From assembly GCA_963836045.1 (NCBI GenBank), contig CAWIIC010000004.1:77283-141282 (forward strand): a DNA stretch of 64,000 nucleotides, in the 5' to 3' direction. Origin of the DNA: an uncultured Pseudomonadota bacterium. GTDB taxonomy: Bacteria; Chloroflexota; UBA5177; JAJPKF01. Position numbers and translations under genes: made by a program. Numbering within the stretch: the first letter of the stretch is position 1; each line of letters begins with the position of its first letter. The notes beneath the pieces were generated by a model. The model saw only the letters and a program-made list of their open reading frames with translations. It ran no database searches and was not told the DNA's origin. This document shows positions 1-64,000 of this stretch, piece after piece.

Positions 1-1150
1 GAAACTGCTCGGATGCGAGCAACAGTCCCGCCCGAGTTATTCGTCGGGTCGTATCGAGAAGGTACTGTCGTCTCGTTTGGTACACGCCTAGGCGACCCGC
101 GTGGTATGACGCCAGCTCGGGGGTAAGCGCCAGCCTGCGAGCTGCCAGCGATGCCGTAGTCGATAAGTGATCCACCGCGACGAACGGAAGTATTCCGGCC
201 GCTTGGTCGTGCGGCTCTGAGACTCTGCCATCCGACAGAACGGTGTCGGCGGTGGCCAGCTTCTTCACCGTCCAGTGCCGTGGACCCTTGCCGCGTGTGC
301 AGATCGGGAGTCCTTCGGTGTCTGTTCCCAAAAGTTCATGGCTCAGCTCGAGGGCACGATGCAGGACGACGCAGACACTCGCAGCGTGGGCGTTACGGTG
401 GAGCGCATCCCAATCGATCTCGCCACGGAATTTCCCAACGACGTGATCGAGATCGCACAGGTTCTTCAGCCGGGCAAACCGATGCTTGCGCAAGTTAACC
501 GCGAGTAGCAGCATGGTGTCCTCGAGGCCTGGACATCTCACGTGCCGTCCCTCAACGTCGATAAGAGATGACTGCCGCCAGATCTTCAGCTCGTCCAGGC
601 TGGCCGATCCCCGCTCTGCGAGCATCCAGTGCAGCTCAACCGACCAGGAAACACCGCTGCCGTCTGCGCGGCGGAACGCCATGTCCCGGCCGGTCAGACG
701 CTGCAGCCTCTCGTCGTACTCGTCCACAGGACCATAGCCCAGCCCCATCAGACGCTCACGAGCCAGCTCGTACTCGTCCGCGTGCACCGCGATATCGATG
801 TCCCGACACAGACGTGCCCCCGCCGGGTAGCACCGCTCGGCCAGGGCCGGCCCCTTAAGAGCGAGACAGTCTATTCCCGACAGCGCATCCCACACCGTCC
901 CCAGCTCGCCCAGCGTCAGACGGTGCTGAATCACGTTGGCCGCGTGCAGCCGCCGCAACAGCTCGAGGACGTCCCCTCCGAGCACGTCCTCCACCCGTCC
1001 CGGCTCCTCGAGAAGCGTGGCGATCACCAGCGGCGTGACCTCGTGCCGGTCGGCCAGCAACAGCACGTCGAGCCAGTTAGTCTCGTCTATGCCGCCGCCA
1101 TCGCCGGCACACGCACGTAGCAGGACCTTCTCGGACGCCGTGATCGCCAT
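1..1150 (-). CDS. Nucleotidyltransferase family protein (uncharacterised NTP_transf_5 / PF14907-like); C-terminus cut by the window edge
   Basis: Hand translation of the minus strand from ATG at 1150-1148 (AGGGGA Shine-Dalgarno just upstream) gives MAITASEKVLLRACAG...CRDIDIAVHADEYELARERLMGLGY...VELHWML. The DxD plus HW signature and the length match this family. The frame stays open to position 1. It is missing from the ORF track because it has no stop inside the window. Confidence 0.72.
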   Translation of the reverse strand, partial: MAITASEKVLLRACAGDGGGIDETNWLDVLLLADRHEVTPLVIATLLEEPGRVEDVLGGDVLELLRRLHAANVIQHRLTLGELGTVWDALSGIDCLALKGPALAERCYPAGARLCRDIDIAVHADEYELARERLMGLGYGPVDEYDERLQRLTGRDMAFRRADGSGVSWSVELHWMLAERGSASLDELKIWRQSSLIDVEGRHVRCPGLEDTMLLLAVNLRKHRFARLKNLCDLDHVVGKFRGEIDWDALHRNAHAASVCVVLHRALELSHELLGTDTEGLPICTRGKGPRHWTVKKLATADTVLSDGRVSEPHDQAAGILPFVAVDHLSTTASLAARRLALTPELASYHAGRLGVYQTRRQYLLDTTRRITRAGLLLASEQF

Positions 1151-1218
1151 CGGTCCCCTAACGTAACCCCGGCGAATCGAACAATGCAATAAGCAGCTCG
1201 GCCGCGTCCTCTACCCGG

Positions 1219-1984
1219 TCAACCGACAGCGAGTACACCGGAGTCCGCTGCAATAGCCCGGCAATCGCCTCGGCTACAACCGGGTTCTCGTCTAGACGCG
1301 AACGCTTGCTCCAATAGATGCGGAAACGCCTGAGCCCCGGACATCCGCTCCAGCATCGTCGGCCTCCCCGTCTCCGCCAGCAGCACCACCGCCCGAGGCG
1401 CCACCGCCGCCGTCACCACCTCCACCGAGGCCTCCCACGGAGGACAATACAGCCGCTCGGCGATCGCCGTCTCCACCGTCGGGCCCGGCGTCCGGATCCG
1501 CCTTGAGCACGATCGCTCGCGGGAACCCGCGTACCCCCTCACCCGTCAGCAGAACCGCCTCGTCCGACATGTACCCCCACCCGCCATACCGCAGCAGCTC
1601 CAGCGTCAACGTGCTCTTCCCCGCCCCCGAAGGACCCGAGAGCAGCAGCGCCCCGTCATTCCGCGACAGCGCCGCCGCGTGCAGCGCGACAAACCCCTCG
1701 GCCGTGCCCAACGCCCGCTGAACGGCATGCCATTCCAGATAGGCGTACAGCCACTCCCACGAAGCGTCGACCCGCACCGATTCCTCGTCGAACCACAGCC
1801 TGAACCGCTCGCCGTCGGAGTCCACCACGTACCGGTGGGCCGCCGAGGCCTCCGCCCCGGCAAACGGCAGGAACGTCCGCCGAAACTGCCGCGCGATCCG
1901 CGACTCGCAGCACTCGAGCTCGAACTCGAACCCCGCCAGGCTGTACGACTCCGCCGCCGGACTCTCGATCACCAAGGCCGCCAC
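1219..1984 (-). pseudogene. HPr-kinase-related (HprK-like) P-loop kinase, frameshifted as assembled
   Basis: The N-terminal ORF 1292-1984 carries the Walker A motif LSGPSGAGKSTL, then turns into Gly-rich nonsense. The family-like C-terminus (AIAERLYCPPWEASVEV...AVVLLAETGRPTMLERMSGAQAFPHLLEQAF) continues in ORF 1219-1542. The frame switch lies near the GGGCCC run at 1481-1486. Confidence 0.7.
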
Positions 1985-1994
1985 TCCGCCAACC

Positions 1995-2255
1995 TCAAGC
2001 CGCCTCCACCAGTCCCAAATCGACGAACTGCTGGATCGCCTTGCTCACGTCGTCGTGAATCGCGTCCTCCGCCGTCGGAAAGTCCTGCGCCAGCTTCTTC
2101 TCGATGTCCACCGGGCTGTGCTCGCCGTCGCACAGCGCCCATATCCGAAGCGCCGTCGGGTTGAGGACGTGGCCCATCCCCGACGTCGGGTCGTACATCA
2201 CCCCCTCGCCCTCGATCTCCCAGATCTTGACGTCAGTCCGCCTGGTCAGTGTCAT
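1995..2255 (-). CDS. PqqD-family peptide chaperone (RiPP recognition element-like)
   Basis: 86 aa. WEIEGEGVMYDPTSGMGHVLNPTALRIWALCDGEHSPVDIEKKLAQDF...FVDLGLVE matches the PqqD/RRE winged-helix pattern. It sits immediately upstream of the HprK-like kinase. Confidence 0.8.
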   Translation of the reverse strand: MTLTRRTDVKIWEIEGEGVMYDPTSGMGHVLNPTALRIWALCDGEHSPVDIEKKLAQDFPTAEDAIHDDVSKAIQQFVDLGLVEAA

Positions 2256-2694
2256 CTACCCTCACCTCAGTCTGCTCCTGGGCCTTTGCCTGCTTGCGGA
2301 TATACCAGCCAAGCGCCGCCGCCCCAGCCCCGGCCGCCGGTATCCAGTCCTGATTGTCCACGTGCCGCGAGGCCTTCGCCGGAATCCCATGCTGCCCCGC
2401 CCCGCCACCGGTCTCCGGAAGCACCGACGGCGTGCTGGTGGTAGTGCTGGTCGTCGTATACGTCGTGCTGCTGCTGCTGCTGTAGCTCGAGTTGTAGTGG
2501 TTGGACGTCGACGGCGCCGGCGACCCTGCCTGCCCCGTCTTCGAAATCGCGAACGACGTGATCTTCGGACCCACGTACAGCCCGCTCAGCGCCACCCCGC
2601 TCCACTTGAGGAACTCGCCCCTGCTGGTCCGAGGATCAACCGTATCCCGGTCGTCCCCTTCCTGGTTCTCGGCAATGCTGTCACTAGTGCTCAT
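2233..2694 (-). CDS. Small Ser/Thr/Tyr-rich protein with a Tat-like N-terminus and an LPETG motif followed by a C-terminal hydrophobic segment
   Basis: 153 aa. N-terminus has TSRGEFLKWSGVALSGL. A central tract reads SPAPSTSNHYNSSYSSSSSTTYTTTSTTTSTPS. This is followed by VLPETGGG (checked on the DNA), IPAAGAGAAALGWYI and RKQAK. Its 3' end overlaps the PqqD start by 23 nt. The third-position GC bias fits coding sequence. Confidence 0.6.
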   Translation of the reverse strand: MSTSDSIAENQEGDDRDTVDPRTSRGEFLKWSGVALSGLYVGPKITSFAISKTGQAGSPAPSTSNHYNSSYSSSSSTTYTTTSTTTSTPSVLPETGGGAGQHGIPAKASRHVDNQDWIPAAGAGAAALGWYIRKQAKAQEQTEVRVDDTDQAD

Positions 2695-2735
2695 CTGTCT
2701 ACTGCTCCTTGTTCAATCGTCATGATCGCGAACGC

Positions 2736-3833
2736 CTACGAATCTTCAGCCATCACGCCGGCCGCAAAGTGCTCGGCGCCGGCCCCACGCCCCGGCCGAA
2801 GGAACTCAAACGTGTCCAGACCCCGTAAGGAGTCTCGTGCCCCACCGTTCTTCAGCGACTTATCCGCCGCCTCGAGCACCTTGATCACGCTGAGCCCCGA
2901 CCGTCCATCGCTCCGTGGAGTCGTCCCCTGATGGATGCACTGAATGAAGTGCAGCAGCTCCAGCTTCAGCGGCTCACCACTGGCCACCGCCGGGATGTTC
3001 ACCCCGCCATAGTGGTAGCTCAGCTGGAAGTCCGCGTAGTCACCCGACGACGTCGTCTTGATCACGCCCTTGTCGTAGATACGCAGCTTCTCCTCCGCCG
3101 ACACGTCGTTGTAGACCACCATCTTCTCGTCGCCGACCACCGTCAGCCGCCGCACCTTGCACGGCTCCAGCCAGCTCACGTGTATATGGCCCAAAATGCC
3201 CTGCGGGTACTTCAGCTCCAAGTACGCCACATCATGCGTGCCCGGATGGATACAGGCGTTTCCCCGCGCGCTGACGTGCGTCGGGTCCGCCTCCAGGATG
3301 TAGTTCATGATCGAGATGTCGTGCGGCGCCAGATCCCACAGCACGTTGACGTCACTGCGGTACTGACCCAGATTGAGCCGCGCCGCGTCCACGTAGAGCA
3401 CCCGCCCCACGTCACCTCGCTTGACGATATCCCGCAAGGCGATGACCGCCGGGTTGTACTCGAAGGTGTGTCCCACCATCAACCTGAGGCCCTTGTCATC
3501 GGCCAGCCGCACCAGCTCCCGAGCCTCGGCCGAGTTCAACGTCATCGGCTTCTCGATCAGCACGTGCTTGCCCGCCATCAGCGCCTCGCGCGCCATCGCG
3601 TGATGCGTCCGCACCGGCGTCGCCACCACCACCGCGTCGACGTCGCTCTCCAGAACCTCCCGGTACTCCTTCGTCAGCACCGCGTAGGGATACCGCGCCC
3701 GCAGCGCCTCCAGCCGCTCGTCCGAAAGATCCGCGATCGCCGTCAGCCGCGCCTCCGGGATCTCACTGAGATTGCGGATCAGGTGCGGACCCCAATAGCC
3801 TGCTCCAATCACGCCGAACCGTACTTCATTCAT
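2736..3833 (-). CDS. Gfo/Idh/MocA family NAD-dependent sugar oxidoreductase (WbpB-like UDP-sugar dehydrogenase class)
   Basis: 365 aa. N-terminal Rossmann motif VRFGVIGAGYWGPHLIRNL, followed by EKPM and the rest of the family-typical layout. Confidence 0.88.
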   Translation of the reverse strand: MNEVRFGVIGAGYWGPHLIRNLSEIPEARLTAIADLSDERLEALRARYPYAVLTKEYREVLESDVDAVVVATPVRTHHAMAREALMAGKHVLIEKPMTLNSAEARELVRLADDKGLRLMVGHTFEYNPAVIALRDIVKRGDVGRVLYVDAARLNLGQYRSDVNVLWDLAPHDISIMNYILEADPTHVSARGNACIHPGTHDVAYLELKYPQGILGHIHVSWLEPCKVRRLTVVGDEKMVVYNDVSAEEKLRIYDKGVIKTTSSGDYADFQLSYHYGGVNIPAVASGEPLKLELLHFIQCIHQGTTPRSDGRSGLSVIKVLEAADKSLKNGGARDSLRGLDTFEFLRPGRGAGAEHFAAGVMAEDS

Positions 3834-3867
3834 AGGGATATGCCTTTCCGTGTGTCCGTTTTCCCGC

Positions 3868-4521
3868 TTAACGATGAGTGATGAATGCCCACAAGAGCGC
3901 GGGCACAGTAGCTATAACGATTCCAAAGTCCAGCGGCAAGGACTGCCGCTCGATATACTCCAGATCCATGTCGATCATGGTCTCGAAGTCCACGACATCC
4001 CGCCCCTGCACCTGCCACAGCCCGGTGATCCCCGGCTTGACCTGCAGCCGGCCGCGATGCCTCGGCGTGTAATGCTCCACCTCGTACGCCAGTGGAGGCC
4101 TCGGCCCCACCAGGCTCATATCCCCCCGGATCACGTTGAGCAGCTGCGGCAGCTCGTCCAGCCCCAACCGCCGCAGCACCCCGCCGACCGGCGTGATCCG
4201 CGGATCGTGCCTGAGCTTGAACAGGTTCGCGTCCACCCCCGGCGCCGTCTCGCCCTTCAGGTACCGCTTGAAATACTCCCGGTGCGGCGCCGAGTCGACG
4301 TCCGCGTACATCGTGCGGAACTTGAACACCAGGAACGGCCGCTCGTCCTTGCCCAGACGCTCCTGCCGGAAGAACACCGGCCCCCGCGACGACCCCTTGA
4401 CCAGCAGCGCCGTCAGCCCAAACACCGGCGCCGACACCACCAGCAGCAACGCCCCGAGGATCACGTCAAACGGCCGCTTGTACCTCGGAACACGCCGCTC
4501 CGCCGCCGCGCCACGCGTCAC
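3868..4521 (-). CDS. Undecaprenyl-phosphate sugar phosphotransferase (bacterial sugar transferase, small PglC/WbaP C-terminal type)
   Basis: 217 aa. KRPFDVILGALLLVVSAPVF re-entrant helix, FFRQERLGKDERPFLVFKFRTM, DELPQLLNVIRGDMSLVGPRPP. These are the hallmark motifs of PF02397. Confidence 0.9.
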   Translation of the reverse strand: MTRGAAAERRVPRYKRPFDVILGALLLVVSAPVFGLTALLVKGSSRGPVFFRQERLGKDERPFLVFKFRTMYADVDSAPHREYFKRYLKGETAPGVDANLFKLRHDPRITPVGGVLRRLGLDELPQLLNVIRGDMSLVGPRPPLAYEVEHYTPRHRGRLQVKPGITGLWQVQGRDVVDFETMIDMDLEYIERQSLPLDFGIVIATVPALLWAFITHR

Positions 4522-4603
4522 CTCCTCCGTATCCCACGAACGAGGCGACGTCCGGCTATGCTCGCGATGCCCTCTGCCCGGTCCCGCGTGCCTGTTCCAT
4601 CAC

Positions 4604-5014
4604 CTAACCCTCAATCCGCTGCATGAACGTGTCGATAAGCAAGACCTGCTCCCTCAGCCCGTCACGCACCTGCCGCAGCAGCGACCGCGCCGGGTCCTCG
4701 AACGACCGGTCCTCCGCCGTCCGCTGCTCCTCCCGACGCTCATACCGTGGCGCCGGCCGTCGCTCCGCCGCCTGCGCCTCCACTACCTCCAGCGCCACCG
4801 CGTCCGCCGTGCTGACGATATCCTCCAGCAGCGTCGTCAAACGCTCCACGTGTGGCGCCGGCCCCGCCGTAACCCGGCTCAGCGCCTGCTCCACCTCCGT
4901 CTGCAAGAGGTAGCGCTCACCCACCCGCGTAAACTCCGCGCCCTGGATCACCACCTTATCAATCGACACTGGGAGTGGTCCTTCTATCGCTTGGACCGGC
5001 ACCGCGTACGTCAT
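4604..5014 (-). CDS. Hypothetical protein
   Basis: 136 aa ORF in operon register between the GGDEF and sugar transferase genes. The composition looks coding. I recognise no motif. Confidence 0.45.
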   Translation of the reverse strand: MTYAVPVQAIEGPLPVSIDKVVIQGAEFTRVGERYLLQTEVEQALSRVTAGPAPHVERLTTLLEDIVSTADAVALEVVEAQAAERRPAPRYERREEQRTAEDRSFEDPARSLLRQVRDGLREQVLLIDTFMQRIEG

Positions 5015-5049
5015 CCGTCCTCACCTCGGCATCCCCCAGCCTCCAAAAC

Positions 5050-6195
5050 TCAATTGCTCAAGCTCAACGTGTCGGCCACGTGAGTTCGGTGCTTGCCCTG
5101 CGCCTTCGCCCCGTACAGCGCGATCTCCGCCGCCTGAATCAATCCCTGCGCGTCGTCCGCCCGCTCCGGATACGACGCCAGCCCGATGCTCAGCGACACG
5201 CTGACCCGCTCCGCCCCCACCATCACCGGATCCTCCAGCGCCCCGTGGATCCGGCGCGACAGAATCTCCGCGCCCTTACCCGTCGTCTGCGGCAGCATGA
5301 ACAGGAACTCGTCATCGCCCCGCCGCGCCAGCACATCGCTGGTCCGGCCCAGACCCAGCACCCGGCTGCACACCTCGCGCAGCACCTGATCCCCGGCATC
5401 CCGGCCGTACACCGCGTTCACCTGAGCGAAATCGTCCAGGTCGAAGCTCAGCAACGCCACCGAATAGCGGTAGCGCCGGGCCCGGTCGATCTCGATCCCC
5501 AGCAGCCGCTCGAATTGATCCAGACTGTACGCCGCCGTCAGCTCGTCGAACGTCGCCGGCTGCAGCGTCACCGCGTTCTTCTGCCGGATCGCCGCCGCCG
5601 CCACCCCCGCGCACGTCAAGACCAGCTCCACCCGCCGCCCCAACTCCGGGGCAAAGATCATATCCGCCCGATTCGCCGTCCGGTAATTCAGGTAGATCAG
5701 CCCCCCAACCTCCGCGTCCGTCCGGATCGGCAGCAGCGCGAACGACCGCACCCCCGCCTCACAGACCAACCGCCCCACATCCTCCATCCGGCTGGACGTG
5801 TCCGGAATAGCCAGCGGCAAACCCTGCTTGATCACCTGCGCCGCCAGCCGGTCGTGCTTCGGCACCACCCGCGTCAAATGCGCCGCCAGGTGCTCGTCAC
5901 TGGTCCAGCCCACCCACGATTTCTCACCCTTGAAAAACACCGTCGCGCTATCCGCCGCCGCCAGACGCGCCACCAGCTCCCCGGTCCGCTCCATCAAATC
6001 GCCCAGGTCGCGAATCTTCGTCAGCTCCAACCCCGACTGCAGCAGCTCGTCCTCCACCACGTGAGCCCGCTGCGTCGACGCCGCTCGTCCCGCGCCCGTC
6101 TCCCCGCCAGCCTCCACGTCCGGTGCCGCCGCTACCCCGTCCTCCATCGCCGGGCCGCCGGCGGACTTCTCCTGCAGCGGCAGCTCATCGGCCAC
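5050..6195 (-). CDS. GAF-GGDEF protein with a degenerate active site (GDDEF) and an intact RxxD I-site
   Basis: GAF-like N-terminal half. The GGDEF domain reads LLSFDLDDFAQVNAVYGRDAGDQVL...GRTSDVLARRGDDEFLFML. The codons were checked on the DNA. RTSD lies five residues upstream of GDDEF. Confidence 0.85.
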   Translation of the reverse strand: MADELPLQEKSAGGPAMEDGVAAAPDVEAGGETGAGRAASTQRAHVVEDELLQSGLELTKIRDLGDLMERTGELVARLAAADSATVFFKGEKSWVGWTSDEHLAAHLTRVVPKHDRLAAQVIKQGLPLAIPDTSSRMEDVGRLVCEAGVRSFALLPIRTDAEVGGLIYLNYRTANRADMIFAPELGRRVELVLTCAGVAAAAIRQKNAVTLQPATFDELTAAYSLDQFERLLGIEIDRARRYRYSVALLSFDLDDFAQVNAVYGRDAGDQVLREVCSRVLGLGRTSDVLARRGDDEFLFMLPQTTGKGAEILSRRIHGALEDPVMVGAERVSVSLSIGLASYPERADDAQGLIQAAEIALYGAKAQGKHRTHVADTLSLSN

Positions 6196-6713
6196 CGCCG
6201 GCCCGCCTGATCCGGGTGGCGCTCCTGTCCGGCCTCGACCTGATTCGCCGCGTCGGCAGCCAACCCCTGTCCGGCATCGCCCTGAATCGCCGCGTCGGCG
6301 GGCAATCCCTGATCGGCCACGCTCCGACGAGCCGCCTCCGTCCCATCCCCTGCCTCAGACGTCTCCGGCGAGACCGCCGCTTCCGCCGCGTGCTCCGTCG
6401 AGACCGGCCCCGATACCTCCGTCCCCGCCGGCGTCTCGGCTTCAGACGCGCCAACGAGCCGCTCCGAGTCTGCTCCGCCGGCCCCCGAAGCCTCCGGGGC
6501 CTCGGGCGACACCTCGCTCGGGGTCGGTTCCGCCGCCTCAAATGCCCGTTTCGCATCCGCCGACTCGTCACCATACGGCTCCGGCCCGGCGAATCCACTG
6601 GCGGCGACATCCGCGTCGATCGCCACCGCATCCACCGGCGGCACCGCTCCCGTATCGCCAGGCTCTGGCTCTACGGTCAGCCGCAGACGGCTGCGCCGGC
6701 GCTTCCTCGGCAA
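6132..6713 (-). CDS. Acidic Ala/Glu/Pro/Ser-rich low-complexity segment; probably the N-terminal extension of the GAF-GGDEF protein rather than a separate gene
   Basis: High third-position GC in this frame down to about 6205. After that the frame becomes Arg/Cys/Trp nonsense, while the GGDEF frame becomes sensible (GGPAVADELPLQ). The ORF starts 18 nt after an in-frame TGA that ends the upstream gene. Confidence 0.4.
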   Translation of the reverse strand: MPRKRRRSRLRLTVEPEPGDTGAVPPVDAVAIDADVAASGFAGPEPYGDESADAKRAFEAAEPTPSEVSPEAPEASGAGGADSERLVGASEAETPAGTEVSGPVSTEHAAEAAVSPETSEAGDGTEAARRSVADQGLPADAAIQGDAGQGLAADAANQVEAGQERHPDQAGRRWPMSCRCRRSPPAARRWRTG

Positions 6714-6731
6714 CGCCGGACGGTACCGACA

Positions 6732-7388
6732 TCAGCCCCGTGCCCGGGTCCGCCGCTTGGTCCGCGGTAGGCCCACCTCGGCCGACGCATCCAGCTCCTG
6801 CGTTCGCGATCCCTTGTCCGGTCCCGCCTGTATCTCGGGAGAACCCTCCGCCGGCTCGTCCGGCTCCGGGTCCTGCAGGCTCTGCGTCCACCGCAGCACT
6901 CGCCGGTCGTTCGGCGCGATGTCCGACGCAATAGTAAGCGCCCGGACAACCTCCGTACGCTGCGACGATACCCGTGCCTTCATCAGCCACAGCTCCGCCG
7001 AGTACGGCGCGAACTCCAGGGCCCGGTCAACCAGCGATCGCACCTGCTCGACCTGGCCCATGTTCACGCTGTGATCGACCAGCCTGCTGAGCGCCTGGAT
7101 GTGCCGGCGCTGCAGCCACAAGTCGTTCGACTCCAGCGATCCGGCCAGCCGGTCCAGCAGCGTGTCGATGCGCTCCGCCGGAGTCTCAATCGAAGCCACC
7201 CGCAGCCCGGTCAGAGCTCGCAGCTCCGAAACCGCCGCCTCTTCCTCGGCTGGAGGTAGCAGCACGGTCACTTCCTTGGGCGTGGCCGCCACCGCTATGG
7301 CTCGCAAACGCCGAGCGGCACTGTAGGGAATCAGTGTGACGATATCGGGTGCCAACACACCGATCGTGGTAGTCGTAGAAGACGTCAT
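6732..7388 (-). CDS. T2SSE_N (GspE N-terminal)-like domain protein with a TPR-like helical region
   Basis: LIPYSAARRLRAIAVAATPKEVTVLLPPAEEEAAVSELRALTGLRVASIETPAERIDTLLDRL resembles the GspE/PilB N-terminal domain. It is followed by TPR-like helices and a basic tail. Confidence 0.68.
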   Translation of the reverse strand: MTSSTTTTIGVLAPDIVTLIPYSAARRLRAIAVAATPKEVTVLLPPAEEEAAVSELRALTGLRVASIETPAERIDTLLDRLAGSLESNDLWLQRRHIQALSRLVDHSVNMGQVEQVRSLVDRALEFAPYSAELWLMKARVSSQRTEVVRALTIASDIAPNDRRVLRWTQSLQDPEPDEPAEGSPEIQAGPDKGSRTQELDASAEVGLPRTKRRTRARG

Positions 7389-7532
7389 AGCTGTAGAAGA
7401 CCCCGCTTGGCGATTACTGCATGAAAGCAGTCTAGCAACGTGCCGGCAGTTATCAGTTCAGAGACAGGTTAACGACTGGTTGAGAAAATTGCTCAGCTAG
7501 TCGGTTTTTCTTAACCTCCGGCGAGGAGAACG

Positions 7533-9405
7533 TCAAAGTGCCGCGGCTTCGGTAAAACGATCCGGTGTCTCAGTTGTACCTGGTCGCTTCTCCCTCCGAT
7601 TGAGCTGCCAGGGATTGGAGAAGTAGAGCAGGTTGCCTACCATTCCGTAGTTATTCAGGTAGACCCGCAAAACGTCACGGGTCAGTTCGGCCGAGAGCTT
7701 GTCAAATGGCATTGCCGCGTCCAGCATCTTAAGAGAATACTGGTCCGACAGGGCGTCGTAGAGTCGCATCTGGTCGGACAGGGCCATATCTCCCCCATCG
7801 GGAACAGCGCGTGAGGCGGCCAGACGAGGGTCGATTCGCAGCAAGAAAGCTGACTGCGGGTCTGCGGCTGCCCTCTTCAACACGTTCAGGATCACAGTTC
7901 TGAACAGTGGATGTTCGTGCAAACGCTGACTCAGCTCTACATCCACATCACAGAGATAGCGGTCTGCAATGACGATTTCACCGCGCAGTAGCCGCCATCG
8001 GACCTGGAGAAGCCACAGAAGGTAGTCTGCAGCGCTCAGGCCGGCCCAGAGTTTCAGAGGCAAACCCCTCCGTCGTAACACCTTGCCCGTAGCCCGTGTC
8101 CACTTCCTTTGCGACCCGGCTTCCGCGTCGCGAGCGAACTAATCGGCTCAGGGCGTAGACCAGGGGAGTTGCTCCGAATCGAGCCCACCTGACCTCAGCC
8201 CGCAGCTCAGCTATGGAGAACGCGTCGGCAAGTGCGAGTGCCTGAGCCGTCTTCCCGCTTCCATCCATACCGCTCAATGCGATGAGTGCGGAGTTTTGCG
8301 GGTGGGCTCCGATTTGTCCCTTGAATCCACGGGCGAGAGCCAGAGCCGTGAGGAGCGGCTTTTCTGCAAGTGGAATCTGCTTGTCGGCGTAGAGCTTGTC
8401 GAAGAACAGGAGTTTGCTCATCGCAAATGGCAGCTCGTGGGGTAGCAGTGGTGGCTTGCTCGCCAGGTCCCGCCAGTACCTGCGCGTAACCCGTTGGTTC
8501 TGCACGTCCTGTAGTAGCCGGTCGTGGCGTTGCCTTGGCACGCTTACACTTTCGAACAACTGCTCCTCGAGGCGGGCCAAGGTAGCCAGGCCAACATTGA
8601 GGCCGTTGACCCAGCCTCTCTGGACCGCCACGAAGTAGATGTACTCCCAATCAACGCCTAGCTCGACGGCGTACCGAACCTTCATCAGGTCGTGGAGCGT
8701 CAGCTCCTTGTTCTCAAAGACGGCGTGCGCGATGTTGATGAGGAGTGAATCTTCGGTCCCCGGCACCCACGTCCATCGATCATCCTCGGAGATTCGGCGA
8801 CGTCTCCATATCTCGGGCTCAATCATAAAACCCTGACCCCAGCCGACTCGGGTGTGCAGGTGTATTGCCGATGGGCTATCACCGCCGGCAAAAAGCCGAA
8901 AAAGCCACTTCTGAGGCTCCTCGACGTTCCGCAGCTCGACGTATCCGAGATCCAACAGATCCTTCCGGGCGCCGTCACAATCCGCGGGTCGGACGAGGAT
9001 GTCAAAATTATCACTCGTGTACGGAAACGCCGGTTCGATACCGACCGACTTGAAGCAGATCCATTCGACTCCATGCGATCTCCACGCTTCCGCCACGGCG
9101 ACAAAATGTCGGTGCACTCGCTCGTAGAGCTCTGTCTCCTGTTGCAACGCTGTTTTGAACGATTCCGACTGCAAGAGGCTGCGCAACCAGCTATCCTGGC
9201 TATGAGTCCCATCCCGCTCCGACGTTGATTCGATCACTTGACCGAATGACAACAGCGGGAGCCTGTTCTCCAGCATCGAGCTGACAAATTCATCATCATG
9301 GGGTGGTCGCCCGCGACGGACAACAAGACTTCGCCGCAATGCCTGGAGTATTTCCCATTTATCGGTCAATCTATCGAACCTCGGGCCGTGAAATTGGCGG
9401 CGCAA
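7533..9405 (-). pseudogene. Fusion of an NTP_transf_5-like nucleotidyltransferase and a dTMP-kinase-like P-loop kinase, frameshifted as assembled
   Basis: ORF 7978-9405 has the nucleotidyltransferase part (FPYTSDNFDILVRPADCDGARKDLLDLGY...IHLHTRVGWG), then the P-loop LSGMDGSGKTAQALALADAF. The rest of the kinase (EIVIADRYLCDVDVEL...) continues in ORF 7533-8081 in a different frame. The switch lies between about 8040 and 8110. Confidence 0.68.
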
Positions 9406-9745
9406 CGAAGGGTGCGCTTTGAGTTTTGAACGTCGTTCATCGTACGACCTCTTTTAAGAGGAGACCCCATTGTGGCCCATGGCCCGAATCGCATAGTGCC
9501 GCGACTCCGCAGCACCAGCATACTGTTCTGGCGTCTCGGACAGAACACGGCAAGCACCTCCGTGACGGCTCTCTGTCGGTGAGCGAGGAGAGCCAGTTTC
9601 ATCCTGACGCGGGTACGTGTGCTCGTACCGGCCTGTGTATCGACAACTGACAACTGATAAAGGCTCATCCTGACCAGCGAAAAACCATCCGCCCCCTCCA
9701 CTCAGGCGGAACTCCCACTCGTCGCGCCCTCTCAGCGGGTCGGTA

Positions 9746-11173
9746 GTGTTCAACATCGCGCTAACTATCGTCGCGCTTGTCTCGTCGGGTCTAGTACCGT
9801 TTGGCTTCAATGTCCTGGTGGGCAGGCGGTATGGGGGCCCGGCTCTCGGCGAGCTGAGCGTCGCATTAAGTCTGGCGCTCTTCCTCGGACAGATCCCGGG
9901 AACGATGAGCAGTGCGGCCACGAAGTATATCGCTGAGTCCCTGGGCGGCGAGCAAGGCGTCAGGGCCAGAAGCGTCTTTCAGTTCCTGCTGGTACTAAGC
10001 GCTGCTTTCTCAGTCCTGGTCGGCGCAGCTCTCGCGATTGCCGCTCCTATTGTGGCTGCCGCCTTGAAGATAACAACTGAGTATGTCTACCTGGCAGCTG
10101 CTCTGGTGCCCACCTACACGCTGTACCTGTACTTCAAGAGCGTTTACTACGGCGTGCAGCGCGTGCGACCGTACTTGACGAACGAGCTGGTTTCCGATGC
10201 GGCCTTCTTCGTGGCTCTCGGCGCTATCATCTTCCTCAATGCGACGCCCTGGCTTCTCCTGCCGTTCGTAATCAACAACGGCTTGTTTGCCCTGATTGCC
10301 CTCCGTTTCTTCCTCCCGGTACTTCACGGCTTCGATTGGGGCCGCCGCTGTGACCGAATGGCCGTCTTGAAGTATTGCGTAATAAACGGCAGCGGAACAG
10401 CAGCGAGTCTCGGGCGTTGGTCGCTTGGCATTGCCATCGCCGGTCTCTTTCTGTCGCATCAGTCCGTTGGCCTGTTCGCTGCCGCCCTGACGATCACGGC
10501 TCCTCTTCCGCTCCTACCTCGAGCCATTTCCCTGGTGACCTTTGCCACAATGGCAAGGCTGCACGGCGCCGGACAGCATGCGTCAGTGCAGTCGCTCCTC
10601 CAGCAGTCCACCGAGTGGCTCGTGTTCATACTGGGTCTGCCGTTTGGCCTGGCGATCATCAACGCATCGCTGATTTTGTCCATTGTTTTCCGGCCCGATT
10701 TTGCGGCAGCCGCGCTGGCAGCACAGCTAATCATGCTCGGCGCGTTTTTTACCGACATTTCCCGACCATCTATCGACGCGCTGTCGAGCACCGAGTACGT
10801 TCGAATCCCCACTCTGGCGAGCTTCGCCGGGCTCGCGGTTAGCCTGATCATGTGGTTCGGATTGATCCCGGCTTACGGCATCAACGCCGCCGGTCTGGGC
10901 TTCGCCATCGGTGCACTGGTGACTGGAGGCATTCCGGCGTACTACGCCTATAAGCGCATCGGGACGCATCCCTCAGTCTTTGTCAGACCCGTGGGCATGC
11001 TTTTGCTTCTGCTGATCCTGATGTCCGCTGCCGGTAAGTTTGCCCTACTAGCCTCGCTGATCTTTGTCGTTGGTATCTCGGCCTTGTACTTCCACTTGGT
11101 CCAAGGCGTCTTTCGTGCTTCCCGGCAGTTATACCTGAAGCGCACAACCGGGCTTAGCAACGGCTCCGCCTAG
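9746..11173 (+). CDS. Polysaccharide biosynthesis protein / oligosaccharide flippase (Wzx/MOP superfamily)
   Basis: 475 aa with about 12-14 hydrophobic segments throughout. It sits in a polysaccharide gene context. Confidence 0.78.
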   Translation: MFNIALTIVALVSSGLVPFGFNVLVGRRYGGPALGELSVALSLALFLGQIPGTMSSAATKYIAESLGGEQGVRARSVFQFLLVLSAAFSVLVGAALAIAAPIVAAALKITTEYVYLAAALVPTYTLYLYFKSVYYGVQRVRPYLTNELVSDAAFFVALGAIIFLNATPWLLLPFVINNGLFALIALRFFLPVLHGFDWGRRCDRMAVLKYCVINGSGTAASLGRWSLGIAIAGLFLSHQSVGLFAAALTITAPLPLLPRAISLVTFATMARLHGAGQHASVQSLLQQSTEWLVFILGLPFGLAIINASLILSIVFRPDFAAAALAAQLIMLGAFFTDISRPSIDALSSTEYVRIPTLASFAGLAVSLIMWFGLIPAYGINAAGLGFAIGALVTGGIPAYYAYKRIGTHPSVFVRPVGMLLLLLILMSAAGKFALLASLIFVVGISALYFHLVQGVFRASRQLYLKRTTGLSNGSA

Positions 11174-11175
11174 GC

Positions 11176-12360
11176 GTGGGCAGATTTCCCAAGGTCGCAT
11201 TGTCGTCGGTCGCCATACTCCTGGCCGCCGGCTTGGTAATCTTTCTGCTGGTTAGCCGACGGGAGGGCGAGAAGGTCATTCCCAAGCTGCCGGTTTCATA
11301 TACGGGAGTTAACTACTACGACCCAACGGACTACTTCACCAAATGTCCGGACTTCACCTGGCTCGAGGCGGCATGTTATGCAAACGAACAGCTCTCAATG
11401 TCTCCCAGCCACCAGCTCGCGTCCGATCTCGCATTCGTCCGGTCGACCCACATCGGTTCCTTCATGCGAGTGTGGGTGAGCCTCGACGAGCTAATGCGGT
11501 GGGATCCGACCACAGGGTACACGGGGTATAACCCGGCAGCCTTAGCCAACGTGGACTCAGCCTTAAGCCAGTTTGCATCTCAGCACATCAAGGTCGACCT
11601 CGTCCTTCTTGCTTACTCACAGGGTTCAGGGTGGCTGAAGCAGTTTCACCCCGAGGCTCTTGATGGTCAGCATCGCCAAATGCGGGCTAACTATCTACTC
11701 GCGGTGCGCGACTTCATCGAACATCTCGCGGCCAATCCAACTGATGCTTCTACAGTTGTCGTCATGGACTTACAGACCGAGCCCTACTATCAGCTTGAGC
11801 AATACTTCCATGACGCTTCGCGGTTGGGTACGTTCAAGTCGTGCGACAATGGATCCGGAACTGGGCGCAACGACTGCGTGGATCGTGACATCATTCATCC
11901 CTGGTTACTCGATTTGTACCGGACCGCGCGCTCGGCCTCGACGGCCTTCCGCTACACCTTCGCTGATACGGGAAGGCTGTTGACCACAGACCGGGTAGCC
12001 CAAAACTACTGGGTCTCGATGTACCCTGTAGACGTTTACGATATCCACATGTATAACGATGCCCCGTGGAACGACACGGCGCGGTGGGAGTCGTCGGCAA
12101 ACCTTGATAAACCTTGGTTCGCAGGCGAGGCGGGATGCGGGTCTGGTGACATTACATGTACGTACAATGGTCAACGCGCGCTACCGGTCGACTCTTGGTG
12201 GCTCGCCCATCTGAGAAGCTACCGAGCGCAAGCGGTCCTCATCGAAAGCCACGTTACCGTTTGGACCTACCCAAACGGTCCGACGAGTCAAACATTAACC
12301 CCAACTGGTCAAGCGGTGGCGTGCACGACCGACTCCACTCTTCCTCCATGTCGTACATAG
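11176..12360 (+). CDS. Membrane-anchored glycoside-hydrolase-like TIM-barrel protein (GH5-like, tentative)
   Basis: N-terminal TM anchor. Candidate acid/base motif VVVMDLQTEPYY and candidate nucleophile motif WFAGEAG, spaced as in clan GH-A enzymes. The start lies 3 nt after the flippase stop. Confidence 0.5.
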   Translation: MGRFPKVALSSVAILLAAGLVIFLLVSRREGEKVIPKLPVSYTGVNYYDPTDYFTKCPDFTWLEAACYANEQLSMSPSHQLASDLAFVRSTHIGSFMRVWVSLDELMRWDPTTGYTGYNPAALANVDSALSQFASQHIKVDLVLLAYSQGSGWLKQFHPEALDGQHRQMRANYLLAVRDFIEHLAANPTDASTVVVMDLQTEPYYQLEQYFHDASRLGTFKSCDNGSGTGRNDCVDRDIIHPWLLDLYRTARSASTAFRYTFADTGRLLTTDRVAQNYWVSMYPVDVYDIHMYNDAPWNDTARWESSANLDKPWFAGEAGCGSGDITCTYNGQRALPVDSWWLAHLRSYRAQAVLIESHVTVWTYPNGPTSQTLTPTGQAVACTTDSTLPPCRT

Positions 12361-12397
12361 ACAGTGTCGTTCCGGCATAGACCAGACTAGGAAGCAC

Positions 12398-13525
12398 ATG
12401 CAAAGAGTACTACTGACGTTTGGAACACGTCCTGAAGCCGTGAAAATGGCTCCGGTGGTCAGAGCCCTCAAAATATCCGAGCAGCTTGAACCTGTCGTGT
12501 GTCTTACAGGGCAGCATCGGGAAATGGTCGAGCAGATCTTACCCATCTTCGATGTTCGACCCGATTTCGACCTTGACGTCATGGCGCCGAATCAGAGTCC
12601 ATCTGATGTTGCGGCCGCCGTGTTTCAGCTGTTGCCGCGTACGCTTGCAGATGTCGAACCGGATCTTGTTCTCGTGCAGGGTGACACGACTACGGCAATG
12701 GCCGCCGCCGTCGCATCTCATTACGCAAAAATCCCGGTAGGACACGTAGAGGCCGGCCTCAGAACGGGTCAGCTGTACCAACCCTTTCCGGAAGAGGCTA
12801 ACCGAAAGGTGATCGGAGCGGTCACATCATTGCATTTCGCCCCTACCGACCGGGCTGCCGCCGCACTAAGAGCCGAATCCGTGCCCGCAGACCGCATATA
12901 CACCACGGGCAACACCGTCGTCGACGCCATACACTATCTGCTTGAGCGGTTGCCGCGGCTACCCGCGTCTCGAAATAGGCTCATCCTGGTCACGGCTCAT
13001 CGCCGGGAAAGCTTCGGGGAGCCCATGAAGCGTATTTGCCGTGCCATCAGAGACATCGTAGAGCAGCATCCCGACGCCGAAGTCTTGTATCCCGTCCATC
13101 CCAATCCCAACGTGCGGCAACCGGTGTACGACATCCTCGGCGGCGTCGATCGGGTGCGTCTGGTCGAGCCGCTAGACTACCTCGAGTTTGTACAGGTGCT
13201 CGATCAGTGTTACATCGCTCTTACTGACTCCGGCGGAGTGCAGGAAGAGGCCCCCATACTCGGAAAGCCGGTCCTAGTGATGCGAGATCACACTGAGCGT
13301 CAGGAGGCCATAGATGCCGGATGTGCCCGACTGGTCGGGACCAACCGGGATCTGATCGTCAGCCAGGCTGGCTTGCTTCTCGACGACGACGAGGAGTACG
13401 GCCGCATGAGCCGGCCGGTTAGCCCTTTTGGCGACGGCCACGCTGCCCCCCGAATTGTTGAGGCCATCGAGGACTTCCTGGCCCAGGACGAGGGTTCCTA
13501 CGCCCTCTCGAGCTCAGCGCTATAG
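12398..13525 (+). CDS. wecB: UDP-N-acetylglucosamine 2-epimerase (non-hydrolysing)
   Basis: 375 aa. LLTFGTRPEAVKMAPV, VQGDTTT, HVEAGLRT, TDSGGVQEEAP are classic WecB/MnaA motifs. Confidence 0.92.
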   Translation: MQRVLLTFGTRPEAVKMAPVVRALKISEQLEPVVCLTGQHREMVEQILPIFDVRPDFDLDVMAPNQSPSDVAAAVFQLLPRTLADVEPDLVLVQGDTTTAMAAAVASHYAKIPVGHVEAGLRTGQLYQPFPEEANRKVIGAVTSLHFAPTDRAAAALRAESVPADRIYTTGNTVVDAIHYLLERLPRLPASRNRLILVTAHRRESFGEPMKRICRAIRDIVEQHPDAEVLYPVHPNPNVRQPVYDILGGVDRVRLVEPLDYLEFVQVLDQCYIALTDSGGVQEEAPILGKPVLVMRDHTERQEAIDAGCARLVGTNRDLIVSQAGLLLDDDEEYGRMSRPVSPFGDGHAAPRIVEAIEDFLAQDEGSYALSSSAL

Positions 13526-13592
13526 ACGCTTTTCATATATCTTGCCACCCCGAGGGCAGAACCGGATAGCGTCTGGGCATTGCATCTCGATC

Positions 13593-13937
13593 ATGCGACA
13601 AAATAGAGATGAAGGAGTGCTGGTGAGAGATATTCTGCCCGATATCGTGCGCCTCCGGGAGGGCGGTAAGGACATCGCACTGGCGACCGTGATTAAGACA
13701 TCGGGATCAGTTCCCCGTCCAATCGGCGCCAAAATGGCAATGACTAAGACTGGCGAGATCGCTGGGTCGGTCAGTGGCGGATGTTTAGAAGCGGCCGTCT
13801 TCGAGGAAGCGATGGCGGTCCTGGAGTCTGGCCGGCCAAAGCTCCTTCATTACGGAATCTCAGACGAGATGGCCTGGAACGTCGGGCTGTCGTGCGGCGG
13901 CGAAGTAGATATCTTCGTAGAGCCTCTGGACTGGTAG
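13593..13937 (+). CDS. XdhC/CoxI-family N-terminal domain protein (stand-alone)
   Basis: ALATVIKTSGSVPRPIGAKMAMTKTGEIAGSVSGGCLEAAV...GLSCGGEVDIFVEPL. The start is taken at ATG 13593. GTG 13623, after a GAAGGAG site, is an alternative. The longer ORF from 13428 overlaps wecB and looks non-coding there. Confidence 0.7.
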   Translation: MRQNRDEGVLVRDILPDIVRLREGGKDIALATVIKTSGSVPRPIGAKMAMTKTGEIAGSVSGGCLEAAVFEEAMAVLESGRPKLLHYGISDEMAWNVGLSCGGEVDIFVEPLDW

Positions 13938-14112
13938 ACGGGCAACAGGGCTCCGCGAGCACATCAAGCAGACAGGCTGCATTCAAACGCCGCCCGGCTC
14001 ACGGTACGAAAGGCGAGGAGCTCCCGTCCGAAGCCGGCGAAGCATACAACCGCGACCGCTTGTCGAGCGTTGACTTCCGCCGACCCATAGCTTACTGAAG
14101 GAGTGAGACTTT

Positions 14113-15021
14113 ATGCGTATCCTTATGTACAACCGCGCCGGAGTACGTCGCCTCGGGATTATGCATGAGGATCACGTGGTCGATGTTGAAGACCTTATGC
14201 GCAGAGCCGAACTCGATCCATTTAGGGGATCTGCCCTAGATGTTATCCGAGCGGGGGCGGATACCCTAGAGCCGGTAGCAGAGCTGCTGGCTCAGCCGGA
14301 TAGCCGGAGCCGGATCGCATCGGCCAGCCGGCCGTTTCGAGAGATGGAGATAAAAGCGCCGCTAGATCCTCCCGTGGGGAACGTGATGGCCATCGGCCGA
14401 AACTACCCGGAACACGCAGCCGAGAGTGCAAGGGCACTGGGCCGAGACGTCGAACGGCCCACTGTGTTCACCAAAGCCCAGACATCGATAATCGGCCCAC
14501 ACGACGATGTGGTTGTCGACCCCAACGCGACGTCACAGCCTGACTGGGAAGCCGAGCTCGGCGTCGTGATTGGACGCCATGCCCTGAACGTACCTATCGA
14601 ATCGGGGCTTGACTATGTGTTCGGCTATACCGTGATCAATGACGTCTCCGCGCGAGACGTCCAGTCCGGTTGGGGAGGACAGTTCTTCAAGGGCAAGAGC
14701 CTCGACACCTTCTGTCCCATGGGTCCCTGGATAGTGACTAAGGACGAGATACCGGATCCTCAGGGTCTCGGGGTCAGGCTACGACTCAACGGAGAGATTA
14801 AACAAGAAGCCACTACCCGAGACATGATCTTTCCCGTGGCCGAGATCGTCTCCCAACTGTCTCTTGGCATGACGCTGCTGCCGGGCATGGTCATTGCCAC
14901 TGGGACTCCCAGCGGGGTGGGCTTCGCCCGAGAGCCCAAGGAGTTCTTGGAGCACGGGGACTTGATGGAGACCGAGATCGTCGGGGTGGGATTACTAAGT
15001 AACCGAATTGTCTATCGTTGA
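14113..15021 (+). CDS. Fumarylacetoacetate hydrolase family protein
   Basis: 302 aa. GRNYPEHAAE, DWEAELGVVIG, NDVSARD, ATGTPSGVG. GAAGGAG RBS upstream. Confidence 0.9.
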   Translation: MRILMYNRAGVRRLGIMHEDHVVDVEDLMRRAELDPFRGSALDVIRAGADTLEPVAELLAQPDSRSRIASASRPFREMEIKAPLDPPVGNVMAIGRNYPEHAAESARALGRDVERPTVFTKAQTSIIGPHDDVVVDPNATSQPDWEAELGVVIGRHALNVPIESGLDYVFGYTVINDVSARDVQSGWGGQFFKGKSLDTFCPMGPWIVTKDEIPDPQGLGVRLRLNGEIKQEATTRDMIFPVAEIVSQLSLGMTLLPGMVIATGTPSGVGFAREPKEFLEHGDLMETEIVGVGLLSNRIVYR

Positions 15022-15096
15022 GCGTCTATGCCTACTTCCATCCGGTATCTGTCCTCAATGCCGGCGGGTTCCGAGCCACCCACGGTCACGTGAGCC

Positions 15097-15693
15097 ATGA
15101 GCGCTGAGATGCTAAAGGCTCACGATCCAGTCGATTCCGATCGGCTTCTCCATGAGGACTACCAGTCGAGGTACGACATAATCCGCGATGCCGTGGCTCG
15201 CATTCTCTCGGTCATAGACGACCCACGTCGTCCCGACCTCGTCAAGACGCCGGAGAGAGTGGCCGAGATGTACCTCGAGCTAACGCAAACCAAGCCGTTC
15301 GACCTCAGCCTCTTTGACAATACGGACGGGTATGACGAGATGGTGGTCGAGGACGAGATTCCCTTTTTCTCTCTGTGCGAGCACCACATCGTTCCGTTCT
15401 TCGGCCTCGCCAAGGTGGCGTACATCCCGAAGAGCAAGATAGTTGGATTGTCAAAGCTGGCGAGGACCGTCGATCACTTCGCAGCAGGGCTCCAGACCCA
15501 GGAGCGCATCACCAATAGCGTGGCGGACTACCTCTGGACGCGGCTGGACTCTCAAGGAGTGGGAGTCAGACTGTCTGCTGAACATCTATGCGTTTCGATG
15601 CGGGGAGTGAAGAAACCGGGCGCCCGCACTATCACCACAGCCCTTCGGGGCATCTTCAAGCAGGCCCCAACCAGAGAGGAGTTCCTCCGCTAA
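15097..15693 (+). CDS. folE: GTP cyclohydrolase I
   Basis: 198 aa. FFSLCEHHIVPFFG, VGLSKLARTVDHFAAGLQTQERIT. Confidence 0.92.
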   Translation: MSAEMLKAHDPVDSDRLLHEDYQSRYDIIRDAVARILSVIDDPRRPDLVKTPERVAEMYLELTQTKPFDLSLFDNTDGYDEMVVEDEIPFFSLCEHHIVPFFGLAKVAYIPKSKIVGLSKLARTVDHFAAGLQTQERITNSVADYLWTRLDSQGVGVRLSAEHLCVSMRGVKKPGARTITTALRGIFKQAPTREEFLR

Positions 15694-15841
15694 CGGATCC
15701 CGCTTGGTCGCCCATGAGTCTCATCATCGGTGGCTGCGACTGAACAAGAATCACGGATTACCTCAGCCTCCAGCCAACGGATGACTAATGAGACTGAGAA
15801 AGGAGTCAGTACCAACAGCTGACTCTGCTCACGCACACCGT

Positions 15842-16948
15842 CTACACATTAAACCGGAAGTACACCACGTCACCCTCTTGCATCACGTATTCCTTGCCTT
15901 CGAGGCGCGTCTTACCCGCGCGCTTGGCAGCCTCGGGGGATCCCGCTTGGATGAGATCCTCCCAACTGGTAACCTCCGCCCGGATGAAGCCACGTTCGAT
16001 GTCACTGTGAATTCGGCCCGCGGCCTCAGGGGCGTGAGCACCTTTGCGAACCGTCCAGGCTTTTACCTCCGGCTCTCCGGCAGTAAAGAACGTCAGCCAT
16101 CCGAGTAGCCCATACGCCGTATGGACAAAGCGATTCAACCCCGTTTCGGTGACGCCAATGGCTGCGAGATACTCGCGAGCATCGACTTCGGAGAGATCCC
16201 CAAGCTCGGCTTCGGTGTCAGCGCTCACGACGGCGAGCTCTGCTTGGCGGTCAGCCGCCGCGGCTTCAAGCTGCTCAAGTAGTGGCCGCACCCCGTTCGG
16301 GTCGTCCATGCCCGCGCTCAGCGCTGGTCCCAGGTCATCCTCGGCCACATTTGCCACATAAATCATCGGCTTCAGGGTCAATAGACCGAGATCTCGAATC
16401 ACCTCCAGCTCGGTCAGCGAAAGCTCGACACTCCGGGCCGGCATCCCTCCGTCGAGAGCATGCTGCAGCTTTTGCAAAGTGTCTTCCTCGCGCAAGGCCG
16501 ACGGGTCTCCGCTGCGGGCCGCCTTGGTAGCCCGTTCAAGCCTCTTCTGAACACGCGACAAATCCGAAAGTGTCAACTCCAGCAGGATACTCTCGAGATC
16601 GTCTAGCGGAGTGGCTGCCTCTGGCCCAAAACCGAGGTCAGAACGCTGGTAAAAGCGCACCACCACCGCCAGGGCATCGATGCCCTGGAGATTGCTGAGA
16701 AACTGAGCGCCAAGCCCCCCGCTCTCGGCAGCGCCTCCCTTTACACCCCCGACATCAACCACCTGGATTCCTGTAGGCGCAATCTTCTTCGGGTGAACCA
16801 TATTCGCGAGGACCTCAAGACGGTCATCGGGCACTGGTACCGTCGCCATGTTTCCCCGGCCGGATGACTGGATCCCGTGAGTGAGCGCTCTGAACAGGGC
16901 GGTCTTGCCCGTGTTCTCCAGGCCGATAATGCCGATCGCGAGGTTCAT
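15842..16948 (-). CDS. ychF: Redox-regulated ribosome-binding ATPase YchF
   Basis: 368 aa. IGIIGLENTGKTALF G1 motif and the C-terminal TGS-like motif FIRAEV...G..R.EGKEY. Confidence 0.93.
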   Translation of the reverse strand: MNLAIGIIGLENTGKTALFRALTHGIQSSGRGNMATVPVPDDRLEVLANMVHPKKIAPTGIQVVDVGGVKGGAAESGGLGAQFLSNLQGIDALAVVVRFYQRSDLGFGPEAATPLDDLESILLELTLSDLSRVQKRLERATKAARSGDPSALREEDTLQKLQHALDGGMPARSVELSLTELEVIRDLGLLTLKPMIYVANVAEDDLGPALSAGMDDPNGVRPLLEQLEAAAADRQAELAVVSADTEAELGDLSEVDAREYLAAIGVTETGLNRFVHTAYGLLGWLTFFTAGEPEVKAWTVRKGAHAPEAAGRIHSDIERGFIRAEVTSWEDLIQAGSPEAAKRAGKTRLEGKEYVMQEGDVVYFRFNV

Positions 16949-17700
16949 TAAGCTCCGTCGGCTCTAATCAGGCGCCTGACGCCGTCAATGGCCGTCTCTA
17001 TCAGAGGCTCCAGCGACAGACTGACGACCTCGGTGGTATCGACCTTTTCTTCAGTGGCGTTGACCACCGCCATAATACCGCCGGCGCGCACATCGCGAAG
17101 CGTTGCGACCACGAACAGGGCCGCCGACTCCATCTCGGAGCACAGCACTCTGGACTCCTGCCAGATCGTCATCGGGTACTCGTGGTAAGGAATCGTACCT
17201 GGGGCAACATCCGAGTAAAAAGAATCCGCGGACCGGACAATGCCCGCTCGGAAGCTATTCCCCAAAGCTCGTGCCGCCTGAGACAAGGCAGTAACGACAT
17301 CGTGATCGGCAATCGCGGGAAAAATCGGAGGCACGTAGGCTTTGCTCGTGCCTTCGTCGCGAACCGCCGCCCGGGCGACCACGAGGTCACCCGTTCGGAG
17401 ATCTTTAGCAATGCTTCCGGCAGTCCCTACGCGAATCAGCGTGTCGACTCCGATGGCGATCAGCTCCTCCGCGGCTATCGCCGTCGACGGCGCACCGATT
17501 CCTGTAGACATCACCGAAACGGGAACAGCATCCAGCATTCCCGTATACGTGAGGTACTCGCGATTACTCGCAACCTGCTCGGCGTTGTCCAGATGGCGCG
17601 CGATCAACGGCACTCGACCGGGATCGCCCGGCATGAGGACGTATCGACCCACGTCGCCCCGTCTTAGCCGGATGTGAAACTGCTGCTCTTCCTCTGACAT
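16948..17700 (-). CDS. Nucleoside phosphorylase (PNP_UDP_1 family, uridine/purine nucleoside phosphorylase type)
   Basis: VLMPGDPGRV, STGIGAPSTAIAAEELI, RVGTAGS, EMESAALF. The start is placed at ATG 17700-17698 (MSEEEQQ). The longer ORF to 17757 begins inside a tetranucleotide repeat. The stop overlaps the ychF start (TAATG). Confidence 0.85.
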   Translation of the reverse strand: MSEEEQQFHIRLRRGDVGRYVLMPGDPGRVPLIARHLDNAEQVASNREYLTYTGMLDAVPVSVMSTGIGAPSTAIAAEELIAIGVDTLIRVGTAGSIAKDLRTGDLVVARAAVRDEGTSKAYVPPIFPAIADHDVVTALSQAARALGNSFRAGIVRSADSFYSDVAPGTIPYHEYPMTIWQESRVLCSEMESAALFVVATLRDVRAGGIMAVVNATEEKVDTTEVVSLSLEPLIETAIDGVRRLIRADGA

Positions 17701-17741
17701 AACGACCCCATTATCCAATGGCGAGCGGAACCCTAGCCTTT

Positions 17742-17785
17742 CCATCCATCCATCCATCCATTTACCAAGGCTGATGGATGGATGG
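17742..17785. repeat. (CCAT)5 and (ATGG)3 inverted tetranucleotide repeats separated by 12 nt
   Basis: Read directly: ccatccatccatccatccat ttaccaaggctg atggatggatgg. It can form a 12 bp stem in several slipped registers. It lies in the divergent region between the nucleoside phosphorylase and amidase genes. Confidence 0.9.
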
Positions 17786-17962
17786 ACGCGATCTCATGAA
17801 AAACAAGTGAACTTTTTGGGCCTCGATAGATTTTGCCCGACGGTCAGATCTCCGATGGCTTACCCACCTGAAACAATGGACGCAGTGCGGCTCTCCTCAG
17901 GACCTGGCCGCACTCCCGAATGACCTGATAGTTCAACTACAGGTAGATAGGAGTATCCTCTT

Positions 17963-19483
17963 TTGATCCCTTCCGACCTTCGCGAAGCCTCCATCACCCG
18001 GCTCCAGTCGATGCTGGCATCCGGAGAAGCTACTGCACAGGGATTAGCGCAGACCTTCCTTGACTCGATCGAGTCCATCGATCGTGCGGGGCCTGAATTG
18101 CGCTCGGTCATAGAGACCAACCGCGCAGTGATGGACATCGCCGCGAGTTTGGACGAGGAGCGGCGTCGTGGAAAGATTCGCGGACCTCTTCACGGCATTC
18201 CCATCCTGATCAAGGACAACATCGACACTTTCGATACGATGGCCACGACCGCGGGCTCCCTTGCACTCGTGGCGTCCCGCCCTAAAAAAGACGCGTTCGT
18301 CGTATCCCGGCTGCGACAGGCAGGAGCGGTCTTGCTGGGAAAGACAAATCTCAGCGAGTGGGCGAACTTCCGCTCGACTCACTCCTCGAGTGGCTGGAGC
18401 GGCCGCGGCGGACAGACTCGCAACCCCTATGTGCTTGACCGCTCTCCCTGCGGCTCGAGCTCCGGCTCGGCCGCGGCTATTGCCGCGGGTTTGGCTACCG
18501 CTTCGCTGGGAACAGAAACCGATGGCTCAATATTGTGCCCCGGCGGCTTTTGCGGAGTAGTCGGGATCAAACCAACGGTCGGTCTGACAAGTCGCTCGGG
18601 CGTGATCCCAATTTCCCATACGCAAGATACGGTCGGTCCGTTCGCCCGCTCGGTCTCCGACGCCGCTCTCGTCCTCGATGCCATCGCCGGCACCGACCCC
18701 GCGGATCCGGTGGAGGGGCAGCCTGTCCAGAGAGCATCCCGTAGCTACTCCACGTTTTTAGATCCAGCCGGCTTGAGGGGAGCGCGTATCGGCGTGCCGC
18801 GTAACGTCTTCTTCGGCTACAGCAGCAAAGCGGACGCGGTCGTGGAGAGGGCCATAGAAGCCCTGCGTGAGGGAGGAGCGGACATCATCGATCCGGCGGA
18901 CATAGCAACCGCCGAGGAGATGCAAAAGGGTGAAACCGAGTTCGAGATGATGTTGCACGAATTCAAGGCTGACTTGAATCTTTACCTCACGGGAAGACAG
19001 CCGTCCGAAAGTCCCCGGACATTGACGGACATCATCGCGTTCAATGAGAGCCACGCAGCCGAGGAGCTGAAGTTCTTCGGACAGGAGATCCTCATTCAGG
19101 CCGAGCAGAAGGGCCCGCTAACCGACTCTGCATACGTAGCCGCCCTCGCGGAGAACAAGCGTCTGTCCCGAACCGAAGGGATAGACAGGATTATGGACCA
19201 GCACGGGCTAGATGCGATGGTGATGCCCACGGCCGCTCCCGCATTCACTATCGACCTCGTAAACGGGGATCACTACGGTGGGGGAAGCTCCCAGCCGGCA
19301 GCGATGGCGGGATACCCGGCAATCACGGTGCCTGCCGGTTTCAGCTTCGACCTCCCGGTAGGCGTCACATTCACGGGTCGAGCCTACAGCGAGCCGGTAC
19401 TGATACGGCTGGCGTACGCTTATGAGCAGCTGACGCAAGAGCGGCGCCCACCTCGATTCCTGCCAACACTTCGGTTGGCCTGA
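17963..19483 (+). CDS. Amidase (amidase-signature family)
   Basis: 506 aa. Contains GGSSSGSAAAIAAGLATASLGTETDGSILCP and IKDNID, the AS-family catalytic region. Confidence 0.9.
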   Translation: MIPSDLREASITRLQSMLASGEATAQGLAQTFLDSIESIDRAGPELRSVIETNRAVMDIAASLDEERRRGKIRGPLHGIPILIKDNIDTFDTMATTAGSLALVASRPKKDAFVVSRLRQAGAVLLGKTNLSEWANFRSTHSSSGWSGRGGQTRNPYVLDRSPCGSSSGSAAAIAAGLATASLGTETDGSILCPGGFCGVVGIKPTVGLTSRSGVIPISHTQDTVGPFARSVSDAALVLDAIAGTDPADPVEGQPVQRASRSYSTFLDPAGLRGARIGVPRNVFFGYSSKADAVVERAIEALREGGADIIDPADIATAEEMQKGETEFEMMLHEFKADLNLYLTGRQPSESPRTLTDIIAFNESHAAEELKFFGQEILIQAEQKGPLTDSAYVAALAENKRLSRTEGIDRIMDQHGLDAMVMPTAAPAFTIDLVNGDHYGGGSSQPAAMAGYPAITVPAGFSFDLPVGVTFTGRAYSEPVLIRLAYAYEQLTQERRPPRFLPTLRLA

Positions 19484-19666
19484 TTGACTGCTGCACCCTG
19501 CCAACCCCTGGTAGCACATCTTGACGATGGCGCTTCCTCGTCCTTGCCCACATGTTGATTAGCGTATGAAGTCGACGAGCATCGAGAAGCACCCCCCATA
19601 TGTGGAACCAGAAGCTGGTGCTGACTGCCTGTTCGGCGAGAGGCTCTTCAAAGCAAGGATGATCCG

Positions 19667-20626
19667 GTGATGAAAGCGATCGAAGACAGACGTGACGGGA
19701 ACCGCGGCGTTGCCCGCCGATACCAGCGAAGTCCGTCCCGTGTCCGGCAACCTCACGTACGACTGTTTCAGTGTCTTATCGAAGTCCCCGGCCTACGTAT
19801 TGAGCCGGAGGCGCATCTAGACATTGCCGGTTGGACTCTGTCGCAGAACCGTGAGATTGACCACATCGAGGAGACCGAGGCGTCAAGTGGGGTACCGTGC
19901 TGGGCTGGTGGCCAGATCCTTGCTCGGCCGGGATGTGTCGAGCAGTCAGGGCGAAGCTGGGTTGACCACATGATGATGAACGTGCTCCGCCTGTTCCTGG
20001 ACCCACCGCCTGACGATCCATGGACACAGGCTCTCTCGGCCGGCGAAGCGGGTGCATTTTTCTTTACCTCGGCAGGAACGAATGAATGGAAATCTGGGGG
20101 CGATGGTCCTGGCCCATCGGCCCGGCCGACCATCACCGCCGGCATCGCCGTGCAGTTGGAGTCCTCGGATGCATTCCGTCGAGCAAGTCAGATTCTCGGC
20201 GACAATCACGCTACTCCGCTGCAGAAAGGCATCATGCTGGCAATTTTGCAGTGGGGCGAGACCACACGGGTCGGCCCACGAGAGATTCAGCTACGCAGCT
20301 TCCTTTCGGTTCTCGACTGTCTATTCGATCTAGAGAGCCATGAGGATGGCCTCGATCTGGCTGCCAGGCTCATCTGCCGGAGGGAGCAGGACTCTCTCCG
20401 AGTGGAGAGAGTCAAGGAGAGTCTGGACGAGCTCTATATCGTCAGAGACCGGATTTTACACGACGGCTGCGCCTGCAATTCTGTTGCTCCATCGGTGCTT
20501 CGAGCTGGGGACCTGTACACAGCCCGGCACTTTACGCGTCACGCCATCATAAATGCGTTGCTGTTCCACTATGACACCCACAGCAAGCGCGATCTGGTGA
20601 GAGAGTTGAAGGAAGTCGCCGGCTAA
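19667..20626 (+). CDS. Hypothetical protein with a C-terminal HEPN-like helical domain (tentative)
   Basis: The C-terminal ~130 aa look helical and contain ELYIVRDRILHDG, which fits the R-x4-H HEPN signature. The first ~100 codons are of doubtful coding quality. The start may be the MMM codon cluster near 19970. Confidence 0.4.
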   Translation: MMKAIEDRRDGNRGVARRYQRSPSRVRQPHVRLFQCLIEVPGLRIEPEAHLDIAGWTLSQNREIDHIEETEASSGVPCWAGGQILARPGCVEQSGRSWVDHMMMNVLRLFLDPPPDDPWTQALSAGEAGAFFFTSAGTNEWKSGGDGPGPSARPTITAGIAVQLESSDAFRRASQILGDNHATPLQKGIMLAILQWGETTRVGPREIQLRSFLSVLDCLFDLESHEDGLDLAARLICRREQDSLRVERVKESLDELYIVRDRILHDGCACNSVAPSVLRAGDLYTARHFTRHAIINALLFHYDTHSKRDLVRELKEVAG

Positions 20627-20889
20627 CCTTCTGTCATCAATTTTTCACGGTCCGGCATGCATGATGAGATGTATGCCGACCGAGACTGTTGACAAAATCG
20701 GGTCCGTGCCAAAGAATAGTGGCGGACCCACCGGCACTCGTGGTTCGCGTGTCTGAGTGCCGTAGCTTCGTTATTGGGTTCGACAGTTGAGCTCAACACG
20801 AAGAGGAGGTGCAACTCGCCCGAGGATCGCTGAACCATCGAGCTCAATCTCATTCGTATTGCCGATTTTAGTTAAGGAGTACTGAAAGT

Positions 20890-21960
20890 ATGAAGAAGTT
20901 TCGCCTTGCGATCGCTGCGGTAGCAACTGCCAGCCTCGTCGGCTCGACGTTGCTGATGGCCGGCCCGATCAGTGCCCGCACGCTATCCCATAAGCATGCC
21001 GCCAAGAAAATCACCGTGGGTCTGGTCACCGACAAGGGCGGTCTCAACGACAAGTCGTTCAACCACCTTGCCGATGTAGGACTCACGAAGGCCGTAAGTA
21101 AGCTTGGTGTTTCAGGCTCGGTCCTTCAGTCGCACACGGCCGCTGACTACGAGCCGAATCTCACCGCCTTCGCCAAACAGAAGAAAAGTCTCATCATCGC
21201 CGTCGGGTTCCTGATGGAGCAGGCGATATACAACGTCGCCAAAGCGTATCCGAAGGAGAAGTTTGCCATCGTCGACGGTGCACCCGCCAACTCGAGCGGT
21301 AACAACGTCAACCTGAAGAACGTCGCCAATCTCTTCTTCAAGCCCGAGGAGTCCGGCTATCTCGTCGGCGTTATAGCGGGACTGCTGGAGAAGAAGCACC
21401 TGGCTCCAAACTACAAGAAGAACACCATCGGGTCGATCGCCGGAGCCAACTTCCTGGCCGTCACCGCCTACAACTGTGGCTATCAGGAAGGCGCCAAGTC
21501 AGTTGACAAGAAGATTCACGTTCTGATCAACTTCGACGACGGTACGTTCCAGAACACCCAAAACGCCAAGGCTATCGGCCAGCAGCAGATCAGCAAGGGC
21601 GCCGGCATCCTCTTCCAGGTCGACGGTGGAGCTGGACTGGGCTACCTCCAGGCGGCACAGGCAGGACATGTCTGGGGTATCGGCGTAGATGCCAACCAGA
21701 ACTATCTGGGCAAGTACATGATCACCAGTGCCCTCAAGAAGGTCGACCAGGCCGTCTACCAGACCATCCAGAGGGTATCGACAGGCAAGTTCAAGGGCGG
21801 AAACAACGTCTTCTCGCTCAAGAACGGAGCCACCGGCTTCGCTACCGCGCAGATGCACCACGTCCCGGCCAGCATCGTCAAGTACGCCAAGAGCGTGGAA
21901 ACCAAGATCAAGGCAGGCAAGATCAAGGTCAACCCCACCTGCAAGCTGGGCATCAGCTAA
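20890..21960 (+). CDS. BMP-family (Med/PnrA-like) ABC transporter substrate-binding protein
   Basis: 356 aa. Signal peptide, then VGLVTDKGGLNDKSFN, IAVGF, the GIGVD-type motif WGIGVDANQ. TAAGGAG RBS upstream. Confidence 0.9.
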   Translation: MKKFRLAIAAVATASLVGSTLLMAGPISARTLSHKHAAKKITVGLVTDKGGLNDKSFNHLADVGLTKAVSKLGVSGSVLQSHTAADYEPNLTAFAKQKKSLIIAVGFLMEQAIYNVAKAYPKEKFAIVDGAPANSSGNNVNLKNVANLFFKPEESGYLVGVIAGLLEKKHLAPNYKKNTIGSIAGANFLAVTAYNCGYQEGAKSVDKKIHVLINFDDGTFQNTQNAKAIGQQQISKGAGILFQVDGGAGLGYLQAAQAGHVWGIGVDANQNYLGKYMITSALKKVDQAVYQTIQRVSTGKFKGGNNVFSLKNGATGFATAQMHHVPASIVKYAKSVETKIKAGKIKVNPTCKLGIS

Positions 21961-21980
21961 CCCATCTAAAGCGTCTCTAA

Positions 21981-22016
21981 AAAAGGAGGGCGGGCAGTCT
22001 GGCCCGTCCTCCTTTT
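21981..22016. terminator. Bidirectional intrinsic terminator between the convergent SBP gene and ABC ATPase gene
   Basis: aaaaggagggcgggc agtct ggcccgtcctcctttt. A 15 bp stem with one mismatch, A-run on one side and T-run on the other. Confidence 0.7.
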
Positions 22017-22073
22017 CATATTGCGTAGTGTGACGGTATCTGCCGCTTTGCTGCTGAGGAGCAGCAGGCACGG

Positions 22074-23675
22074 CTACTCGGGTTCGGCGTCGAGCGCCGG
22101 AGCGTGCAGGTCGATGGCCTGCTCCTTCGCCTTCTCCTCACCACCGGTCATCAGCAGACCCAGTTGATTCTCATCTACTTCGCCGGCGTTGTAGATGGCC
22201 ATGATTTGGCCCTCGTAGATCACCGCGATCCTATCCGACAACTCCATGATCTCGTCCATCTCCGCGGACACCAAAAGCACCGCGGCCCCCTGGTCTCGCT
22301 GCTCGACCAGCCTCTCATGGACGAACTGCGCGGCGCCCACGTCAAGACCACGAGTGGGCTGAGAGGCGATTAAGAATCTCGGCCTCTCAGAAAACTCTCG
22401 CGCAAGCACCACTTTCTGCTGATTCCCCCCACTCAGTGTTCCCACAGGTACGTCGGCTCGTGGTGGGCGAATGTCGTATTTCGGGATCAGATCCCGAGCG
22501 TTCTTCGCTACCGCACTTGTGTCAAGCACCCCCATATGCGAAAACGGAGACTTGTCCTCGACCCCAAAGACCAGGTTGTCGGCGACCGAGTAAGGAAGAA
22601 TTAACCCGCGCGCCCTTCTGTCCTCGGGGATATATCCAACCCCGAGATGCTTGATCCTCCTTGGGGTCAAGTTGGTGAGGGATACCTCTCGCGAACCATC
22701 CTGATACAACAGGACCTGACCCGAGCTAAGCGGCCGCAGTCCAGTCAGCACCTCAACCAGCTCCGACTGCCCGTTCCCCTCCACGCCGGCGATACCGAGA
22801 ATTTCTCCTGCTTTGACGTCGAAGCTCACGCCTCTCAAAGCCTCAATCTCGCGGTCGGACTGACAGCGAACGTCACGCACTTCGATCACCGGGCCTGCCA
22901 AATGAGGCGAGTCCTTATGCACGCTCGGCAGCACGTCGCGTCCGATCATCAGCCTGGCAATCTCGGCCGGATTCGTGTCAGCAGTGATCAAGTTGCCCAC
23001 GACCTTTCCCAGACGAAGGACGGTGATGCGATCGGAAATAGCCATGACTTCTTTGAGCTTGTGCGTGATGAAAATGATGGTCTTGCCCTGACTGGCCAGA
23101 TCGCGCAGCACCACAAAAAGCTCGTTGGTTTCCTGGGGTGTGAGAACCGCGGTTGGCTCATCAAAAATCAAGATATCCGAACCGCGATACAAGAGTTTGA
23201 GGATTTCGACCCGTTGCTGCAGCCCGACGGGGAGAGTCTCTACACGGTCGTTGGGATCCAGCTTCAGGCCATACTGCTCCGACAGGCGCGCAACTTCACG
23301 CTTCGCTTCCTTGGCATTGAACAGGATGGGACTGTCGGGCTCCTGGCCGAGAACCACGTTCTCCGCCACGGTAAAGACGGGAATGAGCATGAAGTGCTGG
23401 TGTACCATGCCGATGCCTGCCGCTATCGAGCCGCGTGGGCTCGAGAACCGCACCCGCCGACCGTCGAGCAGAATCTCCCCTTCTTCCGGTTGGAGAAGAC
23501 CTGAAAGTACATTCATCAGTGTCGATTTGCCGGCCCCGTTCTCGCCGACGAGCGCCAAGACCTCGCCTCGATAGGCGGCTAGGTCGACGTGGTCGTTGGC
23601 GACGAGCGATCCAAAGCGCTTGGTGATGGCGTGGGCTGCGATAGACGGAACGGAAGCCGCCGCTGAACTAGGCAC
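22074..23675 (-). CDS. ABC transporter ATP-binding protein with duplicated ATPase domains (sugar/nucleoside type)
   Basis: 533 aa. Walker A GENGAGKST, two LSGG-type signatures (LPVGLQQR and LSGGNQQK), Walker B ILIFDEPT and LIASQPT. Confidence 0.92.
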   Translation of the reverse strand: MPSSAAASVPSIAAHAITKRFGSLVANDHVDLAAYRGEVLALVGENGAGKSTLMNVLSGLLQPEEGEILLDGRRVRFSSPRGSIAAGIGMVHQHFMLIPVFTVAENVVLGQEPDSPILFNAKEAKREVARLSEQYGLKLDPNDRVETLPVGLQQRVEILKLLYRGSDILIFDEPTAVLTPQETNELFVVLRDLASQGKTIIFITHKLKEVMAISDRITVLRLGKVVGNLITADTNPAEIARLMIGRDVLPSVHKDSPHLAGPVIEVRDVRCQSDREIEALRGVSFDVKAGEILGIAGVEGNGQSELVEVLTGLRPLSSGQVLLYQDGSREVSLTNLTPRRIKHLGVGYIPEDRRARGLILPYSVADNLVFGVEDKSPFSHMGVLDTSAVAKNARDLIPKYDIRPPRADVPVGTLSGGNQQKVVLAREFSERPRFLIASQPTRGLDVGAAQFVHERLVEQRDQGAAVLLVSAEMDEIMELSDRIAVIYEGQIMAIYNAGEVDENQLGLLMTGGEEKAKEQAIDLHAPALDAEPE

Positions 23676-24703
23676 TTTCAGCCGGATCGTACGGGATTCC
23701 GTCGGCAGCAGGGGGAGTCGAGCGCCCGATCAAGCCGGCGACTGCCACGATTGTCAGCAGGTACGGCAGCATGGCCACCAGATACGTAGACACTTCGTAC
23801 GTGCCGATTGTGGTGCCGGCAAGCGTGATCGCCAGAGCCTGTCCGAAGCCGAACAGCAAACAAGCACCCATCGCGCCAAAAGGTGTCCATTTACCCACGA
23901 TCATAGCCGCGAGGGCGATGAAGCCGCGGCCGCCCGTCATGTTGTCGCTAAACAGCCCGTGCGGACCATTGAGCGCGAGGTAGGCACCAGCGAGACCCGA
24001 CAAAGCGCCCGACATAATGACTGCCATGTACCGCAGTCGTTGGACGTTGATACCAGCAGTATCAGACGCCCGCGGATGCTCCCCCACGGACCTGATCCGA
24101 AGACCCAGGGTCGTTCGGAACAGGAAGAAGTGCGCCGCAATCACCGATGCGAAGGCCGCGTATACCAGAGGATTTAGCTGAAACAGGATTGGCCCGAGAG
24201 CCAGAAACTGAATGTTGCTTAAGACGGGAATGCTGACGTTGGGGATTCCAGCCAGACTCGCTGGAGTTCCTTGAGACCCGTAAAGCGTGTAAAAGAGGTA
24301 GCTTGTAAGGCCCAACGCCAGTAGGTTGATGGCAATACCGCTGACCACCTGATTAGCCTGATATCGGATGCAGGCCCACGCATGGAGCCAGGCCATCAGG
24401 CTGCCCGCTACTACCGCCCCTAAGATTCCGATCAAAGCGGCGATGAGGCGGTGAAACATGAAGCAGTGATGCTGCTTTGTCCGCCGTGTACGCGCTGAAG
24501 AAGCAGGCGACCAACATCATGCCTTCCATCGCCACGTTGACCACACCCGACCGCTCCGATATTGTGCCGCCGACCGCGGCCAAGATCAGGGGCGCCGAAA
24601 ATGCCAGCGTGGTCTGCCACAGAAGCGGCTGTCGCAGCGTATTCCAGACCCCAAGACTCCAGAATCCGCTGGCGACGACCAGCAGCTGGCTCGATACGTT
24701 CAT
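23668..24703 (-). pseudogene. ABC transporter permease (BMP-system, second permease), frameshifted as assembled
   Basis: The N-terminal 116 aa ORF (24353-24703) is sensible up to ...[12 protein letters not shown]. The rest of the permease ([14 protein letters not shown]...[17 protein letters not shown]...) continues in ORF 23668-24459. The switch lies near 24440-24480. Confidence 0.8.
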
Positions 24704-25977
24704 ATTCCCGCTCGCTCCGCCGGGACGTCGGTTTCGGGCTTCGGGGTGATAAATCGAGTCAGGCTGTAACCCCGCAGTCCTAGATGACGGACAAGCGCCT
24801 CGGCTCCGATGAAGAAGATGATCAGACCCTCGATGATCTGAATAATATGAGTGTCAATATTGGCGCTGGCCTGCATATTAGTCTGACCGTGGCCAAGCGC
24901 CCCAAAGAGTATGGCGGCGAGGATCGCGCCCAGGGCGGTGTTCTTTCCTAGAAGTGCTACGGCGATGGCATCGAACCCATACGTATAGTTATCGAACGTA
25001 TCCGTGAGATTGCCGCCCACGCCAAACACGTATGACACCCCCGCTAGCCCGGCGAAGGCGCCGGAGATAACCAGAGTGAGCACGATGGTGCGGTTGACGT
25101 TAATTCCGGCATATCGAGCTGCTTTGATGTTAAAGCCGGTGGCCCGAATCCCGTAGCCCAAGGTGGTGCGGGACAGTATAAACCAGAACACGAGGCCACA
25201 AAACAGGGCCAGCAGAAACGCCACACTGAGCTGCGCTCCCGGGACCAGCGAGCTGGGGAGAATGATCGGGAACGTAACATTTACGTTTCGCGATGTTGGA
25301 TTTCCCGCCAGTGGCCCCTGCATGGGCCCCGGTGCGCCGGTGATCGAGTTGATGAGGAGATAGTGCATGAGATTTAGCGCGACGTAATTGAGCATCATCG
25401 TAGTGATGACTTCATGCGCGCCGCGGTATGCTTTGAGCAGCCCGGGAACCAGGCCCCAGAATCCGCCCGCTACGGCTCCGACGACAATGCAGACAGGCAG
25501 TAGGATCCATCCCGGCCAGTTCAAGGTGTATCCGACGAATGTTGAGGCTATGGCTCCGACATATAACTGACCCTCGGCGCCGATGTTGAACAGCCCACCC
25601 CGGAAGGCGAAGGCGACCGCGAACGCGGCGAACATGAGTGGGGTCGAGTAGACGAGAGTCTCCTGAATGTCGTAAGGGGTGCCGACGGCGCCAACCAACA
25701 AGTCCCAATACCCCTGAAGGGGCTGGGTCAGGCTCTTGAGCGCGATGGCCATGACGACAAAGCCCACAATCAATGCAAGCAGGATGGCGCCGAGGGGCAC
25801 CGCCAGCTCGCTCAGGCCGAGCCACGACTTCTTCGCCCCTCGTGGAGTCTGCGGCGGTGGAGGTGGTGCTTGGGAAGCAACTGGTGTCTTCGTGGTCTCC
25901 GTCAAAGGGCTCTCTCCGGCATGCTCGGCTCCTCTCCCACTGACCACCCGCCCTATTCTGAATGAACTATACCCCAA
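24700..25977 (-). CDS. ABC transporter permease (BMP-system, first permease)
   Basis: 425 aa with multiple TM segments and [12 protein letters not shown], typical of this permease family. It has a Pro-rich N-terminal extension, so the true start is uncertain. Confidence 0.85.
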
Positions 25978-26167
25978 TCCAGCGGCCTGACGGCAACTTG
26001 TAGGGATCGGTAGCCACAGACCTCGAAAACACCGAGCTGTCTACGCGAAGCTAGCGGAATAATGACAGACCCGGGGAGGGATTCTGCTAGAGCGAGATGT
26101 TGGCAGCGGCCTGCTCGAGCATCCTTGATGTCCGCTGGGCCTGCAGACCGGTGTATACTTCACCAAG

Positions 26168-26218
26168 ATGAGCCGGAATTCTACCTATTGGTATTGGCTG
26201 AGCGTGGGCATGGCGTGA
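26168..26218 (+). promoter_or_regulatory. Candidate leader peptide MSRNSTYWYWLSVGMA (Tyr-Trp-Tyr-Trp) of the aromatic amino acid operon
   Basis: Read directly: ATG AGC CGG AAT TCT ACC TAT TGG TAT TGG CTG AGC GTG GGC ATG GCG TGA. There is no Shine-Dalgarno site. A TATACT -10-like hexamer at 26154-26159 would place the transcription start at or next to the ATG, giving a leaderless message. Confidence 0.42.
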
Positions 26219-26257
26219 CGAGCCCGATCTGAGGCTCGGACCTCACGTTCTGCCCGT

Positions 26258-26291
26258 AACCAGAGACATGAGTGTCTCTGGTTTTTTGTTT
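26258..26291 (+). terminator. Intrinsic terminator (attenuator) between the leader peptide and aroF
   Basis: aaccagagac atgagt gtctctggtt followed by ttttgttt. A perfect 10 bp stem plus a U-run on the plus strand. There is no upstream plus-strand gene for it to terminate. Confidence 0.72.
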
Positions 26292-26325
26292 ACTTAAGCC
26301 CGGCCGACTATCAATGGAGCACATA

Positions 26326-27399
26326 ATGGCAGCAGTGGAGAGCAGAGACATGATCATCGTGATGCAGAGAAACGCCAGCCAGCAGCATGTCGAGAATGTG
26401 ATTTCTCACGTTCACGACATGGGTTACCGAGCCCATGTCTCCCAAGGAGAGGAAACGGTAATTATCGGCGTCATCGGGCATAGTCGTCCCGATCAGCTTC
26501 ATCCGCTGGCTGATCTGCCAGGAGTCGACCACATGGTGCCCGTCACCAAGCCCTACAAGCTGGCCAGCCGCGACTTCAGCCCCCTCAACAGCCTCATCCA
26601 GGTAGGGGACGTCACGTTTGGTACTGAGGAAGTCGTGGTGATGGCAGGCCCGTGCGCCGTCGAGAAAGAAGATCTCCTGTTCGAGATAGCTCACAAAGTT
26701 AAGGCCGAAGGCGTTCAGATCTTGCGGGGAGGCGCCTTCAAACCAAGGTCATCGCCCTACAGCTTTCAGGGTTTGGGTAAACGTGGGCTCGAGATGCTGG
26801 ACGCGGTCCGGCGGGAAACAGGGTTACAAATCGTCTCCGAGGTCTTGTCTGAGGATCAGGTTGACCTAGTTTGCCGTCACGTCGACATTCTGCAGATCGG
26901 AACTCGCAACATGCAGAACTTTGCTTTGCTGCAGGCCGCCGGCAGGAGCGGCCATCCCGTTCTCCTCAAGCGAGGAATGAGCGCTACCCTCGAGGAATTC
27001 TTACAAGCGGCCGAGTACATCCTGGCCAACAACAATCCCAACGTCATCTTGTGCGAACGCGGCATCCGCACCTTTGAAACGGCGACCCGCAACACATTGG
27101 ATATTAGTGCTGTCCCAGTACTGAAGGACCTCACCCACCTGCCAATCGTGATCGATCCGAGTCAAGCTACCGGAAAGTGGAGCTATGTTGGCCCGGTCGC
27201 CCGGGCCGCCGTCGCGGCTGGGGCGGATGGTTTGCTGGTCGAAGTGCATTCGCGGCCTGCGGAAGCACTGTCCGACGGGGCACAGTCACTCAAAATCAGT
27301 CGATTCCACGATCTCATGATCGAGCTGCGCGCGATCGCGAAGGCGATCGGCCGCTCAGTGCCGGCCTCATGCGAACCGGTATCGTCGGCCTCGGCCTGA
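26326..27399 (+). CDS. aroF: 3-deoxy-7-phosphoheptulonate (DAHP) synthase, type I-beta, with an N-terminal ferredoxin-like/ACT-like regulatory domain
   Basis: MIIVMQRNASQQHVENVISHVHDMGY regulatory domain, then GPCAVE, LRGGAFKPRSSPYSFQGLG, KRG, DPSQATG. The start is placed at ATG 26326 (GGAG 5 nt upstream). ATG 26314 is an alternative. The ORF-track start at 26272 lies inside the terminator. Confidence 0.9.
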   Translation: MAAVESRDMIIVMQRNASQQHVENVISHVHDMGYRAHVSQGEETVIIGVIGHSRPDQLHPLADLPGVDHMVPVTKPYKLASRDFSPLNSLIQVGDVTFGTEEVVVMAGPCAVEKEDLLFEIAHKVKAEGVQILRGGAFKPRSSPYSFQGLGKRGLEMLDAVRRETGLQIVSEVLSEDQVDLVCRHVDILQIGTRNMQNFALLQAAGRSGHPVLLKRGMSATLEEFLQAAEYILANNNPNVILCERGIRTFETATRNTLDISAVPVLKDLTHLPIVIDPSQATGKWSYVGPVARAAVAAGADGLLVEVHSRPAEALSDGAQSLKISRFHDLMIELRAIAKAIGRSVPASCEPVSSASA

Positions 27400-28214
27400 T
27401 CGGGGCCTCTCTCGGTGGAGCACTTGTACGGGCCGGTTATGAGGTGGCCGGATTCGACCTTAAACCGATCAATGCCCACGCCGCTTTCGACCGCGGGCTC
27501 GTGTCCAGAGTGTCCTCCTCGCTGGAGGAAGCAGTAGGTGACGTCGATCTGGCCATACTCGCCATGCCCTTGCAAGCCACCGTATCTATGCTTCCGCGAG
27601 TGTCGGCCATGATGCCTCGAGGCTCGCTCATCACTGACGTCGCAAGCGTAAAGGGTCCCGTGATCGACGAGATGAACACTCTTTCGAGGGTGCGCGCAGT
27701 GGGCGGACATCCCATCGCAGGGCGGGAAACGAGTGGGCCCGAACACGCGGATCCAGACATATTTCGCGGAGCCACCTACGCGGTCGTGCCGACGGAACGG
27801 TCCGACGCGGCATCTGTACACGTGATCGACGATCTGGCGAGGGCCATCGGATCGCTTCCGATTCAGGTCTCAGCCGAGCAACACGACACCACCCTCGCCC
27901 GCACGAGCCATTTGCCGCAGCTTCTGTCGACAGCGCTCGCCGCGACACTCGCCGCCGACTGCACATCTACTCTCGCGGGGCAGGGCCTGCGTGACATGAC
28001 GCGGCTGGCTGGGAGTAACGAGTTCTTGTGGGCCGAGATATTCGAGGTGAATTCCGTCAATGTTCTCGCCGCTCTTAGGGAGCTGATGGCCACGCTCGAG
28101 GGATGGGAAGCCCTTCTGAACACAGCTGACGCGCCCGGTCTGGCGCGAGCCCTCACCGCAGGACGTGCCGCGGTCTCGACAACACGCGTAACCCGACCCG
28201 AGGCAACGACATGA
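27369..28214 (+). CDS. tyrA: Prephenate (or arogenate) dehydrogenase
   Basis: MRTGIVGLGLIGASLGGAL Rossmann motif, GGHPIAGRE, SHLPQLLS. The start is taken at the in-frame ATG 27369. The upstream part of ORF 27177 overlaps aroF and looks non-coding. Confidence 0.85.
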   Translation: MRTGIVGLGLIGASLGGALVRAGYEVAGFDLKPINAHAAFDRGLVSRVSSSLEEAVGDVDLAILAMPLQATVSMLPRVSAMMPRGSLITDVASVKGPVIDEMNTLSRVRAVGGHPIAGRETSGPEHADPDIFRGATYAVVPTERSDAASVHVIDDLARAIGSLPIQVSAEQHDTTLARTSHLPQLLSTALAATLAADCTSTLAGQGLRDMTRLAGSNEFLWAEIFEVNSVNVLAALRELMATLEGWEALLNTADAPGLARALTAGRAAVSTTRVTRPEATT

Positions 28215-29497
28215 AGTGGCGAGTGTCCCGCTCCCAGGTGGGAGGGACCGCGACAGTACCGGGGGATAAATCCGTGGCCCACCGGTCCTTGATGGTTGCT
28301 GCCATCGCCAGCGGCACTTCCCATATCGAAAACCTGCCCGCCGGCGAGGATGTGGCGGCCACAAGACGATGTGTGGAGGCCTTGGGCGCACAAATCAGTC
28401 AGACTAACGGCACCCTCGAGATCAACGGTGGAGAGCTTCGCACCCCCGAAGGGACGCTCGATGCCGGTAACTCCGGCACCACGACACGGTTAATGGCGGG
28501 CATTCTGGCCGGACAGTCGTTTGAATCGCGGATGGACGGCGATGAGTCTCTGCGACGCCGGCCCATGTCCAGAGTCATCGAGCCTTTGTCGGCGATGGGT
28601 GCTGAGATCGACGCCAAGAGGGGCCGCCTGCCTCTTCGCATTACCGGGGGACAGCTCCGGGGAATCTCCTATCAGCTGCCGGTCGCCAGCGCTCAGGTGA
28701 AGAGCTGCGTTCTTCTGGCCGGCCTCTTCGCCACAGGTACCACCTCGGTGCTGGAGTCTATTCCGTCACGCGATCATACCGAGAGGATGTTGAGGTCTGC
28801 TGGTATCCAGGTGTCGGCCACATCAGGCCAAGCTCTGAAGATCTCGGTGACAGGTGGACAACGGCCACGCGCAATCGACATTACGATTCCGGGAGACATG
28901 TCGTCTGCGGCATTCCTGTTTACGGCCGCGGGACTACTGGGCACAACGGTTGAGGTTCGAGGAGTCGGAACCAATCCGACCAGGACTGGGTTCCTCAAGG
29001 TTCTGGAGCGGATGGGATGCGCTGTACGGGTGACCAACGAGCGACTGACTGGAGGCGAGCCGGTAGGCGACGTCGAGGTGCGCGGTCCTGTTACATATCC
29101 GGTGACACTCACCGGGCCAGACGTGCCCTCGTTGGTCGACGAGCTTCCCCTCGTCGCTCTTCTGGCCACAGCTACGCCAGGAAGTTCCGAAGTGACCGGA
29201 GCGGCCGAGCTTCGGGTCAAGGAGACGGACCGAATCGCCGCCGTAGTTGAACAGCTAAGCCGGCTAGGATCTGATATCAGGGAGCTCCCCGACGGGTTCG
29301 TGGTGACAGGACCAACCTCGCTTCGCGGTACCACCTGCAGCAGTCTCAAAGACCACAGGCTCGCGATGATGCTGGCCGTCGCCGGACTGTCTGCCCGTGG
29401 CGAGACAGTCGTGGATGATGCCGAGGTCGCCGCCGTTTCCTTTCCGGCCTTCCCCAACGTTTTGAAACAGCTTGGAGGGAGAGTGGAAGTTGAGTAG
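28211..29497 (+). CDS. aroA: 3-phosphoshikimate 1-carboxyvinyltransferase (EPSP synthase)
   Basis: 428 aa. VPGDKSVAHRSLM, AGNSGTTTRLMAG, LRRRPM, KETDRI, DHRLAMM. Confidence 0.93.
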   Translation: MKWRVSRSQVGGTATVPGDKSVAHRSLMVAAIASGTSHIENLPAGEDVAATRRCVEALGAQISQTNGTLEINGGELRTPEGTLDAGNSGTTTRLMAGILAGQSFESRMDGDESLRRRPMSRVIEPLSAMGAEIDAKRGRLPLRITGGQLRGISYQLPVASAQVKSCVLLAGLFATGTTSVLESIPSRDHTERMLRSAGIQVSATSGQALKISVTGGQRPRAIDITIPGDMSSAAFLFTAAGLLGTTVEVRGVGTNPTRTGFLKVLERMGCAVRVTNERLTGGEPVGDVEVRGPVTYPVTLTGPDVPSLVDELPLVALLATATPGSSEVTGAAELRVKETDRIAAVVEQLSRLGSDIRELPDGFVVTGPTSLRGTTCSSLKDHRLAMMLAVAGLSARGETVVDDAEVAAVSFPAFPNVLKQLGGRVEVE

Positions 29498-29512
29498 CGG
29501 CGGAATGCAACG

Positions 29513-30364
29513 ATGAGAGCGCATCGTTACAGATTAGCGGTCATCGGAGATCCTGTGGGACACAGCCTCTCTCCACGGATCCATACGGCTGCGCTGGCCG
29601 CGGCCTCGCTACGGGGCACGTACAGTGGAATTCGAGTCACCGCACGCGACCTGCCTGCGGCCATAGCCTCGATGCGGGTTGGGTACGATGGCTTCAACGT
29701 GACAATACCGCACAAGGAAGCGATGGTTGCGCTCGTCGACCGGCTGGACTCGCTTGCGGCCGAGACCGGAGCAGTCAATACCGTCAAACATGTTGGCCGT
29801 TCGCTCATCGGCTACAACACAGACGTAACGGGATTCGGCAGGTTGTTCGACAGGTTGGTCTTGATCGCCGAGAACCGTGTACGGGACGTCGCCCTGGTTC
29901 TAGGAGCCGGTGGGGCCAGTCGGGCTACCGTCGCCTCGCTCCAGACCCGTGGATGGACAGTCGTGATCGCCAACCGCACGCCAGAACGAGCCTTTCGCGC
30001 GTTTGGGCGGGGTGCGCACGTGATTCCGCTCGACGCTCGGGAGGTTCAGGCTGCACTTGACGTTGCGGGCGTGCTGGTCAACACTACCTCGGTTGGAATG
30101 GGGGAGATCAGCGACTCTCCGCTCCCGCGTGGCGTGCACCTCGATTCGCAGATCACGGTCTGCGACTTGGTATACAGCCCGCTCGACACGGCGCTGCTCC
30201 GTCATGCCCGTAAAGCGCACTGTCCAACGGTAGACGGCCTCGAATTTCTCATCGCTCAGGCAGCCGATTCCTTCTATCTGTGGACGGGCTCACGTCCTGA
30301 CGAAGTGGCCATGCGTCGGGCCGCCGGAAGCGCAAGCACGGCCACGGCCCAAGTCGCCTCATGA
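29513..30364 (+). CDS. aroE: Shikimate dehydrogenase
   Basis: 283 aa. VIGDPVGHSLSPRIH, FNVTIPHKE, NTDVTGF, LGAGGASRA. Confidence 0.9.
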   Translation: MRAHRYRLAVIGDPVGHSLSPRIHTAALAAASLRGTYSGIRVTARDLPAAIASMRVGYDGFNVTIPHKEAMVALVDRLDSLAAETGAVNTVKHVGRSLIGYNTDVTGFGRLFDRLVLIAENRVRDVALVLGAGGASRATVASLQTRGWTVVIANRTPERAFRAFGRGAHVIPLDAREVQAALDVAGVLVNTTSVGMGEISDSPLPRGVHLDSQITVCDLVYSPLDTALLRHARKAHCPTVDGLEFLIAQAADSFYLWTGSRPDEVAMRRAAGSASTATAQVAS

Positions 30365-30419
30365 TCGGAACATATCTGGTTGAGCGTCCGGGCAAGGACT
30401 TCTCCATCGGCAATGGCTC

Positions 30420-31574
30420 ATGAGCGGTTCGGTATTCCGCTTCTTGACAGCGGGTGAGTCCCATGGACCAGCATTGACTGGAATCGTGGATGGAGTACCG
30501 GCCGGTCTCGAGTTGTCGGAAGAAAGCGTCAACCTCGATTTGCGGCGTCGTCAGGGAGGATACGGGCGATCGGGACGCCAGGTAATCGAGAAGGATTCAA
30601 TCCAGTTTTTGGGCGGCGTTGCCCATGGCAAGACAACGGGAGGTCCGATCGCGCTTCGTATCGACAATCGGGACTGGAAGAACTGGGAGAACAAGGTAGT
30701 CCCCGTGATGAAGATTCCGCGGCCAGGACATGCCGATCTGGCGGGAGCCGTCAAGTACGGGCACGATGACTTGCGGCTGGTTCTGGAGCGCGCTAGTGCT
30801 CGAGAGACTGCCATGCGAGTAGCGGTGGGAGCCATCGCCCGGAGGCTGCTCGACGAATTCGGTATCCTCGTCGCCAGTCAAGTGATTGCCATCGGCGAGG
30901 TTGAAGCCGAGCCGGGCGATCTTTCGGACCCGACGGTTCGAGAGCGGGTTGAGAGCTCCGAAGTTCGAGTGAGTGATAAATCGGCGGAACAAGACTTTAT
31001 CCAGTGCATTGACAACGCGCGTCGCTCTCGTGATACTGTTGGCGGAATCTGCTCGATTGAGGCCTTCAACGTCCCCGTGGGTCTCGGAAGTCACGTCCAG
31101 TGGGATCGAAAGCTCGATGGGCGTCTGGCGCAAGCGGTCATGAGCATTCAGGCTATCAAAGCCGTCGAGATCGGAAATGGCTTCGAAGGCGCTAGGACTC
31201 CCGGAAGTAGGCTCCATGATGCCATCTTCCCGGACGAGGAGGACAAGACCCACATAGATCCCGCCCGGCTACGCCGGGTCACCAACAATGCAGGAGGTCT
31301 CGAGGGCGGCATAACCAATGGTCAGCCGGTCGTCGTACGTCTGGCGATGAAGCCGATATCCACCCTTCTAAAGGGCATCGAGTCGGTTGACCTTAGCTCC
31401 GGCGAGGCCACGACCGCGAAATACGAGCGCTCGGATATTTGCGCGGTGCCCGCGGCCGGAGTGGTGGGCGAAGCCATGATTGCAATCGTTCTGGCCGACG
31501 CCTTCCTCGAAAAATTCGGTGGCGACAGTATGGCCGAGATTCAAGGCCGGTATGAGGCCGAGGTCCTCTCGTGA
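30420..31574 (+). CDS. aroC: Chorismate synthase
   Basis: 384 aa. FRFLTAGESHGPAL, RPGHADL, ERASARETA, GGLEGGITNGQP. Confidence 0.93.
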   Translation: MSGSVFRFLTAGESHGPALTGIVDGVPAGLELSEESVNLDLRRRQGGYGRSGRQVIEKDSIQFLGGVAHGKTTGGPIALRIDNRDWKNWENKVVPVMKIPRPGHADLAGAVKYGHDDLRLVLERASARETAMRVAVGAIARRLLDEFGILVASQVIAIGEVEAEPGDLSDPTVRERVESSEVRVSDKSAEQDFIQCIDNARRSRDTVGGICSIEAFNVPVGLGSHVQWDRKLDGRLAQAVMSIQAIKAVEIGNGFEGARTPGSRLHDAIFPDEEDKTHIDPARLRRVTNNAGGLEGGITNGQPVVVRLAMKPISTLLKGIESVDLSSGEATTAKYERSDICAVPAAGVVGEAMIAIVLADAFLEKFGGDSMAEIQGRYEAEVLS

Positions 31575-33226
31575 CTCACCTCATACTCAACGGATTTATG
31601 GGTACGGGCAAAAGCACGGTCGGGCGTTTGCTGGCCGGTCAGATGGGCCTCAGCTTCATCGACACCGACGACCTCGTCGAGGCGGAGTTAGGAACCACGA
31701 TAGCCGAGGCATTCACGTCGATTGGCGAGGCAAAATTCCGCGCGGTCGAGGCGGACGTGGTGAGATCCGTGTTGGCCCTGCCCTCGGCCGTCATCGCACT
31801 TGGCGGGGGATCGCTATTGAACCCCGACACGCGAGACATCGCAGAGAACGCAGGATTCGTGGTCACTCTGGTCTGTCAACCGGATGAGATTGTCGATCGC
31901 GTCGGCACCCTGAGCACGCGACCCCTTCTGTCCGGGGTCCCGGGCACCACGACCGCTGAACGTGTTCGGTCACTCCTTGGGTCCCGGGCTGAGGCATATG
32001 GCAGATATACTCAAGTTTCGACGTCAGCACGCTCCCCACGAAGTGTGGCTGCGGAAATCGTCGGACTCTACCAAGAGAGGATCGGAGCGAATGGAGTCGC
32101 GGATCGTAGCCATCTAGTAGCGAGCCTCCTCACCGAGTCATCGAAACGATCGGCCGTGTTAGCCGGGGCCCTGGAAGATTCGCTGACACATCCCTCAGTC
32201 GATTCGCTCTTGACTCGGGGAGGGCTAGCGGTGCTGATATCGGATGAAGTCGTCCACGAGAAGCACGGACAACGCGCCCGGTCAGCAATCGAGGAGCATG
32301 GCGCGCATGTCATCGACATTGTGGTGCCGGCAGGGGAGCAGCATAAAGTTCTAGCGACGGTTGAGGGCGTATACCATCACTGTCAGCAGGCGAATCTTGA
32401 CCGCGAGTCAGTGGTCATGGCGCTCGGCGGCGGAGTGATTACCGACATGGCGGGGTTCGTCGCTGCCACGTACCTTCGAGGGCTGCCTTTGGTCTTGCTC
32501 CCTTCTACGCTTCTCGCTCAAGTTGATGCGGCGATCGGAGGCAAGACCGGACTCGACTTCGGGAGTGCCAAGAACAGCGTTGGGGCGTTCTACCCAGCGG
32601 ATGCCGTGGTGCTCGACGCGTCGCTGCTACGTACGCTGCCGCCGTCGTTTCTGTCTGACGGCCTCTCCGAGATGGTGAAGATGGGGATCATCTGGGACAA
32701 GGAGCTGCTGGAGCATCTCGAAGGGCTGCCGAACGCAGCGGGCATCCTCGAAAGAACCGACATCATAGAACGCGCGGTCAGGGACAAAGTGGAGATCGTG
32801 CGGCAGGATCCGAACGAGCGCGGCCTGCGAGCGATCCTGAATTTCGGCCACACCGCGGGACACGGGATCGAAGCAGCTTCCGGCTACCACCTTTCCCACG
32901 GCTCGTCGGTTGCGTTGGGCATGCTGGTCGCGACTCACGTTGCAGTCGAACTCGGCGTATGCCGTTCCGGACTGCTCGACCGGCTCGTGACTGTACTCAG
33001 GAAGTTCGATCTGCCCATTGCCCGTCCCGCTTTGGACCTGGAGGAGGTCTTACGCGTAGTGTCTTACGACAAAAAGCGACGCGGAAATGAAATTCGAATG
33101 GTGCTGCCCGAAGTGCCCGGCAGAGCAATCGTCCAGACCGTGGGGGCAGATGTTCTGAGGCGGGCATTGGCGGCTCTACCAGAGACGAACGAGCTGGCTC
33201 ATGTCCCGTACACCGGCGGAGATTGA
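31571..33226 (+). CDS. aroKB: Bifunctional shikimate kinase / 3-dehydroquinate synthase fusion
   Basis: 551 aa. N-terminal [15 protein letters not shown]...DTDDLVE (AroK). C-terminal [53 protein letters not shown] (AroB). GTGA overlap with the aroC stop. Confidence 0.88.
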
Positions 33227-33665
33227 CTTGACAATTAACTGTGTCCTCGTTCTGCATGGTCCCAATCTGAATCTGCTCGCCAAACGGGAGCCAGAGATCT
33301 ACGGGACTATCAGCCTGCCTGATATCGTGGATAAGCTACGCGTGCAGGCCGAAGGTCAGGGCGTTGAGCTTCGTTCAATACAGTCCAACCACGAAGGAGG
33401 ACTGATTGACGCGATTCACGAAGCGGAGGACTGGGCACAGGGAGCGGTAATCAATCCCGGAGCATACGGCCACACTAGTTATGCCCTCCGCGACGCCATT
33501 GCCGCTGTTTCATACCCCTTTGTAGAAGCTCATATGTCGAACGTGTATGCCCGCGAAGAGTTCCGGCGAAGGTCAGTTATTGCCGCAGTGTGTCGCGGCC
33601 AGATCACTGGCTTCGGCTGGCGAAGCTACGCGCTCGCGCTCGATGCCTTACTGGCGAACGGCTGA
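33201..33665 (+). CDS. aroQ: Type II 3-dehydroquinate dehydratase
   Basis: [46 protein letters not shown] 33228, just after the aroKB stop, is an alternative start. Confidence 0.9.
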
Positions 33666-33666
33666 C

Positions 33667-34020
33667 GTGCGGGCTATCCGCGGCGCAATAACCGCGAATG
33701 ACAATACGGCCAAAGCAATAGAGGAGGCTACATGTGAAATGCTTCGTACCATCGAGCAGCGCAACGGGATTGGCCCGGAGTCAATAATCAGCGCGTTCTT
33801 TAGCCTCACTCCGGACCTGAATGCCACATTTCCGGCCAGGGCCGCGCGGGGGATCGGCTGGGGGGACGTTCCCATGCTGGACACCGTCGAGCTTGACGTT
33901 CCCGGGTCGCTAAGAAGAACGATTCGCGTGCTGGTACACGTCGACCACGATGGCCCGGTTCATCACGCCTACCTGCGCGAGGCCGAGATCCTAAGACCTG
34001 ACTTAGTGGAGAAAGAGTGA
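33667..34020 (+). CDS. aroH: Chorismate mutase, AroH (monofunctional, B. subtilis) class
   Basis: VRAIRGAITANDNTAKAIEEATCEMLRTIEQRNG...FFSLTPDLNATFPA...VRVLVHV. The start is taken at GTG 33667, right after the aroQ stop. The upstream part of ORF 33547 overlaps aroQ. Confidence 0.8.
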   Translation: MRAIRGAITANDNTAKAIEEATCEMLRTIEQRNGIGPESIISAFFSLTPDLNATFPARAARGIGWGDVPMLDTVELDVPGSLRRTIRVLVHVDHDGPVHHAYLREAEILRPDLVEKE

Positions 34021-35531
34021 CTCGATCGTCGACGATCAACGACGCGGCATACTATCCAGGATGGGAGTCGGTACGCGACCTGCCTGCAATGCCCGGAACA
34101 GTGACGATTCAACGTGACATCATGGCCGATCTCGACACACCTGTGTCGGCCTTCCTCAAGATCCGCGAGGGGTCTCTAAGCTTCTTGTTGGAAAGCGTCG
34201 AGGGCGGCGAGCGCGTGGGCAGATACTCTTTTATCGGAAATGGCAGCTGGCGGTGGGATTTGGCAGGCCCGCCCTCAGACAACCCCGCGGCCACCGCGCC
34301 GGCCGCGGCAGGGATCAGCCCGGCCACGTATCAGGATCTCAGGGATCGGCTCGACGCCATGCGGCCCGCATTTCCTTCCGAGGATGCCCGCTTTGACGGT
34401 GGCGCCATCGGTTACCTCGCGTACGAGGCCATCCATCATGTCGAGCGCATTCCCGCTCCCGGACGTGACGTTCTACACGTGCCCGACGGTATATTCATGG
34501 GCGTCGATACCCTGCTGGTGTTCGACCACCTCCGGCATACCATTCGGGTCATCAGCCATATGCGGCTGGACGAACCTCGCGAAGACGCGTACACGCAGGC
34601 CATTGAACGCATCGACAACCTCGTGTCCAAGTTGCGTGAGGCGGTGTCTGAGGAAGCATATGCAGATTCCCCCAGGACCGGCGTCGGATCAATAGCTCAA
34701 CCTCGCTCGAACGTTTCTCCTAAAGAATTCGCCGATATGGTGATCAAGGCGAAGGAGTACATCAAAGCCGGAGACATTTATCAGGTGGTGCTTTCCCAAC
34801 GCCTGACAATTCCACTTTCAGGCGAGGCCTTCACCCTCTACCGAGCGCTCCGCACCGTCAGCCCTTCGCCATACATGTACTTTCTGGATTTCGGGGATCA
34901 TCAGGTAGTCGGAGCATCGCCCGAGCTGCTGGTTCAGGTAGAAAAAGGAACAGTGACAGGCAGGCCCATCGCCGGCACCCGCCATCGAGGACGGGATCCT
35001 GAGGAGGACAACGCCCTGGCTGCAGAGCTGCTGGCCGACGAGAAAGAGCGGGCCGAGCACATCATGTTGCTGGATCTGGCGCGCAATGATCTCGGCCGCG
35101 TGAGTGTCCCCGGCTCCGTCAAAGTGGGGCAGCTGATGGAGGTAGAGCGCTTCTCGCACGTCATGCATATCATTTCGGACGTCACGGGCCAGCTACGCTC
35201 GGACCGGACCGCCGACGACGCGCTGTGGGCGACGTTCCCCGCGGGCACATTGTCCGGAGCGCCGAAAATTCGGGCCATGGAGATCATCTCGGAGCTCGAG
35301 AGAGACCGTCGCGGCCCTTATGGCGGTGCGGTCGGCTTTCTCACCCCGGGAGGCGACCTCGAATTCGCCATCACAATCCGCACAGCCGTGATCAAAGACG
35401 GGTTGGTACACGTTCAATCCGGCGCCGGAATCGTCGCCGACTCCGTGCCTGAGCGGGAGTACGAGGAATCTATGAACAAAGCCCGAGCCATGCTCCTGGC
35501 GGCCGGCGCCTCTCAGCGCCGACGCACGTAG
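34017..35531 (+). CDS. trpE: Anthranilate synthase component I
   Basis: 504 aa. LLESVEGGE, GDIYQVVLSQR, SPSPYMYF, GSPELL, IAGT..RG, FPAGTLSGAPKIRAMEII, RGPYGGAVG. GTGA overlap with the aroH stop. Confidence 0.92.
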   Translation: MTRSSTINDAAYYPGWESVRDLPAMPGTVTIQRDIMADLDTPVSAFLKIREGSLSFLLESVEGGERVGRYSFIGNGSWRWDLAGPPSDNPAATAPAAAGISPATYQDLRDRLDAMRPAFPSEDARFDGGAIGYLAYEAIHHVERIPAPGRDVLHVPDGIFMGVDTLLVFDHLRHTIRVISHMRLDEPREDAYTQAIERIDNLVSKLREAVSEEAYADSPRTGVGSIAQPRSNVSPKEFADMVIKAKEYIKAGDIYQVVLSQRLTIPLSGEAFTLYRALRTVSPSPYMYFLDFGDHQVVGASPELLVQVEKGTVTGRPIAGTRHRGRDPEEDNALAAELLADEKERAEHIMLLDLARNDLGRVSVPGSVKVGQLMEVERFSHVMHIISDVTGQLRSDRTADDALWATFPAGTLSGAPKIRAMEIISELERDRRGPYGGAVGFLTPGGDLEFAITIRTAVIKDGLVHVQSGAGIVADSVPEREYEESMNKARAMLLAAGASQRRRT

Positions 35532-35552
35532 GGCTCGTATGGAGATGGCCCT

Positions 35553-36182
35553 ATGATTCTCCTAATCGACAACTACGACAGTTTTACGTTTAACCTGTAC
35601 CAGTTGATGACCAGCCTCGAAGCCGAGGTCGAGGTGGTTCGCAATGACCTGGTTGATATCGAGACCATAACCTCGATGGCACCCGAAGCGATCGTGATCT
35701 CTCCCGGCCCCGGAACACCATCGACTGCCGGAATTTCAAAAGAGGTGGTGCGCCACTTCGCTGCTGAGAAACCCATCTTTGGAGTGTGCCTTGGTCACCA
35801 GTGCATAGCCGAAGTCTATGGAGGCCTCATCACATCGGCGCCGGAGCTGATGCACGGCAAGAGCTCACCCGTGTATCACGCCGGACAGGGAGTGTTCGAC
35901 GGACTTCACAGCCCAATGGATGCCATCAGGTACCACTCGCTGACCCTCGAGCCGTCGACAGTCCCGGATTGCATCGAGGTAACCGCGCGAACTGCCAACG
36001 GTACGATCATGGGTCTTCGACATCGCGAACACGACGTCGAGGGTGTCCAGTTTCACCCTGAATCAGTCATGACACCGGAGGGACCACACCTCGTCGCCAA
36101 CTGGCTGGACAGAGTCTACGCGCGCACGCGCTCCTCAGAGACGCGGGCTAATCAGGAGCAGTCAAGTAGCACGACGTCGTGA
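35553..36182 (+). CDS. trpG: Anthranilate synthase component II / aminodeoxychorismate synthase glutamine amidotransferase
   Basis: 209 aa. ILLIDNYDSFTFNL, ISPGPGTP, GVCLGHQ, VQFHPES. Confidence 0.9.
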   Translation: MILLIDNYDSFTFNLYQLMTSLEAEVEVVRNDLVDIETITSMAPEAIVISPGPGTPSTAGISKEVVRHFAAEKPIFGVCLGHQCIAEVYGGLITSAPELMHGKSSPVYHAGQGVFDGLHSPMDAIRYHSLTLEPSTVPDCIEVTARTANGTIMGLRHREHDVEGVQFHPESVMTPEGPHLVANWLDRVYARTRSSETRANQEQSSSTTS

Positions 36183-37237
36183 ACGTGCTCGTCCTCGGCG
36201 GCACTCAGTTCATTGGGCCCTTCGCCGTGCAACACCTCATCGCGGCTGGTCACTCAGTAACCGTGTTTCACCGAGGTCTCTCGGAGCCCGACCTGCCATC
36301 CGACGTGAGACACATTCATGGCGACCGTTCTGACCTGCCACGATTCCGCGGACAGCTCAGGGCCTCGCGGCCAGATGTGGTTGTCGATCTCCGCTGCATG
36401 GTTGAAGCGGATGCCCGAGCCGTCATGGACGTATTCTTGGGCTACGTAGGCCGGGCCGTGGTGATCAGTAGCATGGACGTCTACCGAGCGTACGATGTGC
36501 TGAGAGAGCGGGATCGGAATCTTCAGCCTGTCCCGCTCTCAGAAATGGATGAATTGCGGACGAACCTGTTCCCGTACCGTGGCGAAGAGAAACATCCTGA
36601 CGATCACCCTGAGCGCTGGCAAGACGACTACGACAAGATCCTCGTCGAGCGAGCATTCCTGGAGCAGTCTGCGCTTCCCTCGACGGTGCTGAGGCTCCCC
36701 GCCGTTTATGGACCCGGCGACCGCCAGCACCGGCTGCGTGATGTTGCGCAGCGCCTCGCCGACAACCGTCATGTCATGGTGATCGACGAGGACTCTGCTC
36801 GCTGGCGATTCACGCATGGCTATGTTGAGAATGTGGCCGAGGCCATAACGGTCACGGCAACCACAGAGGTATCGAGCGGAGTCTATAACGTCGGCGAGGA
36901 GGAAACTCCGACACGGGAAGAGTGGCTTCGTCGGGTATTCACGGCTGTTGGCTGGAACTGCGACGTGGTGGTAGTTCCGCCGGAGCTGTTTCCCGATAAT
37001 CTTAGGATCAAGGGTCTGAATCTCCGGCAGGACATGCTGGCAGACACCGTGAAGATCCGGCGAGACCTAGGCATCAGCGAATCCGTGGATTGGGACGCGG
37101 GAATACGCCGGACCATCGAATGGGAGGTTGCCGAGCTGTCTCGAGATCTCGATCCACCGACCGTGGACTACGACGCCGAAGATCGCGCTCTGGTCGGTCT
37201 TCCGAGACGTAACCGACACCACGCAGTACGAATGTAG
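36179..37237 (+). CDS. NAD-dependent epimerase/dehydratase family (extended SDR) protein
   Basis: 352 aa. VLVLGGTQFIGPF Rossmann motif. GTGA overlap with the trpG stop implies co-transcription. The substrate is not inferable. Confidence 0.78.
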   Translation: MNVLVLGGTQFIGPFAVQHLIAAGHSVTVFHRGLSEPDLPSDVRHIHGDRSDLPRFRGQLRASRPDVVVDLRCMVEADARAVMDVFLGYVGRAVVISSMDVYRAYDVLRERDRNLQPVPLSEMDELRTNLFPYRGEEKHPDDHPERWQDDYDKILVERAFLEQSALPSTVLRLPAVYGPGDRQHRLRDVAQRLADNRHVMVIDEDSARWRFTHGYVENVAEAITVTATTEVSSGVYNVGEEETPTREEWLRRVFTAVGWNCDVVVVPPELFPDNLRIKGLNLRQDMLADTVKIRRDLGISESVDWDAGIRRTIEWEVAELSRDLDPPTVDYDAEDRALVGLPRRNRHHAVRM

Positions 37238-37428
37238 GGTCAGAGGTGGACATCGGACGTCGCTCGGCATCATGCGACCGCTGACATCACCGGGCGTCAT
37301 AGATGTCGCCCTGCGTTTCCAAGTGGGCACGCTCCGCCATATGATCTAACGCTCGACTCCATCTCGCCCTTGCCGGCACACATCGACGACCGATCATCGC
37401 AGAGACGCCTGGTCAAGCAGCGAGGCGC

Positions 37429-39054
37429 GTGGAAGCTAGTCATTTGCCTTTCATCGTGCGAACGGTATCATTGATGCAATCTCGCAGATTGGCATGCACA
37501 CAGGGGGCTCAGCTGATTAGACGTCGGACCCGAGTCGGTTCGCTGGTCGCACTCATCGTGTGTTTGGCTCTTGGCGGAGCAAGCCTGCGTTCAACTGCCA
37601 AAGCAGGGCCGAGCCTGGCGGCGGCATCAACTCGGCCTAACATCGTATTCGTGCTAACCGACGACCTGTCCTGGAACCTCGTTACACGGCAATTCATGCC
37701 GCATGTGATCCGACTAGAGCGGCAAGGCGAGACCTTCAGTCATTACATCGTTTCGGACTCTTTATGCTGTCCATCGCGCTCCACCATTTTCACGGGCCTC
37801 TTTCCGCACGACACGGGCGTATTCACAAACACCGGCAAAGATGGCGGATACTATGCCTTCACTCACCACAAGCCCAATTTAGAGACAAAGACCTATGCCG
37901 TGGCGATTAGAGCCGCAGGCTACCTGACATCGATGATGGGCAAATACCTCAACGGGTACGACCAGCCCAAGATGACCACACATATTCCGATGGGTTGGAC
38001 GGACTGGCACGTCGGGGGCGATGGCTATCCTGAGTTCAACTACTCTCTGACCGAGAATCGGTCGATAGCTTATTACCCCGGTCCTCCACCGAGGAGGCAT
38101 GACCCTAACTATCTAACCGATGTGCTGTCTCGTCGCGCCACGGCGCTCATTGCCCGATCCGCGAGCTTGCATAAGCCGTTTGTGATGGAGGTCGCGACCT
38201 TCGCACCGCACGCGCCGTACACCCCGGCGCCCCGCAACGCGAATGACTTCCCTGGGCTCACCGAACCGCGTGACGCTTCATTCGACGCCAACAACGTAAA
38301 CCCCCCAAAGTGGCTTGGAAAGCGGTCTCCGTTGACTGCGACTCAGGTCCTCCGCATCGATCGGGAGTTTCGCATGCGAGCCCAAGCAGTGGAAGCGGTG
38401 GACAGGCTCCTGGGCAATGTCGAGCATGCCCTCGCCGCCAAAGGTCTCAGCAAGAATACGTACATCGTGTTCAGCTCGGACAACGGCTACCATATGGGCC
38501 AGCACCGACTACTTCCAGGCAAGCTCACCGCCTTCGACACCGACATCCGCGTTCCGTTAATCGTCACCGGACCGGGGGTGCCGCACGGACGTGTCGTCCC
38601 TGAGATGGTGCAAAACATCGATCTCTACCCGACGTTCGTGCAGATAGCGGGGGCCAAGCCGAGCTTTCCGATTGACGGGCATAGCCTTGTACCCCTGCTG
38701 CATCCGGCGCGGTCACGGCCGGTCTGGCGAACAGCCGCGCTGATCGAGCATCACGGTCCCGACACCCCTCACGACCCAGACTATGAGAACGGAAAGCAGG
38801 GCGGAAATCCTTCCAGCTACGAGGCGATCCGGGTATCTGACAGGCAGTTCGGTAACGCCGTGTACGTCGAATACACACATACCGGCGAACGCGAGTACTA
38901 CAACATCGATGCCGACCCGTTTGAACGTAACAACACCTACAACAGCCTCAGTAAGGTACAGCGCGCGATGCTGCACAGCAGGCTGGTCGGGCTGGAGAAA
39001 TGCCACAACGCTGCCGCATGCTGGCTAGCGGCCGACCCTCAACCGCTGCCGTAA
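37429..39054 (+). CDS. Secreted sulfatase (Cys-type, formylglycine-dependent)
   Basis: NIVFVLTDD, SLCCPSRSTIFTG (CxPxR), SSDNGYHMG, and an N-terminal RRRTRV plus hydrophobic signal. The true start may be the internal ATG near 37474. Confidence 0.88.
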   Translation: MEASHLPFIVRTVSLMQSRRLACTQGAQLIRRRTRVGSLVALIVCLALGGASLRSTAKAGPSLAAASTRPNIVFVLTDDLSWNLVTRQFMPHVIRLERQGETFSHYIVSDSLCCPSRSTIFTGLFPHDTGVFTNTGKDGGYYAFTHHKPNLETKTYAVAIRAAGYLTSMMGKYLNGYDQPKMTTHIPMGWTDWHVGGDGYPEFNYSLTENRSIAYYPGPPPRRHDPNYLTDVLSRRATALIARSASLHKPFVMEVATFAPHAPYTPAPRNANDFPGLTEPRDASFDANNVNPPKWLGKRSPLTATQVLRIDREFRMRAQAVEAVDRLLGNVEHALAAKGLSKNTYIVFSSDNGYHMGQHRLLPGKLTAFDTDIRVPLIVTGPGVPHGRVVPEMVQNIDLYPTFVQIAGAKPSFPIDGHSLVPLLHPARSRPVWRTAALIEHHGPDTPHDPDYENGKQGGNPSSYEAIRVSDRQFGNAVYVEYTHTGEREYYNIDADPFERNNTYNSLSKVQRAMLHSRLVGLEKCHNAAACWLAADPQPLP

Positions 39055-39147
39055 GTCCAGGCATACCTCACCATCACTAGCTCGTGTTGCACGCCGTTCT
39101 GAATCGAGCGGGGCTCTGCTCTCCTCGGCTCAGCCGGTTCGGTAAGC

Positions 39148-39390
39148 TCAGGAAGGCTCGGACTCGAAACCATTGAAGACAGCAGGGGGGAAAGCAAATC
39201 CCAGCTCTCTCTCGGCCGCAGATATAGTTTCCAAAATCCGCCGCACGCTCTCGGGCTTCGGCCACCCGCGTCCTTCTTCAATCGCTTTGATCTGGTAGCG
39301 ACCTACCGTGGACTTCTCGGCTAGCGTATGACGGCACCAGTGCAGGTTTTTACGGCGTGCGTAAATCACCGCTCCGATTGTCGTGGGCAT
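39148..39390 (-). CDS. XRE-family helix-turn-helix protein
   Basis: IGAVIYARRKNLHWCRHTLAEKSTVGRYQIKAIEEGRGWPKPESVRRI fits the Cro/C1 HTH pattern. The start is placed at ATG 39390 so it does not overlap the LacI gene. Confidence 0.6.
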   Translation of the reverse strand: MPTTIGAVIYARRKNLHWCRHTLAEKSTVGRYQIKAIEEGRGWPKPESVRRILETISAAERELGFAFPPAVFNGFESEPS

Positions 39391-39481
39391 CTCACGGTCA
39401 AGGATGGGACGAGATTGGTCGATGGTTTGTTTGGTCACGAACTGAAATCCTCCATCCGGAACGTTTCGGGCGCTCAGGTTG

Positions 39482-40558
39482 CTATACCGGCACGACATCG
39501 CATGAACCTCGGACGATGAGCTCGGGGGGCACTATCAAGCGCTGTCCCTTATCGAGGAGGGAGCCGCCAAGTAAAAGACGAGCTTGCTGAACGGCGAGCC
39601 GAGCGAGCTCGCCGGAGTGCTGACGGACAGTGGTAAGGGCTGGAACAGTAAACTCTGCATACGGTATATCGTCAAAACCGATTACAGACATCTCTCCCGG
39701 CACTTGGATGCCTGCCCCCCACGCAGCCTTTAGAACTCCCACCGCAATATGGTCGGTCGACGCAAACACGGCCGTCGGGCGCGGCGTCAGTGAGCTGATG
39801 GCTTCGAGCGCCAGCTGACCTCCCCTGGGATCGTTGGTCGAGAAATGATGATAACCGTCTACCAGGGGCAGATCGCGCTCGTGAAAGAACTCAACCAGCG
39901 CGGTGCGCCGCTCCTGGACGTCCGCTATCCAGCCGGCATCGATGAAAGCGATCCGGCGATGCCCCAAGTCGTACAGGTGCTCCAGGGCCATACGTACTCC
40001 CAGCCGTTGATCGGAGCTTATAGTCGGCACGCCAGTGCTGCGCGCGCCCTGGCATAGAGCGACCAGTGGGATGCGCCCGGAACGCCCGGCAGACTGGAAA
40101 TTGCCCTTCACGTCGCCGATGACAATAATCGCGTCGCAGTGGCGGATGTCCGCGAGGATTTCCTCCAGCTCCCCGGCTTCGTCAGCACTGCTGTGCGCGT
40201 CGCCGAGCACAACGTTGTATCCATGGCGACGAGCCTCGGTCATGATGGCGTCCACCATCAGGGCGAAAAAGGGGTCAACGACCTCTCGCACTATCACACC
40301 GAGAAGATTTGTGCCTGAGCCACGAAGGCCACGGGCGAAAAGGTTCGGGCGGTAACCAACCTCGTGGCTTATGCGAAGAACGCGGCTTCTTGTCTCTTCG
40401 GCGATAGGAACGCGAGAATCGACCCCGCTGAGTATTCGCGACACCGTGCTTTGAGACACTCCCGCGAGGTGAGCCACTTCCTTCATAGTGACGACGTGAT
40501 TTTCGCTGCCTGGCTGGTGGTCGGCTCGGTGCTGATCGGCCCCGCCAGTCTTTGACAA
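39482..40558 (-). CDS. LacI-family transcriptional regulator
   Basis: VTMKEVAHLAGVSQSTVSRILSG HTH, followed by a periplasmic-binding-protein-like fold. Confidence 0.9.
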   Translation of the reverse strand: MSKTGGADQHRADHQPGSENHVVTMKEVAHLAGVSQSTVSRILSGVDSRVPIAEETRSRVLRISHEVGYRPNLFARGLRGSGTNLLGVIVREVVDPFFALMVDAIMTEARRHGYNVVLGDAHSSADEAGELEEILADIRHCDAIIVIGDVKGNFQSAGRSGRIPLVALCQGARSTGVPTISSDQRLGVRMALEHLYDLGHRRIAFIDAGWIADVQERRTALVEFFHERDLPLVDGYHHFSTNDPRGGQLALEAISSLTPRPTAVFASTDHIAVGVLKAAWGAGIQVPGEMSVIGFDDIPYAEFTVPALTTVRQHSGELARLAVQQARLLLGGSLLDKGQRLIVPPELIVRGSCDVVPV

Positions 40559-40834
40559 CGAATCACCTCAATCGATATACCGCATACGAATGCGTGCGCG
40601 GCGATTGATTATACGGGCGCGCTCCGAAATATTCAAGGCTTGAGAACTCGGCTTAAAAGATTGACATCACGGCATCCACGAGCGAGGTGAGACCTTACTC
40701 TGCGGAGACAGCCTCCGCCGCTCTTTTGGAATGTGAGGGTGATGTGAGGGCTGTGTCAGTGTTCTCAAAACTCATGTTGGGGCACAGTGAATGGTGAAGG
40801 TCCACATTCACCATCAGAAAAGAGAGGTAACACG

Positions 40835-43072
40835 ATGAGAAGATTACGGACGTTGGTTTCAGTCGGATTTGTCGCTGGGCTCCTTGGGGTAGCCCTGGCT
40901 CCAATAGGCTCGCAGGCAGCTAGCCTTCACCCCACTCTCGGGAAAGCGCACGCGTCCTCCAGCGCGGCTGCCGTCCCGGTCCAGATGCCGCCGGCCCAGT
41001 ACCTGTTTCACACCATCGACAACCCTGCCGACAAAACCTTCAACCAGCTGCTCGGCATCAACGACAATAACGTCATCGCCGGCTATTACGGCAGCGGCAC
41101 CCCGCCGACCAGCCATCCCAATAAGGGCTACCTGCTCTACTGGCCCTACACCCACAGCAATTTCAGCGCTGAGAACTTCCCCAATTCGCAGCAGACTCAG
41201 GCCATCGGGGTCAACAACGCCGGACACGTCGTCGGCTTTTGGGCCGATGCCGCCGGAAACAACTTCGGCTTCACCGATGTCAAAGGCTCGTTCAAGAAGG
41301 TGGTCGATCCCAAGACGCCCAAGGGCGGTACGGCCGTGAACCAGCTCCTGGGCATCAACAACCACGATGTCGCCGCGGGATTCTACGTCGACAAGAACGG
41401 GAACGCTCACGCCTACACCTATGACCTCAAACACAAGTCCTTCCACGCCGTCAATCCTCCTCACGCCACCGCCGCCACGGCTGCCGGCGTCAACGACAAA
41501 GGCGACGTTACCGGTTTCCTCACCAAGAAGAACGGCGATACCGCGGCCTTCCTCGAGCGGGGCGGCCACTTCAGCGTCTTCGAGTTCCCCGGCTCCACCA
41601 ACACCACCGCCTTCGGCCTGAACAACTCCGATGTCGTCGTCGGCTCCTACGTCGACAAGAACAACCAGACGCACGGGTTCATCCACGCCGGTGGCCTCTA
41701 CCAATCGATCGACGACCCCAACGGCGCCGCCGGCACCACCTTGATCAACGGCATCAACAATCACGACTCCATCGTCGGCTTCTCCACCGATGCCCAGGGC
41801 AACACCAATGGCTTCGAGGCCAACCCCGCCTGGAGCTACACCTTCCAGACCCTCAATAACTCCGCCGATCTCACCTTCAACCAGCTCCTCGGCATCAACG
41901 ACAGTGGTGTGATCGCCGGCTACTACGGCAGCGGTACTCCTCCCACCACCCATCCCAACAAGGGATACGTCCTCACCCCACCCTACGGACAGAACCACTA
42001 CAAGAAGGAAAACTTCCCCCATTCCCAGCAGACCCAGGTCACCGGTATCAACAACCAGAGCGACACCGTCGGCTTCTGGGTCAACGCCCAGGGCGTGAAC
42101 GTCGGCTTCACCGACATCAAGGGTCACTTCACGTCGGTCGTCGATCCCCAGACCCCCGCCCAGACAAGCAGAACGACTCCGGTCAACCAGCTCCTGGGCA
42201 TCAACAACCATCGGGTCGCCGCCGGCTTCTATGTCGACCTGAACGGGAACGCTCACGGCTACACCTATGACCTCAAACACAACTCCTTCCATGCCGTCAC
42301 TCCCCCGCACTCCACCAGCGTCACCGCTACCGGCATCAACGACAAGGGTGAGGTGTCCGGGTTCCTGACCGAAGCCAACGGCAACACCGCCGCCTTCCTC
42401 CAGCATGACGGCCCCCACTACGCCATCGTCGAATACCCCGGCTCCACCAACACCATGGCCTTCGGCGTCAACAACAGCGGCCAGATGGTAGGAACCTACA
42501 CCGACGCCCAGGGAAAGATGCACGGCTTCATCTACACCGACGGCACCTTCCAGAGCCTTGACGCTCCCAACGGCATCGGCTCTACCGTGATCAATGGGTT
42601 GAACAACAATGGCAACATCGTCGGCTTCTACACCGATGCGGCCGGCAACACCGACGGCTTCGAGGCCGCCATCGCCAAAACCGTCCTCTTCTCCACCGTC
42701 CTCAGCGGCAAGAACAACATCCCCGCCACCACCTCAACCGGATCCGGTGTCGGCAATGCCTGGCTGAACCCCGTCGACGATCAATTGACCGTCACCCTCT
42801 CCTGGTCAGGGCTCTCCAGCAACGTCACCGCCGCCCACATCCACAACGCCGCGGTCGGTCAGAACGGACCCGTCGCCACCGATGCCAACGGCCAGCCGCT
42901 CGCCTTCACGACACCGGCGGCGCCCAATGTCTTCGGCTCGATCGGCGTCGACACCTTCCAGCTCTCCCAGTCCGACGTCCAGCAGCTCGAGCAAGGCAAC
43001 TACTACATCAACATCCATACCACAAACTTCGTCGACGGCGAGCTGCGCGGACAGCTCATCCGCCAGGGATAA
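40835..43072 (+). CDS. Secreted protein with two tandem HAF-type extracellular-repeat modules and a C-terminal CHRD domain
   Basis: Signal peptide MRRLRTLVSVGFVAGLLGVALA. Repeated GINN.G.VVG.Y.D..G..HGF-type units. C-terminus LSGKNNIPATTSTGSGVGNAWL...AAHIHNAAVGQNGPV...YYINIHTTNFVDGELRGQL is CHRD-like. The start is taken at ATG 40835 after an AGAGAGG site. Confidence 0.8.
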   Translation: MRRLRTLVSVGFVAGLLGVALAPIGSQAASLHPTLGKAHASSSAAAVPVQMPPAQYLFHTIDNPADKTFNQLLGINDNNVIAGYYGSGTPPTSHPNKGYLLYWPYTHSNFSAENFPNSQQTQAIGVNNAGHVVGFWADAAGNNFGFTDVKGSFKKVVDPKTPKGGTAVNQLLGINNHDVAAGFYVDKNGNAHAYTYDLKHKSFHAVNPPHATAATAAGVNDKGDVTGFLTKKNGDTAAFLERGGHFSVFEFPGSTNTTAFGLNNSDVVVGSYVDKNNQTHGFIHAGGLYQSIDDPNGAAGTTLINGINNHDSIVGFSTDAQGNTNGFEANPAWSYTFQTLNNSADLTFNQLLGINDSGVIAGYYGSGTPPTTHPNKGYVLTPPYGQNHYKKENFPHSQQTQVTGINNQSDTVGFWVNAQGVNVGFTDIKGHFTSVVDPQTPAQTSRTTPVNQLLGINNHRVAAGFYVDLNGNAHGYTYDLKHNSFHAVTPPHSTSVTATGINDKGEVSGFLTEANGNTAAFLQHDGPHYAIVEYPGSTNTMAFGVNNSGQMVGTYTDAQGKMHGFIYTDGTFQSLDAPNGIGSTVINGLNNNGNIVGFYTDAAGNTDGFEAAIAKTVLFSTVLSGKNNIPATTSTGSGVGNAWLNPVDDQLTVTLSWSGLSSNVTAAHIHNAAVGQNGPVATDANGQPLAFTTPAAPNVFGSIGVDTFQLSQSDVQQLEQGNYYINIHTTNFVDGELRGQLIRQG
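41000..42673 (+). repeat. Intragenic tandem duplication, 2 x 837 nt (279 codons)
   Basis: Unit 1 starts at TAC 41000 (YLFHTIDNPADKTFNQLLGIND). Unit 2 starts at TAC 41837 (YTFQTLNNSADLTFNQLLGIND). Long near-identical DNA stretches recur at an offset of 837 nt, for example at 41039 and 41876, or 41336 and 42173. Confidence 0.88.
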
Positions 43073-43120
43073 CGAACGGCTCACCAATGAGGTGAGCGAC
43101 TGATATACGCCTCACAAGAG

Positions 43121-43158
43121 AGAGGGCAGGCCCAATGGGTCTGCCCTCTTTTGCTTGT
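43121..43158 (+). terminator. Intrinsic terminator after the HAF/CHRD gene
   Basis: agagggcag gcccaatgggt ctgccctct tttgcttgtt. A 9 bp stem, extendable through the loop, plus a T-rich tail. Confidence 0.7.
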
Positions 43159-43621
43159 TGGAGCAGGCCCACGTCTATCAGCCGCAACAAATCGTCCCTG
43201 TGTAGTTACTCTTGTCGCTGGTCGCGGCAGTCTCTAGCATCGGTTCGCATTTGCGACGTCTCGCTCCAGCTCGAAGGGCTTCACTCTTTCGACTCTCAGC
43301 CGCGACCCAGGGAAACGTCAGCCATGAGACCCGAGAAGATCGGGTCTCGGACCTATAGGGCTAGGCGCTTGGTCAGCGGATACTGTGACTAAACGCTTTG
43401 AACATCTCGGCGCCCAGCGTCAGATGGGCCGCCGAACAATTGAGACCAATTCCGTTGAGAGGAGGTGATGAGCCACGTAGGATCAGGGCTCAATGCAAGT
43501 CTGCAGACGAATGGGTGGGTCACGCAGGGCAAAGCTCCCGCCGACACCCAGAGCGGAAGGCCTCGGCACGTGTACACCGTGAACCGAGGACCAGTTATCT
43601 AGATTGCTAAGGAGAGACTCG

Positions 43622-44158
43622 ATGAAGACTATTCGAATTGCCGCGGTCCTCATGGCTGTGGCAATGGCTGGAGTTATTGCTAGCCCTGCATCCATGAGCG
43701 CCGCTACCGCAAAGACCAAGACCGTTGCCTTCAAAGGCTCCTATTCCGGCACGGCTTCGCTGCTGATCAGCGGGAAGTCGATCAAAGTTATGTCCGTTAA
43801 GGGGAGAGGATCGGCGTCTGTCGTTGGCGCCGGAACACTGTCCGGCACCGCTAAAGGCACGTCGAACGGAAGCAGCTCGTGCGTGCCGTTCAATGGCTCG
43901 GGAGCCATCAAGGGCGCATCGGGCACGATCAAGCTTTCCACCAGCATCAGCTCGGCAAAGGGTTGCAGCAGCGGCCAGAGCGGGCCCGTAACGATCACTA
44001 TCACCGGCACGGCAAAGGCCACCGGAGGCACCGGTAAGGCCAAGGGCGCCAATGGAAACCTCAAATACACGGGGAAGCTCCATCTGAAGAACACCACGGG
44101 ATCTCAGTCAGGAAGCTTCAACGCAAGCATCAGCGGCAAGCTGACGGTTAACAAGTAG
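43622..44158 (+). CDS. Secreted Gly/Ser/Thr/Lys-rich hypothetical protein
   Basis: AAGGAGAG RBS, then MKTIRIAAVLMAVAMAGVIASPASMSA signal peptide. The composition predicts a beta-rich protein. Confidence 0.6.
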   Translation: MKTIRIAAVLMAVAMAGVIASPASMSAATAKTKTVAFKGSYSGTASLLISGKSIKVMSVKGRGSASVVGAGTLSGTAKGTSNGSSSCVPFNGSGAIKGASGTIKLSTSISSAKGCSSGQSGPVTITITGTAKATGGTGKAKGANGNLKYTGKLHLKNTTGSQSGSFNASISGKLTVNK

Positions 44159-44192
44159 CCAGTTAAAGATGAAAGGCAGGTAGGAAGAAGCT

Positions 44193-44726
44193 ATGAAATC
44201 ACTGTTGCTCAAGCTCGGCATCGGAGTGATGATAGCCGCGACCAGCATAACAAGCGCAGCCGCGAGCCAAACGCAGTCGCCGGTCCAGGGCAATAAGCTC
44301 GCGGTAGTCCTGTCCGCTGACACGGTCGAGGGAGCCGGTGGGACGCCCGCCGCGGCACCATGTGCCATGACCAACCTGTTTCGTCAGGGCCAGATCGTGG
44401 TCTTCCGAATGTGGGGGGTCAACGTGAAGCTCGATGGAGCAGCTCTCACCGACAAGAACGTTATCTCGGCCGTCGTGAAGATCCCGGGACTTGCGAAGCC
44501 CCTACCCTTCACATACGGCCTACACGGAACGGCACCCAACCAGGTATCGTTTTGGACGGCGGTGTTCCCGACTAAGAGTTATCCGCTGGGAATCGTGAAC
44601 TTCACAATCGTGGTCAAGACCAAGGCCGTCAAGAAGACGGCGCATCAGAAGGCCGTTAAGTCGCTAACGGGCACATACACCCAAAAGGGTTTCGCTGCCC
44701 CGTCTCGACTCACGATCACGCCCTAG
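44193..44726 (+). CDS. Secreted hypothetical protein
   Basis: 177 aa with signal peptide MKSLLLKLGIGVMIAATSITSAAA. No recognisable catalytic motif. Confidence 0.6.
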   Translation: MKSLLLKLGIGVMIAATSITSAAASQTQSPVQGNKLAVVLSADTVEGAGGTPAAAPCAMTNLFRQGQIVVFRMWGVNVKLDGAALTDKNVISAVVKIPGLAKPLPFTYGLHGTAPNQVSFWTAVFPTKSYPLGIVNFTIVVKTKAVKKTAHQKAVKSLTGTYTQKGFAAPSRLTITP

Positions 44727-44805
44727 GTAGCCGGCTGCGGGCCCCGCTATACGGGCCCGCAGCAGCCCTCAAAGACCCTCCAAAGAAAGGAAGAGAAGAG
44801 CAGCC

Positions 44806-46407
44806 ATGAAAAGACTTTTGTCGATGCTTTCCCTTGGCGCGATCCTGATTGCGGGAGTGGGTGCGGTTCGGCTCGTTCCGGCGCTGCAGTCAACCGCCGC
44901 CCCAGCGAACGCGGCGCCGCCCGCGGCTACCACCGGTATCGCCCTCCCGGCGCCAAAGATTCCCGGCGTCGCCCATCTCCCGGGCCCGATAGCCGCCCCA
45001 GCTACCCTAAGCCCGAACCTAGGCATCCTCAACGTAACTCCAGAGCGAGGAGTTACGGGAACGCCTTTTACGATCTCCGGCGCAGGGCTGCAGAAGAACG
45101 CGCAGGTCACGCTCACGTGGTCGACATCCAACGTCACGTGGATGGCCGATCCTCAGCCCGACACCGTGAACTACCTGGGCCGTTCGGCCACGCCCCTCAC
45201 CGTCGTCATCAAAAAGACGACGACCAATAGTAGCGGCGCCTTCAACGTAAAGCTCAAGGCACCGAACGACTGGGGCGGGTTGCACGACATCTATGCAGTG
45301 ATCAACGGCGTCCAAATGGCTCACGGTGGATACCTCATCGATCGATCCGTCACGATGAGTCCCAAGAGTGGACCGATTGGCACGCCGATCACGGTTACGT
45401 ACCGCGGACTGGGCGCTTCTTTATACGAGGGCGGGGCATCCCTCTTGTACGACAACCACTACGCCGGCGAGATGATGGCTAACTGGACGCGTGGAACGGC
45501 ACAAGCGGTCATTCGGGCAGCCGGACCGGTTGGGAGGCACACGATCCAGGTAGGGGACGCCATCACTTACCTGTACATGAATCTGCAGCAATCGCCGCTG
45601 CCATGGGCCGTTGGCGCCACCAAGACGTTCAGAGTGACGAAAGACAACGGCCCCCCGAAACCGTCCATGGACTGGCCGGTCAACGTTGCTCCAACAGTCA
45701 GCGCTCGAACAACCCTGCAGCTTACGGGAGTTGATCCTCACAGTCAGGTCCATATGAAGCTGAGCTCGACTGGAGGGCCCGTGAACAGCCGGGTCGGCGT
45801 TAGCGCGTCAGGACTAACATCCAAGGGCGCCGTCAATCTCGTGTGGTCGACAGTCGTCGGCAGCCGTGTCAACTGCAAGGGCACATGCTGGGAGTTCGTG
45901 TCGGTGCCACTCGGCCAGATGACGCCCTCAGGTCCATCTCTCAAGACGAAAGTCTCGGTCCCCGACGGACTCGGTGGATGGCACGTGGTGCAGATCGTAC
46001 AGGGCGGCAAGATCATCGCTCAAGAGCCCTTCTTCGTGAAGGAGAGCATAGTCGGCAAGGGAGTGTCCTCGATCGTGGTCAAGCAGGGCCAGCCGTTCAG
46101 CGTCCATCTGAAAGGCATTGGCTGGACGCAGATCGACAACGTACGAGCCGTCGACTACGACAACAGCTACGTCGGATATGGTTGCGGGTTCAACTCACAG
46201 GGCGATGTCATCGTGCAGATGCATGCGACCGGCGGCCCTGGTACACACCTCATCGACATTTACCCGATGCTGTACACCCTTTCGCCATCGTTCGCGAACA
46301 CGCCGTACGGAATGGTGCCGTTCCTTACCTATGGGAAGGACTATCCCGGGCTGGCGCTCGGCTATCAGCTGCCCGCGGTCAGACTGGCGATCACCGTTGT
46401 GAAGTAG
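44806..46407 (+). CDS. Secreted protein with IPT/TIG-like immunoglobulin-fold repeats
   Basis: Signal peptide, a Pro/Ala linker, then repeated modules such as VTPERGVTGTPFTISGAG and MSPKSGPIGTPITVTYRG. Confidence 0.6.
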   Translation: MKRLLSMLSLGAILIAGVGAVRLVPALQSTAAPANAAPPAATTGIALPAPKIPGVAHLPGPIAAPATLSPNLGILNVTPERGVTGTPFTISGAGLQKNAQVTLTWSTSNVTWMADPQPDTVNYLGRSATPLTVVIKKTTTNSSGAFNVKLKAPNDWGGLHDIYAVINGVQMAHGGYLIDRSVTMSPKSGPIGTPITVTYRGLGASLYEGGASLLYDNHYAGEMMANWTRGTAQAVIRAAGPVGRHTIQVGDAITYLYMNLQQSPLPWAVGATKTFRVTKDNGPPKPSMDWPVNVAPTVSARTTLQLTGVDPHSQVHMKLSSTGGPVNSRVGVSASGLTSKGAVNLVWSTVVGSRVNCKGTCWEFVSVPLGQMTPSGPSLKTKVSVPDGLGGWHVVQIVQGGKIIAQEPFFVKESIVGKGVSSIVVKQGQPFSVHLKGIGWTQIDNVRAVDYDNSYVGYGCGFNSQGDVIVQMHATGGPGTHLIDIYPMLYTLSPSFANTPYGMVPFLTYGKDYPGLALGYQLPAVRLAITVVK

Positions 46408-48586
46408 AAGCCACCAGCGGCTCTTCAGATAAGCCTCGTCTCTCGCGCTCGACGAGAGGCGAGGCTTTCGCGCCGGTTAGACGGGCAATGGACGACGGTA
46501 GCCACCAGCACCACCGTCCCAGCAGCACCATCAAGCTCGGCATGAGGAGGATGCGTATCAGAGTCACGTCCAGGACCACGCCGAACGCGAGCCCAGCGCC
46601 GAACTCCTGCAACCCCGCGACCCGGCCAATCATGAAGCCGGCAAAGGAGGCCATCATTATCAGGGCAGCCGCAGTCACGATAGGGCCCGTGCGTTCGAGC
46701 CCATATTCAACCGCCAGTCTACTGTCCATCCCGTCGTCCCACGCCTCTCGCATCCGGGTGACGAGGAACACCTCGTAGTCCATCGAGAGTCCGAACAGCA
46801 CGGCGAAAAGGAAGACCGGGATCCAGCCCTCGATTTGTGGAATCCGGTACAGCCCTAGCCAGCTGCCGGCGCCGAAACGAAAAATCACGACGAGGATCCC
46901 AAGGGTGGCGGCGACTGAGACCGCGTCTAGGATCAGAGCTATCAAGGGCAGCAAAAGAGATCGAAACGCTCGCAATAGCACGAGGTAGCTGAGGACCATC
47001 ACTATCAGAACGACCCACGGAAATGCTCCGTACATCCGAGCGAGAAAGTCGACTCCTTGCGCCGGGCCCCCACCGGTAGAGATGCCCAACCCGCCCGGGA
47101 ATTTAGCCTTCGGAATGTAACTCCGCCGCAAACGGTCGACGAACCTCTGCGATGCTTCGGCGCCAAATGCGTGCCGACCGACCACGATAATGCGGCGGTA
47201 GCGGCCCGATGGATCGACGTACGGCGCTTTCGGTCCGATGGCAACTACGAACACCTCGGGATCTTGGAGGAGATTGGTGCCGAGACGTAGGATGGCAGCC
47301 GACGTCCCTGCCGAGCGTGCCCTCCCGCGCCTACCGCCGTCGATAACGATCTCAACGGGCGTGATTGCTCCCGCGCCGACATGATCGCTGAGGAGTCTTA
47401 AGCCCCTGGCAGATTGCGTGATCTGGGGAATGGCTGAGATCGAGCCCGGAGTGAGCTGGAGCCACATGACGGGCGTGACTAAAGCTGCCAGCGCACACGC
47501 GGAAACAGCCAGCACAATCAAATGCCGTCGGATGACTGTCCGAGCCAGCCGCGCCCACAGGCCGCGGCCGGCGCGATAGGCCCTGGCCATCGTGGGTTCG
47601 GCAAGGCCCCGTACCCCAAACCTCCCCAGCAACGAAAGGAGGGCAGGCTGAAGCGTGAGAGCGGCAAGAATCGATACCAACGGCACGACGACTCCCGCCA
47701 CGCCCATCGAGCGTATGAAGGGCACCGGCATGATGAGAACAGCCGACAGCCCTATCGCTACCGCGGCACCCGAGAAGAGAACGGCCCGTCCGGCGGTCGA
47801 CATGGTGCGCACGACGGCGTCGTCGACTACGCCGGATTGGACGACCTCCTCTCGGAACCGTTGAACGATGAGAAGTGAATAGTCAATGGCCAGCCCGAGG
47901 CCAATAAGCTCAACGAGGTTCGGAACGTAGGAGACCATCAGTATGACGTGGGCCAGCGCATAGACGACGGCCAGAGTTGCGGTTATCGTGCACGCCGCGA
48001 AGACGAACGGAATGACCAGTGCCGGCCGGATACCCAAGACCAGGACTAACAGCAGGAGAACGACCGGCAATGCCAGCATCTCTCCCCGCCGCAAATCGAC
48101 AGCCAGAATGGGATTCAAGTCGTGCTGAATCGCGGGCGGACCGGTCACGTATGCGGGCTGAGCTCCCGATCCGGCAAGCGACCTGCGGAGCGTGACCGTG
48201 TATCCCTGAGCATTCTGAAGGTCGAGACCAGTGACAACATCACCGTACACGACACCACCTGAGGAGTGGAGGCCCGTGGCCCGAGCCCCCGGAATGCTTC
48301 GTGCCGCGCGCGCGACGCGACGCGTCAATGTCGCTAGGGTTGTGCGGCCGGCTTTGCCAACGTCAAACACCACGGTAAATGTGCCGTCTGGGTTCTCCTG
48401 AAAGTGCTGCGCCAGCTCCGTGTCCGCCTGCTGAGAGCTGGTTCCAGGCACAGCGAGAGAAGTCGACAGAAGAGCCGGGAGCCTGACGGCGGAAACCGCA
48501 CCCACCACAGCCACCAGGACCCAACACGCGACCACCAAGAATCGAAAGCGAATGACCCCGCGAGTCCAGCGATCGAGGACCGTCAC
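46391..48586 (-). CDS. MMPL-family (RND superfamily) membrane transporter
   Basis: 731 aa with two blocks of about 6 TM helices, each preceded by a soluble loop. GLGLAIDYSLLIV and GLSMDYEVFLVTRMRE motifs. Confidence 0.9.
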   Translation of the reverse strand: MTVLDRWTRGVIRFRFLVVACWVLVAVVGAVSAVRLPALLSTSLAVPGTSSQQADTELAQHFQENPDGTFTVVFDVGKAGRTTLATLTRRVARAARSIPGARATGLHSSGGVVYGDVVTGLDLQNAQGYTVTLRRSLAGSGAQPAYVTGPPAIQHDLNPILAVDLRRGEMLALPVVLLLLVLVLGIRPALVIPFVFAACTITATLAVVYALAHVILMVSYVPNLVELIGLGLAIDYSLLIVQRFREEVVQSGVVDDAVVRTMSTAGRAVLFSGAAVAIGLSAVLIMPVPFIRSMGVAGVVVPLVSILAALTLQPALLSLLGRFGVRGLAEPTMARAYRAGRGLWARLARTVIRRHLIVLAVSACALAALVTPVMWLQLTPGSISAIPQITQSARGLRLLSDHVGAGAITPVEIVIDGGRRGRARSAGTSAAILRLGTNLLQDPEVFVVAIGPKAPYVDPSGRYRRIIVVGRHAFGAEASQRFVDRLRRSYIPKAKFPGGLGISTGGGPAQGVDFLARMYGAFPWVVLIVMVLSYLVLLRAFRSLLLPLIALILDAVSVAATLGILVVIFRFGAGSWLGLYRIPQIEGWIPVFLFAVLFGLSMDYEVFLVTRMREAWDDGMDSRLAVEYGLERTGPIVTAAALIMMASFAGFMIGRVAGLQEFGAGLAFGVVLDVTLIRILLMPSLMVLLGRWCWWLPSSIARLTGAKASPLVERERRGLSEEPLVASTSQR

Positions 48587-48977
48587 GGGCTCACTCAGGG
48601 CACGTGAGCGCTAGCCACACCCGAAATCCTCAATCCGAGGGGGTGTATTTCCGAAGCCCAGCCGCAGAGAACGGTTCGCCCACAAGCCCCTAAGCCCACT
48701 GGCGGGCCTTGTGGCGTGGCCAGTGGCACCTGCACCTTTCATCCACAATGAACAGCAAGTCGAGTCGGCACAGGTCTATCCTAGCCTGCTGCTGCCGGCT
48801 AGTCGATGCGCATAATCCGGCGAGTGGGTTCCGAGAAAGACTTCCCGCACTGCCTCGAGTGGCTAAGGCTGCCCTTGTTCCGTACTACCTTTGGGGTTGT
48901 CCTCAGGCAGCTCATCCGCTGACGACACATGCGCCGAACTACCGACTGGATGAGCCACGGGTTGTTGCGCAACCTCG

Positions 48978-49184
48978 TCATCCGGTACACCGGCTATACG
49001 CCGAGGCGTAGCCGTGCACGTCTTGGTTATCTGCAGGGTCGTCCGCTTCCTTTTGCGTTTCGTGTTTGAATTCCCGAATTGCCTTGCCAATACTGCTTCC
49101 TGCTTCAGGAAGTCGCTTGGGACCTAAAAAGATCAAGGCAACGACCAGGATGATTATTATCTCGGGTAAATGTCCGGCAATCAT
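48978..49184 (-). CDS. tatA: Twin-arginine translocase TatA/TatE family subunit
   Basis: MIAGHLPEIIIILVVALIFLGPKRLPEAGSSIGKAIREFK. GGAGG lies 5 nt upstream of this ATG. Confidence 0.85.
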   Translation of the reverse strand: MIAGHLPEIIIILVVALIFLGPKRLPEAGSSIGKAIREFKHETQKEADDPADNQDVHGYASAYSRCTG

Positions 49185-49344
49185 GAGGGCCTCCAAAGTC
49201 GGCAGGTTTATTGCCGCCTACCTTAGGGTACGCCTACGAGGCGAAGATTTCGAGCGCAGCCGGCCCTCTGAGCTGTATCACGTCGACACGTACGTTGTTG
49301 ACTGAGGCAATGGCAGGACACGCGCTTCATAACAGGGTTGGAGA

Positions 49345-50911
49345 CTACGCATGACTTTCCACCGCACTCCGCAAGGACGCCGCCCCGTTTTGGAGGGCTG
49401 CTGCCTCGTGTTGGTCTGAAGCCGTGTGGTTACGCAGCTCATGGAACAGTCGGAGATAGTGCGCGTACTCTTCGTATGCTGCTTCGTTCGGCTCGACGGT
49501 CCGGCCGATCCGGACCCAGTCGGAATCGAGAGCATCGAGAGAGGGAATGATTCCCGCGGCATAGCCTGCCAGGAACGCATCGCCGTATGCCGCCCCTATC
49601 GTCTGCTCGGGCACTTGCTGGCTGACACCGCTCACGTCCGACACGATCTGCAGCCAGAGAGGGTTGCGAGCGCCGCCGCCCACAGCCACAATCCTCTTGG
49701 CGTGGGCTCCGGATTCGCGCATAGTCTGAAGGTTGTGGGCGATGCCGTACGCCGTGCCCTCGAGGATCGCCCTGAAGAGGTGACCTCGGTCATGAGCGAG
49801 ACTGAGGCCGCAGATCACGCCGCGGGCATTCGGATCGTTAATCGGGGTCCGCTCGCCGCTGAAATACGGGAGCACGAGCAGGCCGTTCGAGCCGGGAGGG
49901 GCCGATTCAGCCTCCCGGATAAGCTGAGAGTAAGCGGCATCGGGTCCTGAGACCATCAGATCACGGGCAAAATTGTCGCGAAACCAGCGAGTCAGAGCCC
50001 CCGTTGTCGACATGCCGGCAGCGACTCCATACAAACCAGGAAACGCGTGGCTGACACTCCACATCGTGGGGTGAGAGGCCGGATGGTCAGTCGCCAGTAT
50101 GAAGAAAGTGGTAGTGCCGTACATGCACATGAGATCGCCCGGGTGGACTGCGCCGACGCTCACGGCTTCGGCTACGGCGTCCACCGTCCCCACGGTCACC
50201 GGAGTGCCGGGAGATAGTCCCGTCTGATCGGCTGCAGCGGCCGTGACTTGGCCGGCTACTTGCGTCGACCACCGGACGGGGGGCAGTCGACTGACTTCAA
50301 CGATATTCGTCGCGTATTCGGAGGTCCACGTGCCCGTGCTGAAGGAATAAAGCGGATTGTACAAGGACGCGGTGTAGGCATCCATAACGTGCTCTCCGGT
50401 CAAACGCAGCACGATGAAATCGTTGGCCGAGTGAAATGAAGCAGCGGACGCGAAGATCTCAGGCTCGTTCCGGCGCAGCCAGAGCAGTTTCGGGCCGACC
50501 GCCTGCGAGCTGAGAACCGAACCTCCGGCCCGATACAACACTTCCTCGCCATAGCAGTCGTTGAGGAAGTCAATCTCAGCCGTGGCCCGCGTGTCGATGC
50601 CATAAAGAATGGCCGGTCGGAGCGCCCGACCTTGAGTGTCGACCGGGACAAGGCTAGGTCCAATCCCGCTGACGGCCACCGCGCCAACATCGGAGCCTTT
50701 CCGCTCGGTCGCGCTCAGTAAGTCTCCGGCACAGAGCGCAAAACTCGGCCCACCAGACGGTCTCCGGATCATGCTCGGCCCATCCCGGACGCGGAATGCT
50801 CATGCCGTGCTCCAGCGCCCGCGAAGCCAGGATCTCGCCCTGGGGTGTTGTCAGCACCCCCTTGGAACTGTATGTCCCTATATCGACTCCGATCAGCAGC
50901 CCACCGGTCAT
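49345..50911 (-). pseudogene. FGGY-family carbohydrate kinase (xylulokinase-like), frameshifted as assembled
   Basis: The N-terminus LLIGVDIGTYSSKGVL...GWAEHDPETVWWAEF is in ORF 50654-50911. The remainder, ALCAGDLLSATERKG...GGGARNPLWLQI, is in ORF 49345-50772. The switch is at the plus-strand AAAA run 50741-50744. Confidence 0.8.
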
Positions 50912-51320
50912 TGCTGAAGATCTCCTCTGTACGGGGTTGGACAGCGGTAGCCTTCAAGCTTACGCTCACTCCTCGTCAAGACGCCGCACGGTGATTGGTT
51001 ACGGCCCCTTACAAGTCGCGATGTCGTAGCGCTCGAAACACAGGCACGCGGGGTGACATCAGCGAGTCGAACAGGCACGGTCATCCTTCAGGGATCGATG
51101 GAGGACAGTGGCGTCAGCTAAAGCCAACGTCAGAGGGAGAAACACGCGGATTCGGCCGATAGGCGCGTCGGGCCCCGTGCGTAACCGTTACGTCACAGGC
51201 TATCAAAAGAAGGGCCTGGCCCTGCATCGTTTGGGTCGCCATTAACTTTGAGGCTTGAATCAATAGCCGTAACGGTTATCGTAACGATTTTTGGACGCTT
51301 TGACGCTACACTGGTGTCAA

Positions 51321-53021
51321 ATGACAACTGCAACACGCTCTTTGTGGAGTTCCCTGTTTCGGCGGCGGGGACAAGCTCGGGAAACATCAGCTCCGATCGC
51401 GAAGCCGCCGTCCGCATCGGTACCAGCGGATCCGATCGCCATAGCTCCCAACGATCCGCTCGTAGCCTACTTGCAGACGGCATCCGGCAGCGTGGACGTC
51501 CAGGAGCTGCAGATGGACTCGCCGGCACTCCAAGACATGAAAGCATCCGGCATCCGGCTGGCGGTGCCTCTGGTTTCCCAAGGCGAGCTCATCGGCATCC
51601 TCAACCTGGGACCACGTCTGAGTCAGCAGGAGTACTCGAGCGACGATCGCTCGCTCCTCAACAACCTGGCCTCGCAGGCAACTCCCGCACTGAGAGTGGC
51701 GCAGCTGGTCAGGCAGCAGCAGGAGGAGGCGGAGGAACGGCAGCGGATCGAGCAAGAGCTGCAGGTCGCGCGACTCATCCAGCACACGCTGCTTCCCAAG
51801 AGCCTGCCGCAGGTGGACGGCTGGCACCTGGCAGCGCACTACAGGCCCGCGCGAGCGGTCGGAGGGGACTTCTACGATTTCATAGAGCTCGACGACGGCC
51901 GCCTTGGGCTGGTGGTTGGAGACGTCACGGACAAAGGCGTACCGGCGGCGTTGGTGATGGCCACCACTCGAAGCGTCCTCCGATCGGCTGCAGGTAACTC
52001 CACCGATCCTGGGCCGGTGCTGCAACGGGTGAACAACATCCTCTGTCCCGACATCCCCCCGAACATGTTTGTCACCTGCCTGTTTGCCGTGCTGAACCCA
52101 GTCAGCGGCCACGTCGTCTACGCGAACGCCGGGCATGATGCGCCATACCAGCGGACCGAAGACGGAGTCGTAGAGCTGAGGGCGCGGGGAATGCCTCTCG
52201 GCTTGATGCCGGATATGGAGTACGAGGAGATGGAGACGCACCTGGCTCCGGGCGACGCCGTGCTCTTCTACAGCGACGGACTGGTCGAGGCTCATAATGC
52301 GCAGAGAGAAATGTTCAGCTTTCCCAGGCTACGCGACCTCATGGCTGAGCACGACATGTCGACGACGGAGGAGCTCGTCGATTTTCTTCTCGGCCAGCTA
52401 GCTCAGTTCACCGGCCCGGACTGGGAACAAGAGGATGACATCACTCTCGTGACGCTGGCCAGGGTACGCAACGTGGCCCGACTCACCTCGTTCGCGACCG
52501 ATATGTTGGATCAGGATCAGGAGCTGAAGGACGCTCCCACTCGCGGGGACGAAGGACTGTCTATGGCAGGCGCCGGAGACGGCTGGAATACCTTGGTCGA
52601 ATTCTCAGTGCCGAGCGCGCCCGGCAACGAACGGGGCGGCCATGGAGCGAGTGCACGATGCGGTGAAGCCGCTCGGACTCGAGACACGCACGGCGCGAGA
52701 GACTGGGAACAGCCGTTGCCGAAGCGACGATGAACGCCATGGAGCACGGCAATAAGTACCGAGCCCGAGCTGCTGGTCGCGGTCCGGGTGGACGTCTCGT
52801 CGCAGTCGGTCAGAGTGGGCATCACCGATCAGGGCGGTCCAATCCCGCTCGATCCGCAGGAGCCGGATCTCGAGCTAAAGCTCGCAGGAATGCAGACGCC
52901 CCGCGGGTGGGGCATGTTTCTCATCAAGAACATGGTGGATGATATGCGCGTGGTCGACGACGAATCCGGTCACACTCTGGAGCTGACCATCCACAGGGAA
53001 GGAATCAATCGTGTCGAGTGA
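51321..53021 (+). pseudogene. Partial-GAF / PP2C (SpoIIE/RsbU-type) phosphatase fused to an RsbW-like HATPase anti-sigma kinase domain, disrupted by three frameshifts
   Basis: Phosphatase motifs: VARLIQHTLLP, AVGGDFYDF, VVGDVTDKGVPAAL, FYSDGLVEA, DDITLV. The kinase part must be read across three frames: SVPSAPGNER / AAMERVHDAVKPLGLETRTAR / RLGTAVAEATMNAMEHGNKY / EPELLVAVRVDVSSQSVRVGITDQGGPIP...GWGMFLIKNMVDD. The start is taken at ATG 51321 (MTTATRS). Confidence 0.75.
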
Positions 53022-53383
53022 AGAGTTCAGCCTGACCGTACGCCACAGTCCAGATCTCTCGATACTGGACCTCAAAGGGGAAATCAACGCTTCGGCTCAA
53101 GCCGCTCTCGCGGCCGGCTACGACGAGGCGGAGAGAGCTCAAGCGAAAGTCGTCCTACTCAACTTCAAGGACGTGGCATACATCAACAGCACCGGAATCG
53201 CGCTGATCGTGAGTCTTGCTCGGAAGGTCACGGGCGGCAGGTCGCCGGCTTTTGGCTTGCGGACTGAGCGACCACTACGTCGAGATTTTCAACATCACTC
53301 GATTGGCGGACTTTATGTCCGTGTTCCCGGACGAATCCGCGGCAGTCAAGGGGCAGGCTGCCACACAGACTGTATCTACATAG
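53011..53383 (+). pseudogene. STAS-domain anti-sigma-factor antagonist, frameshifted as assembled
   Basis: LDLKGEINASAQAAL...VVLLNFKDVAYINSTGIALIVS, then the family-like continuation LLGRSRAAGRRLLACGLSDHYVEIFNITRLADFMSVF in the next frame, ending at TAG 53381-53383. The switch lies at about 53215-53222. Confidence 0.75.
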
Positions 53384-53392
53384 GAGGGAAGT

Positions 53393-53737
53393 ATGAATCA
53401 GGAGCTGATCTTGAACGTCCGGCATGAACACGGCGCCGGAGTTATCGAAATCCATGGCGAGCTGAATGCCTCTGCCGACAGCGCTCTGTCCGAAGCCTAT
53501 ACGCAGGCGGCGGAGGCGGCGGACGCGATTATTCTCAATTTCGAGGGTCTGGAGTACATGAACAGTAGTGGAATCGGGCTGCTGGTCACGCTCCTCATCC
53601 GGGCCAACCGGCAGAAGAAGCGCCTCATCATCTGCGGGCTGACGGACCACTACCGGCACATTTTTCAGATCACCCGCCTTGACGACGCGATCGCCATTCA
53701 CGGCACTGAAGCGGAGGCGTTGGCCTCACTGAAATAG
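53393..53737 (+). CDS. STAS-domain anti-sigma-factor antagonist
   Basis: 114 aa. IEIHGELNASADSAL, ILNFEGLEYMNSSGIGLLVTLL, RLIICGLTDHYRHIFQITRLD. GGAGGG RBS upstream. Confidence 0.85.
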   Translation: MNQELILNVRHEHGAGVIEIHGELNASADSALSEAYTQAAEAADAIILNFEGLEYMNSSGIGLLVTLLIRANRQKKRLIICGLTDHYRHIFQITRLDDAIAIHGTEAEALASLK

Positions 53738-53859
53738 CTCCCGGTCGTCTCCACAACACACCGGGCAGTTCGTGAAGTTAAGAACAGCGCCTCGAGCGAG
53801 TCGCAGAGTGAATAGTTCTAGAAAGTCAGTAGTCAGAGTAACTGGGTTAGGAGGGCAGA

Positions 53860-54642
53860 ATGACCGAAAACAGCACAAAGCATGACAACGTCCTTCCACG
53901 TGATGCGTCGAATTGGGCTCAGCAGACGGACGACGTGCGTCTGTCCGGCGTCCCTCTGGGCGCGCGCAACGTCAACGTCGAGGGCAAGCAGGCAGTAGGA
54001 CCACTCCAGGGTTTCGGCCCCATGTGGCAGAAGACGTATCGAGTAAGGCTGGTTGGCAGCGATGCAACCCCAAAGGATGTGATCTCTACCTGGAAGAAGC
54101 ACTTTCCCGAGTTCTGGCCGCCAAACAACAAGTTCTATGCTCCCCTCACGGGAATCGCTCCAGGCGAGGCCGCCCTGATAAACTCTTCTCTGCCGGGTGG
54201 AATGCCGTTGTCAACGGGCGTACTCGTGCTGTACGCGGATGACGAGTCATTTACACTGATGACCACGCAGGGCCACCCGTTCTCCGGTTGGGTGACGTTC
54301 AGCGCGTCCACCGAAGCTGGTGCGAAGGAGGCAGAGAGCTGCACGGTAGCCCAAGCTCAAGTGCTTATGAGAGCCAATGATCCCATCTACGCTATCGGAA
54401 TGCGGCTCGGTGGCCACAAGGAAGAGGACAAGATCTGGCAATGGACGCTGACGTCGCTGGCCAGGCATTTTGGAGTTGAGGGCCACGTAGAAACGGTTTG
54501 TCAGTGCGTCGACCGAAAGGTCCAGTGGTCCCGGGCCAAGAACATCTGGTACAACGGCGGCGTCCGGACGACCATGTACGTGATGGCTACTCCGGTCCGC
54601 CTGGTAGCGCGGCCGTTTTCGGGCTCTCGATCGAAGGTTTGA
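53860..54642 (+). CDS. Hypothetical protein
   Basis: 260 aa with good coding composition and an AGGAGGG site upstream. I cannot assign a family from memory. Confidence 0.55.
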   Translation: MTENSTKHDNVLPRDASNWAQQTDDVRLSGVPLGARNVNVEGKQAVGPLQGFGPMWQKTYRVRLVGSDATPKDVISTWKKHFPEFWPPNNKFYAPLTGIAPGEAALINSSLPGGMPLSTGVLVLYADDESFTLMTTQGHPFSGWVTFSASTEAGAKEAESCTVAQAQVLMRANDPIYAIGMRLGGHKEEDKIWQWTLTSLARHFGVEGHVETVCQCVDRKVQWSRAKNIWYNGGVRTTMYVMATPVRLVARPFSGSRSKV

Positions 54643-54694
54643 GAGCCCGACCGGTCATCCGGGCCGAAGCTTCGGGGTCGTCGAGAACCCAATC

Positions 54695-55891
54695 ATGATC
54701 GCCTGGTTCGAGTCCCACCGTGTGCAGATCATACGAGGTGTGTGGCTTGCTCTAGCAGTAGGTGTCAGCACGGTTTGGACGACAACCATCGTCGCACAGT
54801 GGCCAAACCTCACTACCGTCTGCCGGACAAGGACCGGCTGTGAAGGCGGGGCGGCCGGTCAGATCAGTGCGACCGCCGCTCATACCCTAAGTCAACACGG
54901 CATCTCGATTCAAGCATTCGCTCTCCTCAGCGTGGGAATTCCGGCGCTCCTTTTGATTGTCTGGCTCGGCATGGGAGCGTTGGCCGTGTGGCGTAAGCCA
55001 AACGACCGGGGCGCTCTGTTGGCCGGGTTCTTTCTCGCAGTCTTTCCACTGCTTTTAGACAATGTGATTCCCCTGGGGATTACGCTCCTGGCGCTCATAC
55101 TGTTCGGATTATTGTTCCCCGATGGCTGCTTTGTACCTCTTTGGACGCGCTGGCTGGCACTTGCGGCAACGGTTGTCTGTCTAGCTTCTGTGGTTGTAGA
55201 TGTCCTAGGACTTCCAATGCTCCCAATGATTTTTGCCGTCATCGGAGGGCAAATATATCGCTTTCGATCCGTGTCGACCTGGAGCCAGCGACAGCAGACC
55301 AAATGGGCAATGCTTGGACTCGGCGCCGGAACCTTGGGCTTCCTCACAGTCCTGGTCGCTCCAAAGGACACGAGCGGCTCAATCCTTTCGAGCGTCATCG
55401 GCCACGCCGGTTTTTTCATCGTGATCTCGGCCATTCCGGTATCAATCGGGATATCGGTTCTGCGCAATCAGCTATGGGACATAGATCGGATCATCAGTCG
55501 GGCCCTGGCATACACCGTCCTGACGATAACTCTGGCCACCGTCTATATCGGCGCTGTCATCGGTCTTCAGGACCTTTCCGCATTAGTTTCGCGTACCAGC
55601 TCAGTCCCAGCGATCGCGATTTCTACGTTAGTCGTGGCGGCACTTTTCACTCCGCTAAGGCAAAGGATACAGAAAGGTATCGACCGTCGCTTCTACCGCG
55701 CGAAGTACGACGCAGCCCGAACCCTAGCGGCCTTCGGAGAACGGCTGCGGGACGAAGTCGATCTCGGGCACCTGACACACGATCTTACTTCTGTGGTGCA
55801 TGAGGCGCTTCGTCCTGAGTATGTGAGTTTATGGCTGCGAGATCCGGTCAAGGACGCGCCGCTACAGCCGGGGGGCAAGCGGCCGGGGTGA
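54695..55891 (+). CDS. Multi-pass membrane protein with a conserved cytoplasmic C-terminal module (sensor-like, no output domain)
   Basis: 398 aa, about 8 TM segments, a Cys-containing first loop, and C-terminus IDRRFYRAKYDAARTLAAFGERLRDEVDLGHLTHDLTSVVHEALRPEYVSLWLR. Confidence 0.68.
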   Translation: MIAWFESHRVQIIRGVWLALAVGVSTVWTTTIVAQWPNLTTVCRTRTGCEGGAAGQISATAAHTLSQHGISIQAFALLSVGIPALLLIVWLGMGALAVWRKPNDRGALLAGFFLAVFPLLLDNVIPLGITLLALILFGLLFPDGCFVPLWTRWLALAATVVCLASVVVDVLGLPMLPMIFAVIGGQIYRFRSVSTWSQRQQTKWAMLGLGAGTLGFLTVLVAPKDTSGSILSSVIGHAGFFIVISAIPVSIGISVLRNQLWDIDRIISRALAYTVLTITLATVYIGAVIGLQDLSALVSRTSSVPAIAISTLVVAALFTPLRQRIQKGIDRRFYRAKYDAARTLAAFGERLRDEVDLGHLTHDLTSVVHEALRPEYVSLWLRDPVKDAPLQPGGKRPG

Positions 55892-57081
55892 CGGTTCGGA
55901 ATCAACAGGCGCAGGCTCGAGTCGGGCAGCTGGTATGGCTAGCACTGGCGAGCTTGGGGGCCGTACTGTGGCTTGCCGGACCGGCAACCCAGTCGGAGCG
56001 GATACGAAACATCTGCCGCCCAACAGCCTGCGCCGTTTACCAGCTCGATGCATCGGCGGCGAACACGCTGAGCGGCCACGGCATCTCACTCACAACCTAT
56101 GCAATCTTCACCGTCGCCGTTCTGGGGGCGTTGTCCGTACTCTGGTACGGGCTGGCCGGACTGATCATGTGGCGGAGGCCGACAGATCGCGGGGCGGTAG
56201 CGGCAGCCTTCTTTCTTGTCCTGTTCCCATTGTTGGAAGTGGCTGCCTGGATTCCGTCCGCCCCAGGACTCGTGCAGACCTTGCTGCCGGCTATAGGGAT
56301 CGCCGTTCTCTTCATCTTTTGCCTGCTCTTCCCAGATGGGAACTTTGCGCCAAGGTGGACGATATGGCTGGTTCCCGTCTGCCTCCTCGGCGGGCTGTCC
56401 ACATTCTTCCCCAACGCGCTCCACGCGGTGGTATTTCTCATCGTCCTGGCAAGCATCGTCGGGGCTCAGGTCAGCCGCTACCGTTCGATATCTTCGTGGA
56501 CTGAACGCCAGCAGACAAAGTGGGCGCTCTTTGGGCTGATAACGGCCATTGTAGGCTTTGCGGGTCTCGCTCTGGGATTCGTGCTGCTGCCCGCCACTCA
56601 GAGCGGACATGGATCCCTATTCTTGAGCTTCGCCGCCAGCACCGGCTTGGCTCTGGTCTCTTCCGCCATACCGATCACGATCGGAGTCGCGGTTCTTAGA
56701 TACCATCTCTGGGACATCAATCGCGTCATCAGCGTGGCGCTGGTTTACACTTCTCTGACCGTGATATTGGGCGGCATCTATATCGGGGGTGTCATTGGTT
56801 TACAGGCTCTCCTGCAAGTATTCGCCGGAAACACCTCTCAGGTGGCCATCGCCCTGTCGACCCTGGCCATCGCCGCGCTCTTTGGGCCCCTAAGAAGGCG
56901 GATCCAGACTGAGATAGACCGGCGATTCTACCGTCGCAAGTACGACGCAGTGAGAACCCTCGCCGCGTACGGCGAGCACCTGCGGGCCGAGACGGATCTG
57001 GAGCAGTTTCGCCGGGATCTCACATCGATAGTCGCGGAGACCTTCCAACCAGAGCATGTATCTCTCTGGTTACGGAAGTGA
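55888..57081 (+). CDS. Paralog of the preceding membrane protein
   Basis: Same topology and the same C-terminal module (IDRRFYRRKYDAVRTLAAYGEHLRAETDLEQFRRDLTSIVAETFQPEHVSLWLRK). The start is placed at GTG 55888, which overlaps the upstream stop (GTGA). The ORF-track start at 55831 lies inside the upstream gene. Confidence 0.68.
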   Translation: MTVRNQQAQARVGQLVWLALASLGAVLWLAGPATQSERIRNICRPTACAVYQLDASAANTLSGHGISLTTYAIFTVAVLGALSVLWYGLAGLIMWRRPTDRGAVAAAFFLVLFPLLEVAAWIPSAPGLVQTLLPAIGIAVLFIFCLLFPDGNFAPRWTIWLVPVCLLGGLSTFFPNALHAVVFLIVLASIVGAQVSRYRSISSWTERQQTKWALFGLITAIVGFAGLALGFVLLPATQSGHGSLFLSFAASTGLALVSSAIPITIGVAVLRYHLWDINRVISVALVYTSLTVILGGIYIGGVIGLQALLQVFAGNTSQVAIALSTLAIAALFGPLRRRIQTEIDRRFYRRKYDAVRTLAAYGEHLRAETDLEQFRRDLTSIVAETFQPEHVSLWLRK

Positions 57082-58493
57082 AGCATCTAGCGTATGATGC
57101 TGTCGTCGTGGGAGCGGGGCCCAACGGCTTGGCCGCGGGCATCGAGATGGCTCGGGCCGGCCGCCACACCCTGCTGATCGAGGCCGGGGATTCAATAGGG
57201 GGCGCGGCGCGCTCGGAACAGCTCACTCTTCCCGGATTCGTGCACGACATCGGGGCTGCCATTACGCCACTCGCTATCGCATCCCCGTTCATGCAAAGGC
57301 TCCCCTTGCAAGAATTCGGGGTGGAGTGGATTCGGCCTCCAGTCGCCGTGGCGCATCCTCTGGATGGTGGAGCTGCCGCGTTACTCAACCGATCGATCGA
57401 GTCGACGGCGGCGGCTTTGGGAGTAGATCGCACTCGGTATCAGCAAGTCATCCGGCCCCTCGTCGAAGATTGGCCAAAGCTGGCAGGGACACTGCTGGGC
57501 CCTCCTCGTTTACCGAGCCATCCTCTCGCCCTGGCCAGGTTCGGGGCCCTGGGAATATGGCCATCCACCACCATGACACGAGCGGTTTTTCGAGAGCAGG
57601 CGACGCGGGCGTTGATGAGCGGGCTCGCCAGCCATGCGGTCTTGCCATTGAACCACGTAGCAACCGCAGGGTTTGCGCTGCTGTTCGCCGTCACGGGACA
57701 CACCACCGGCTGGCCGTTTCCGGCCGGGGGAATGCAGAACCTGTCAAATGCCATGGGACGCTACTTCGAGTCCCTCGGGGGCGAAATCGTCACCGGCATG
57801 CCAATAACTTCGCTTTCAGAGATTCCCAGCGCGAAGAGCATTCTTCTAGATGTGACGCCATGGCAGCTCGACGCTCTTGCAGGCGACAAGCTGCCCGGGC
57901 GATACCGTAGAAAGCTGCGGCGGTTCCGGCATGGAGTCGGAGTGTTCAAGGTCGATTATGCACTTTCGGCGCCGATTCCATGGACATCGTCGGGTGTGGC
58001 GCAGGCCGGCACCGTGCACGTCGGCGGCACGCTCGATGAGGTAGCGGCATCCGAGGCGCTCGTGGCACGCGGCGGCCATCCCGAGCGCCCCTTCGTGTTA
58101 CTGGCGCAGCAATCTCTTTTTGACCCGACCCGCGCTCCCCGTGGACGCCATACGGCCTGGGCGTACTGCCACGTCCCGAACGGGTCAACGGTGAACATGG
58201 CCGGTAGAATCGATGCGCAGATCGAACGCTTTGCGCCCGGCTTCCGAGACACCATCCTGGCGAGGCACACACTGAGTCCGGCCGATCTACAGAGGATCGA
58301 CCGAAATTTGGTTGGTGGGGACATCACAGGAGGCGTGCAGGATCTCCGTCAGATGGCAGCTCGACCGGTCCTCAGCTCAAATCCCTATGCCACCCCTCTG
58401 CCGGGCGTGTTCATTTGTTCGTCATCGACGCCCCCCGGTGGCGGCGTCCATGGGATGTGTGGCTTCTGGGCGGCGCGTGCGGCCCTGAAGTAG
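57078..58493 (+). CDS. FAD-dependent oxidoreductase of the phytoene-desaturase (CrtI-like) family
   Basis: 471 aa. YDAVVVGAGPNGLAAGIEMARAGRHTLLIEAGDSIGG dinucleotide-binding motif. C-terminal ...PGVFICSSSTPPGGGVHG. Confidence 0.83.
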   Translation: MKHLAYDAVVVGAGPNGLAAGIEMARAGRHTLLIEAGDSIGGAARSEQLTLPGFVHDIGAAITPLAIASPFMQRLPLQEFGVEWIRPPVAVAHPLDGGAAALLNRSIESTAAALGVDRTRYQQVIRPLVEDWPKLAGTLLGPPRLPSHPLALARFGALGIWPSTTMTRAVFREQATRALMSGLASHAVLPLNHVATAGFALLFAVTGHTTGWPFPAGGMQNLSNAMGRYFESLGGEIVTGMPITSLSEIPSAKSILLDVTPWQLDALAGDKLPGRYRRKLRRFRHGVGVFKVDYALSAPIPWTSSGVAQAGTVHVGGTLDEVAASEALVARGGHPERPFVLLAQQSLFDPTRAPRGRHTAWAYCHVPNGSTVNMAGRIDAQIERFAPGFRDTILARHTLSPADLQRIDRNLVGGDITGGVQDLRQMAARPVLSSNPYATPLPGVFICSSSTPPGGGVHGMCGFWAARAALK

Positions 58494-58496
58494 TTG

Positions 58497-58524
58497 TCAG
58501 TTTTCAGTTTTCAGTTTTCAGTTC
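58497..58524. repeat. Heptanucleotide tandem repeat (TCAGTTT) x 4, last unit imperfect
   Basis: Read directly: tcagttt tcagttt tcagttt tcagttc. It lies in the convergent intergenic region after the oxidoreductase stop. Confidence 0.9.
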
Positions 58525-58650
58525 CAGCGACCGCGATCTCCCGGGCTACGGGAGGGCGGGTTGCGGTGGTCGTTGGGAGCTCTAAGGCCATTTTTCGAGC
58601 TCGTTGTACGTTCAGTATTGGCCAGCTGGAATGAAGCTAGTGAGCGGCCG

Positions 58651-61542
58651 TCACCACTCGGTTAGCATCCAGACTTGCGGACGAAACTCTCCCGCTTCGA
58701 CGCCGATCTCCGCATAGATCGCAACGGCCTTCTTCAACTGCTCCATCGCCTCGTCGGTCTGTCCTGAGGCGTGCATAAGATCGGCCATGGCGTTGTGGAG
58801 GGCGGCCTCACGATGACGGTCGCCGAACGAAATGGAGAGAGATAATGCCTCCGCGGTCAGGCGCCGTGCCTTCTCGACGTCGCCCTGACGATAGTAAAGC
58901 ACGGCCAGATTCTGGAACGCGGATAGAAAGGTCGCCGAATCCGAGGCCTGGCGGGCCAGATCAACCCCGACTTTCAGATGCTCTTCGGCTGCCGGGTAGC
59001 GCCCGAGGTTGCTCTCCAGCACGCCCATGATGTTGTGGGCAACGGCGAGAGACCGAGTATCTCCACCCTTGATCGCCAGGTCGTACGCTCTCCGAGCGAG
59101 ATCGAGAGCGCGTTGACCATCCGCCCGGTGATAGACAGCCATGCTCCACCCGGAGTAGATGCGAGCCTGCTCGGGCGTATAATCTTCGCCCAGTATCTGC
59201 AGCGCCTCCGAAAAATACTTCTCTGCTAGATCCGGCGACCCCCATCGATCATGAACGGCGCCCAGCTTCCGAGCCAGCTCTGCCTGACCAGGTCCGTCAG
59301 CCCTTTCCAGCGCCGCCCCATACTCCGACACGGCGTCGGAATAATCGCCCAGGAGAGCATGGACGTCGCCTAGTGACTCCTGCAGGCCTGGCCGGTCGGG
59401 ATGACCGAGCTCCAGTGCGTCTTCATAGTGGAGCAATGCCTCCCGAACAGCAAATAGCCCCAAAGCGTAGTCGCCGGCTTGCCTTGAGAAGTCGGCGGCC
59501 TGAGAGGCCATACCGGCTTCACGGTAGTGGTAGGCCGTCTGACCTGACTTTGAGTCATCACCGGCTCTTACCGTCGACACCAGAGCCTCGGCGGCACGCT
59601 TGTGCAGCAGCCTACGTCGTGCCAGGCTCGTGCGCCCGTACACGACGTCTCGGAGCTTGTCGTGTCGGAAATCATACATCGGTCCTGACCCCACTTCGCC
59701 GGGAAGCTCTCGCACCAAACCCCTTTCCTGGAGCTCCTCGAGCGCCGTGACAGTCGCCTCCTCATCGCGCCCAGACGTGATCTTAACAGTTTCAAAGTCA
59801 AAAGAACGGCCAATCACCGCGGCCGCGGTCAGGAACTGAGATGTGGTTTCGCTTATCAGGCTGACCCGTGAGTCCAAAAGATCCCACACGCCATGGGGCA
59901 GCGAGCGGTCGAGAGCTCCCTGCTCGAGGGCGGTAAGGTACTCGCCGAGTATGAAGGGCAGACCTTCACTCTCCTGGAATAGACGCTCCGCGGCATCCTC
60001 GCCGGCCCGGAGGGTGCCCGCGGGGACGGATGGCGCGACCATCTTCACGAGGTCCTCGACGCTCCGACGATCCAAGCGCTCGAGTTTGATGTCAGTCAGA
60101 AGGCCATTTCGTCGAGCCCCGGCCACGCGCCTGTGGAGAGCGGTAACGCGCTCCGCGTCATCATCGCGCCATGCCAGAACAACTCCGACGCGATGGCCTT
60201 CGACCCGTCTCATCACATAGGCAAGCCACTCCAGCGTTGCCTCGTCAGCCCATTGCAAGTCGTCAAGTGAAAAGATAAGAACCGGCGAAACCGAGAGTAG
60301 AACGCGGCTGATGCCGTCCAGGAATCGAGTGTGAGCGAATATTCGCTCCTCCTGCGAAAGTGGCGGGGGCGTAAGCGGAGGTTGGGTCGAGGCTATCTCC
60401 GGAAGGAGGCGGGCGACCTCGGCCAAGTCGCTTTGGGCGATCTCCGGCAGCCGATCCGTTAGATTCAATCGGTCCACTGCTGCCCGGAGCAGGTGTATCA
60501 ACGGACTGTAGGCCAGGTCTCTCTCGCCTTCGTAACATCGCGCGCTGAGAGTCACCGTGCCACTCTCTCGTGCGTGGCCCAGAAATTCCTCCAACAGCCG
60601 GGTCTTGCCAACACCTGCCTCACCTTCCACCACGACAACGCGCGGGCCGTCGGTAAGGTAGTCATGAGCAGACAGAATCGCCTGCCATTCCCTGGCCCTA
60701 CCGACGAGGGGCAGCCGCCCGAAGGTCGGGAGAGGACGATCTGTCTCCCCCGGCCCTTCGGCGACTATGGCCGTTCCACCTTCTCTGATCGAGGTGTACA
60801 ACGCGGTGGTCTCCTCGCCCGGCGGCAACGCCAGCTCTCGCTCGAGCAACTGCACGCATTCTTGGTACTGATGTATGGCGGCCGGCCGGTCGCCGGAGGC
60901 GCTATACACGCTCATCAGCAGCCGGTGAGCGGCCTCATTCAACGGGTCGAGTCCAAGCAGGCGATGGGCGAATCGTTCGGCTGAGTCAAACCGGCCGGAC
61001 GCGACCAGGCTCCAGCTCAAACTATCCAATGCGCCCGCCAAATCCCGGCGGTACGCCGCCGACCTGACCACCTGCCATTCGTCGAACTCAGGCGAGTCGC
61101 GCAGTGAGAAACCGGCCAGAAAGTCTCCTGTGTATAGCGCGGTCACTTCCTCCAGCCGCGACGTACACGGGGCACAGTCGCCTATGCGAGTATGCTCATG
61201 ACGGTGAACGGTCGAGAGGTTAGCGGAAAATCGAACAACATCCACGTCCACCCGGTCCTGCCGAAGCATCACCGCATCGCGGTCGGCTTCGAGGCATCCA
61301 TCGCCGAGAGCCATTCTGAGCGTCGACAGGGTGCGCCGCAGCGAGCCTCTGGCGGCCGCGGCGTCGGCTTCCGGCCACAATAGAACCGCGAGCTCTTCTC
61401 GCGACTGCCTGCGTTCAGAGGCCGAAAGGAAAGCGAGCAGAGCGATAGCCTTGCGTGTGTCGACATGCACTGGAGCACCTAGCCGCTCGATCCGAGGAGC
61501 GCCGAACAGTACTACCTGTACGGGAGCGCCGTTTATGTCCAA
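58651..61542 (-). CDS. SARP/AfsR-type regulator: winged-helix DNA-binding domain + BTAD + P-loop NTPase (STAND-like) + TPR repeats
   Basis: 963 aa. N-terminus VVLFGAPRIERLGAPVHVDTRKAIALLAFL...LLWPE. BTAD helices. Walker A VVVEGEAGVGKTRLLEEF. Multiple C-terminal TPR-like repeats. Confidence 0.88.
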   Translation of the reverse strand: MDINGAPVQVVLFGAPRIERLGAPVHVDTRKAIALLAFLSASERRQSREELAVLLWPEADAAAARGSLRRTLSTLRMALGDGCLEADRDAVMLRQDRVDVDVVRFSANLSTVHRHEHTRIGDCAPCTSRLEEVTALYTGDFLAGFSLRDSPEFDEWQVVRSAAYRRDLAGALDSLSWSLVASGRFDSAERFAHRLLGLDPLNEAAHRLLMSVYSASGDRPAAIHQYQECVQLLERELALPPGEETTALYTSIREGGTAIVAEGPGETDRPLPTFGRLPLVGRAREWQAILSAHDYLTDGPRVVVVEGEAGVGKTRLLEEFLGHARESGTVTLSARCYEGERDLAYSPLIHLLRAAVDRLNLTDRLPEIAQSDLAEVARLLPEIASTQPPLTPPPLSQEERIFAHTRFLDGISRVLLSVSPVLIFSLDDLQWADEATLEWLAYVMRRVEGHRVGVVLAWRDDDAERVTALHRRVAGARRNGLLTDIKLERLDRRSVEDLVKMVAPSVPAGTLRAGEDAAERLFQESEGLPFILGEYLTALEQGALDRSLPHGVWDLLDSRVSLISETTSQFLTAAAVIGRSFDFETVKITSGRDEEATVTALEELQERGLVRELPGEVGSGPMYDFRHDKLRDVVYGRTSLARRRLLHKRAAEALVSTVRAGDDSKSGQTAYHYREAGMASQAADFSRQAGDYALGLFAVREALLHYEDALELGHPDRPGLQESLGDVHALLGDYSDAVSEYGAALERADGPGQAELARKLGAVHDRWGSPDLAEKYFSEALQILGEDYTPEQARIYSGWSMAVYHRADGQRALDLARRAYDLAIKGGDTRSLAVAHNIMGVLESNLGRYPAAEEHLKVGVDLARQASDSATFLSAFQNLAVLYYRQGDVEKARRLTAEALSLSISFGDRHREAALHNAMADLMHASGQTDEAMEQLKKAVAIYAEIGVEAGEFRPQVWMLTEW

Positions 61543-61857
61543 GGCGTGCAGAACGTCATACGCGACTCCATCCTAGTGGCGCCCCGATCATGGTTTAGGG
61601 ACTCGTGGGCCTGGTTCTCGACCGAAAGTTAAGCACCGGGTTGTAAAGGTTCCGACCGTGTAACTTTTCACACCTCGCCGAGGGCCAGCGTGCACGCTCG
61701 AAACGAGTTTCCGCCAACCTTGGGTAAGGCTGAAAAACGCGGAAACACTTATTGGCGGACACAGTGGACTGCGGCCAGTGTATCAGAAACAGGTGCCTGG
61801 CAATTAAGCTCCTCCGGGGCCACAAAGGCAAGGGAGTGCCGCCCTAACCGGCCTGAG

Positions 61858-64000
61858 TCAGTCGGCGCCCTGCCCTGTTGTGTAACCCCACAGCTCAGCC
61901 CCCGTCCTTGCATTAAGGGCGTATATGTTGCCGTCGTTCGAGCCTACGTACACCACTCCCTCAATCACTTTTGGAGAGGACGCGACTCCTCCTCCAGTTC
62001 TGAAGCCCCAGAGCTTGGGCCCGGGCTTTCCGGTCAGCGCGTACACATTTCCACTTTCCGATCCGACGTACACCACGCCTTTAACTACCGCAGGGGAGGA
62101 ATCGACGGGTCCCCCCGTCTGGTAATACCAGCGCTGAGCACCGGTAGCTGCGCTTAGCGTGTACACGTTGCCGTCGTTGGAGCCCACATACAACAGGCCA
62201 TTCTGGATGACGGGCGCCGACGCGCCGTTTCCAGCGCTGCCTCCTCCGTCCCAGATCACGTGACCGTTCTTTGCATTTAGGGCGTAGAGAGGACCACCAG
62301 CTGAGCCCTCCGTGCTTACGTACACAACCCCATTGGCGAATGTCGGCGACGAGTAGACCCCGCAGAAGTGAACGTCACAGTTTGAAGCAGTGGCGTACCT
62401 CCACCGTATCGCTCCCGTCGAGGCACTTAGGGCGAATACATCATCATTCTGGCTCGAGTTGACACCTGCATACACCACTCCATGGACAACTCTTAGGGGC
62501 GATGCGACATTCATGTTGCCACCGGCGTCATAGCTCCACAGTTTCTTCCCCGTCGTTGCCTTCAGAGCGCGCACAGTTCCATCGCTTGATCCGACGTACA
62601 CGACGCCTTTAACCACGGTTGGTGATCCGTCAGCCCCGCGACTCCTCCAAATCTGCCTCCCAGTCTTTGCCCTCACGGCATACGAGCTTCCGTCCTCTGA
62701 GCCCACGTACACCACACCGTTGACTACCTTTGGTGAAGCTTCGATGCTTCCCCCTGTTCTGAAGTTCCACATCTTCTTCCCGGTCTTTGCGTTCAGAGCG
62801 TACAGATTGCCATCACCCGACCCTACGTAAACTGTTCCTTTGACTACTGCGGGAGAGGAGGAGACGGGACCGCCTGTGTTGTACTCCCAGTGCACGGCGC
62901 CGGTCGCGGCTTTGAGGGCGTATACCCTGTTCCAGCCAATGTACACAAGTCCACCAGCGACGGCAAAAGGCCCGACCGTGAACCCGTTACCCACCGCGAA
63001 GTTCCAAATTGCCGAACCGGTCCTGGCGTTCAGGGCAACTAAGTGGGAGTTATCCGTGACATACAAAACGCCGGCCGTCACACCGTCGATAGAGCCAAGG
63101 GTGCTGTAGATCCAGAGCTCAGTGCCCGTAGAGGCGTTCACTGCCAGCACGCCGGTGTCGTTTACGGCCACGTATACGACCCCATTGACCACTCGTGGAG
63201 TAGAAAATTCAGGGAAATTGGGCGTGGTGTAGCTCCATCTCACAGCGCCCGTCGAAGCATTCAGAGCGTACAGGTTCTTGTCGTCACACCCTATGTACAC
63301 AACACCGTTAACCACGGATGGATAGGTTGCGAGGAATGCTCCGAATTGATGGCTCCAGATCACGCGCCCCGTGAAGGCCCCAAGCGCATACACCTTGTTG
63401 TCATACGAGCTGAGATACGCCACGCCGTTGGCCACTACTGGAGCCTGCGCCACGTAGGAACCCGACTTGTAAAAACTCCAGAGCAAGGCTCCCGTGTTTG
63501 CGTTCACCGCATAAACCCAACCGCCTGAAGTGATATATGCCACGCCGTTGATCACCTCGGAGACCGGTCCAACGGTCGGGTAGGTGGAAAGCAAGGCTCC
63601 GGTTGTGGAGTTCAGGACGTAAACAAACTTGCCTTTGGTCAAGTAGGCCCGAGAGTCAACGACCGTCAAAATGGAGAGCCCGAGTCTGTAAAATGTCCAG
63701 ATCACCGCCCCGGTCTTTGCGTTGAGGGCCAAAATGTCCCTATCTGATGAGGTGACATACACCATATCATTGACAACGGCCGCGATAGACCGTCCGGTCG
63801 CATACCGCCACAGTTTGGTTCCCGTCGAAGCACTCAGGGCATAGACCCCCGAGAAAGAGCTGATGTACGCTACTCCGTTGACCACATTCGAGACGCCGTC
63901 GCCTCTTACTGAATGGGACGAGGCGCCTGCGAGGGAAGGTGGGGAGCTACTCCACGATGCCCCCTCGGCCGGCGTCAAGGCATGGGCGTCTTGAAGGGAT
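61858..64000 (-). CDS. Very large PQQ-like (BamB/YVTN-type) beta-propeller repeat protein; N-terminus probably outside the window
   Basis: More than 700 aa of the roughly 40-aa unit VVNGVVYVGS.DGN.YAL.A.TG...W, repeated about 17-18 times. The frame stays open upstream of the TTG at 63978 to the window edge. Confidence 0.85.
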   Translation of the reverse strand, partial: SLQDAHALTPAEGASWSSSPPSLAGASSHSVRGDGVSNVVNGVAYISSFSGVYALSASTGTKLWRYATGRSIAAVVNDMVYVTSSDRDILALNAKTGAVIWTFYRLGLSILTVVDSRAYLTKGKFVYVLNSTTGALLSTYPTVGPVSEVINGVAYITSGGWVYAVNANTGALLWSFYKSGSYVAQAPVVANGVAYLSSYDNKVYALGAFTGRVIWSHQFGAFLATYPSVVNGVVYIGCDDKNLYALNASTGAVRWSYTTPNFPEFSTPRVVNGVVYVAVNDTGVLAVNASTGTELWIYSTLGSIDGVTAGVLYVTDNSHLVALNARTGSAIWNFAVGNGFTVGPFAVAGGLVYIGWNRVYALKAATGAVHWEYNTGGPVSSSPAVVKGTVYVGSGDGNLYALNAKTGKKMWNFRTGGSIEASPKVVNGVVYVGSEDGSSYAVRAKTGRQIWRSRGADGSPTVVKGVVYVGSSDGTVRALKATTGKKLWSYDAGGNMNVASPLRVVHGVVYAGVNSSQNDDVFALSASTGAIRWRYATASNCDVHFCGVYSSPTFANGVVYVSTEGSAGGPLYALNAKNGHVIWDGGGSAGNGASAPVIQNGLLYVGSNDGNVYTLSAATGAQRWYYQTGGPVDSSPAVVKGVVYVGSESGNVYALTGKPGPKLWGFRTGGGVASSPKVIEGVVYVGSNDGNIYALNARTGAELWGYTTGQGAD

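Follow-up and report, generated by a model that had tools for sequence, protein, structure and literature searches.

The first genes of the 64,000-nucleotide stretch of DNA analysed here (the window) encode a PqqD-family protein, an HPr-kinase-like protein and a PF14907 nucleotidyltransferase next to a small protein of 153 residues, which raises the question of what such a cassette modifies. The original prediction suggested that the three may act on the adjacent hydroxyl-rich protein and give it a phospho-linked group, possibly bearing a sugar or nucleotide. Taken as a whole, this interpretation is partly supported.

A four-gene cassette within a polysaccharide operon

The four minus-strand genes are present as predicted and are part of one long operon in a Wzx/Wzy-type cell-surface polysaccharide locus. 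The host is an uncultured lineage, and one related MAG is labelled Chloroflexota. The genes of the operon are as follows.

1..1150, minus strand: PF14907 (NTP_transf_5) nucleotidyltransferase; first 383 of about 413 codons, the 3' end lying beyond the window start
1158..1984, minus strand: HPr-kinase-like (ScmC / HprK_rel_A-related) P-loop kinase, disrupted by two +1 insertions
1995..2255, minus strand: PqqD-family RRE (peptide-binding chaperone), 86 aa
2233..2694, minus strand: 153-aa small protein, predicted to be disordered, the candidate substrate; overlaps the PqqD gene by 23 nt
2736..3833, minus strand: GFO/IDH/MocA oxidoreductase, UDP-GlcNAc 3-dehydrogenase-like; upstream of the cassette, same direction
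3868..4521, minus strand: small Bac_transf (polyprenyl-phosphate phosphoglycosyl transferase), PF02397 205 bits; upstream of the cassette, same direction
4604..5014, minus strand: conserved 136-aa protein, matching no family
5050..7388, minus strand: GAF-GGDEF diguanylate cyclase, split in the window (762 aa in the L002 orthologue)
7533..9405, minus strand: second PF14907 nucleotidyltransferase, fused to a dTMP-kinase-like P-loop domain and split by a +1 insertion near 8072

Intergenic gaps are short across this operon, and a search of the minus strand from position 7400 down to 1 found no terminator-like site. The sugar transferase and oxidoreductase that had been assigned to the same operon are present in it as Bac_transf and GFO/IDH/MocA genes. 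The synteny of the locus is kept in nine related metagenomic loci, and orthologous loci additionally encode Wzy_C, GT1/GT4, a Wzz/BY-kinase-like protein, DegT and a MOP-type flippase. Two findings set the cassette apart from a chance arrangement, namely the significant HMM matches of its genes and the presence of the same complete arrangement in nine other loci, although the synteny may partly reflect inheritance since all of the loci come from one clade. The PqqD, kinase and nucleotidyltransferase genes are adjacent and co-directional in the window and in loci L002, L003 and L007-L010. As had been noted for the immediate surroundings, the B2 (transglutaminase-like) leader peptidase and the C (asparagine-synthetase-like) cyclase of lasso peptide clusters are absent, both from the first 12 kb of the window and from 18-20 kb of the orthologous loci. 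Radical-SAM and YcaO genes are likewise absent from the first 12 kb and from the downstream regions of the orthologous loci, and no sortase gene was found in the window.

About half of the small-protein family comes from loci that encode a short form of the protein and keep it together with PqqD, Bac_transf and the oxidoreductase. These short-form loci lack the kinase and PF14907 genes, neither of which occurs within 10 kb in L004 and L006. The conserved unit is therefore the pair of small protein and PqqD rather than the triad, and the partner of the RRE cannot always be the kinase.

The PqqD-family protein is modelled as a lasso B1-type RRE

The window PqqD scores 48.3 bits on PF05402 (cut-off 23.4) and 35.0 bits on the TIGR04353 PqqD_rel_X model (cut-off 35), on which its orthologues score 31.7-45.7 bits in long-form loci and 21.5-31.9 bits in short-form loci. 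Its AF2 model is confident (pLDDT 90.8) and contains the three-stranded sheet plus three helices that, together with PF05402 membership, characterise an RRE. The top Foldseek match of this model is TbiB1 with a bound leader peptide (TM 0.85), and TfuB1, which was crystallised with a leader peptide, matches at TM 0.81. By this modelling, the window PqqD is structurally an RRE of the lasso B1 type. Natural fusions of PqqD with ScmC-type kinases also exist. Published work connects RREs of this kind with the kinase family, in that BsfB1 strongly stimulates the phosphorylation of an internal core Ser by BsfK (PMC10368454); the residue that BsfK phosphorylates is core Ser3.

The small protein has a leader-like block and a variable linker

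The small protein is the sole candidate that the locus offers as a peptide partner. In each of the ten recovered loci, at 45-100% small-protein identity, its gene is the next one upstream of PqqD, and the 23-nt overlap of the two genes, noted in the original prediction, is kept in all long-form loci. The family is tiny: an exhaustive profile search of 1.84e9 representative proteins gave only 11 matches, and the family amounts to about 10 clusters. The window member is predicted to be disordered (AF2, pLDDT 49.6) and has the following parts, all on the minus strand.

2512..2625, minus strand: invariant N-terminal block, residues 24-61, holding 22 of the 26 invariant family columns
2560..2577, minus strand: YxxPx[IV] motif, Y40-V-G-P43-K-I45, matching the lasso leader motif YxxPxL
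2521..2523, minus strand: invariant Ser58, the predicted phosphorylation site
2422..2520, minus strand: hypervariable Ser/Thr/Tyr-rich linker, with two in-frame 6-nt repeat indels relative to L002
2404..2421, minus strand: LPETGG, the invariant [LFY]PxTGG (LPXTG-like) motif, in which P93, T95, G96 and G97 are invariant
2299..2346, minus strand: hydrophobic segment W117-I132, followed by RKQAK and an acidic tail, in long-form members only

Across the family a near-invariant N-terminal block (SRGEFLKW...YVGPKI...GS) is followed by a hypervariable Ser/Thr/Pro linker and an invariant PxTGG, a layout that, judged from sequence conservation, is the pattern of a leader and a core. The block comprises a Tat-like SRGEFLKW, a weak hydrophobic stretch, YVGPKI, SFA and GS-P. 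The form Y-x-G-P-K-[IV] occurs once and in the same place in all 19 family members, while YxxPx[IV] arises anywhere in 3% of shuffles of the window protein. In lasso precursors the motif recognised by B1 is YxxPxL at positions -17 to -12 (PMC10368454, PMC6784204). When the small protein is placed in the lasso register the invariant G57-S58 fall at +1/+2, with Ser58 located 13 residues past I45 and thus at core position +2. Counting against the mechanism proposed below, replacement of the Y, P and L of BsfA by alanine does not abolish phosphorylation.

The original prediction asked whether a short Ser/Thr/Tyr-rich, C-terminally anchored protein is recurrently encoded upstream of such triads. 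The small gene is constantly upstream of PqqD, but its composition and anchor are not constant. Residues 58-92 of the window protein are 74% Ser/Thr/Tyr, whereas linkers are Pro-rich and not hydroxyl-rich in L007, L010 and the short forms, and L007 and L010 carry the kinase. The C-terminal hydrophobic segment, for which AF2 predicts a helix at residues 126-146, is confined to long forms, while PxTGG is invariant even in short forms that have no membrane segment.

The kinase and nucleotidyltransferase genes

The kinase gene starts with GTG at 1984 and ends at about 1158, not at 1219 as first given. Three-frame translation and DNA alignment to L002 and L003 locate two extra bases in it; the orthologues in these two loci (91% and 71% aa identity, respectively) are intact and do not contain them. 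A frameshift had been suspected at ~1480 and corresponds to the extra base near 1483, while the insertion near 1291 had been missed.

1481..1485, minus strand: first kinase frameshift site, an extra base, GCCGGGCCCGAC vs GCCGAG-CCGGC in L002
1289..1293, minus strand: second kinase frameshift site, TCTAGACGAG vs TCTAG-GGAG

As sequenced in this genome, the kinase is therefore disrupted. The catalytic His102, the P-loop (117-125) and Asp141 are all encoded upstream of the first frameshift; H102, G117-T125 and D141-E142 are invariant in the clade alignment (A1) and correspond to H148, G163, K169, S170 and D186/D187 of BsfK. The frame-repaired product of 276 aa aligns to positions 58-278 of the 280 positions of TIGR04352 HprK_rel_A, which is the best-scoring kinase model for the cassette kinases. 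It scores 72.8 bits and its orthologues 46.7-85.0 bits against an NCBI cut-off of 200, compared with 318 bits for a true member from Vibrio and 245 bits for one from Sphingomonas; by this threshold the window kinase falls outside HprK_rel_A. Within the locus the kinase gene shows the lowest conservation, at 32-37% aa identity versus 75% for the oxidoreductase (71-77% across all related loci). Glycan loci can also contain ScmC-type kinases that have no PqqD beside them (L025, L023), so a non-peptide substrate is possible.

The PF14907 assignment of the nucleotidyltransferase holds, at 142.9 bits against a cut-off of 31.2. The protein shares 96% identity with its L002 orthologue of 413 aa and conserves the KG...DxD motif (K99-G, D117-I-D119). 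PF14907 enzymes add a hexose to the phospho-Ser of pseudomycoidin (PMC8498205).

Comparison with known systems

The same three protein types stand side by side in the lasso tailoring module of B1 (RRE), the HPr-kinase homologue K and the PF14907 enzyme N, known from paeninodin, pseudomycoidin and the bsf cluster of Bradymonas sediminis. The window shares with this module the B1 fold of the RRE, the catalytic residues of the kinase and a YxxPx[IV] at a leader-like position of the candidate substrate, and for such systems both RRE-stimulated phosphorylation at an internal Ser and the addition of a hexose to the phosphate have been published. Unlike the lasso module, the window cassette has no B2 protease, lasso cyclase or ABC exporter and is embedded in a polysaccharide operon. 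In the lasso register the small protein has a Gly at +1, as lasso precursors do, but it differs from them in having Gln or His rather than Thr at -2 and no Asp/Glu at core positions 7-9, and its "core" would be a low-complexity protein of 40-100 residues with LPxTGG.

A second relative is the HPr-rel-A system, which is catalogued in NCBIfam (TIGR04352 HprK-related kinase A, TIGR04353 PqqD family chaperone and an adjacent nucleotidyltransferase) and for which our literature search found no published description. The order PqqD - kinase - PF14907 is the same, HprK_rel_A is the top kinase model and PqqD_rel_X matches at or near cut-off. Proteobacterial members likewise encode an uncharacterised exported protein just upstream. 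However, kinases of the window clade reach 47-85 bits against the cut-off of 200, the upstream proteins share no sequence relationship, and the proteobacterial cassettes examined lie outside polysaccharide operons, with two adjoining glmU/glmS or Poly_export genes. The SynChlorMet cassette also pairs a PqqD-like protein (ScmD) with an HprK-like P-loop protein (ScmC; PF27840, TIGR04248/TIGR04249). Among precomputed Pfam hits the orthologous kinases match PF27840, and several of the PqqDs have ScmD as their first or second NCBIfam match, but these scores are 16-45 bits against cut-offs of 100-125 and the window cassette has no radical-SAM/SPASM maturases.

Long forms of the small protein additionally resemble LPXTG sortase substrates in having a C-terminal motif, a hydrophobic helix, basic residues and a low-complexity Ser/Thr-rich stalk. 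They differ in an atypical N-terminal signal and atypical spacing (a 19-residue spacer and a 21-residue acidic tail). A C-terminal motif, helix and basic residues in an EPS-type locus also liken the long forms to the PEP-CTERM proteins of exopolysaccharide loci.

A possible mechanism and its alternatives

The analysis directly gives the genes present, their synteny, how the family is conserved, the fold of the RRE, the motif and the frameshifts, and from these we propose that the small protein is a plausible RRE-delivered substrate. It would be an intrinsically disordered "core peptide" whose N-terminal residues 24-56, including YVGPKI, act as a leader for cytoplasmic binding by the B1-type RRE, the product of the overlapping PqqD gene; we regard this binding as fairly probable. 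In long-form loci the RRE would then present the peptide to the HPr-kinase-like enzyme for phosphorylation of a Ser or Thr, with invariant Ser58 the best guess for the target and linker hydroxyls perhaps also hit, a step that we put forward tentatively. Addition of a sugar or nucleotide to the phosphate by the PF14907 enzyme, as in pseudomycoidin, is rather unlikely. The N-terminal block may double as an export-like signal that is Tat-like and has a possible signal-peptidase site (GQA|GS) at the leader/core boundary, and the LPxTGG with its hydrophobic tail resembles a sortase signal. A modified Ser/Thr/Pro stalk of 25-50 residues could thus end on the cell surface, possibly carrying the glycan of the locus, with export and anchoring being conceivable but somewhat doubtful. 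The explanation in its entirety falls a little short of an even chance. With respect to the original prediction, action on the adjacent protein is favoured by the constant adjacency, the leader-like block with YxxPx[IV], the lasso-B1-type RRE, the RRE-kinase fusions and the BsfB1/BsfK precedent, while the frameshifted kinase, its score below the HprK_rel_A cut-off, the variable linker composition and the short forms with neither kinase nor PF14907 gene weaken it. The phospho-linked sugar or nucleotide chemistry reduces to an analogy with paeninodin, pseudomycoidin and BsfK.

The small protein may instead be an exported, sortase-anchored (LPXTG-type) mucin-like wall protein that is O-glycosylated outside the membrane with the glycan of the locus, for example by a Wzy_C-family enzyme. 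The kinase and nucleotidyltransferase would then act on a sugar or lipid-linked glycan by phosphorylation followed by transfer of a nucleotidyl or phospho-group, with PqqD being a holdase or serving another peptide. The LPETGG, hydrophobic segment and RKQAK tail fit such a protein, as do the polysaccharide genes of orthologous loci, the recurrence of ScmC-type kinases in glycan loci (sometimes with no PqqD), the absence of kinase and nucleotidyltransferase from short-form loci, and the fusion of the second PF14907 enzyme to a nucleotide-kinase-like domain. We nevertheless consider it unlikely, as an ordinary signal peptide does not stay invariant across 38 residues beside a hypervariable mature part, the invariant block holds a lasso-type YxxPx[IV], leader binding is the sole known role of B1-type RREs, the 23-nt overlap is conserved, PxTGG persists where there is no membrane segment, and characterised members of both enzyme families modify peptides. 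A further alternative gives PqqD the role of a chaperone that proofreads or holds back a Tat-like export signal, much as TorD/DmsD-type proteins do, such that a small exported protein is kept in the cytoplasm until it is modified, which would be the general logic of HPr-rel-A systems. The invariant SRGEFLKW and the weakly hydrophobic stretch resemble S/T-R-R-x-F-L-K, and a classical twin-arginine protein is encoded just upstream of HprK_rel_A cassettes in Sphingomonas mucosissima, S. parapaucimobilis and Vibrio alfacsensis. Yet the second Arg is Gly in all 19 family members, even though F-L-K is present, and loss of this Arg normally blocks Tat export. Moreover, the independent proteobacterial examples number only two, cassettes L012, L013 and L021 have no such upstream protein, the Vibrio gap contains an 84-aa ORF that is not identified as a PqqD, and our literature search found no link between RREs and Tat. 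This alternative is very improbable.

Finally, the cassette in this genome could be a decaying remnant without modifying activity, its genes for the kinase, the second PF14907 fusion and the GGDEF regulator being pseudogenes. Compared with a locus of 94% identity whose genes are intact, the kinase has two +1 insertions and the PF14907-P-loop gene one, and the GGDEF linker is scrambled. These insertions are not in long homopolymers, and no truncation is seen in the housekeeping genes sampled from other parts of the window. Against decay, related ENA contigs are named like long-read metagenome assemblies and L004 is full of frame breaks. An independent Logan contig (L001, run ERR11594399) ends at window position 1494, 11 nt from the first indel, as expected where reads disagree, and the genes for the small protein, PqqD and the nucleotidyltransferase remain unbroken, their products sharing 86-99% identity with the orthologues. 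Decay, like the main explanation, has a little less than an even chance.

Implications

On the reading that PqqD delivers the small protein for modification, the cassette suggests an undescribed route for attaching phosphate-linked groups to a protein. At its most extended, and with only a slim likelihood, a lasso-derived, RRE-guided tailoring module may have been recruited to make a bacterial "proteoglycan core". The disordered, ribosomally made Ser/Thr/Pro peptide would receive Ser-O-phosphate-sugar groups by phospho-glycosylation in the cytoplasm, with PqqD holding its export-signal-like leader, and would then be exported and wall-anchored via LPxTGG as a protein carrier or primer for the Wzx/Wzy polysaccharide. 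If this were true, the orphan HPr-rel-A systems would generally modify small (Tat-)exported proteins before their export.

The four cassette genes

The expectation that the cassette at 1-2694 consists of four closely packed minus-strand genes was borne out by both ORF calls and HMM matches, as follows.

1-1150, minus strand: PF14907 nucleotidyltransferase, 383 codons with the gene truncated by the window edge; 142.9 bits on PF14907 NTP_transf_5
1158-1984, minus strand: HprK-like kinase with a GTG start at 1984; reading frame broken
1995-2255, minus strand: PqqD; 48.3 bits on PF05402 and 35.0 bits on TIGR04353
2233-2694, minus strand: small protein, a 153-aa ORF with a 23-nt overlap with the PqqD start

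Family assignment of these genes is uneven. The nucleotidyltransferase, whose orthologues are 413 aa long, scores above the PF14907 cut-off of 31.2 bits and has an intact KG...DxD signature. PqqD is borderline on TIGR04353 ('HPr-rel-A system PqqD family peptide chaperone', cut-off 35 bits), and the repaired kinase, which aligns to positions 58-278 of the 280 in TIGR04352 HprK_rel_A, reaches 72.8 bits and so falls below that family's cut-off of 200 bits. Sequence searches of the PDB with kinase and nucleotidyltransferase queries returned no significant match.

The kinase gene is present as originally predicted, but its extent is 1158-1984 rather than 1219-1984 and it carries two frameshifts rather than one. 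Three-frame translation and DNA alignment to the intact kinases of the orthologous metagenomic loci L002 (259 aa, 91% identical) and L003 (270 aa, 71%) place a single-base insertion near 1483 and a second one near 1291, from which the true gene boundaries follow. L002 is JGI contig Ga0494709_0002174, where the intact cassette genes occupy 9258-12029. The catalytic His102, the P-loop G117-T125 and Asp141 all lie upstream of the first frameshift and are invariant among relatives.

As sequenced, the kinase is disrupted in the window genome, and this can reflect either gene decay or assembly error. The window and L002 share 94% DNA identity across 11.3 kb, over which the window has further breaks in a second PF14907 gene (near 8072) and in a GGDEF gene. 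Elsewhere in the window a housekeeping sample comprising DAHP synthase, prephenate dehydrogenase, UDP-GlcNAc 2-epimerase, FAA hydrolase and YchF is full length. Window 1494-3371 is also covered, with a single mismatch, by an independent Logan contig (L001, run ERR11594399); the contig breaks off 11 nt short of the first kinase indel, a hint that reads may differ there. Related ENA contigs have the look of long-read assemblies, and frame breaks abound in one of these contigs, L004. On balance we lean slightly away from the insertions being real.

A surface-polysaccharide operon

From 7400 to 1 the minus strand has short intergenic gaps and no terminator-like site. The operon runs from a GAF-GGDEF gene through a 136-aa protein, a small Bac_transf phosphoglycosyl transferase (205 bits) and a GFO/IDH/MocA oxidoreductase into the four cassette genes. 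The best NCBIfam match of the oxidoreductase is UDP-GlcNAc 3-dehydrogenase, under the cut-off of that family. Additional features upstream of the cassette are listed below.

4604-5014, minus strand: 136-aa protein, conserved in all related loci, long- and short-form, with GGDEF and Bac_transf as its neighbours
5050-7388, minus strand: GAF-GGDEF diguanylate cyclase at the operon head (orthologue 762 aa); the window copy has several indels between 6134 and 6764
7533-9405, minus strand: second PF14907 nucleotidyltransferase, in fusion with a dTMP-kinase-like P-loop domain; the window copy is split near 8072 by a +1 insertion
9746-13525, plus strand: MOP/MATE-like flippase (475 aa), a 394-aa protein without assigned function and UDP-GlcNAc 2-epimerase, divergent from the operon

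The 136-aa protein had no match in Pfam or NCBIfam, and some relatives of the GAF-GGDEF gene contain an MshEN domain. The PF14907-P-loop fusion is intact in L002 (580 aa); it is kept in all long-form loci and missing from short-form loci. A phosphonate survey has also seen PF14907 beside thymidylate kinase (PMC8942020). In orthologous loci the operon continues with a DegT aminotransferase, a Wzz/BY-kinase-like protein, a Wzy_C protein and GT1/GT4 glycosyltransferases, with a MOP/MATE-like flippase on a divergent transcript. The plus-strand genes at 9746-13525 are probably part of the same polysaccharide locus as the operon, and the setting of the cassette is a Wzx/Wzy-type surface-polysaccharide locus. 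The first 8 kb of the window, where the polysaccharide operon lies, have 63-68% GC, versus 57-62% for the other 56 kb. As anticipated, no lasso B2, lasso C, radical-SAM or YcaO gene is present in the first 12 kb of the window or downstream in the orthologous loci.

A small protein family paired with PqqD

The small-protein family is tiny. A word-indexed search of 5.8 billion proteins gave 13 relatives, an exhaustive HMMER search across 1.84 billion representatives gave 11 matches (10 with E <= 1e-10), and an alignment scan of one genome per GTDB species gave 3 loci. The related MAGs carry conflicting labels, one 'Chloroflexota' and two proteobacterial. A PqqD homologue search retrieved only four proteins. 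Alignment of the small proteins reveals an acidic, variable N-terminus followed by a near-invariant block, S-R-G-E-F-L-K-W-x-x-V-A-L-S-G-L-Y-V-G-P-K-I-T-S-F-A ... G-x-A-G-S-P, then a linker that is hypervariable in length and composition, and then an invariant [LFY]-P-x-T-G-G. In long forms (130-170 aa) a spacer, a hydrophobic segment, basic residues and an acidic tail lie past the PxTGG, while in the short forms (90-119 aa) the hydrophobic segment is absent and the protein mostly stops after a short basic tail. The linker of the window protein differs from that of L002 by two in-frame 6-nt repeat-length indels (AGC and ACC repeats; window 2452 and 2482). An AF2 model of the 153-aa protein is disordered except for a C-terminal helix (pLDDT 49.6).

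The original prediction of a Ser/Thr/Tyr-rich substrate with a C-terminal anchor thus describes the window protein, whose linker is 74% Ser/Thr/Tyr, but not the family, as the linker is Pro-rich in the long-form loci L007 and L010 and in all short forms, and the hydrophobic segment is confined to long forms.

The small gene is directly upstream of PqqD in all ten recovered loci, and the 23-nt overlap is retained in every long-form locus. Long-form loci (the window, L002, L003 and L007-L010) contain PqqD, the kinase, PF14907 and the remaining polysaccharide genes. The short-form loci L004 and L006 retain GGDEF, the small unknown protein, Bac_transf, the oxidoreductase, the small protein and PqqD; neither an ScmC-type kinase nor a PF14907 gene lies within 10 kb, and the gene after PqqD is a flippase-like membrane protein or rnc. 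Since short-form loci keep the pair without the kinase and PF14907, the evolutionarily conserved unit is the small protein-PqqD pair, and the kinase and nucleotidyltransferase are an addition in one branch. The kinase is also the fastest-evolving gene in the locus (32-37% identity versus 71-77% for the oxidoreductase). A sortase gene is present in L004 at 14432-15154, some 4 kb downstream of the small-protein gene, even though the hydrophobic anchor segment is missing from short forms.

Other searches were less productive. A kinase-alignment metagenome scan collapsed to a P-loop pattern and gave two loci only; L015, the one of them inspected, proved to encode an ABC transporter and was a false positive. 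Among plasmids, tblastn gave no match for the L002 kinase; with canonical kinases as queries it retrieved mostly lasso or fusion contexts.

PqqD as a probable leader-binding domain

The AF2 model of PqqD is confident (pLDDT 90.8). Among PDB structures it is closest to the lasso B1 proteins TbiB1 (5v1v, 5v1u) and TfuB1 (6jx3), each crystallised with its own leader peptide (TM 0.81-0.85), and other RREs rank next. Lasso leaders recognised by B1 contain YxxPxL at positions -17 to -12 (PMC10368454, PMC6784204). All 19 small-protein members contain Y-[VA]-G-P-K-[IV], at a single place inside the invariant block. When the window protein is shuffled, Y..P.[LIV] turns up anywhere in 3% of the resulting sequences. 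This motif, together with the predicted B1-type fold, is the strongest new evidence that the RRE may read the small protein, and we consider it reasonably probable that the small protein is a client of PqqD. Placing the lasso register on the small protein makes the invariant Gly57-Ser58 core positions +1/+2, and by this analogy Ser58 is the predicted modification site. The sequence G-Q-A|G-S would also be compatible with the signal peptidase -3/-1 rule.

Two other candidates for the precursor were discarded. A hidden lasso precursor was rejected for lack of a B2 or C gene and of an acidic residue at core positions 7-9, and a hidden small ORF was rejected because gaps between the small protein and nucleotidyltransferase genes are 15 nt or less.

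Would the module modify the small protein?

Natural fusions of PqqD with ScmC-family kinases occur in two proteins found by Pfam domain annotation (P0007 and P0019) and in three recovered loci, where the single-chain PqqD-ScmC/HprK-like kinase fusions are located as follows.

L013, 8001-9230
L018, 4530-5681
L021, 4407-5573

L013 has a duplicated set consisting of two stand-alone PqqD genes, the PqqD-kinase fusion and two PF14907 genes.

In the Bradymonas bsf lasso cluster, which also has a nucleotidyltransferase gene (BsfN), the discrete RRE BsfB1 greatly boosts phosphorylation of an internal core Ser by the kinase BsfK (PMC10368454), and in pseudomycoidin a nucleotidyltransferase puts one or two hexoses on phospho-Ser (PMC8498205). 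By analogy, in the long-form system the small protein would be phosphorylated and the phosphate then decorated. There are two caveats: changing Y, P and L of the precursor BsfA to Ala did not abolish phosphorylation, and some glycan loci have an ScmC-type kinase but no adjoining PqqD. Of the original proposal that the triad acts on the adjacent protein, the RRE-client link has gained support, while modification by the kinase and nucleotidyltransferase is plausible in the long-form branch. Such modification could not account for the entire family, since neither enzyme is present in the short forms.

Comparison with known systems

To our knowledge, NCBIfam lists the PqqD, HprK-like kinase and PF14907 cassette with no substrate assigned. 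The literature searched treats the cassette enzymes only as lasso-peptide tailoring enzymes; it contained nothing on HprK-related kinase A, one unrelated mention of PF14907 by name, and nothing relevant linking an RRE with twin-arginine. The cassette is functionally similar to the lasso B1-K-N tailoring module, but the locus is not a lasso cluster. It also resembles the HPr-rel-A system, itself catalogued but uncharacterised, in gene order; however, its PqqD is borderline and kinases of its clade score 47-85 bits on HprK_rel_A versus 245-318 for true members.

The small protein is in part like an LPXTG sortase substrate, but its spacing is atypical and the motif is also kept in forms without a membrane segment; no sortase gene is encoded in the window. 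Likeness to a Tat signal is also partial, with R-G where Tat has R-R. A parallel to this Tat-like block comes from proteobacterial HprK_rel_A cassettes with an uncharacterised protein bearing a classical twin-arginine signal encoded directly upstream, at the coordinates below.

L011, 7336-7737
L016, 6218-6703
L017, 5875-6687

These cassettes are from Sphingomonas mucosissima, an S. parapaucimobilis plasmid and a Vibrio alfacsensis plasmid and constitute just two independent cases; other cassettes have no such upstream gene. PqqD identity of an 84-aa ORF in the Vibrio gap was not confirmed. What is new is an RRE/kinase/nucleotidyltransferase module without RiPP class-defining machinery, inside a polysaccharide operon and with a newly recognised candidate substrate family.

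The locus supplies a concrete candidate substrate for a substrate-less cassette, in the form of a tiny family with a leader-like block, a YxxPxL-type motif and a predicted site at Ser58. Were the idea refuted, the locus would be an exopolysaccharide cluster of the ordinary kind that includes a stalk protein of LPXTG type. If true, RRE-dependent RiPP-type chemistry would be applied to a cell-surface protein within a polysaccharide operon, which would link the two fields of RiPP biosynthesis and cell-envelope glycoconjugates and provide a first handle on orphan HPr-rel-A systems.

Follow-up and report, generated by a model that had tools for sequence, protein, structure and literature searches.

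Could a 16-codon open reading frame (ORF) with four consecutive aromatic codons control the aromatic biosynthesis operon that follows it? This question is raised by the region directly upstream of aroF in the 64,000-nt stretch of metagenome-assembled Chloroflexota DNA that we analyzed (hereafter, the window), where the ORF is followed by a nested hairpin (P1) and an intrinsic terminator (T). The original prediction was that these elements form an attenuator, and this interpretation is supported by the conservation of the ORF and its aromatic codons, by covariation in the stems, and by the constant position of the element directly before aroF. We place at about three in four the probability that the element is a ribosome-mediated (leader-peptide) transcription attenuator of the operon running from aroF to trpEG. 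The positions of the features are listed in Table 1.

Table 1. Features of the aroF leader region and operon in the window (position 1 is the first nucleotide of the window).
Feature	Position (nt)	Strand	Remarks
ABC permease gene	24700-25977	-	gene upstream of the leader
-10 promoter hexamer TATACT (predicted)	26154-26159	+	same hexamer 5' of the leader in G002, G001, G012, and others
Leader ORF MSRNSTYWYWLSVGMA, 16 codons	26168-26218	+	TGA stop at 26216-26218; orthologous ORFs in 23 sequences
Putative sensor codons 7-10, TAT TGG TAT TGG (Tyr-Trp-Tyr-Trp)	26186-26197	+	in-frame cluster kept in all members
P1 nested hairpin	26206-26255	+	fold and covariation; leader stop in 5' arm
P1 outer stem	26206-26218 with 26243-26255	+	11/12 pairs changed on both sides (21 sequences)
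P1 inner stem	26219-26224 with 26233-26238	+	6/6 pairs changed on both sides (21 sequences)
P1 3' bulge	26239-26242	+	
P1 pairing GGGCA/TGCCC	26206-26210 with 26251-26255	+	
P1 pairing CGTGA/TCACG	26214-26218 with 26243-26247	+	
P1 pairing CGAGCC/GGCTCG	26219-26224 with 26233-26238	+	
Intrinsic terminator T	26258-26291	+	stem-loop at 26258-26283, then T-run TTTTGTTT; 2 nt after P1
aroF	26326-27399	+	DAHP synthase with N-terminal ferredoxin-like domain (FXD-type); Pfam DAHP_synth_1, DAHP_snth_FXD
tyrA, aroA, aroE, aroC, aroK-aroB fusion, aroQ, aroH-type chorismate mutase, trpE, trpG	27177-36182	+	identified by Pfam

Leader ORF, promoter, and operon

The predicted target of control is the operon whose first gene is aroF. 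Based on Pfam matches, the ten-gene operon of aro genes, tyrA, and trpEG that had originally been proposed has the order aroF-tyrA-aroA-aroE-aroC-aroKB-aroQ-aroH-trpE-trpG, and this order is kept in 10 related genomes. The aroF ATG is preceded by GGAG 6 nt 5' of the start, and the same ATGGCAGCAGTGGAG start occurs in the relative G002. As a candidate promoter between T and aroF, we considered a TTGTTT-17-TATCAA-like match seen by eye in the window; it has no counterpart in relatives and was rejected.

The 16-codon ORF, with its TAT TGG TAT TGG run at codons 7-10, is present as first described, and an initial comparison of the regions upstream of aroF in relatives identified the orthologous leaders MTAWRDIWYWRRKGMT, MNAVGLATQTVEYGWYWWGVGRA, MALHGSASADRYYWFYRGIT, and MKIRQTHYYWYAYTGIT. 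A covariance model (R1), for which the seed was five sequences (the window and the leaders of four relatives), gave a single sense-strand match in each of 14 genomes out of the 21 from the class. R1 also gave a few weak antisense matches on the terminator. Beyond the class, R1 matched G098 and G092, which represent two further Chloroflexota families, as well as six metagenome contigs, of which one is identical to G002; a pattern scan of metagenomes returned mostly chance matches, with 6 of 80 loci being real. The window, itself a seed sequence, scored 96.5 bits, and 16 non-seed sequences scored 24-92 bits. An ORF scan of aroF loci added two more members, L051 (Chloroflexia) and L053 (Limnocylindrales), bringing the family to 23 sequences from several Chloroflexota classes and metagenomes, all located directly 5' of aroF. 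The nearest AroF relative of the window (G003/L007, 85% identical) has no such leader upstream of aroF.

An in-frame cluster of Tyr, Trp, and Phe codons occurs in all 23 sequences, each with a start codon and with a stop codon inside or just before P1. The original prediction was to be abandoned if the small ORF and its aromatic codons were missing from relatives; both are conserved across these 23 sequences. The versions of the cluster are YWYW, WYW, WYWW, YYWF[YH], YYWW, YYYF, and FYF, and the only changes within it are synonymous or replace one aromatic residue with another, the fourth position being F, Y, or W. The Tyr codons TAT and TAC interchange, as do the Phe codons TTT and TTC, such that variation in the Tyr and Phe codons of the cluster is confined to the third position. 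The leader diverges freely in its N-terminal part, and leaders of 11 to 34 codons occur. We also considered, and rejected, read-through of the leader UGA: in the window, the frame is open to a TAA that overlaps the aroF ATG, but this extension is not conserved because G002 has an early stop.

The composition of the leader follows the content of the operon. In the window and in 10 of 10 relatives' loci checked, an operon with tyrA and trpEG has a leader with Tyr and Trp codons. In the two sampled lineages whose operon lacks tyrA and trpEG (G098; G092, L051, and L053), Trp is absent from the leaders (YYYF, YLF, and FYF). G020/G018 is an exception, as its leader (YYWWF) has Trp codons though aroF stands alone.

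The original prediction included a TATACT hexamer and the absence of a Shine-Dalgarno site before the leader ORF, both of which we observed in the window. There is no good -35 element in the window, and a consensus scan detected no full sigma-70 -35/-10 pair there. Among relatives from the same order, sigma-70-type promoters of the form TTGAC(T/A)-17 nt-TATACT lie just upstream of the leader, and at least 10 of 14 have a GGAG/GAGG-type Shine-Dalgarno site 5-12 nt before the leader start. The distance from TATACT to the ATG is 8 nt in the window, 6 nt in G001, and 30 nt in G002. Judging from this spacing, the leader in the window is probably leaderless or nearly so. The window and G001 could therefore plausibly have the leaderless message that had been suggested, but relatives in the same order use Shine-Dalgarno sites, such that a leaderless start is not a rule for the family.

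In the same genome, the only other arrangement of ORF, hairpin, and abutting terminator involves a conserved ORF (VQWIVVVVVA) on contig C10, which is probably a free-standing small gene because different genes follow it in different genomes. No Phe leader was found before pheA, which lies directly after ilvD.

The P1 hairpin and the terminator

Folding of positions 26160-26300 gave -55.6 kcal/mol, compared to -39.4 ± 3.3 kcal/mol for 200 dinucleotide shuffles (z = -4.96), and none of the 200 shuffles was as good. The nested stem that had been described by eye is present with all three of its pairings, and it engulfs the leader stop. The strong terminator stem with a T-run was likewise found, ending 35 nt before the aroF start; its stem-loop, AACCAGAGAC(A) / (T)GTCTCTGGTT, has 10-11 bp (11 pairs in the terminator scan).

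In a 21-sequence alignment, which was fitted to the model in a way that favors structure and in which the sequences are related rather than independent, 95.8% of the cells in P1 and T were paired, compared to 81.8% in shuffles and 36-45% with slid partners. Changes on both sides were found for 23 of the 28 pairs, none of 500 shuffles reached any of these measures, and compensatory changes are still plain in the raw sequences. For T, which occurs in every member, 99% of cells were paired and 6 of 10 pairs changed on both sides. P1 and T are real structures.

The P1 strand GGCAUGAC/GUCAUGCC is kept between classes, and leaders read it in three frames (GGC AUG ACG; GCA UGA; CAU GAC), which means that the RNA and not the peptide is constrained. 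Among relatives from the same order, the 5' arm of the inner stem with the loop (ACGGUYCUGUAAG) and a C-rich 3' bulge are conserved. An extra small hairpin (P0), located just before the aromatic codons, covaries in these relatives, and the window has a weak predicted counterpart only.

The window has the same order of elements as the rest of the family, namely an aromatic ORF whose stop codon lies in, or just upstream of, the 5' half of P1, then P1 itself, a gap of 0-6 nt, a terminator, and aroF. We tabulated the geometry of this arrangement for the 21 aligned sequences. The first aromatic codon begins 16-23 nt upstream of P1, and 2-8 nt separate the end of the last one from P1. Relative to the first base of P1, the position of the stop codon ranges from -4 to +21; the stop is normally in the 5' half of P1 and is once 4 nt before P1, and three members use a stop triplet in the P1 inner loop. 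P1 is 44-61 nt long, the spacer between P1 and T is 0-6 nt, and P1 and T do not overlap in any of the 21 sequences. A bacterial ribosome usually covers the first A-site base together with approximately 15 nt on its 5' side and 12 nt on its 3' side. Assuming this footprint, the front edge of a ribosome at the first aromatic codons would stop a few bases short of the foot of P1 and P1 would stay folded, whereas a ribosome at the stop codon would unwind at least the outer stem.

Search for an antiterminator and possible mechanisms

A convincing antiterminator had not been recognized by eye, and its absence turned out to be a real property of the element, as none was found in the 21 members tested whereas a sister family was positive. 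Each member was folded with a ribosome footprint masked at one of three codons (the first aromatic, the last aromatic, or the stop). The mask extended from 15 nt 5' to 12 nt 3' of the first A-site base, and the 3' arm of T was either transcribed or not. T stayed in the minimum-energy fold at every masked ribosome position in 21 of 21 members. Based on fold energies, which are thermodynamic and not kinetic, forbidding T costs 10.6-25 kcal/mol across all modeled states and 12.6-25 kcal/mol in stalled states. Before its 3' arm is transcribed, the 5' arm of T is unpaired or in small helices that differ from member to member. Because T is kept in all masked folds, RNA folding alone gives the same outcome whether the ribosome is stalled or not.

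The best duplexes between the 5' arm of T and upstream RNA have energies of -1 to -19 kcal/mol and occur at varying positions, and the complementarity of this arm to upstream segments is no better than in dinucleotide shuffles. One attractive candidate in G012, G015, and G007 was the strand that a stalled ribosome leaves free behind it, consisting of the 5' end and the 5' arm of P0; its pairing with the T 5' arm is at chance level overall (mean z = -0.05), with nothing in the window. Pairing of the Trp-codon segment as an extension of P1 (UUGGU:ACCAG) is also at chance level (mean z for the aromatic-codon region = -0.23), and this segment lies under the stalled ribosome. The 5' strand of P1 had a mean z of -0.27, and pairing of the T 5' arm with the P1 loop, bulge, or 3' strand is at chance level or slightly avoided (mean z = +0.20 for the inner loop and +0.37 for the 3' strand).

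As a positive control, we used the aroF leaders of Anaerolineales (L009 and L026), in which the codons after the aromatic cluster pair with the 5' arm of T at -26.1 kcal/mol (z = -4.9 and -5.7 vs shuffles). In these two leaders, masking a ribosome at the first aromatic codon removes T from the fold, and masking it at the stop codon restores T. The same methods can therefore detect a classical antiterminator where one exists.

In the proposed attenuator, transcription would start at, or a few bases before, the ATG of the leader. With charged tRNA-Tyr and tRNA-Trp plentiful, the lead ribosome would pass the YWYW codons, enter the 5' arm of P1, and halt at the UGA; P1 would be unfolded while polymerase transcribes T, such that T would fold and the transcript would end at a length of ~120 nt. 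With Tyr or Trp in short supply, the ribosome would stall at the sensor codons, 8-20 nt before P1, P1 would fold, and polymerase would read through T into aroF. We infer that the leader is translated, that folded P1 corresponds to read-through, and that P1 and T are physically linked. In the modeled folds, the only RNA states that differ with ribosome position are those of P1 and P0: P0 would be melted by a stalled ribosome, and P1 would be folded with the ribosome upstream and unfolded with the ribosome in P1 or at the stop. For the regulation of a biosynthetic operon to make sense, read-through must go together with folded P1.

Because P1 never overlaps T, the link between them cannot be strand competition, and suppression of T by a stalled ribosome, as modeled here, cannot be classical hairpin competition. 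P1 always abuts T, and the stall site always abuts P1, which points to a noncompetitive, probably steric link. We can offer only tentatively the general idea that attenuation proceeds without competition between RNA strands, with P1 reporting the position of the ribosome and folded P1 suppressing the abutting T, either sterically or via RNA polymerase. The steric version of this action, which could be described as hairpin-bridged ribosome-proximity antitermination, supposes that folded P1 loops out ~50 nt and leaves only 0-6 nt between the foot of T and either the parked ribosome or the bulky P1 helix. In that position, the lower stem of T might be unable to seat in the exit channel of polymerase or to reach the RNA-DNA hybrid. 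This steric step from P1 to T is itself doubtful, though possible, and an alternative link would be through an action of folded P1 on polymerase or through a factor bound by P1. Complementarity between the 3' strand of P1 and T is slightly avoided, which fits the model because such pairing would give read-through in the fed state.

Alternatively, the element could be a classical attenuator with a weak, lineage-specific antiterminator that occupies only the lower half of the T 5' arm for long enough to matter, through either the UUGGU:ACCAG coaxial extension of P1 or pairing of the freed P1 3' strand (UUCUG:CAGAG). In the family and order of the window, a 5'-YUGGU-3' in the leader can indeed pair with a 5'-ACCRG-3' at the foot of T. 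RNAduplex energies are -5.7 kcal/mol for the window and reach -13 kcal/mol among relatives; the helix is in register with P1 in G012, and the UUCUG:CAGAG pairing is present in the truncated fold of the window with a ribosome at the stop codon. However, the mean z values given above for these two regions are no better than those of shuffles, and the pairings shift position between members and are absent in the G020, G098, and G092 lineages. Their energies (5-13 kcal/mol) compare to 14-28 kcal/mol for T, whereas the genuine antiterminator of the sister family reaches -26 kcal/mol with a z of about -5. The logic is also wrong: a stalled ribosome would cover the Trp-codon strand, and the 3' strand of P1 would be free only without a stall. 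We consider this alternative unlikely; if a weak cryptic pairing does suffice, the element is simply another uncatalogued aromatic leader.

It is quite unlikely that P1 is itself the regulatory element, as a candidate binder of a protein or ligand or as a cis-acting antiterminator RNA resembling put, with the ORF only modulating its folding. Retention of the P1 strand across classes regardless of reading frame, conservation of the loop and C-rich bulge in relatives from the same order, and the lack of overlap with T would all be in line with such an element. Against it, an Rfam search over 24000-28000 gave no family match at E ≤ 10, except three chance ones elsewhere in the stretch, and the locus has no linked candidate for a binding protein. 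In addition, the aromatic codons, the start signals, and stops in all frames in the 5' half of P1 would be superfluous unless translation gates P1, and if translation does gate P1, this alternative becomes a version of the leader-peptide explanation. A T-box or other known RNA family was rejected for lack of an Rfam match. The relatives L087 and L103 also had no Rfam match at the gathering score, whereas a T-box match in L054 shows that the method works, and none of the sampled aroF leaders matches any Rfam family.

Finally, it is highly improbable that the ORF is fortuitous and untranslated, with the hairpins serving as a constitutive leaky terminator or an RNA-stability element; the window does lack a Shine-Dalgarno site and a -35 element, but the start, aromatic cluster, and stop are kept in 23 sequences while the N-terminal part diverges, the Tyr and Phe codons vary at the third position only, relatives have Shine-Dalgarno sites, and leader composition follows the operon.

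If the leader-peptide attenuator is true, then one 16-codon leader would set the whole shikimate pathway as well as the branch points at tyrA, chorismate mutase, and trpEG, and the input to this single sensor would be the supply of charged tRNA-Tyr and tRNA-Trp.

Comparison with known attenuation systems

As judged from sequence, the element is an uncatalogued family of a known switch type in Chloroflexota. A full-text literature search found no published case of leader-peptide attenuation in Chloroflexi. The shared-strand antiterminator is consistently missing, which sets the family apart from plain classical attenuators.

In Escherichia coli trpL, strand 3 is common to the terminator and the 2:3 hairpin. 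The leader in the window resembles trpL-trpE and pheL-pheA of E. coli in that its regulatory codons are clustered, an intrinsic terminator precedes the first structural gene, and the stop codon is placed such that a ribosome finishing the leader would disrupt the upstream hairpin. Of the features that define leaders of the trpL, pheL, and hisL type, the window has the coding-conserved aromatic ORF and the intrinsic terminator but lacks the shared-strand antiterminator: P1 stands in place of the 2:3 hairpin, has no base in common with T, and is separated from it by 0-6 nt. The window also differs from trpL and pheL in that codons for different amino acids are mixed in one leader, and it has no match to the Rfam families Trp_leader, Phe_leader, or His_leader.

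Two other systems decide read-through without a competing hairpin, as the geometry in the window would require, and they serve as analogies only. In E. coli pyrBI, the proximity of the ribosome blocks the terminator, and the leader ORF runs through the terminator; in phage HK022 put, a folded upstream cis-acting antiterminator RNA acts on polymerase. Unlike in pyrBI, the ORF in the window ends ~40 nt before T, and comparable closeness would need P1 to loop out the intervening RNA.

With respect to aroF itself, an aromatic leader is established in Corynebacterium glutamicum, where aroR is a leader ORF with Phe-Tyr-Phe before aroF and ribosome stalling raises transcription of the operon (Neshat et al. 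2014, as summarized in PMC11802643). Like the leader in the window, aroR is a short ORF with consecutive aromatic codons upstream of a DAHP synthase gene, although this likeness is by function and position only. It belongs to a different phylum and is described as a standard attenuator, whereas the family of the window shows no antiterminator. In place of Phe-Tyr-Phe, the leader in the window has Tyr and Trp (and Phe too in relatives), and it precedes a ten-gene supraoperon with tyrA and trpEG. The uORFC-13-1 motif of Acholeplasma, which is a proposal, is a candidate upstream ORF with Phe codons just before the intrinsic terminator of aroF, and it has an additional conserved base-paired substructure to which no role was assigned (PMC8632094). 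We liken it to the window by description; it occurs in Mollicutes and has Phe only. In a scan of 80 aroF loci from other phyla, we also observed aromatic leaders in Deltaproteobacteria (MHTVRYYYYYYF...), Brocadiaceae, a Clostridia metagenome-assembled genome (MNRYFHYWLW...), and possibly Paenibacillus (LYIYFSD).

The closest comparison is the Anaerolineales leader MD..KKYYFYYYFWWEE..RVD (L009 and L026), which is from the same phylum and likewise precedes an FXD-type aroF followed by tyrA and aroA. It shares aromatic codons and an intrinsic terminator with the leader in the window and differs from it by having a clear classical switch. In the family of the window, stall site, hairpin, stop codon, and terminator are in fixed register across several classes, yet there is no antiterminator; together with this sister class, which has the textbook design on the same gene, the family would offer a clean natural pair for studying suppression of a terminator without strand competition.

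Leader, hairpin and reading frames at aroF

The closest relative of the window's AroF (85% identical; locus L007, genome G003) has no leader, no P1 and no terminator upstream of aroF. It follows that, within the family, the element formed by the 16-codon aromatic leader, the nested hairpin P1 and the abutting intrinsic terminator has undergone loss or replacement.

In the window and its orthologues, reading frames in the 5' half of P1 are closed by stop triplets. By eye, all three frames are closed in G012: the inner loop supplies UAA/UAG/UGA, while CAUAACG contains a UAA and GUGA a UGA. Similar orthologues are likewise closed in all three frames at the equivalent places. For the window, the two stops checked were the UGA that ends the leader and an inner-loop UGA in the -1 frame; three members (G005, L129 and G015) have the inner-loop stop as their actual leader stop.

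Past its UGA, the leader frame of the window stays open for 35 codons, crossing P1 and the terminator, and ends at a TAA overlapping the aroF ATG (TAATG). This extended frame is not conserved, because the equivalent frame in G002 has an early stop. A 9-codon ORF that starts within the terminator loop, with AGAG ahead of it, has no counterpart in relatives.

Coordinates and loci of the features described
Feature	Location	Detail
Stop triplets in the 5' half of P1	window 26206-26238	
Open leader frame past UGA	window 26216-26328	
TAA ending this frame	window 26324-26326	
9-codon ORF	window 26268-26297	AUG AGU GUC UCU GGU UUU UUG UUU ACU UAA
pheA	G000 C5:445600-446500 (L255)	
VQWIVVVVVA unit	G000 C10:111988-112206 (L256)	
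Aromatic-rich small ORF upstream of aroF	L017, L023, L024, L071	Deltaproteobacteria-like MAGs
Same	L077, L085	Brocadiaceae
Same	L022	Clostridia MAG
Same	L059-L083	Paenibacillus; recurrent ...LYIYFSD

Other loci in the same genome

The window's own genome (G000) carries pheA, encoding prephenate dehydratase, outside the aromatic operon; it lies directly 3' of ilvD, the two genes overlapping at their ends, and no separate leader precedes it. Also outside the window is a second unit of promoter, small ORF (VQWIVVVVVA, with a perfect 12-nt Shine-Dalgarno site, AAAGGAGGUGAU), long hairpin and abutting terminator, which is kept in 14 of the 21 class genomes. Since the genes downstream of it differ between genomes (a birA-like ORF in G000), this unit may not be a Val attenuator but instead an independent gene for a small hydrophobic peptide, or a small RNA.

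Aromatic leaders of aroF in other groups

Aromatic-rich small ORFs, for example MHTVRYYYYYYFCPSHGNASGMRRL and MKHYAVFYYFKYYRGGS, precede aroF of the FXD type (with an N-terminal ferredoxin-like domain) in several groups, and most of these ORFs have strong terminators; none of those sampled matched Rfam. In two Anaerolineales MAGs (L009 and L026), a classical aromatic leader, MD..KKY(Y/F)FYYYFWWEE..LLRVD, lies ~210 nt upstream of aroF and likewise has no match in Rfam. This leader has a terminator together with an antiterminator that is strong (-26 kcal/mol, z about -5), and it served as the positive control for antiterminator tests on the window's family.
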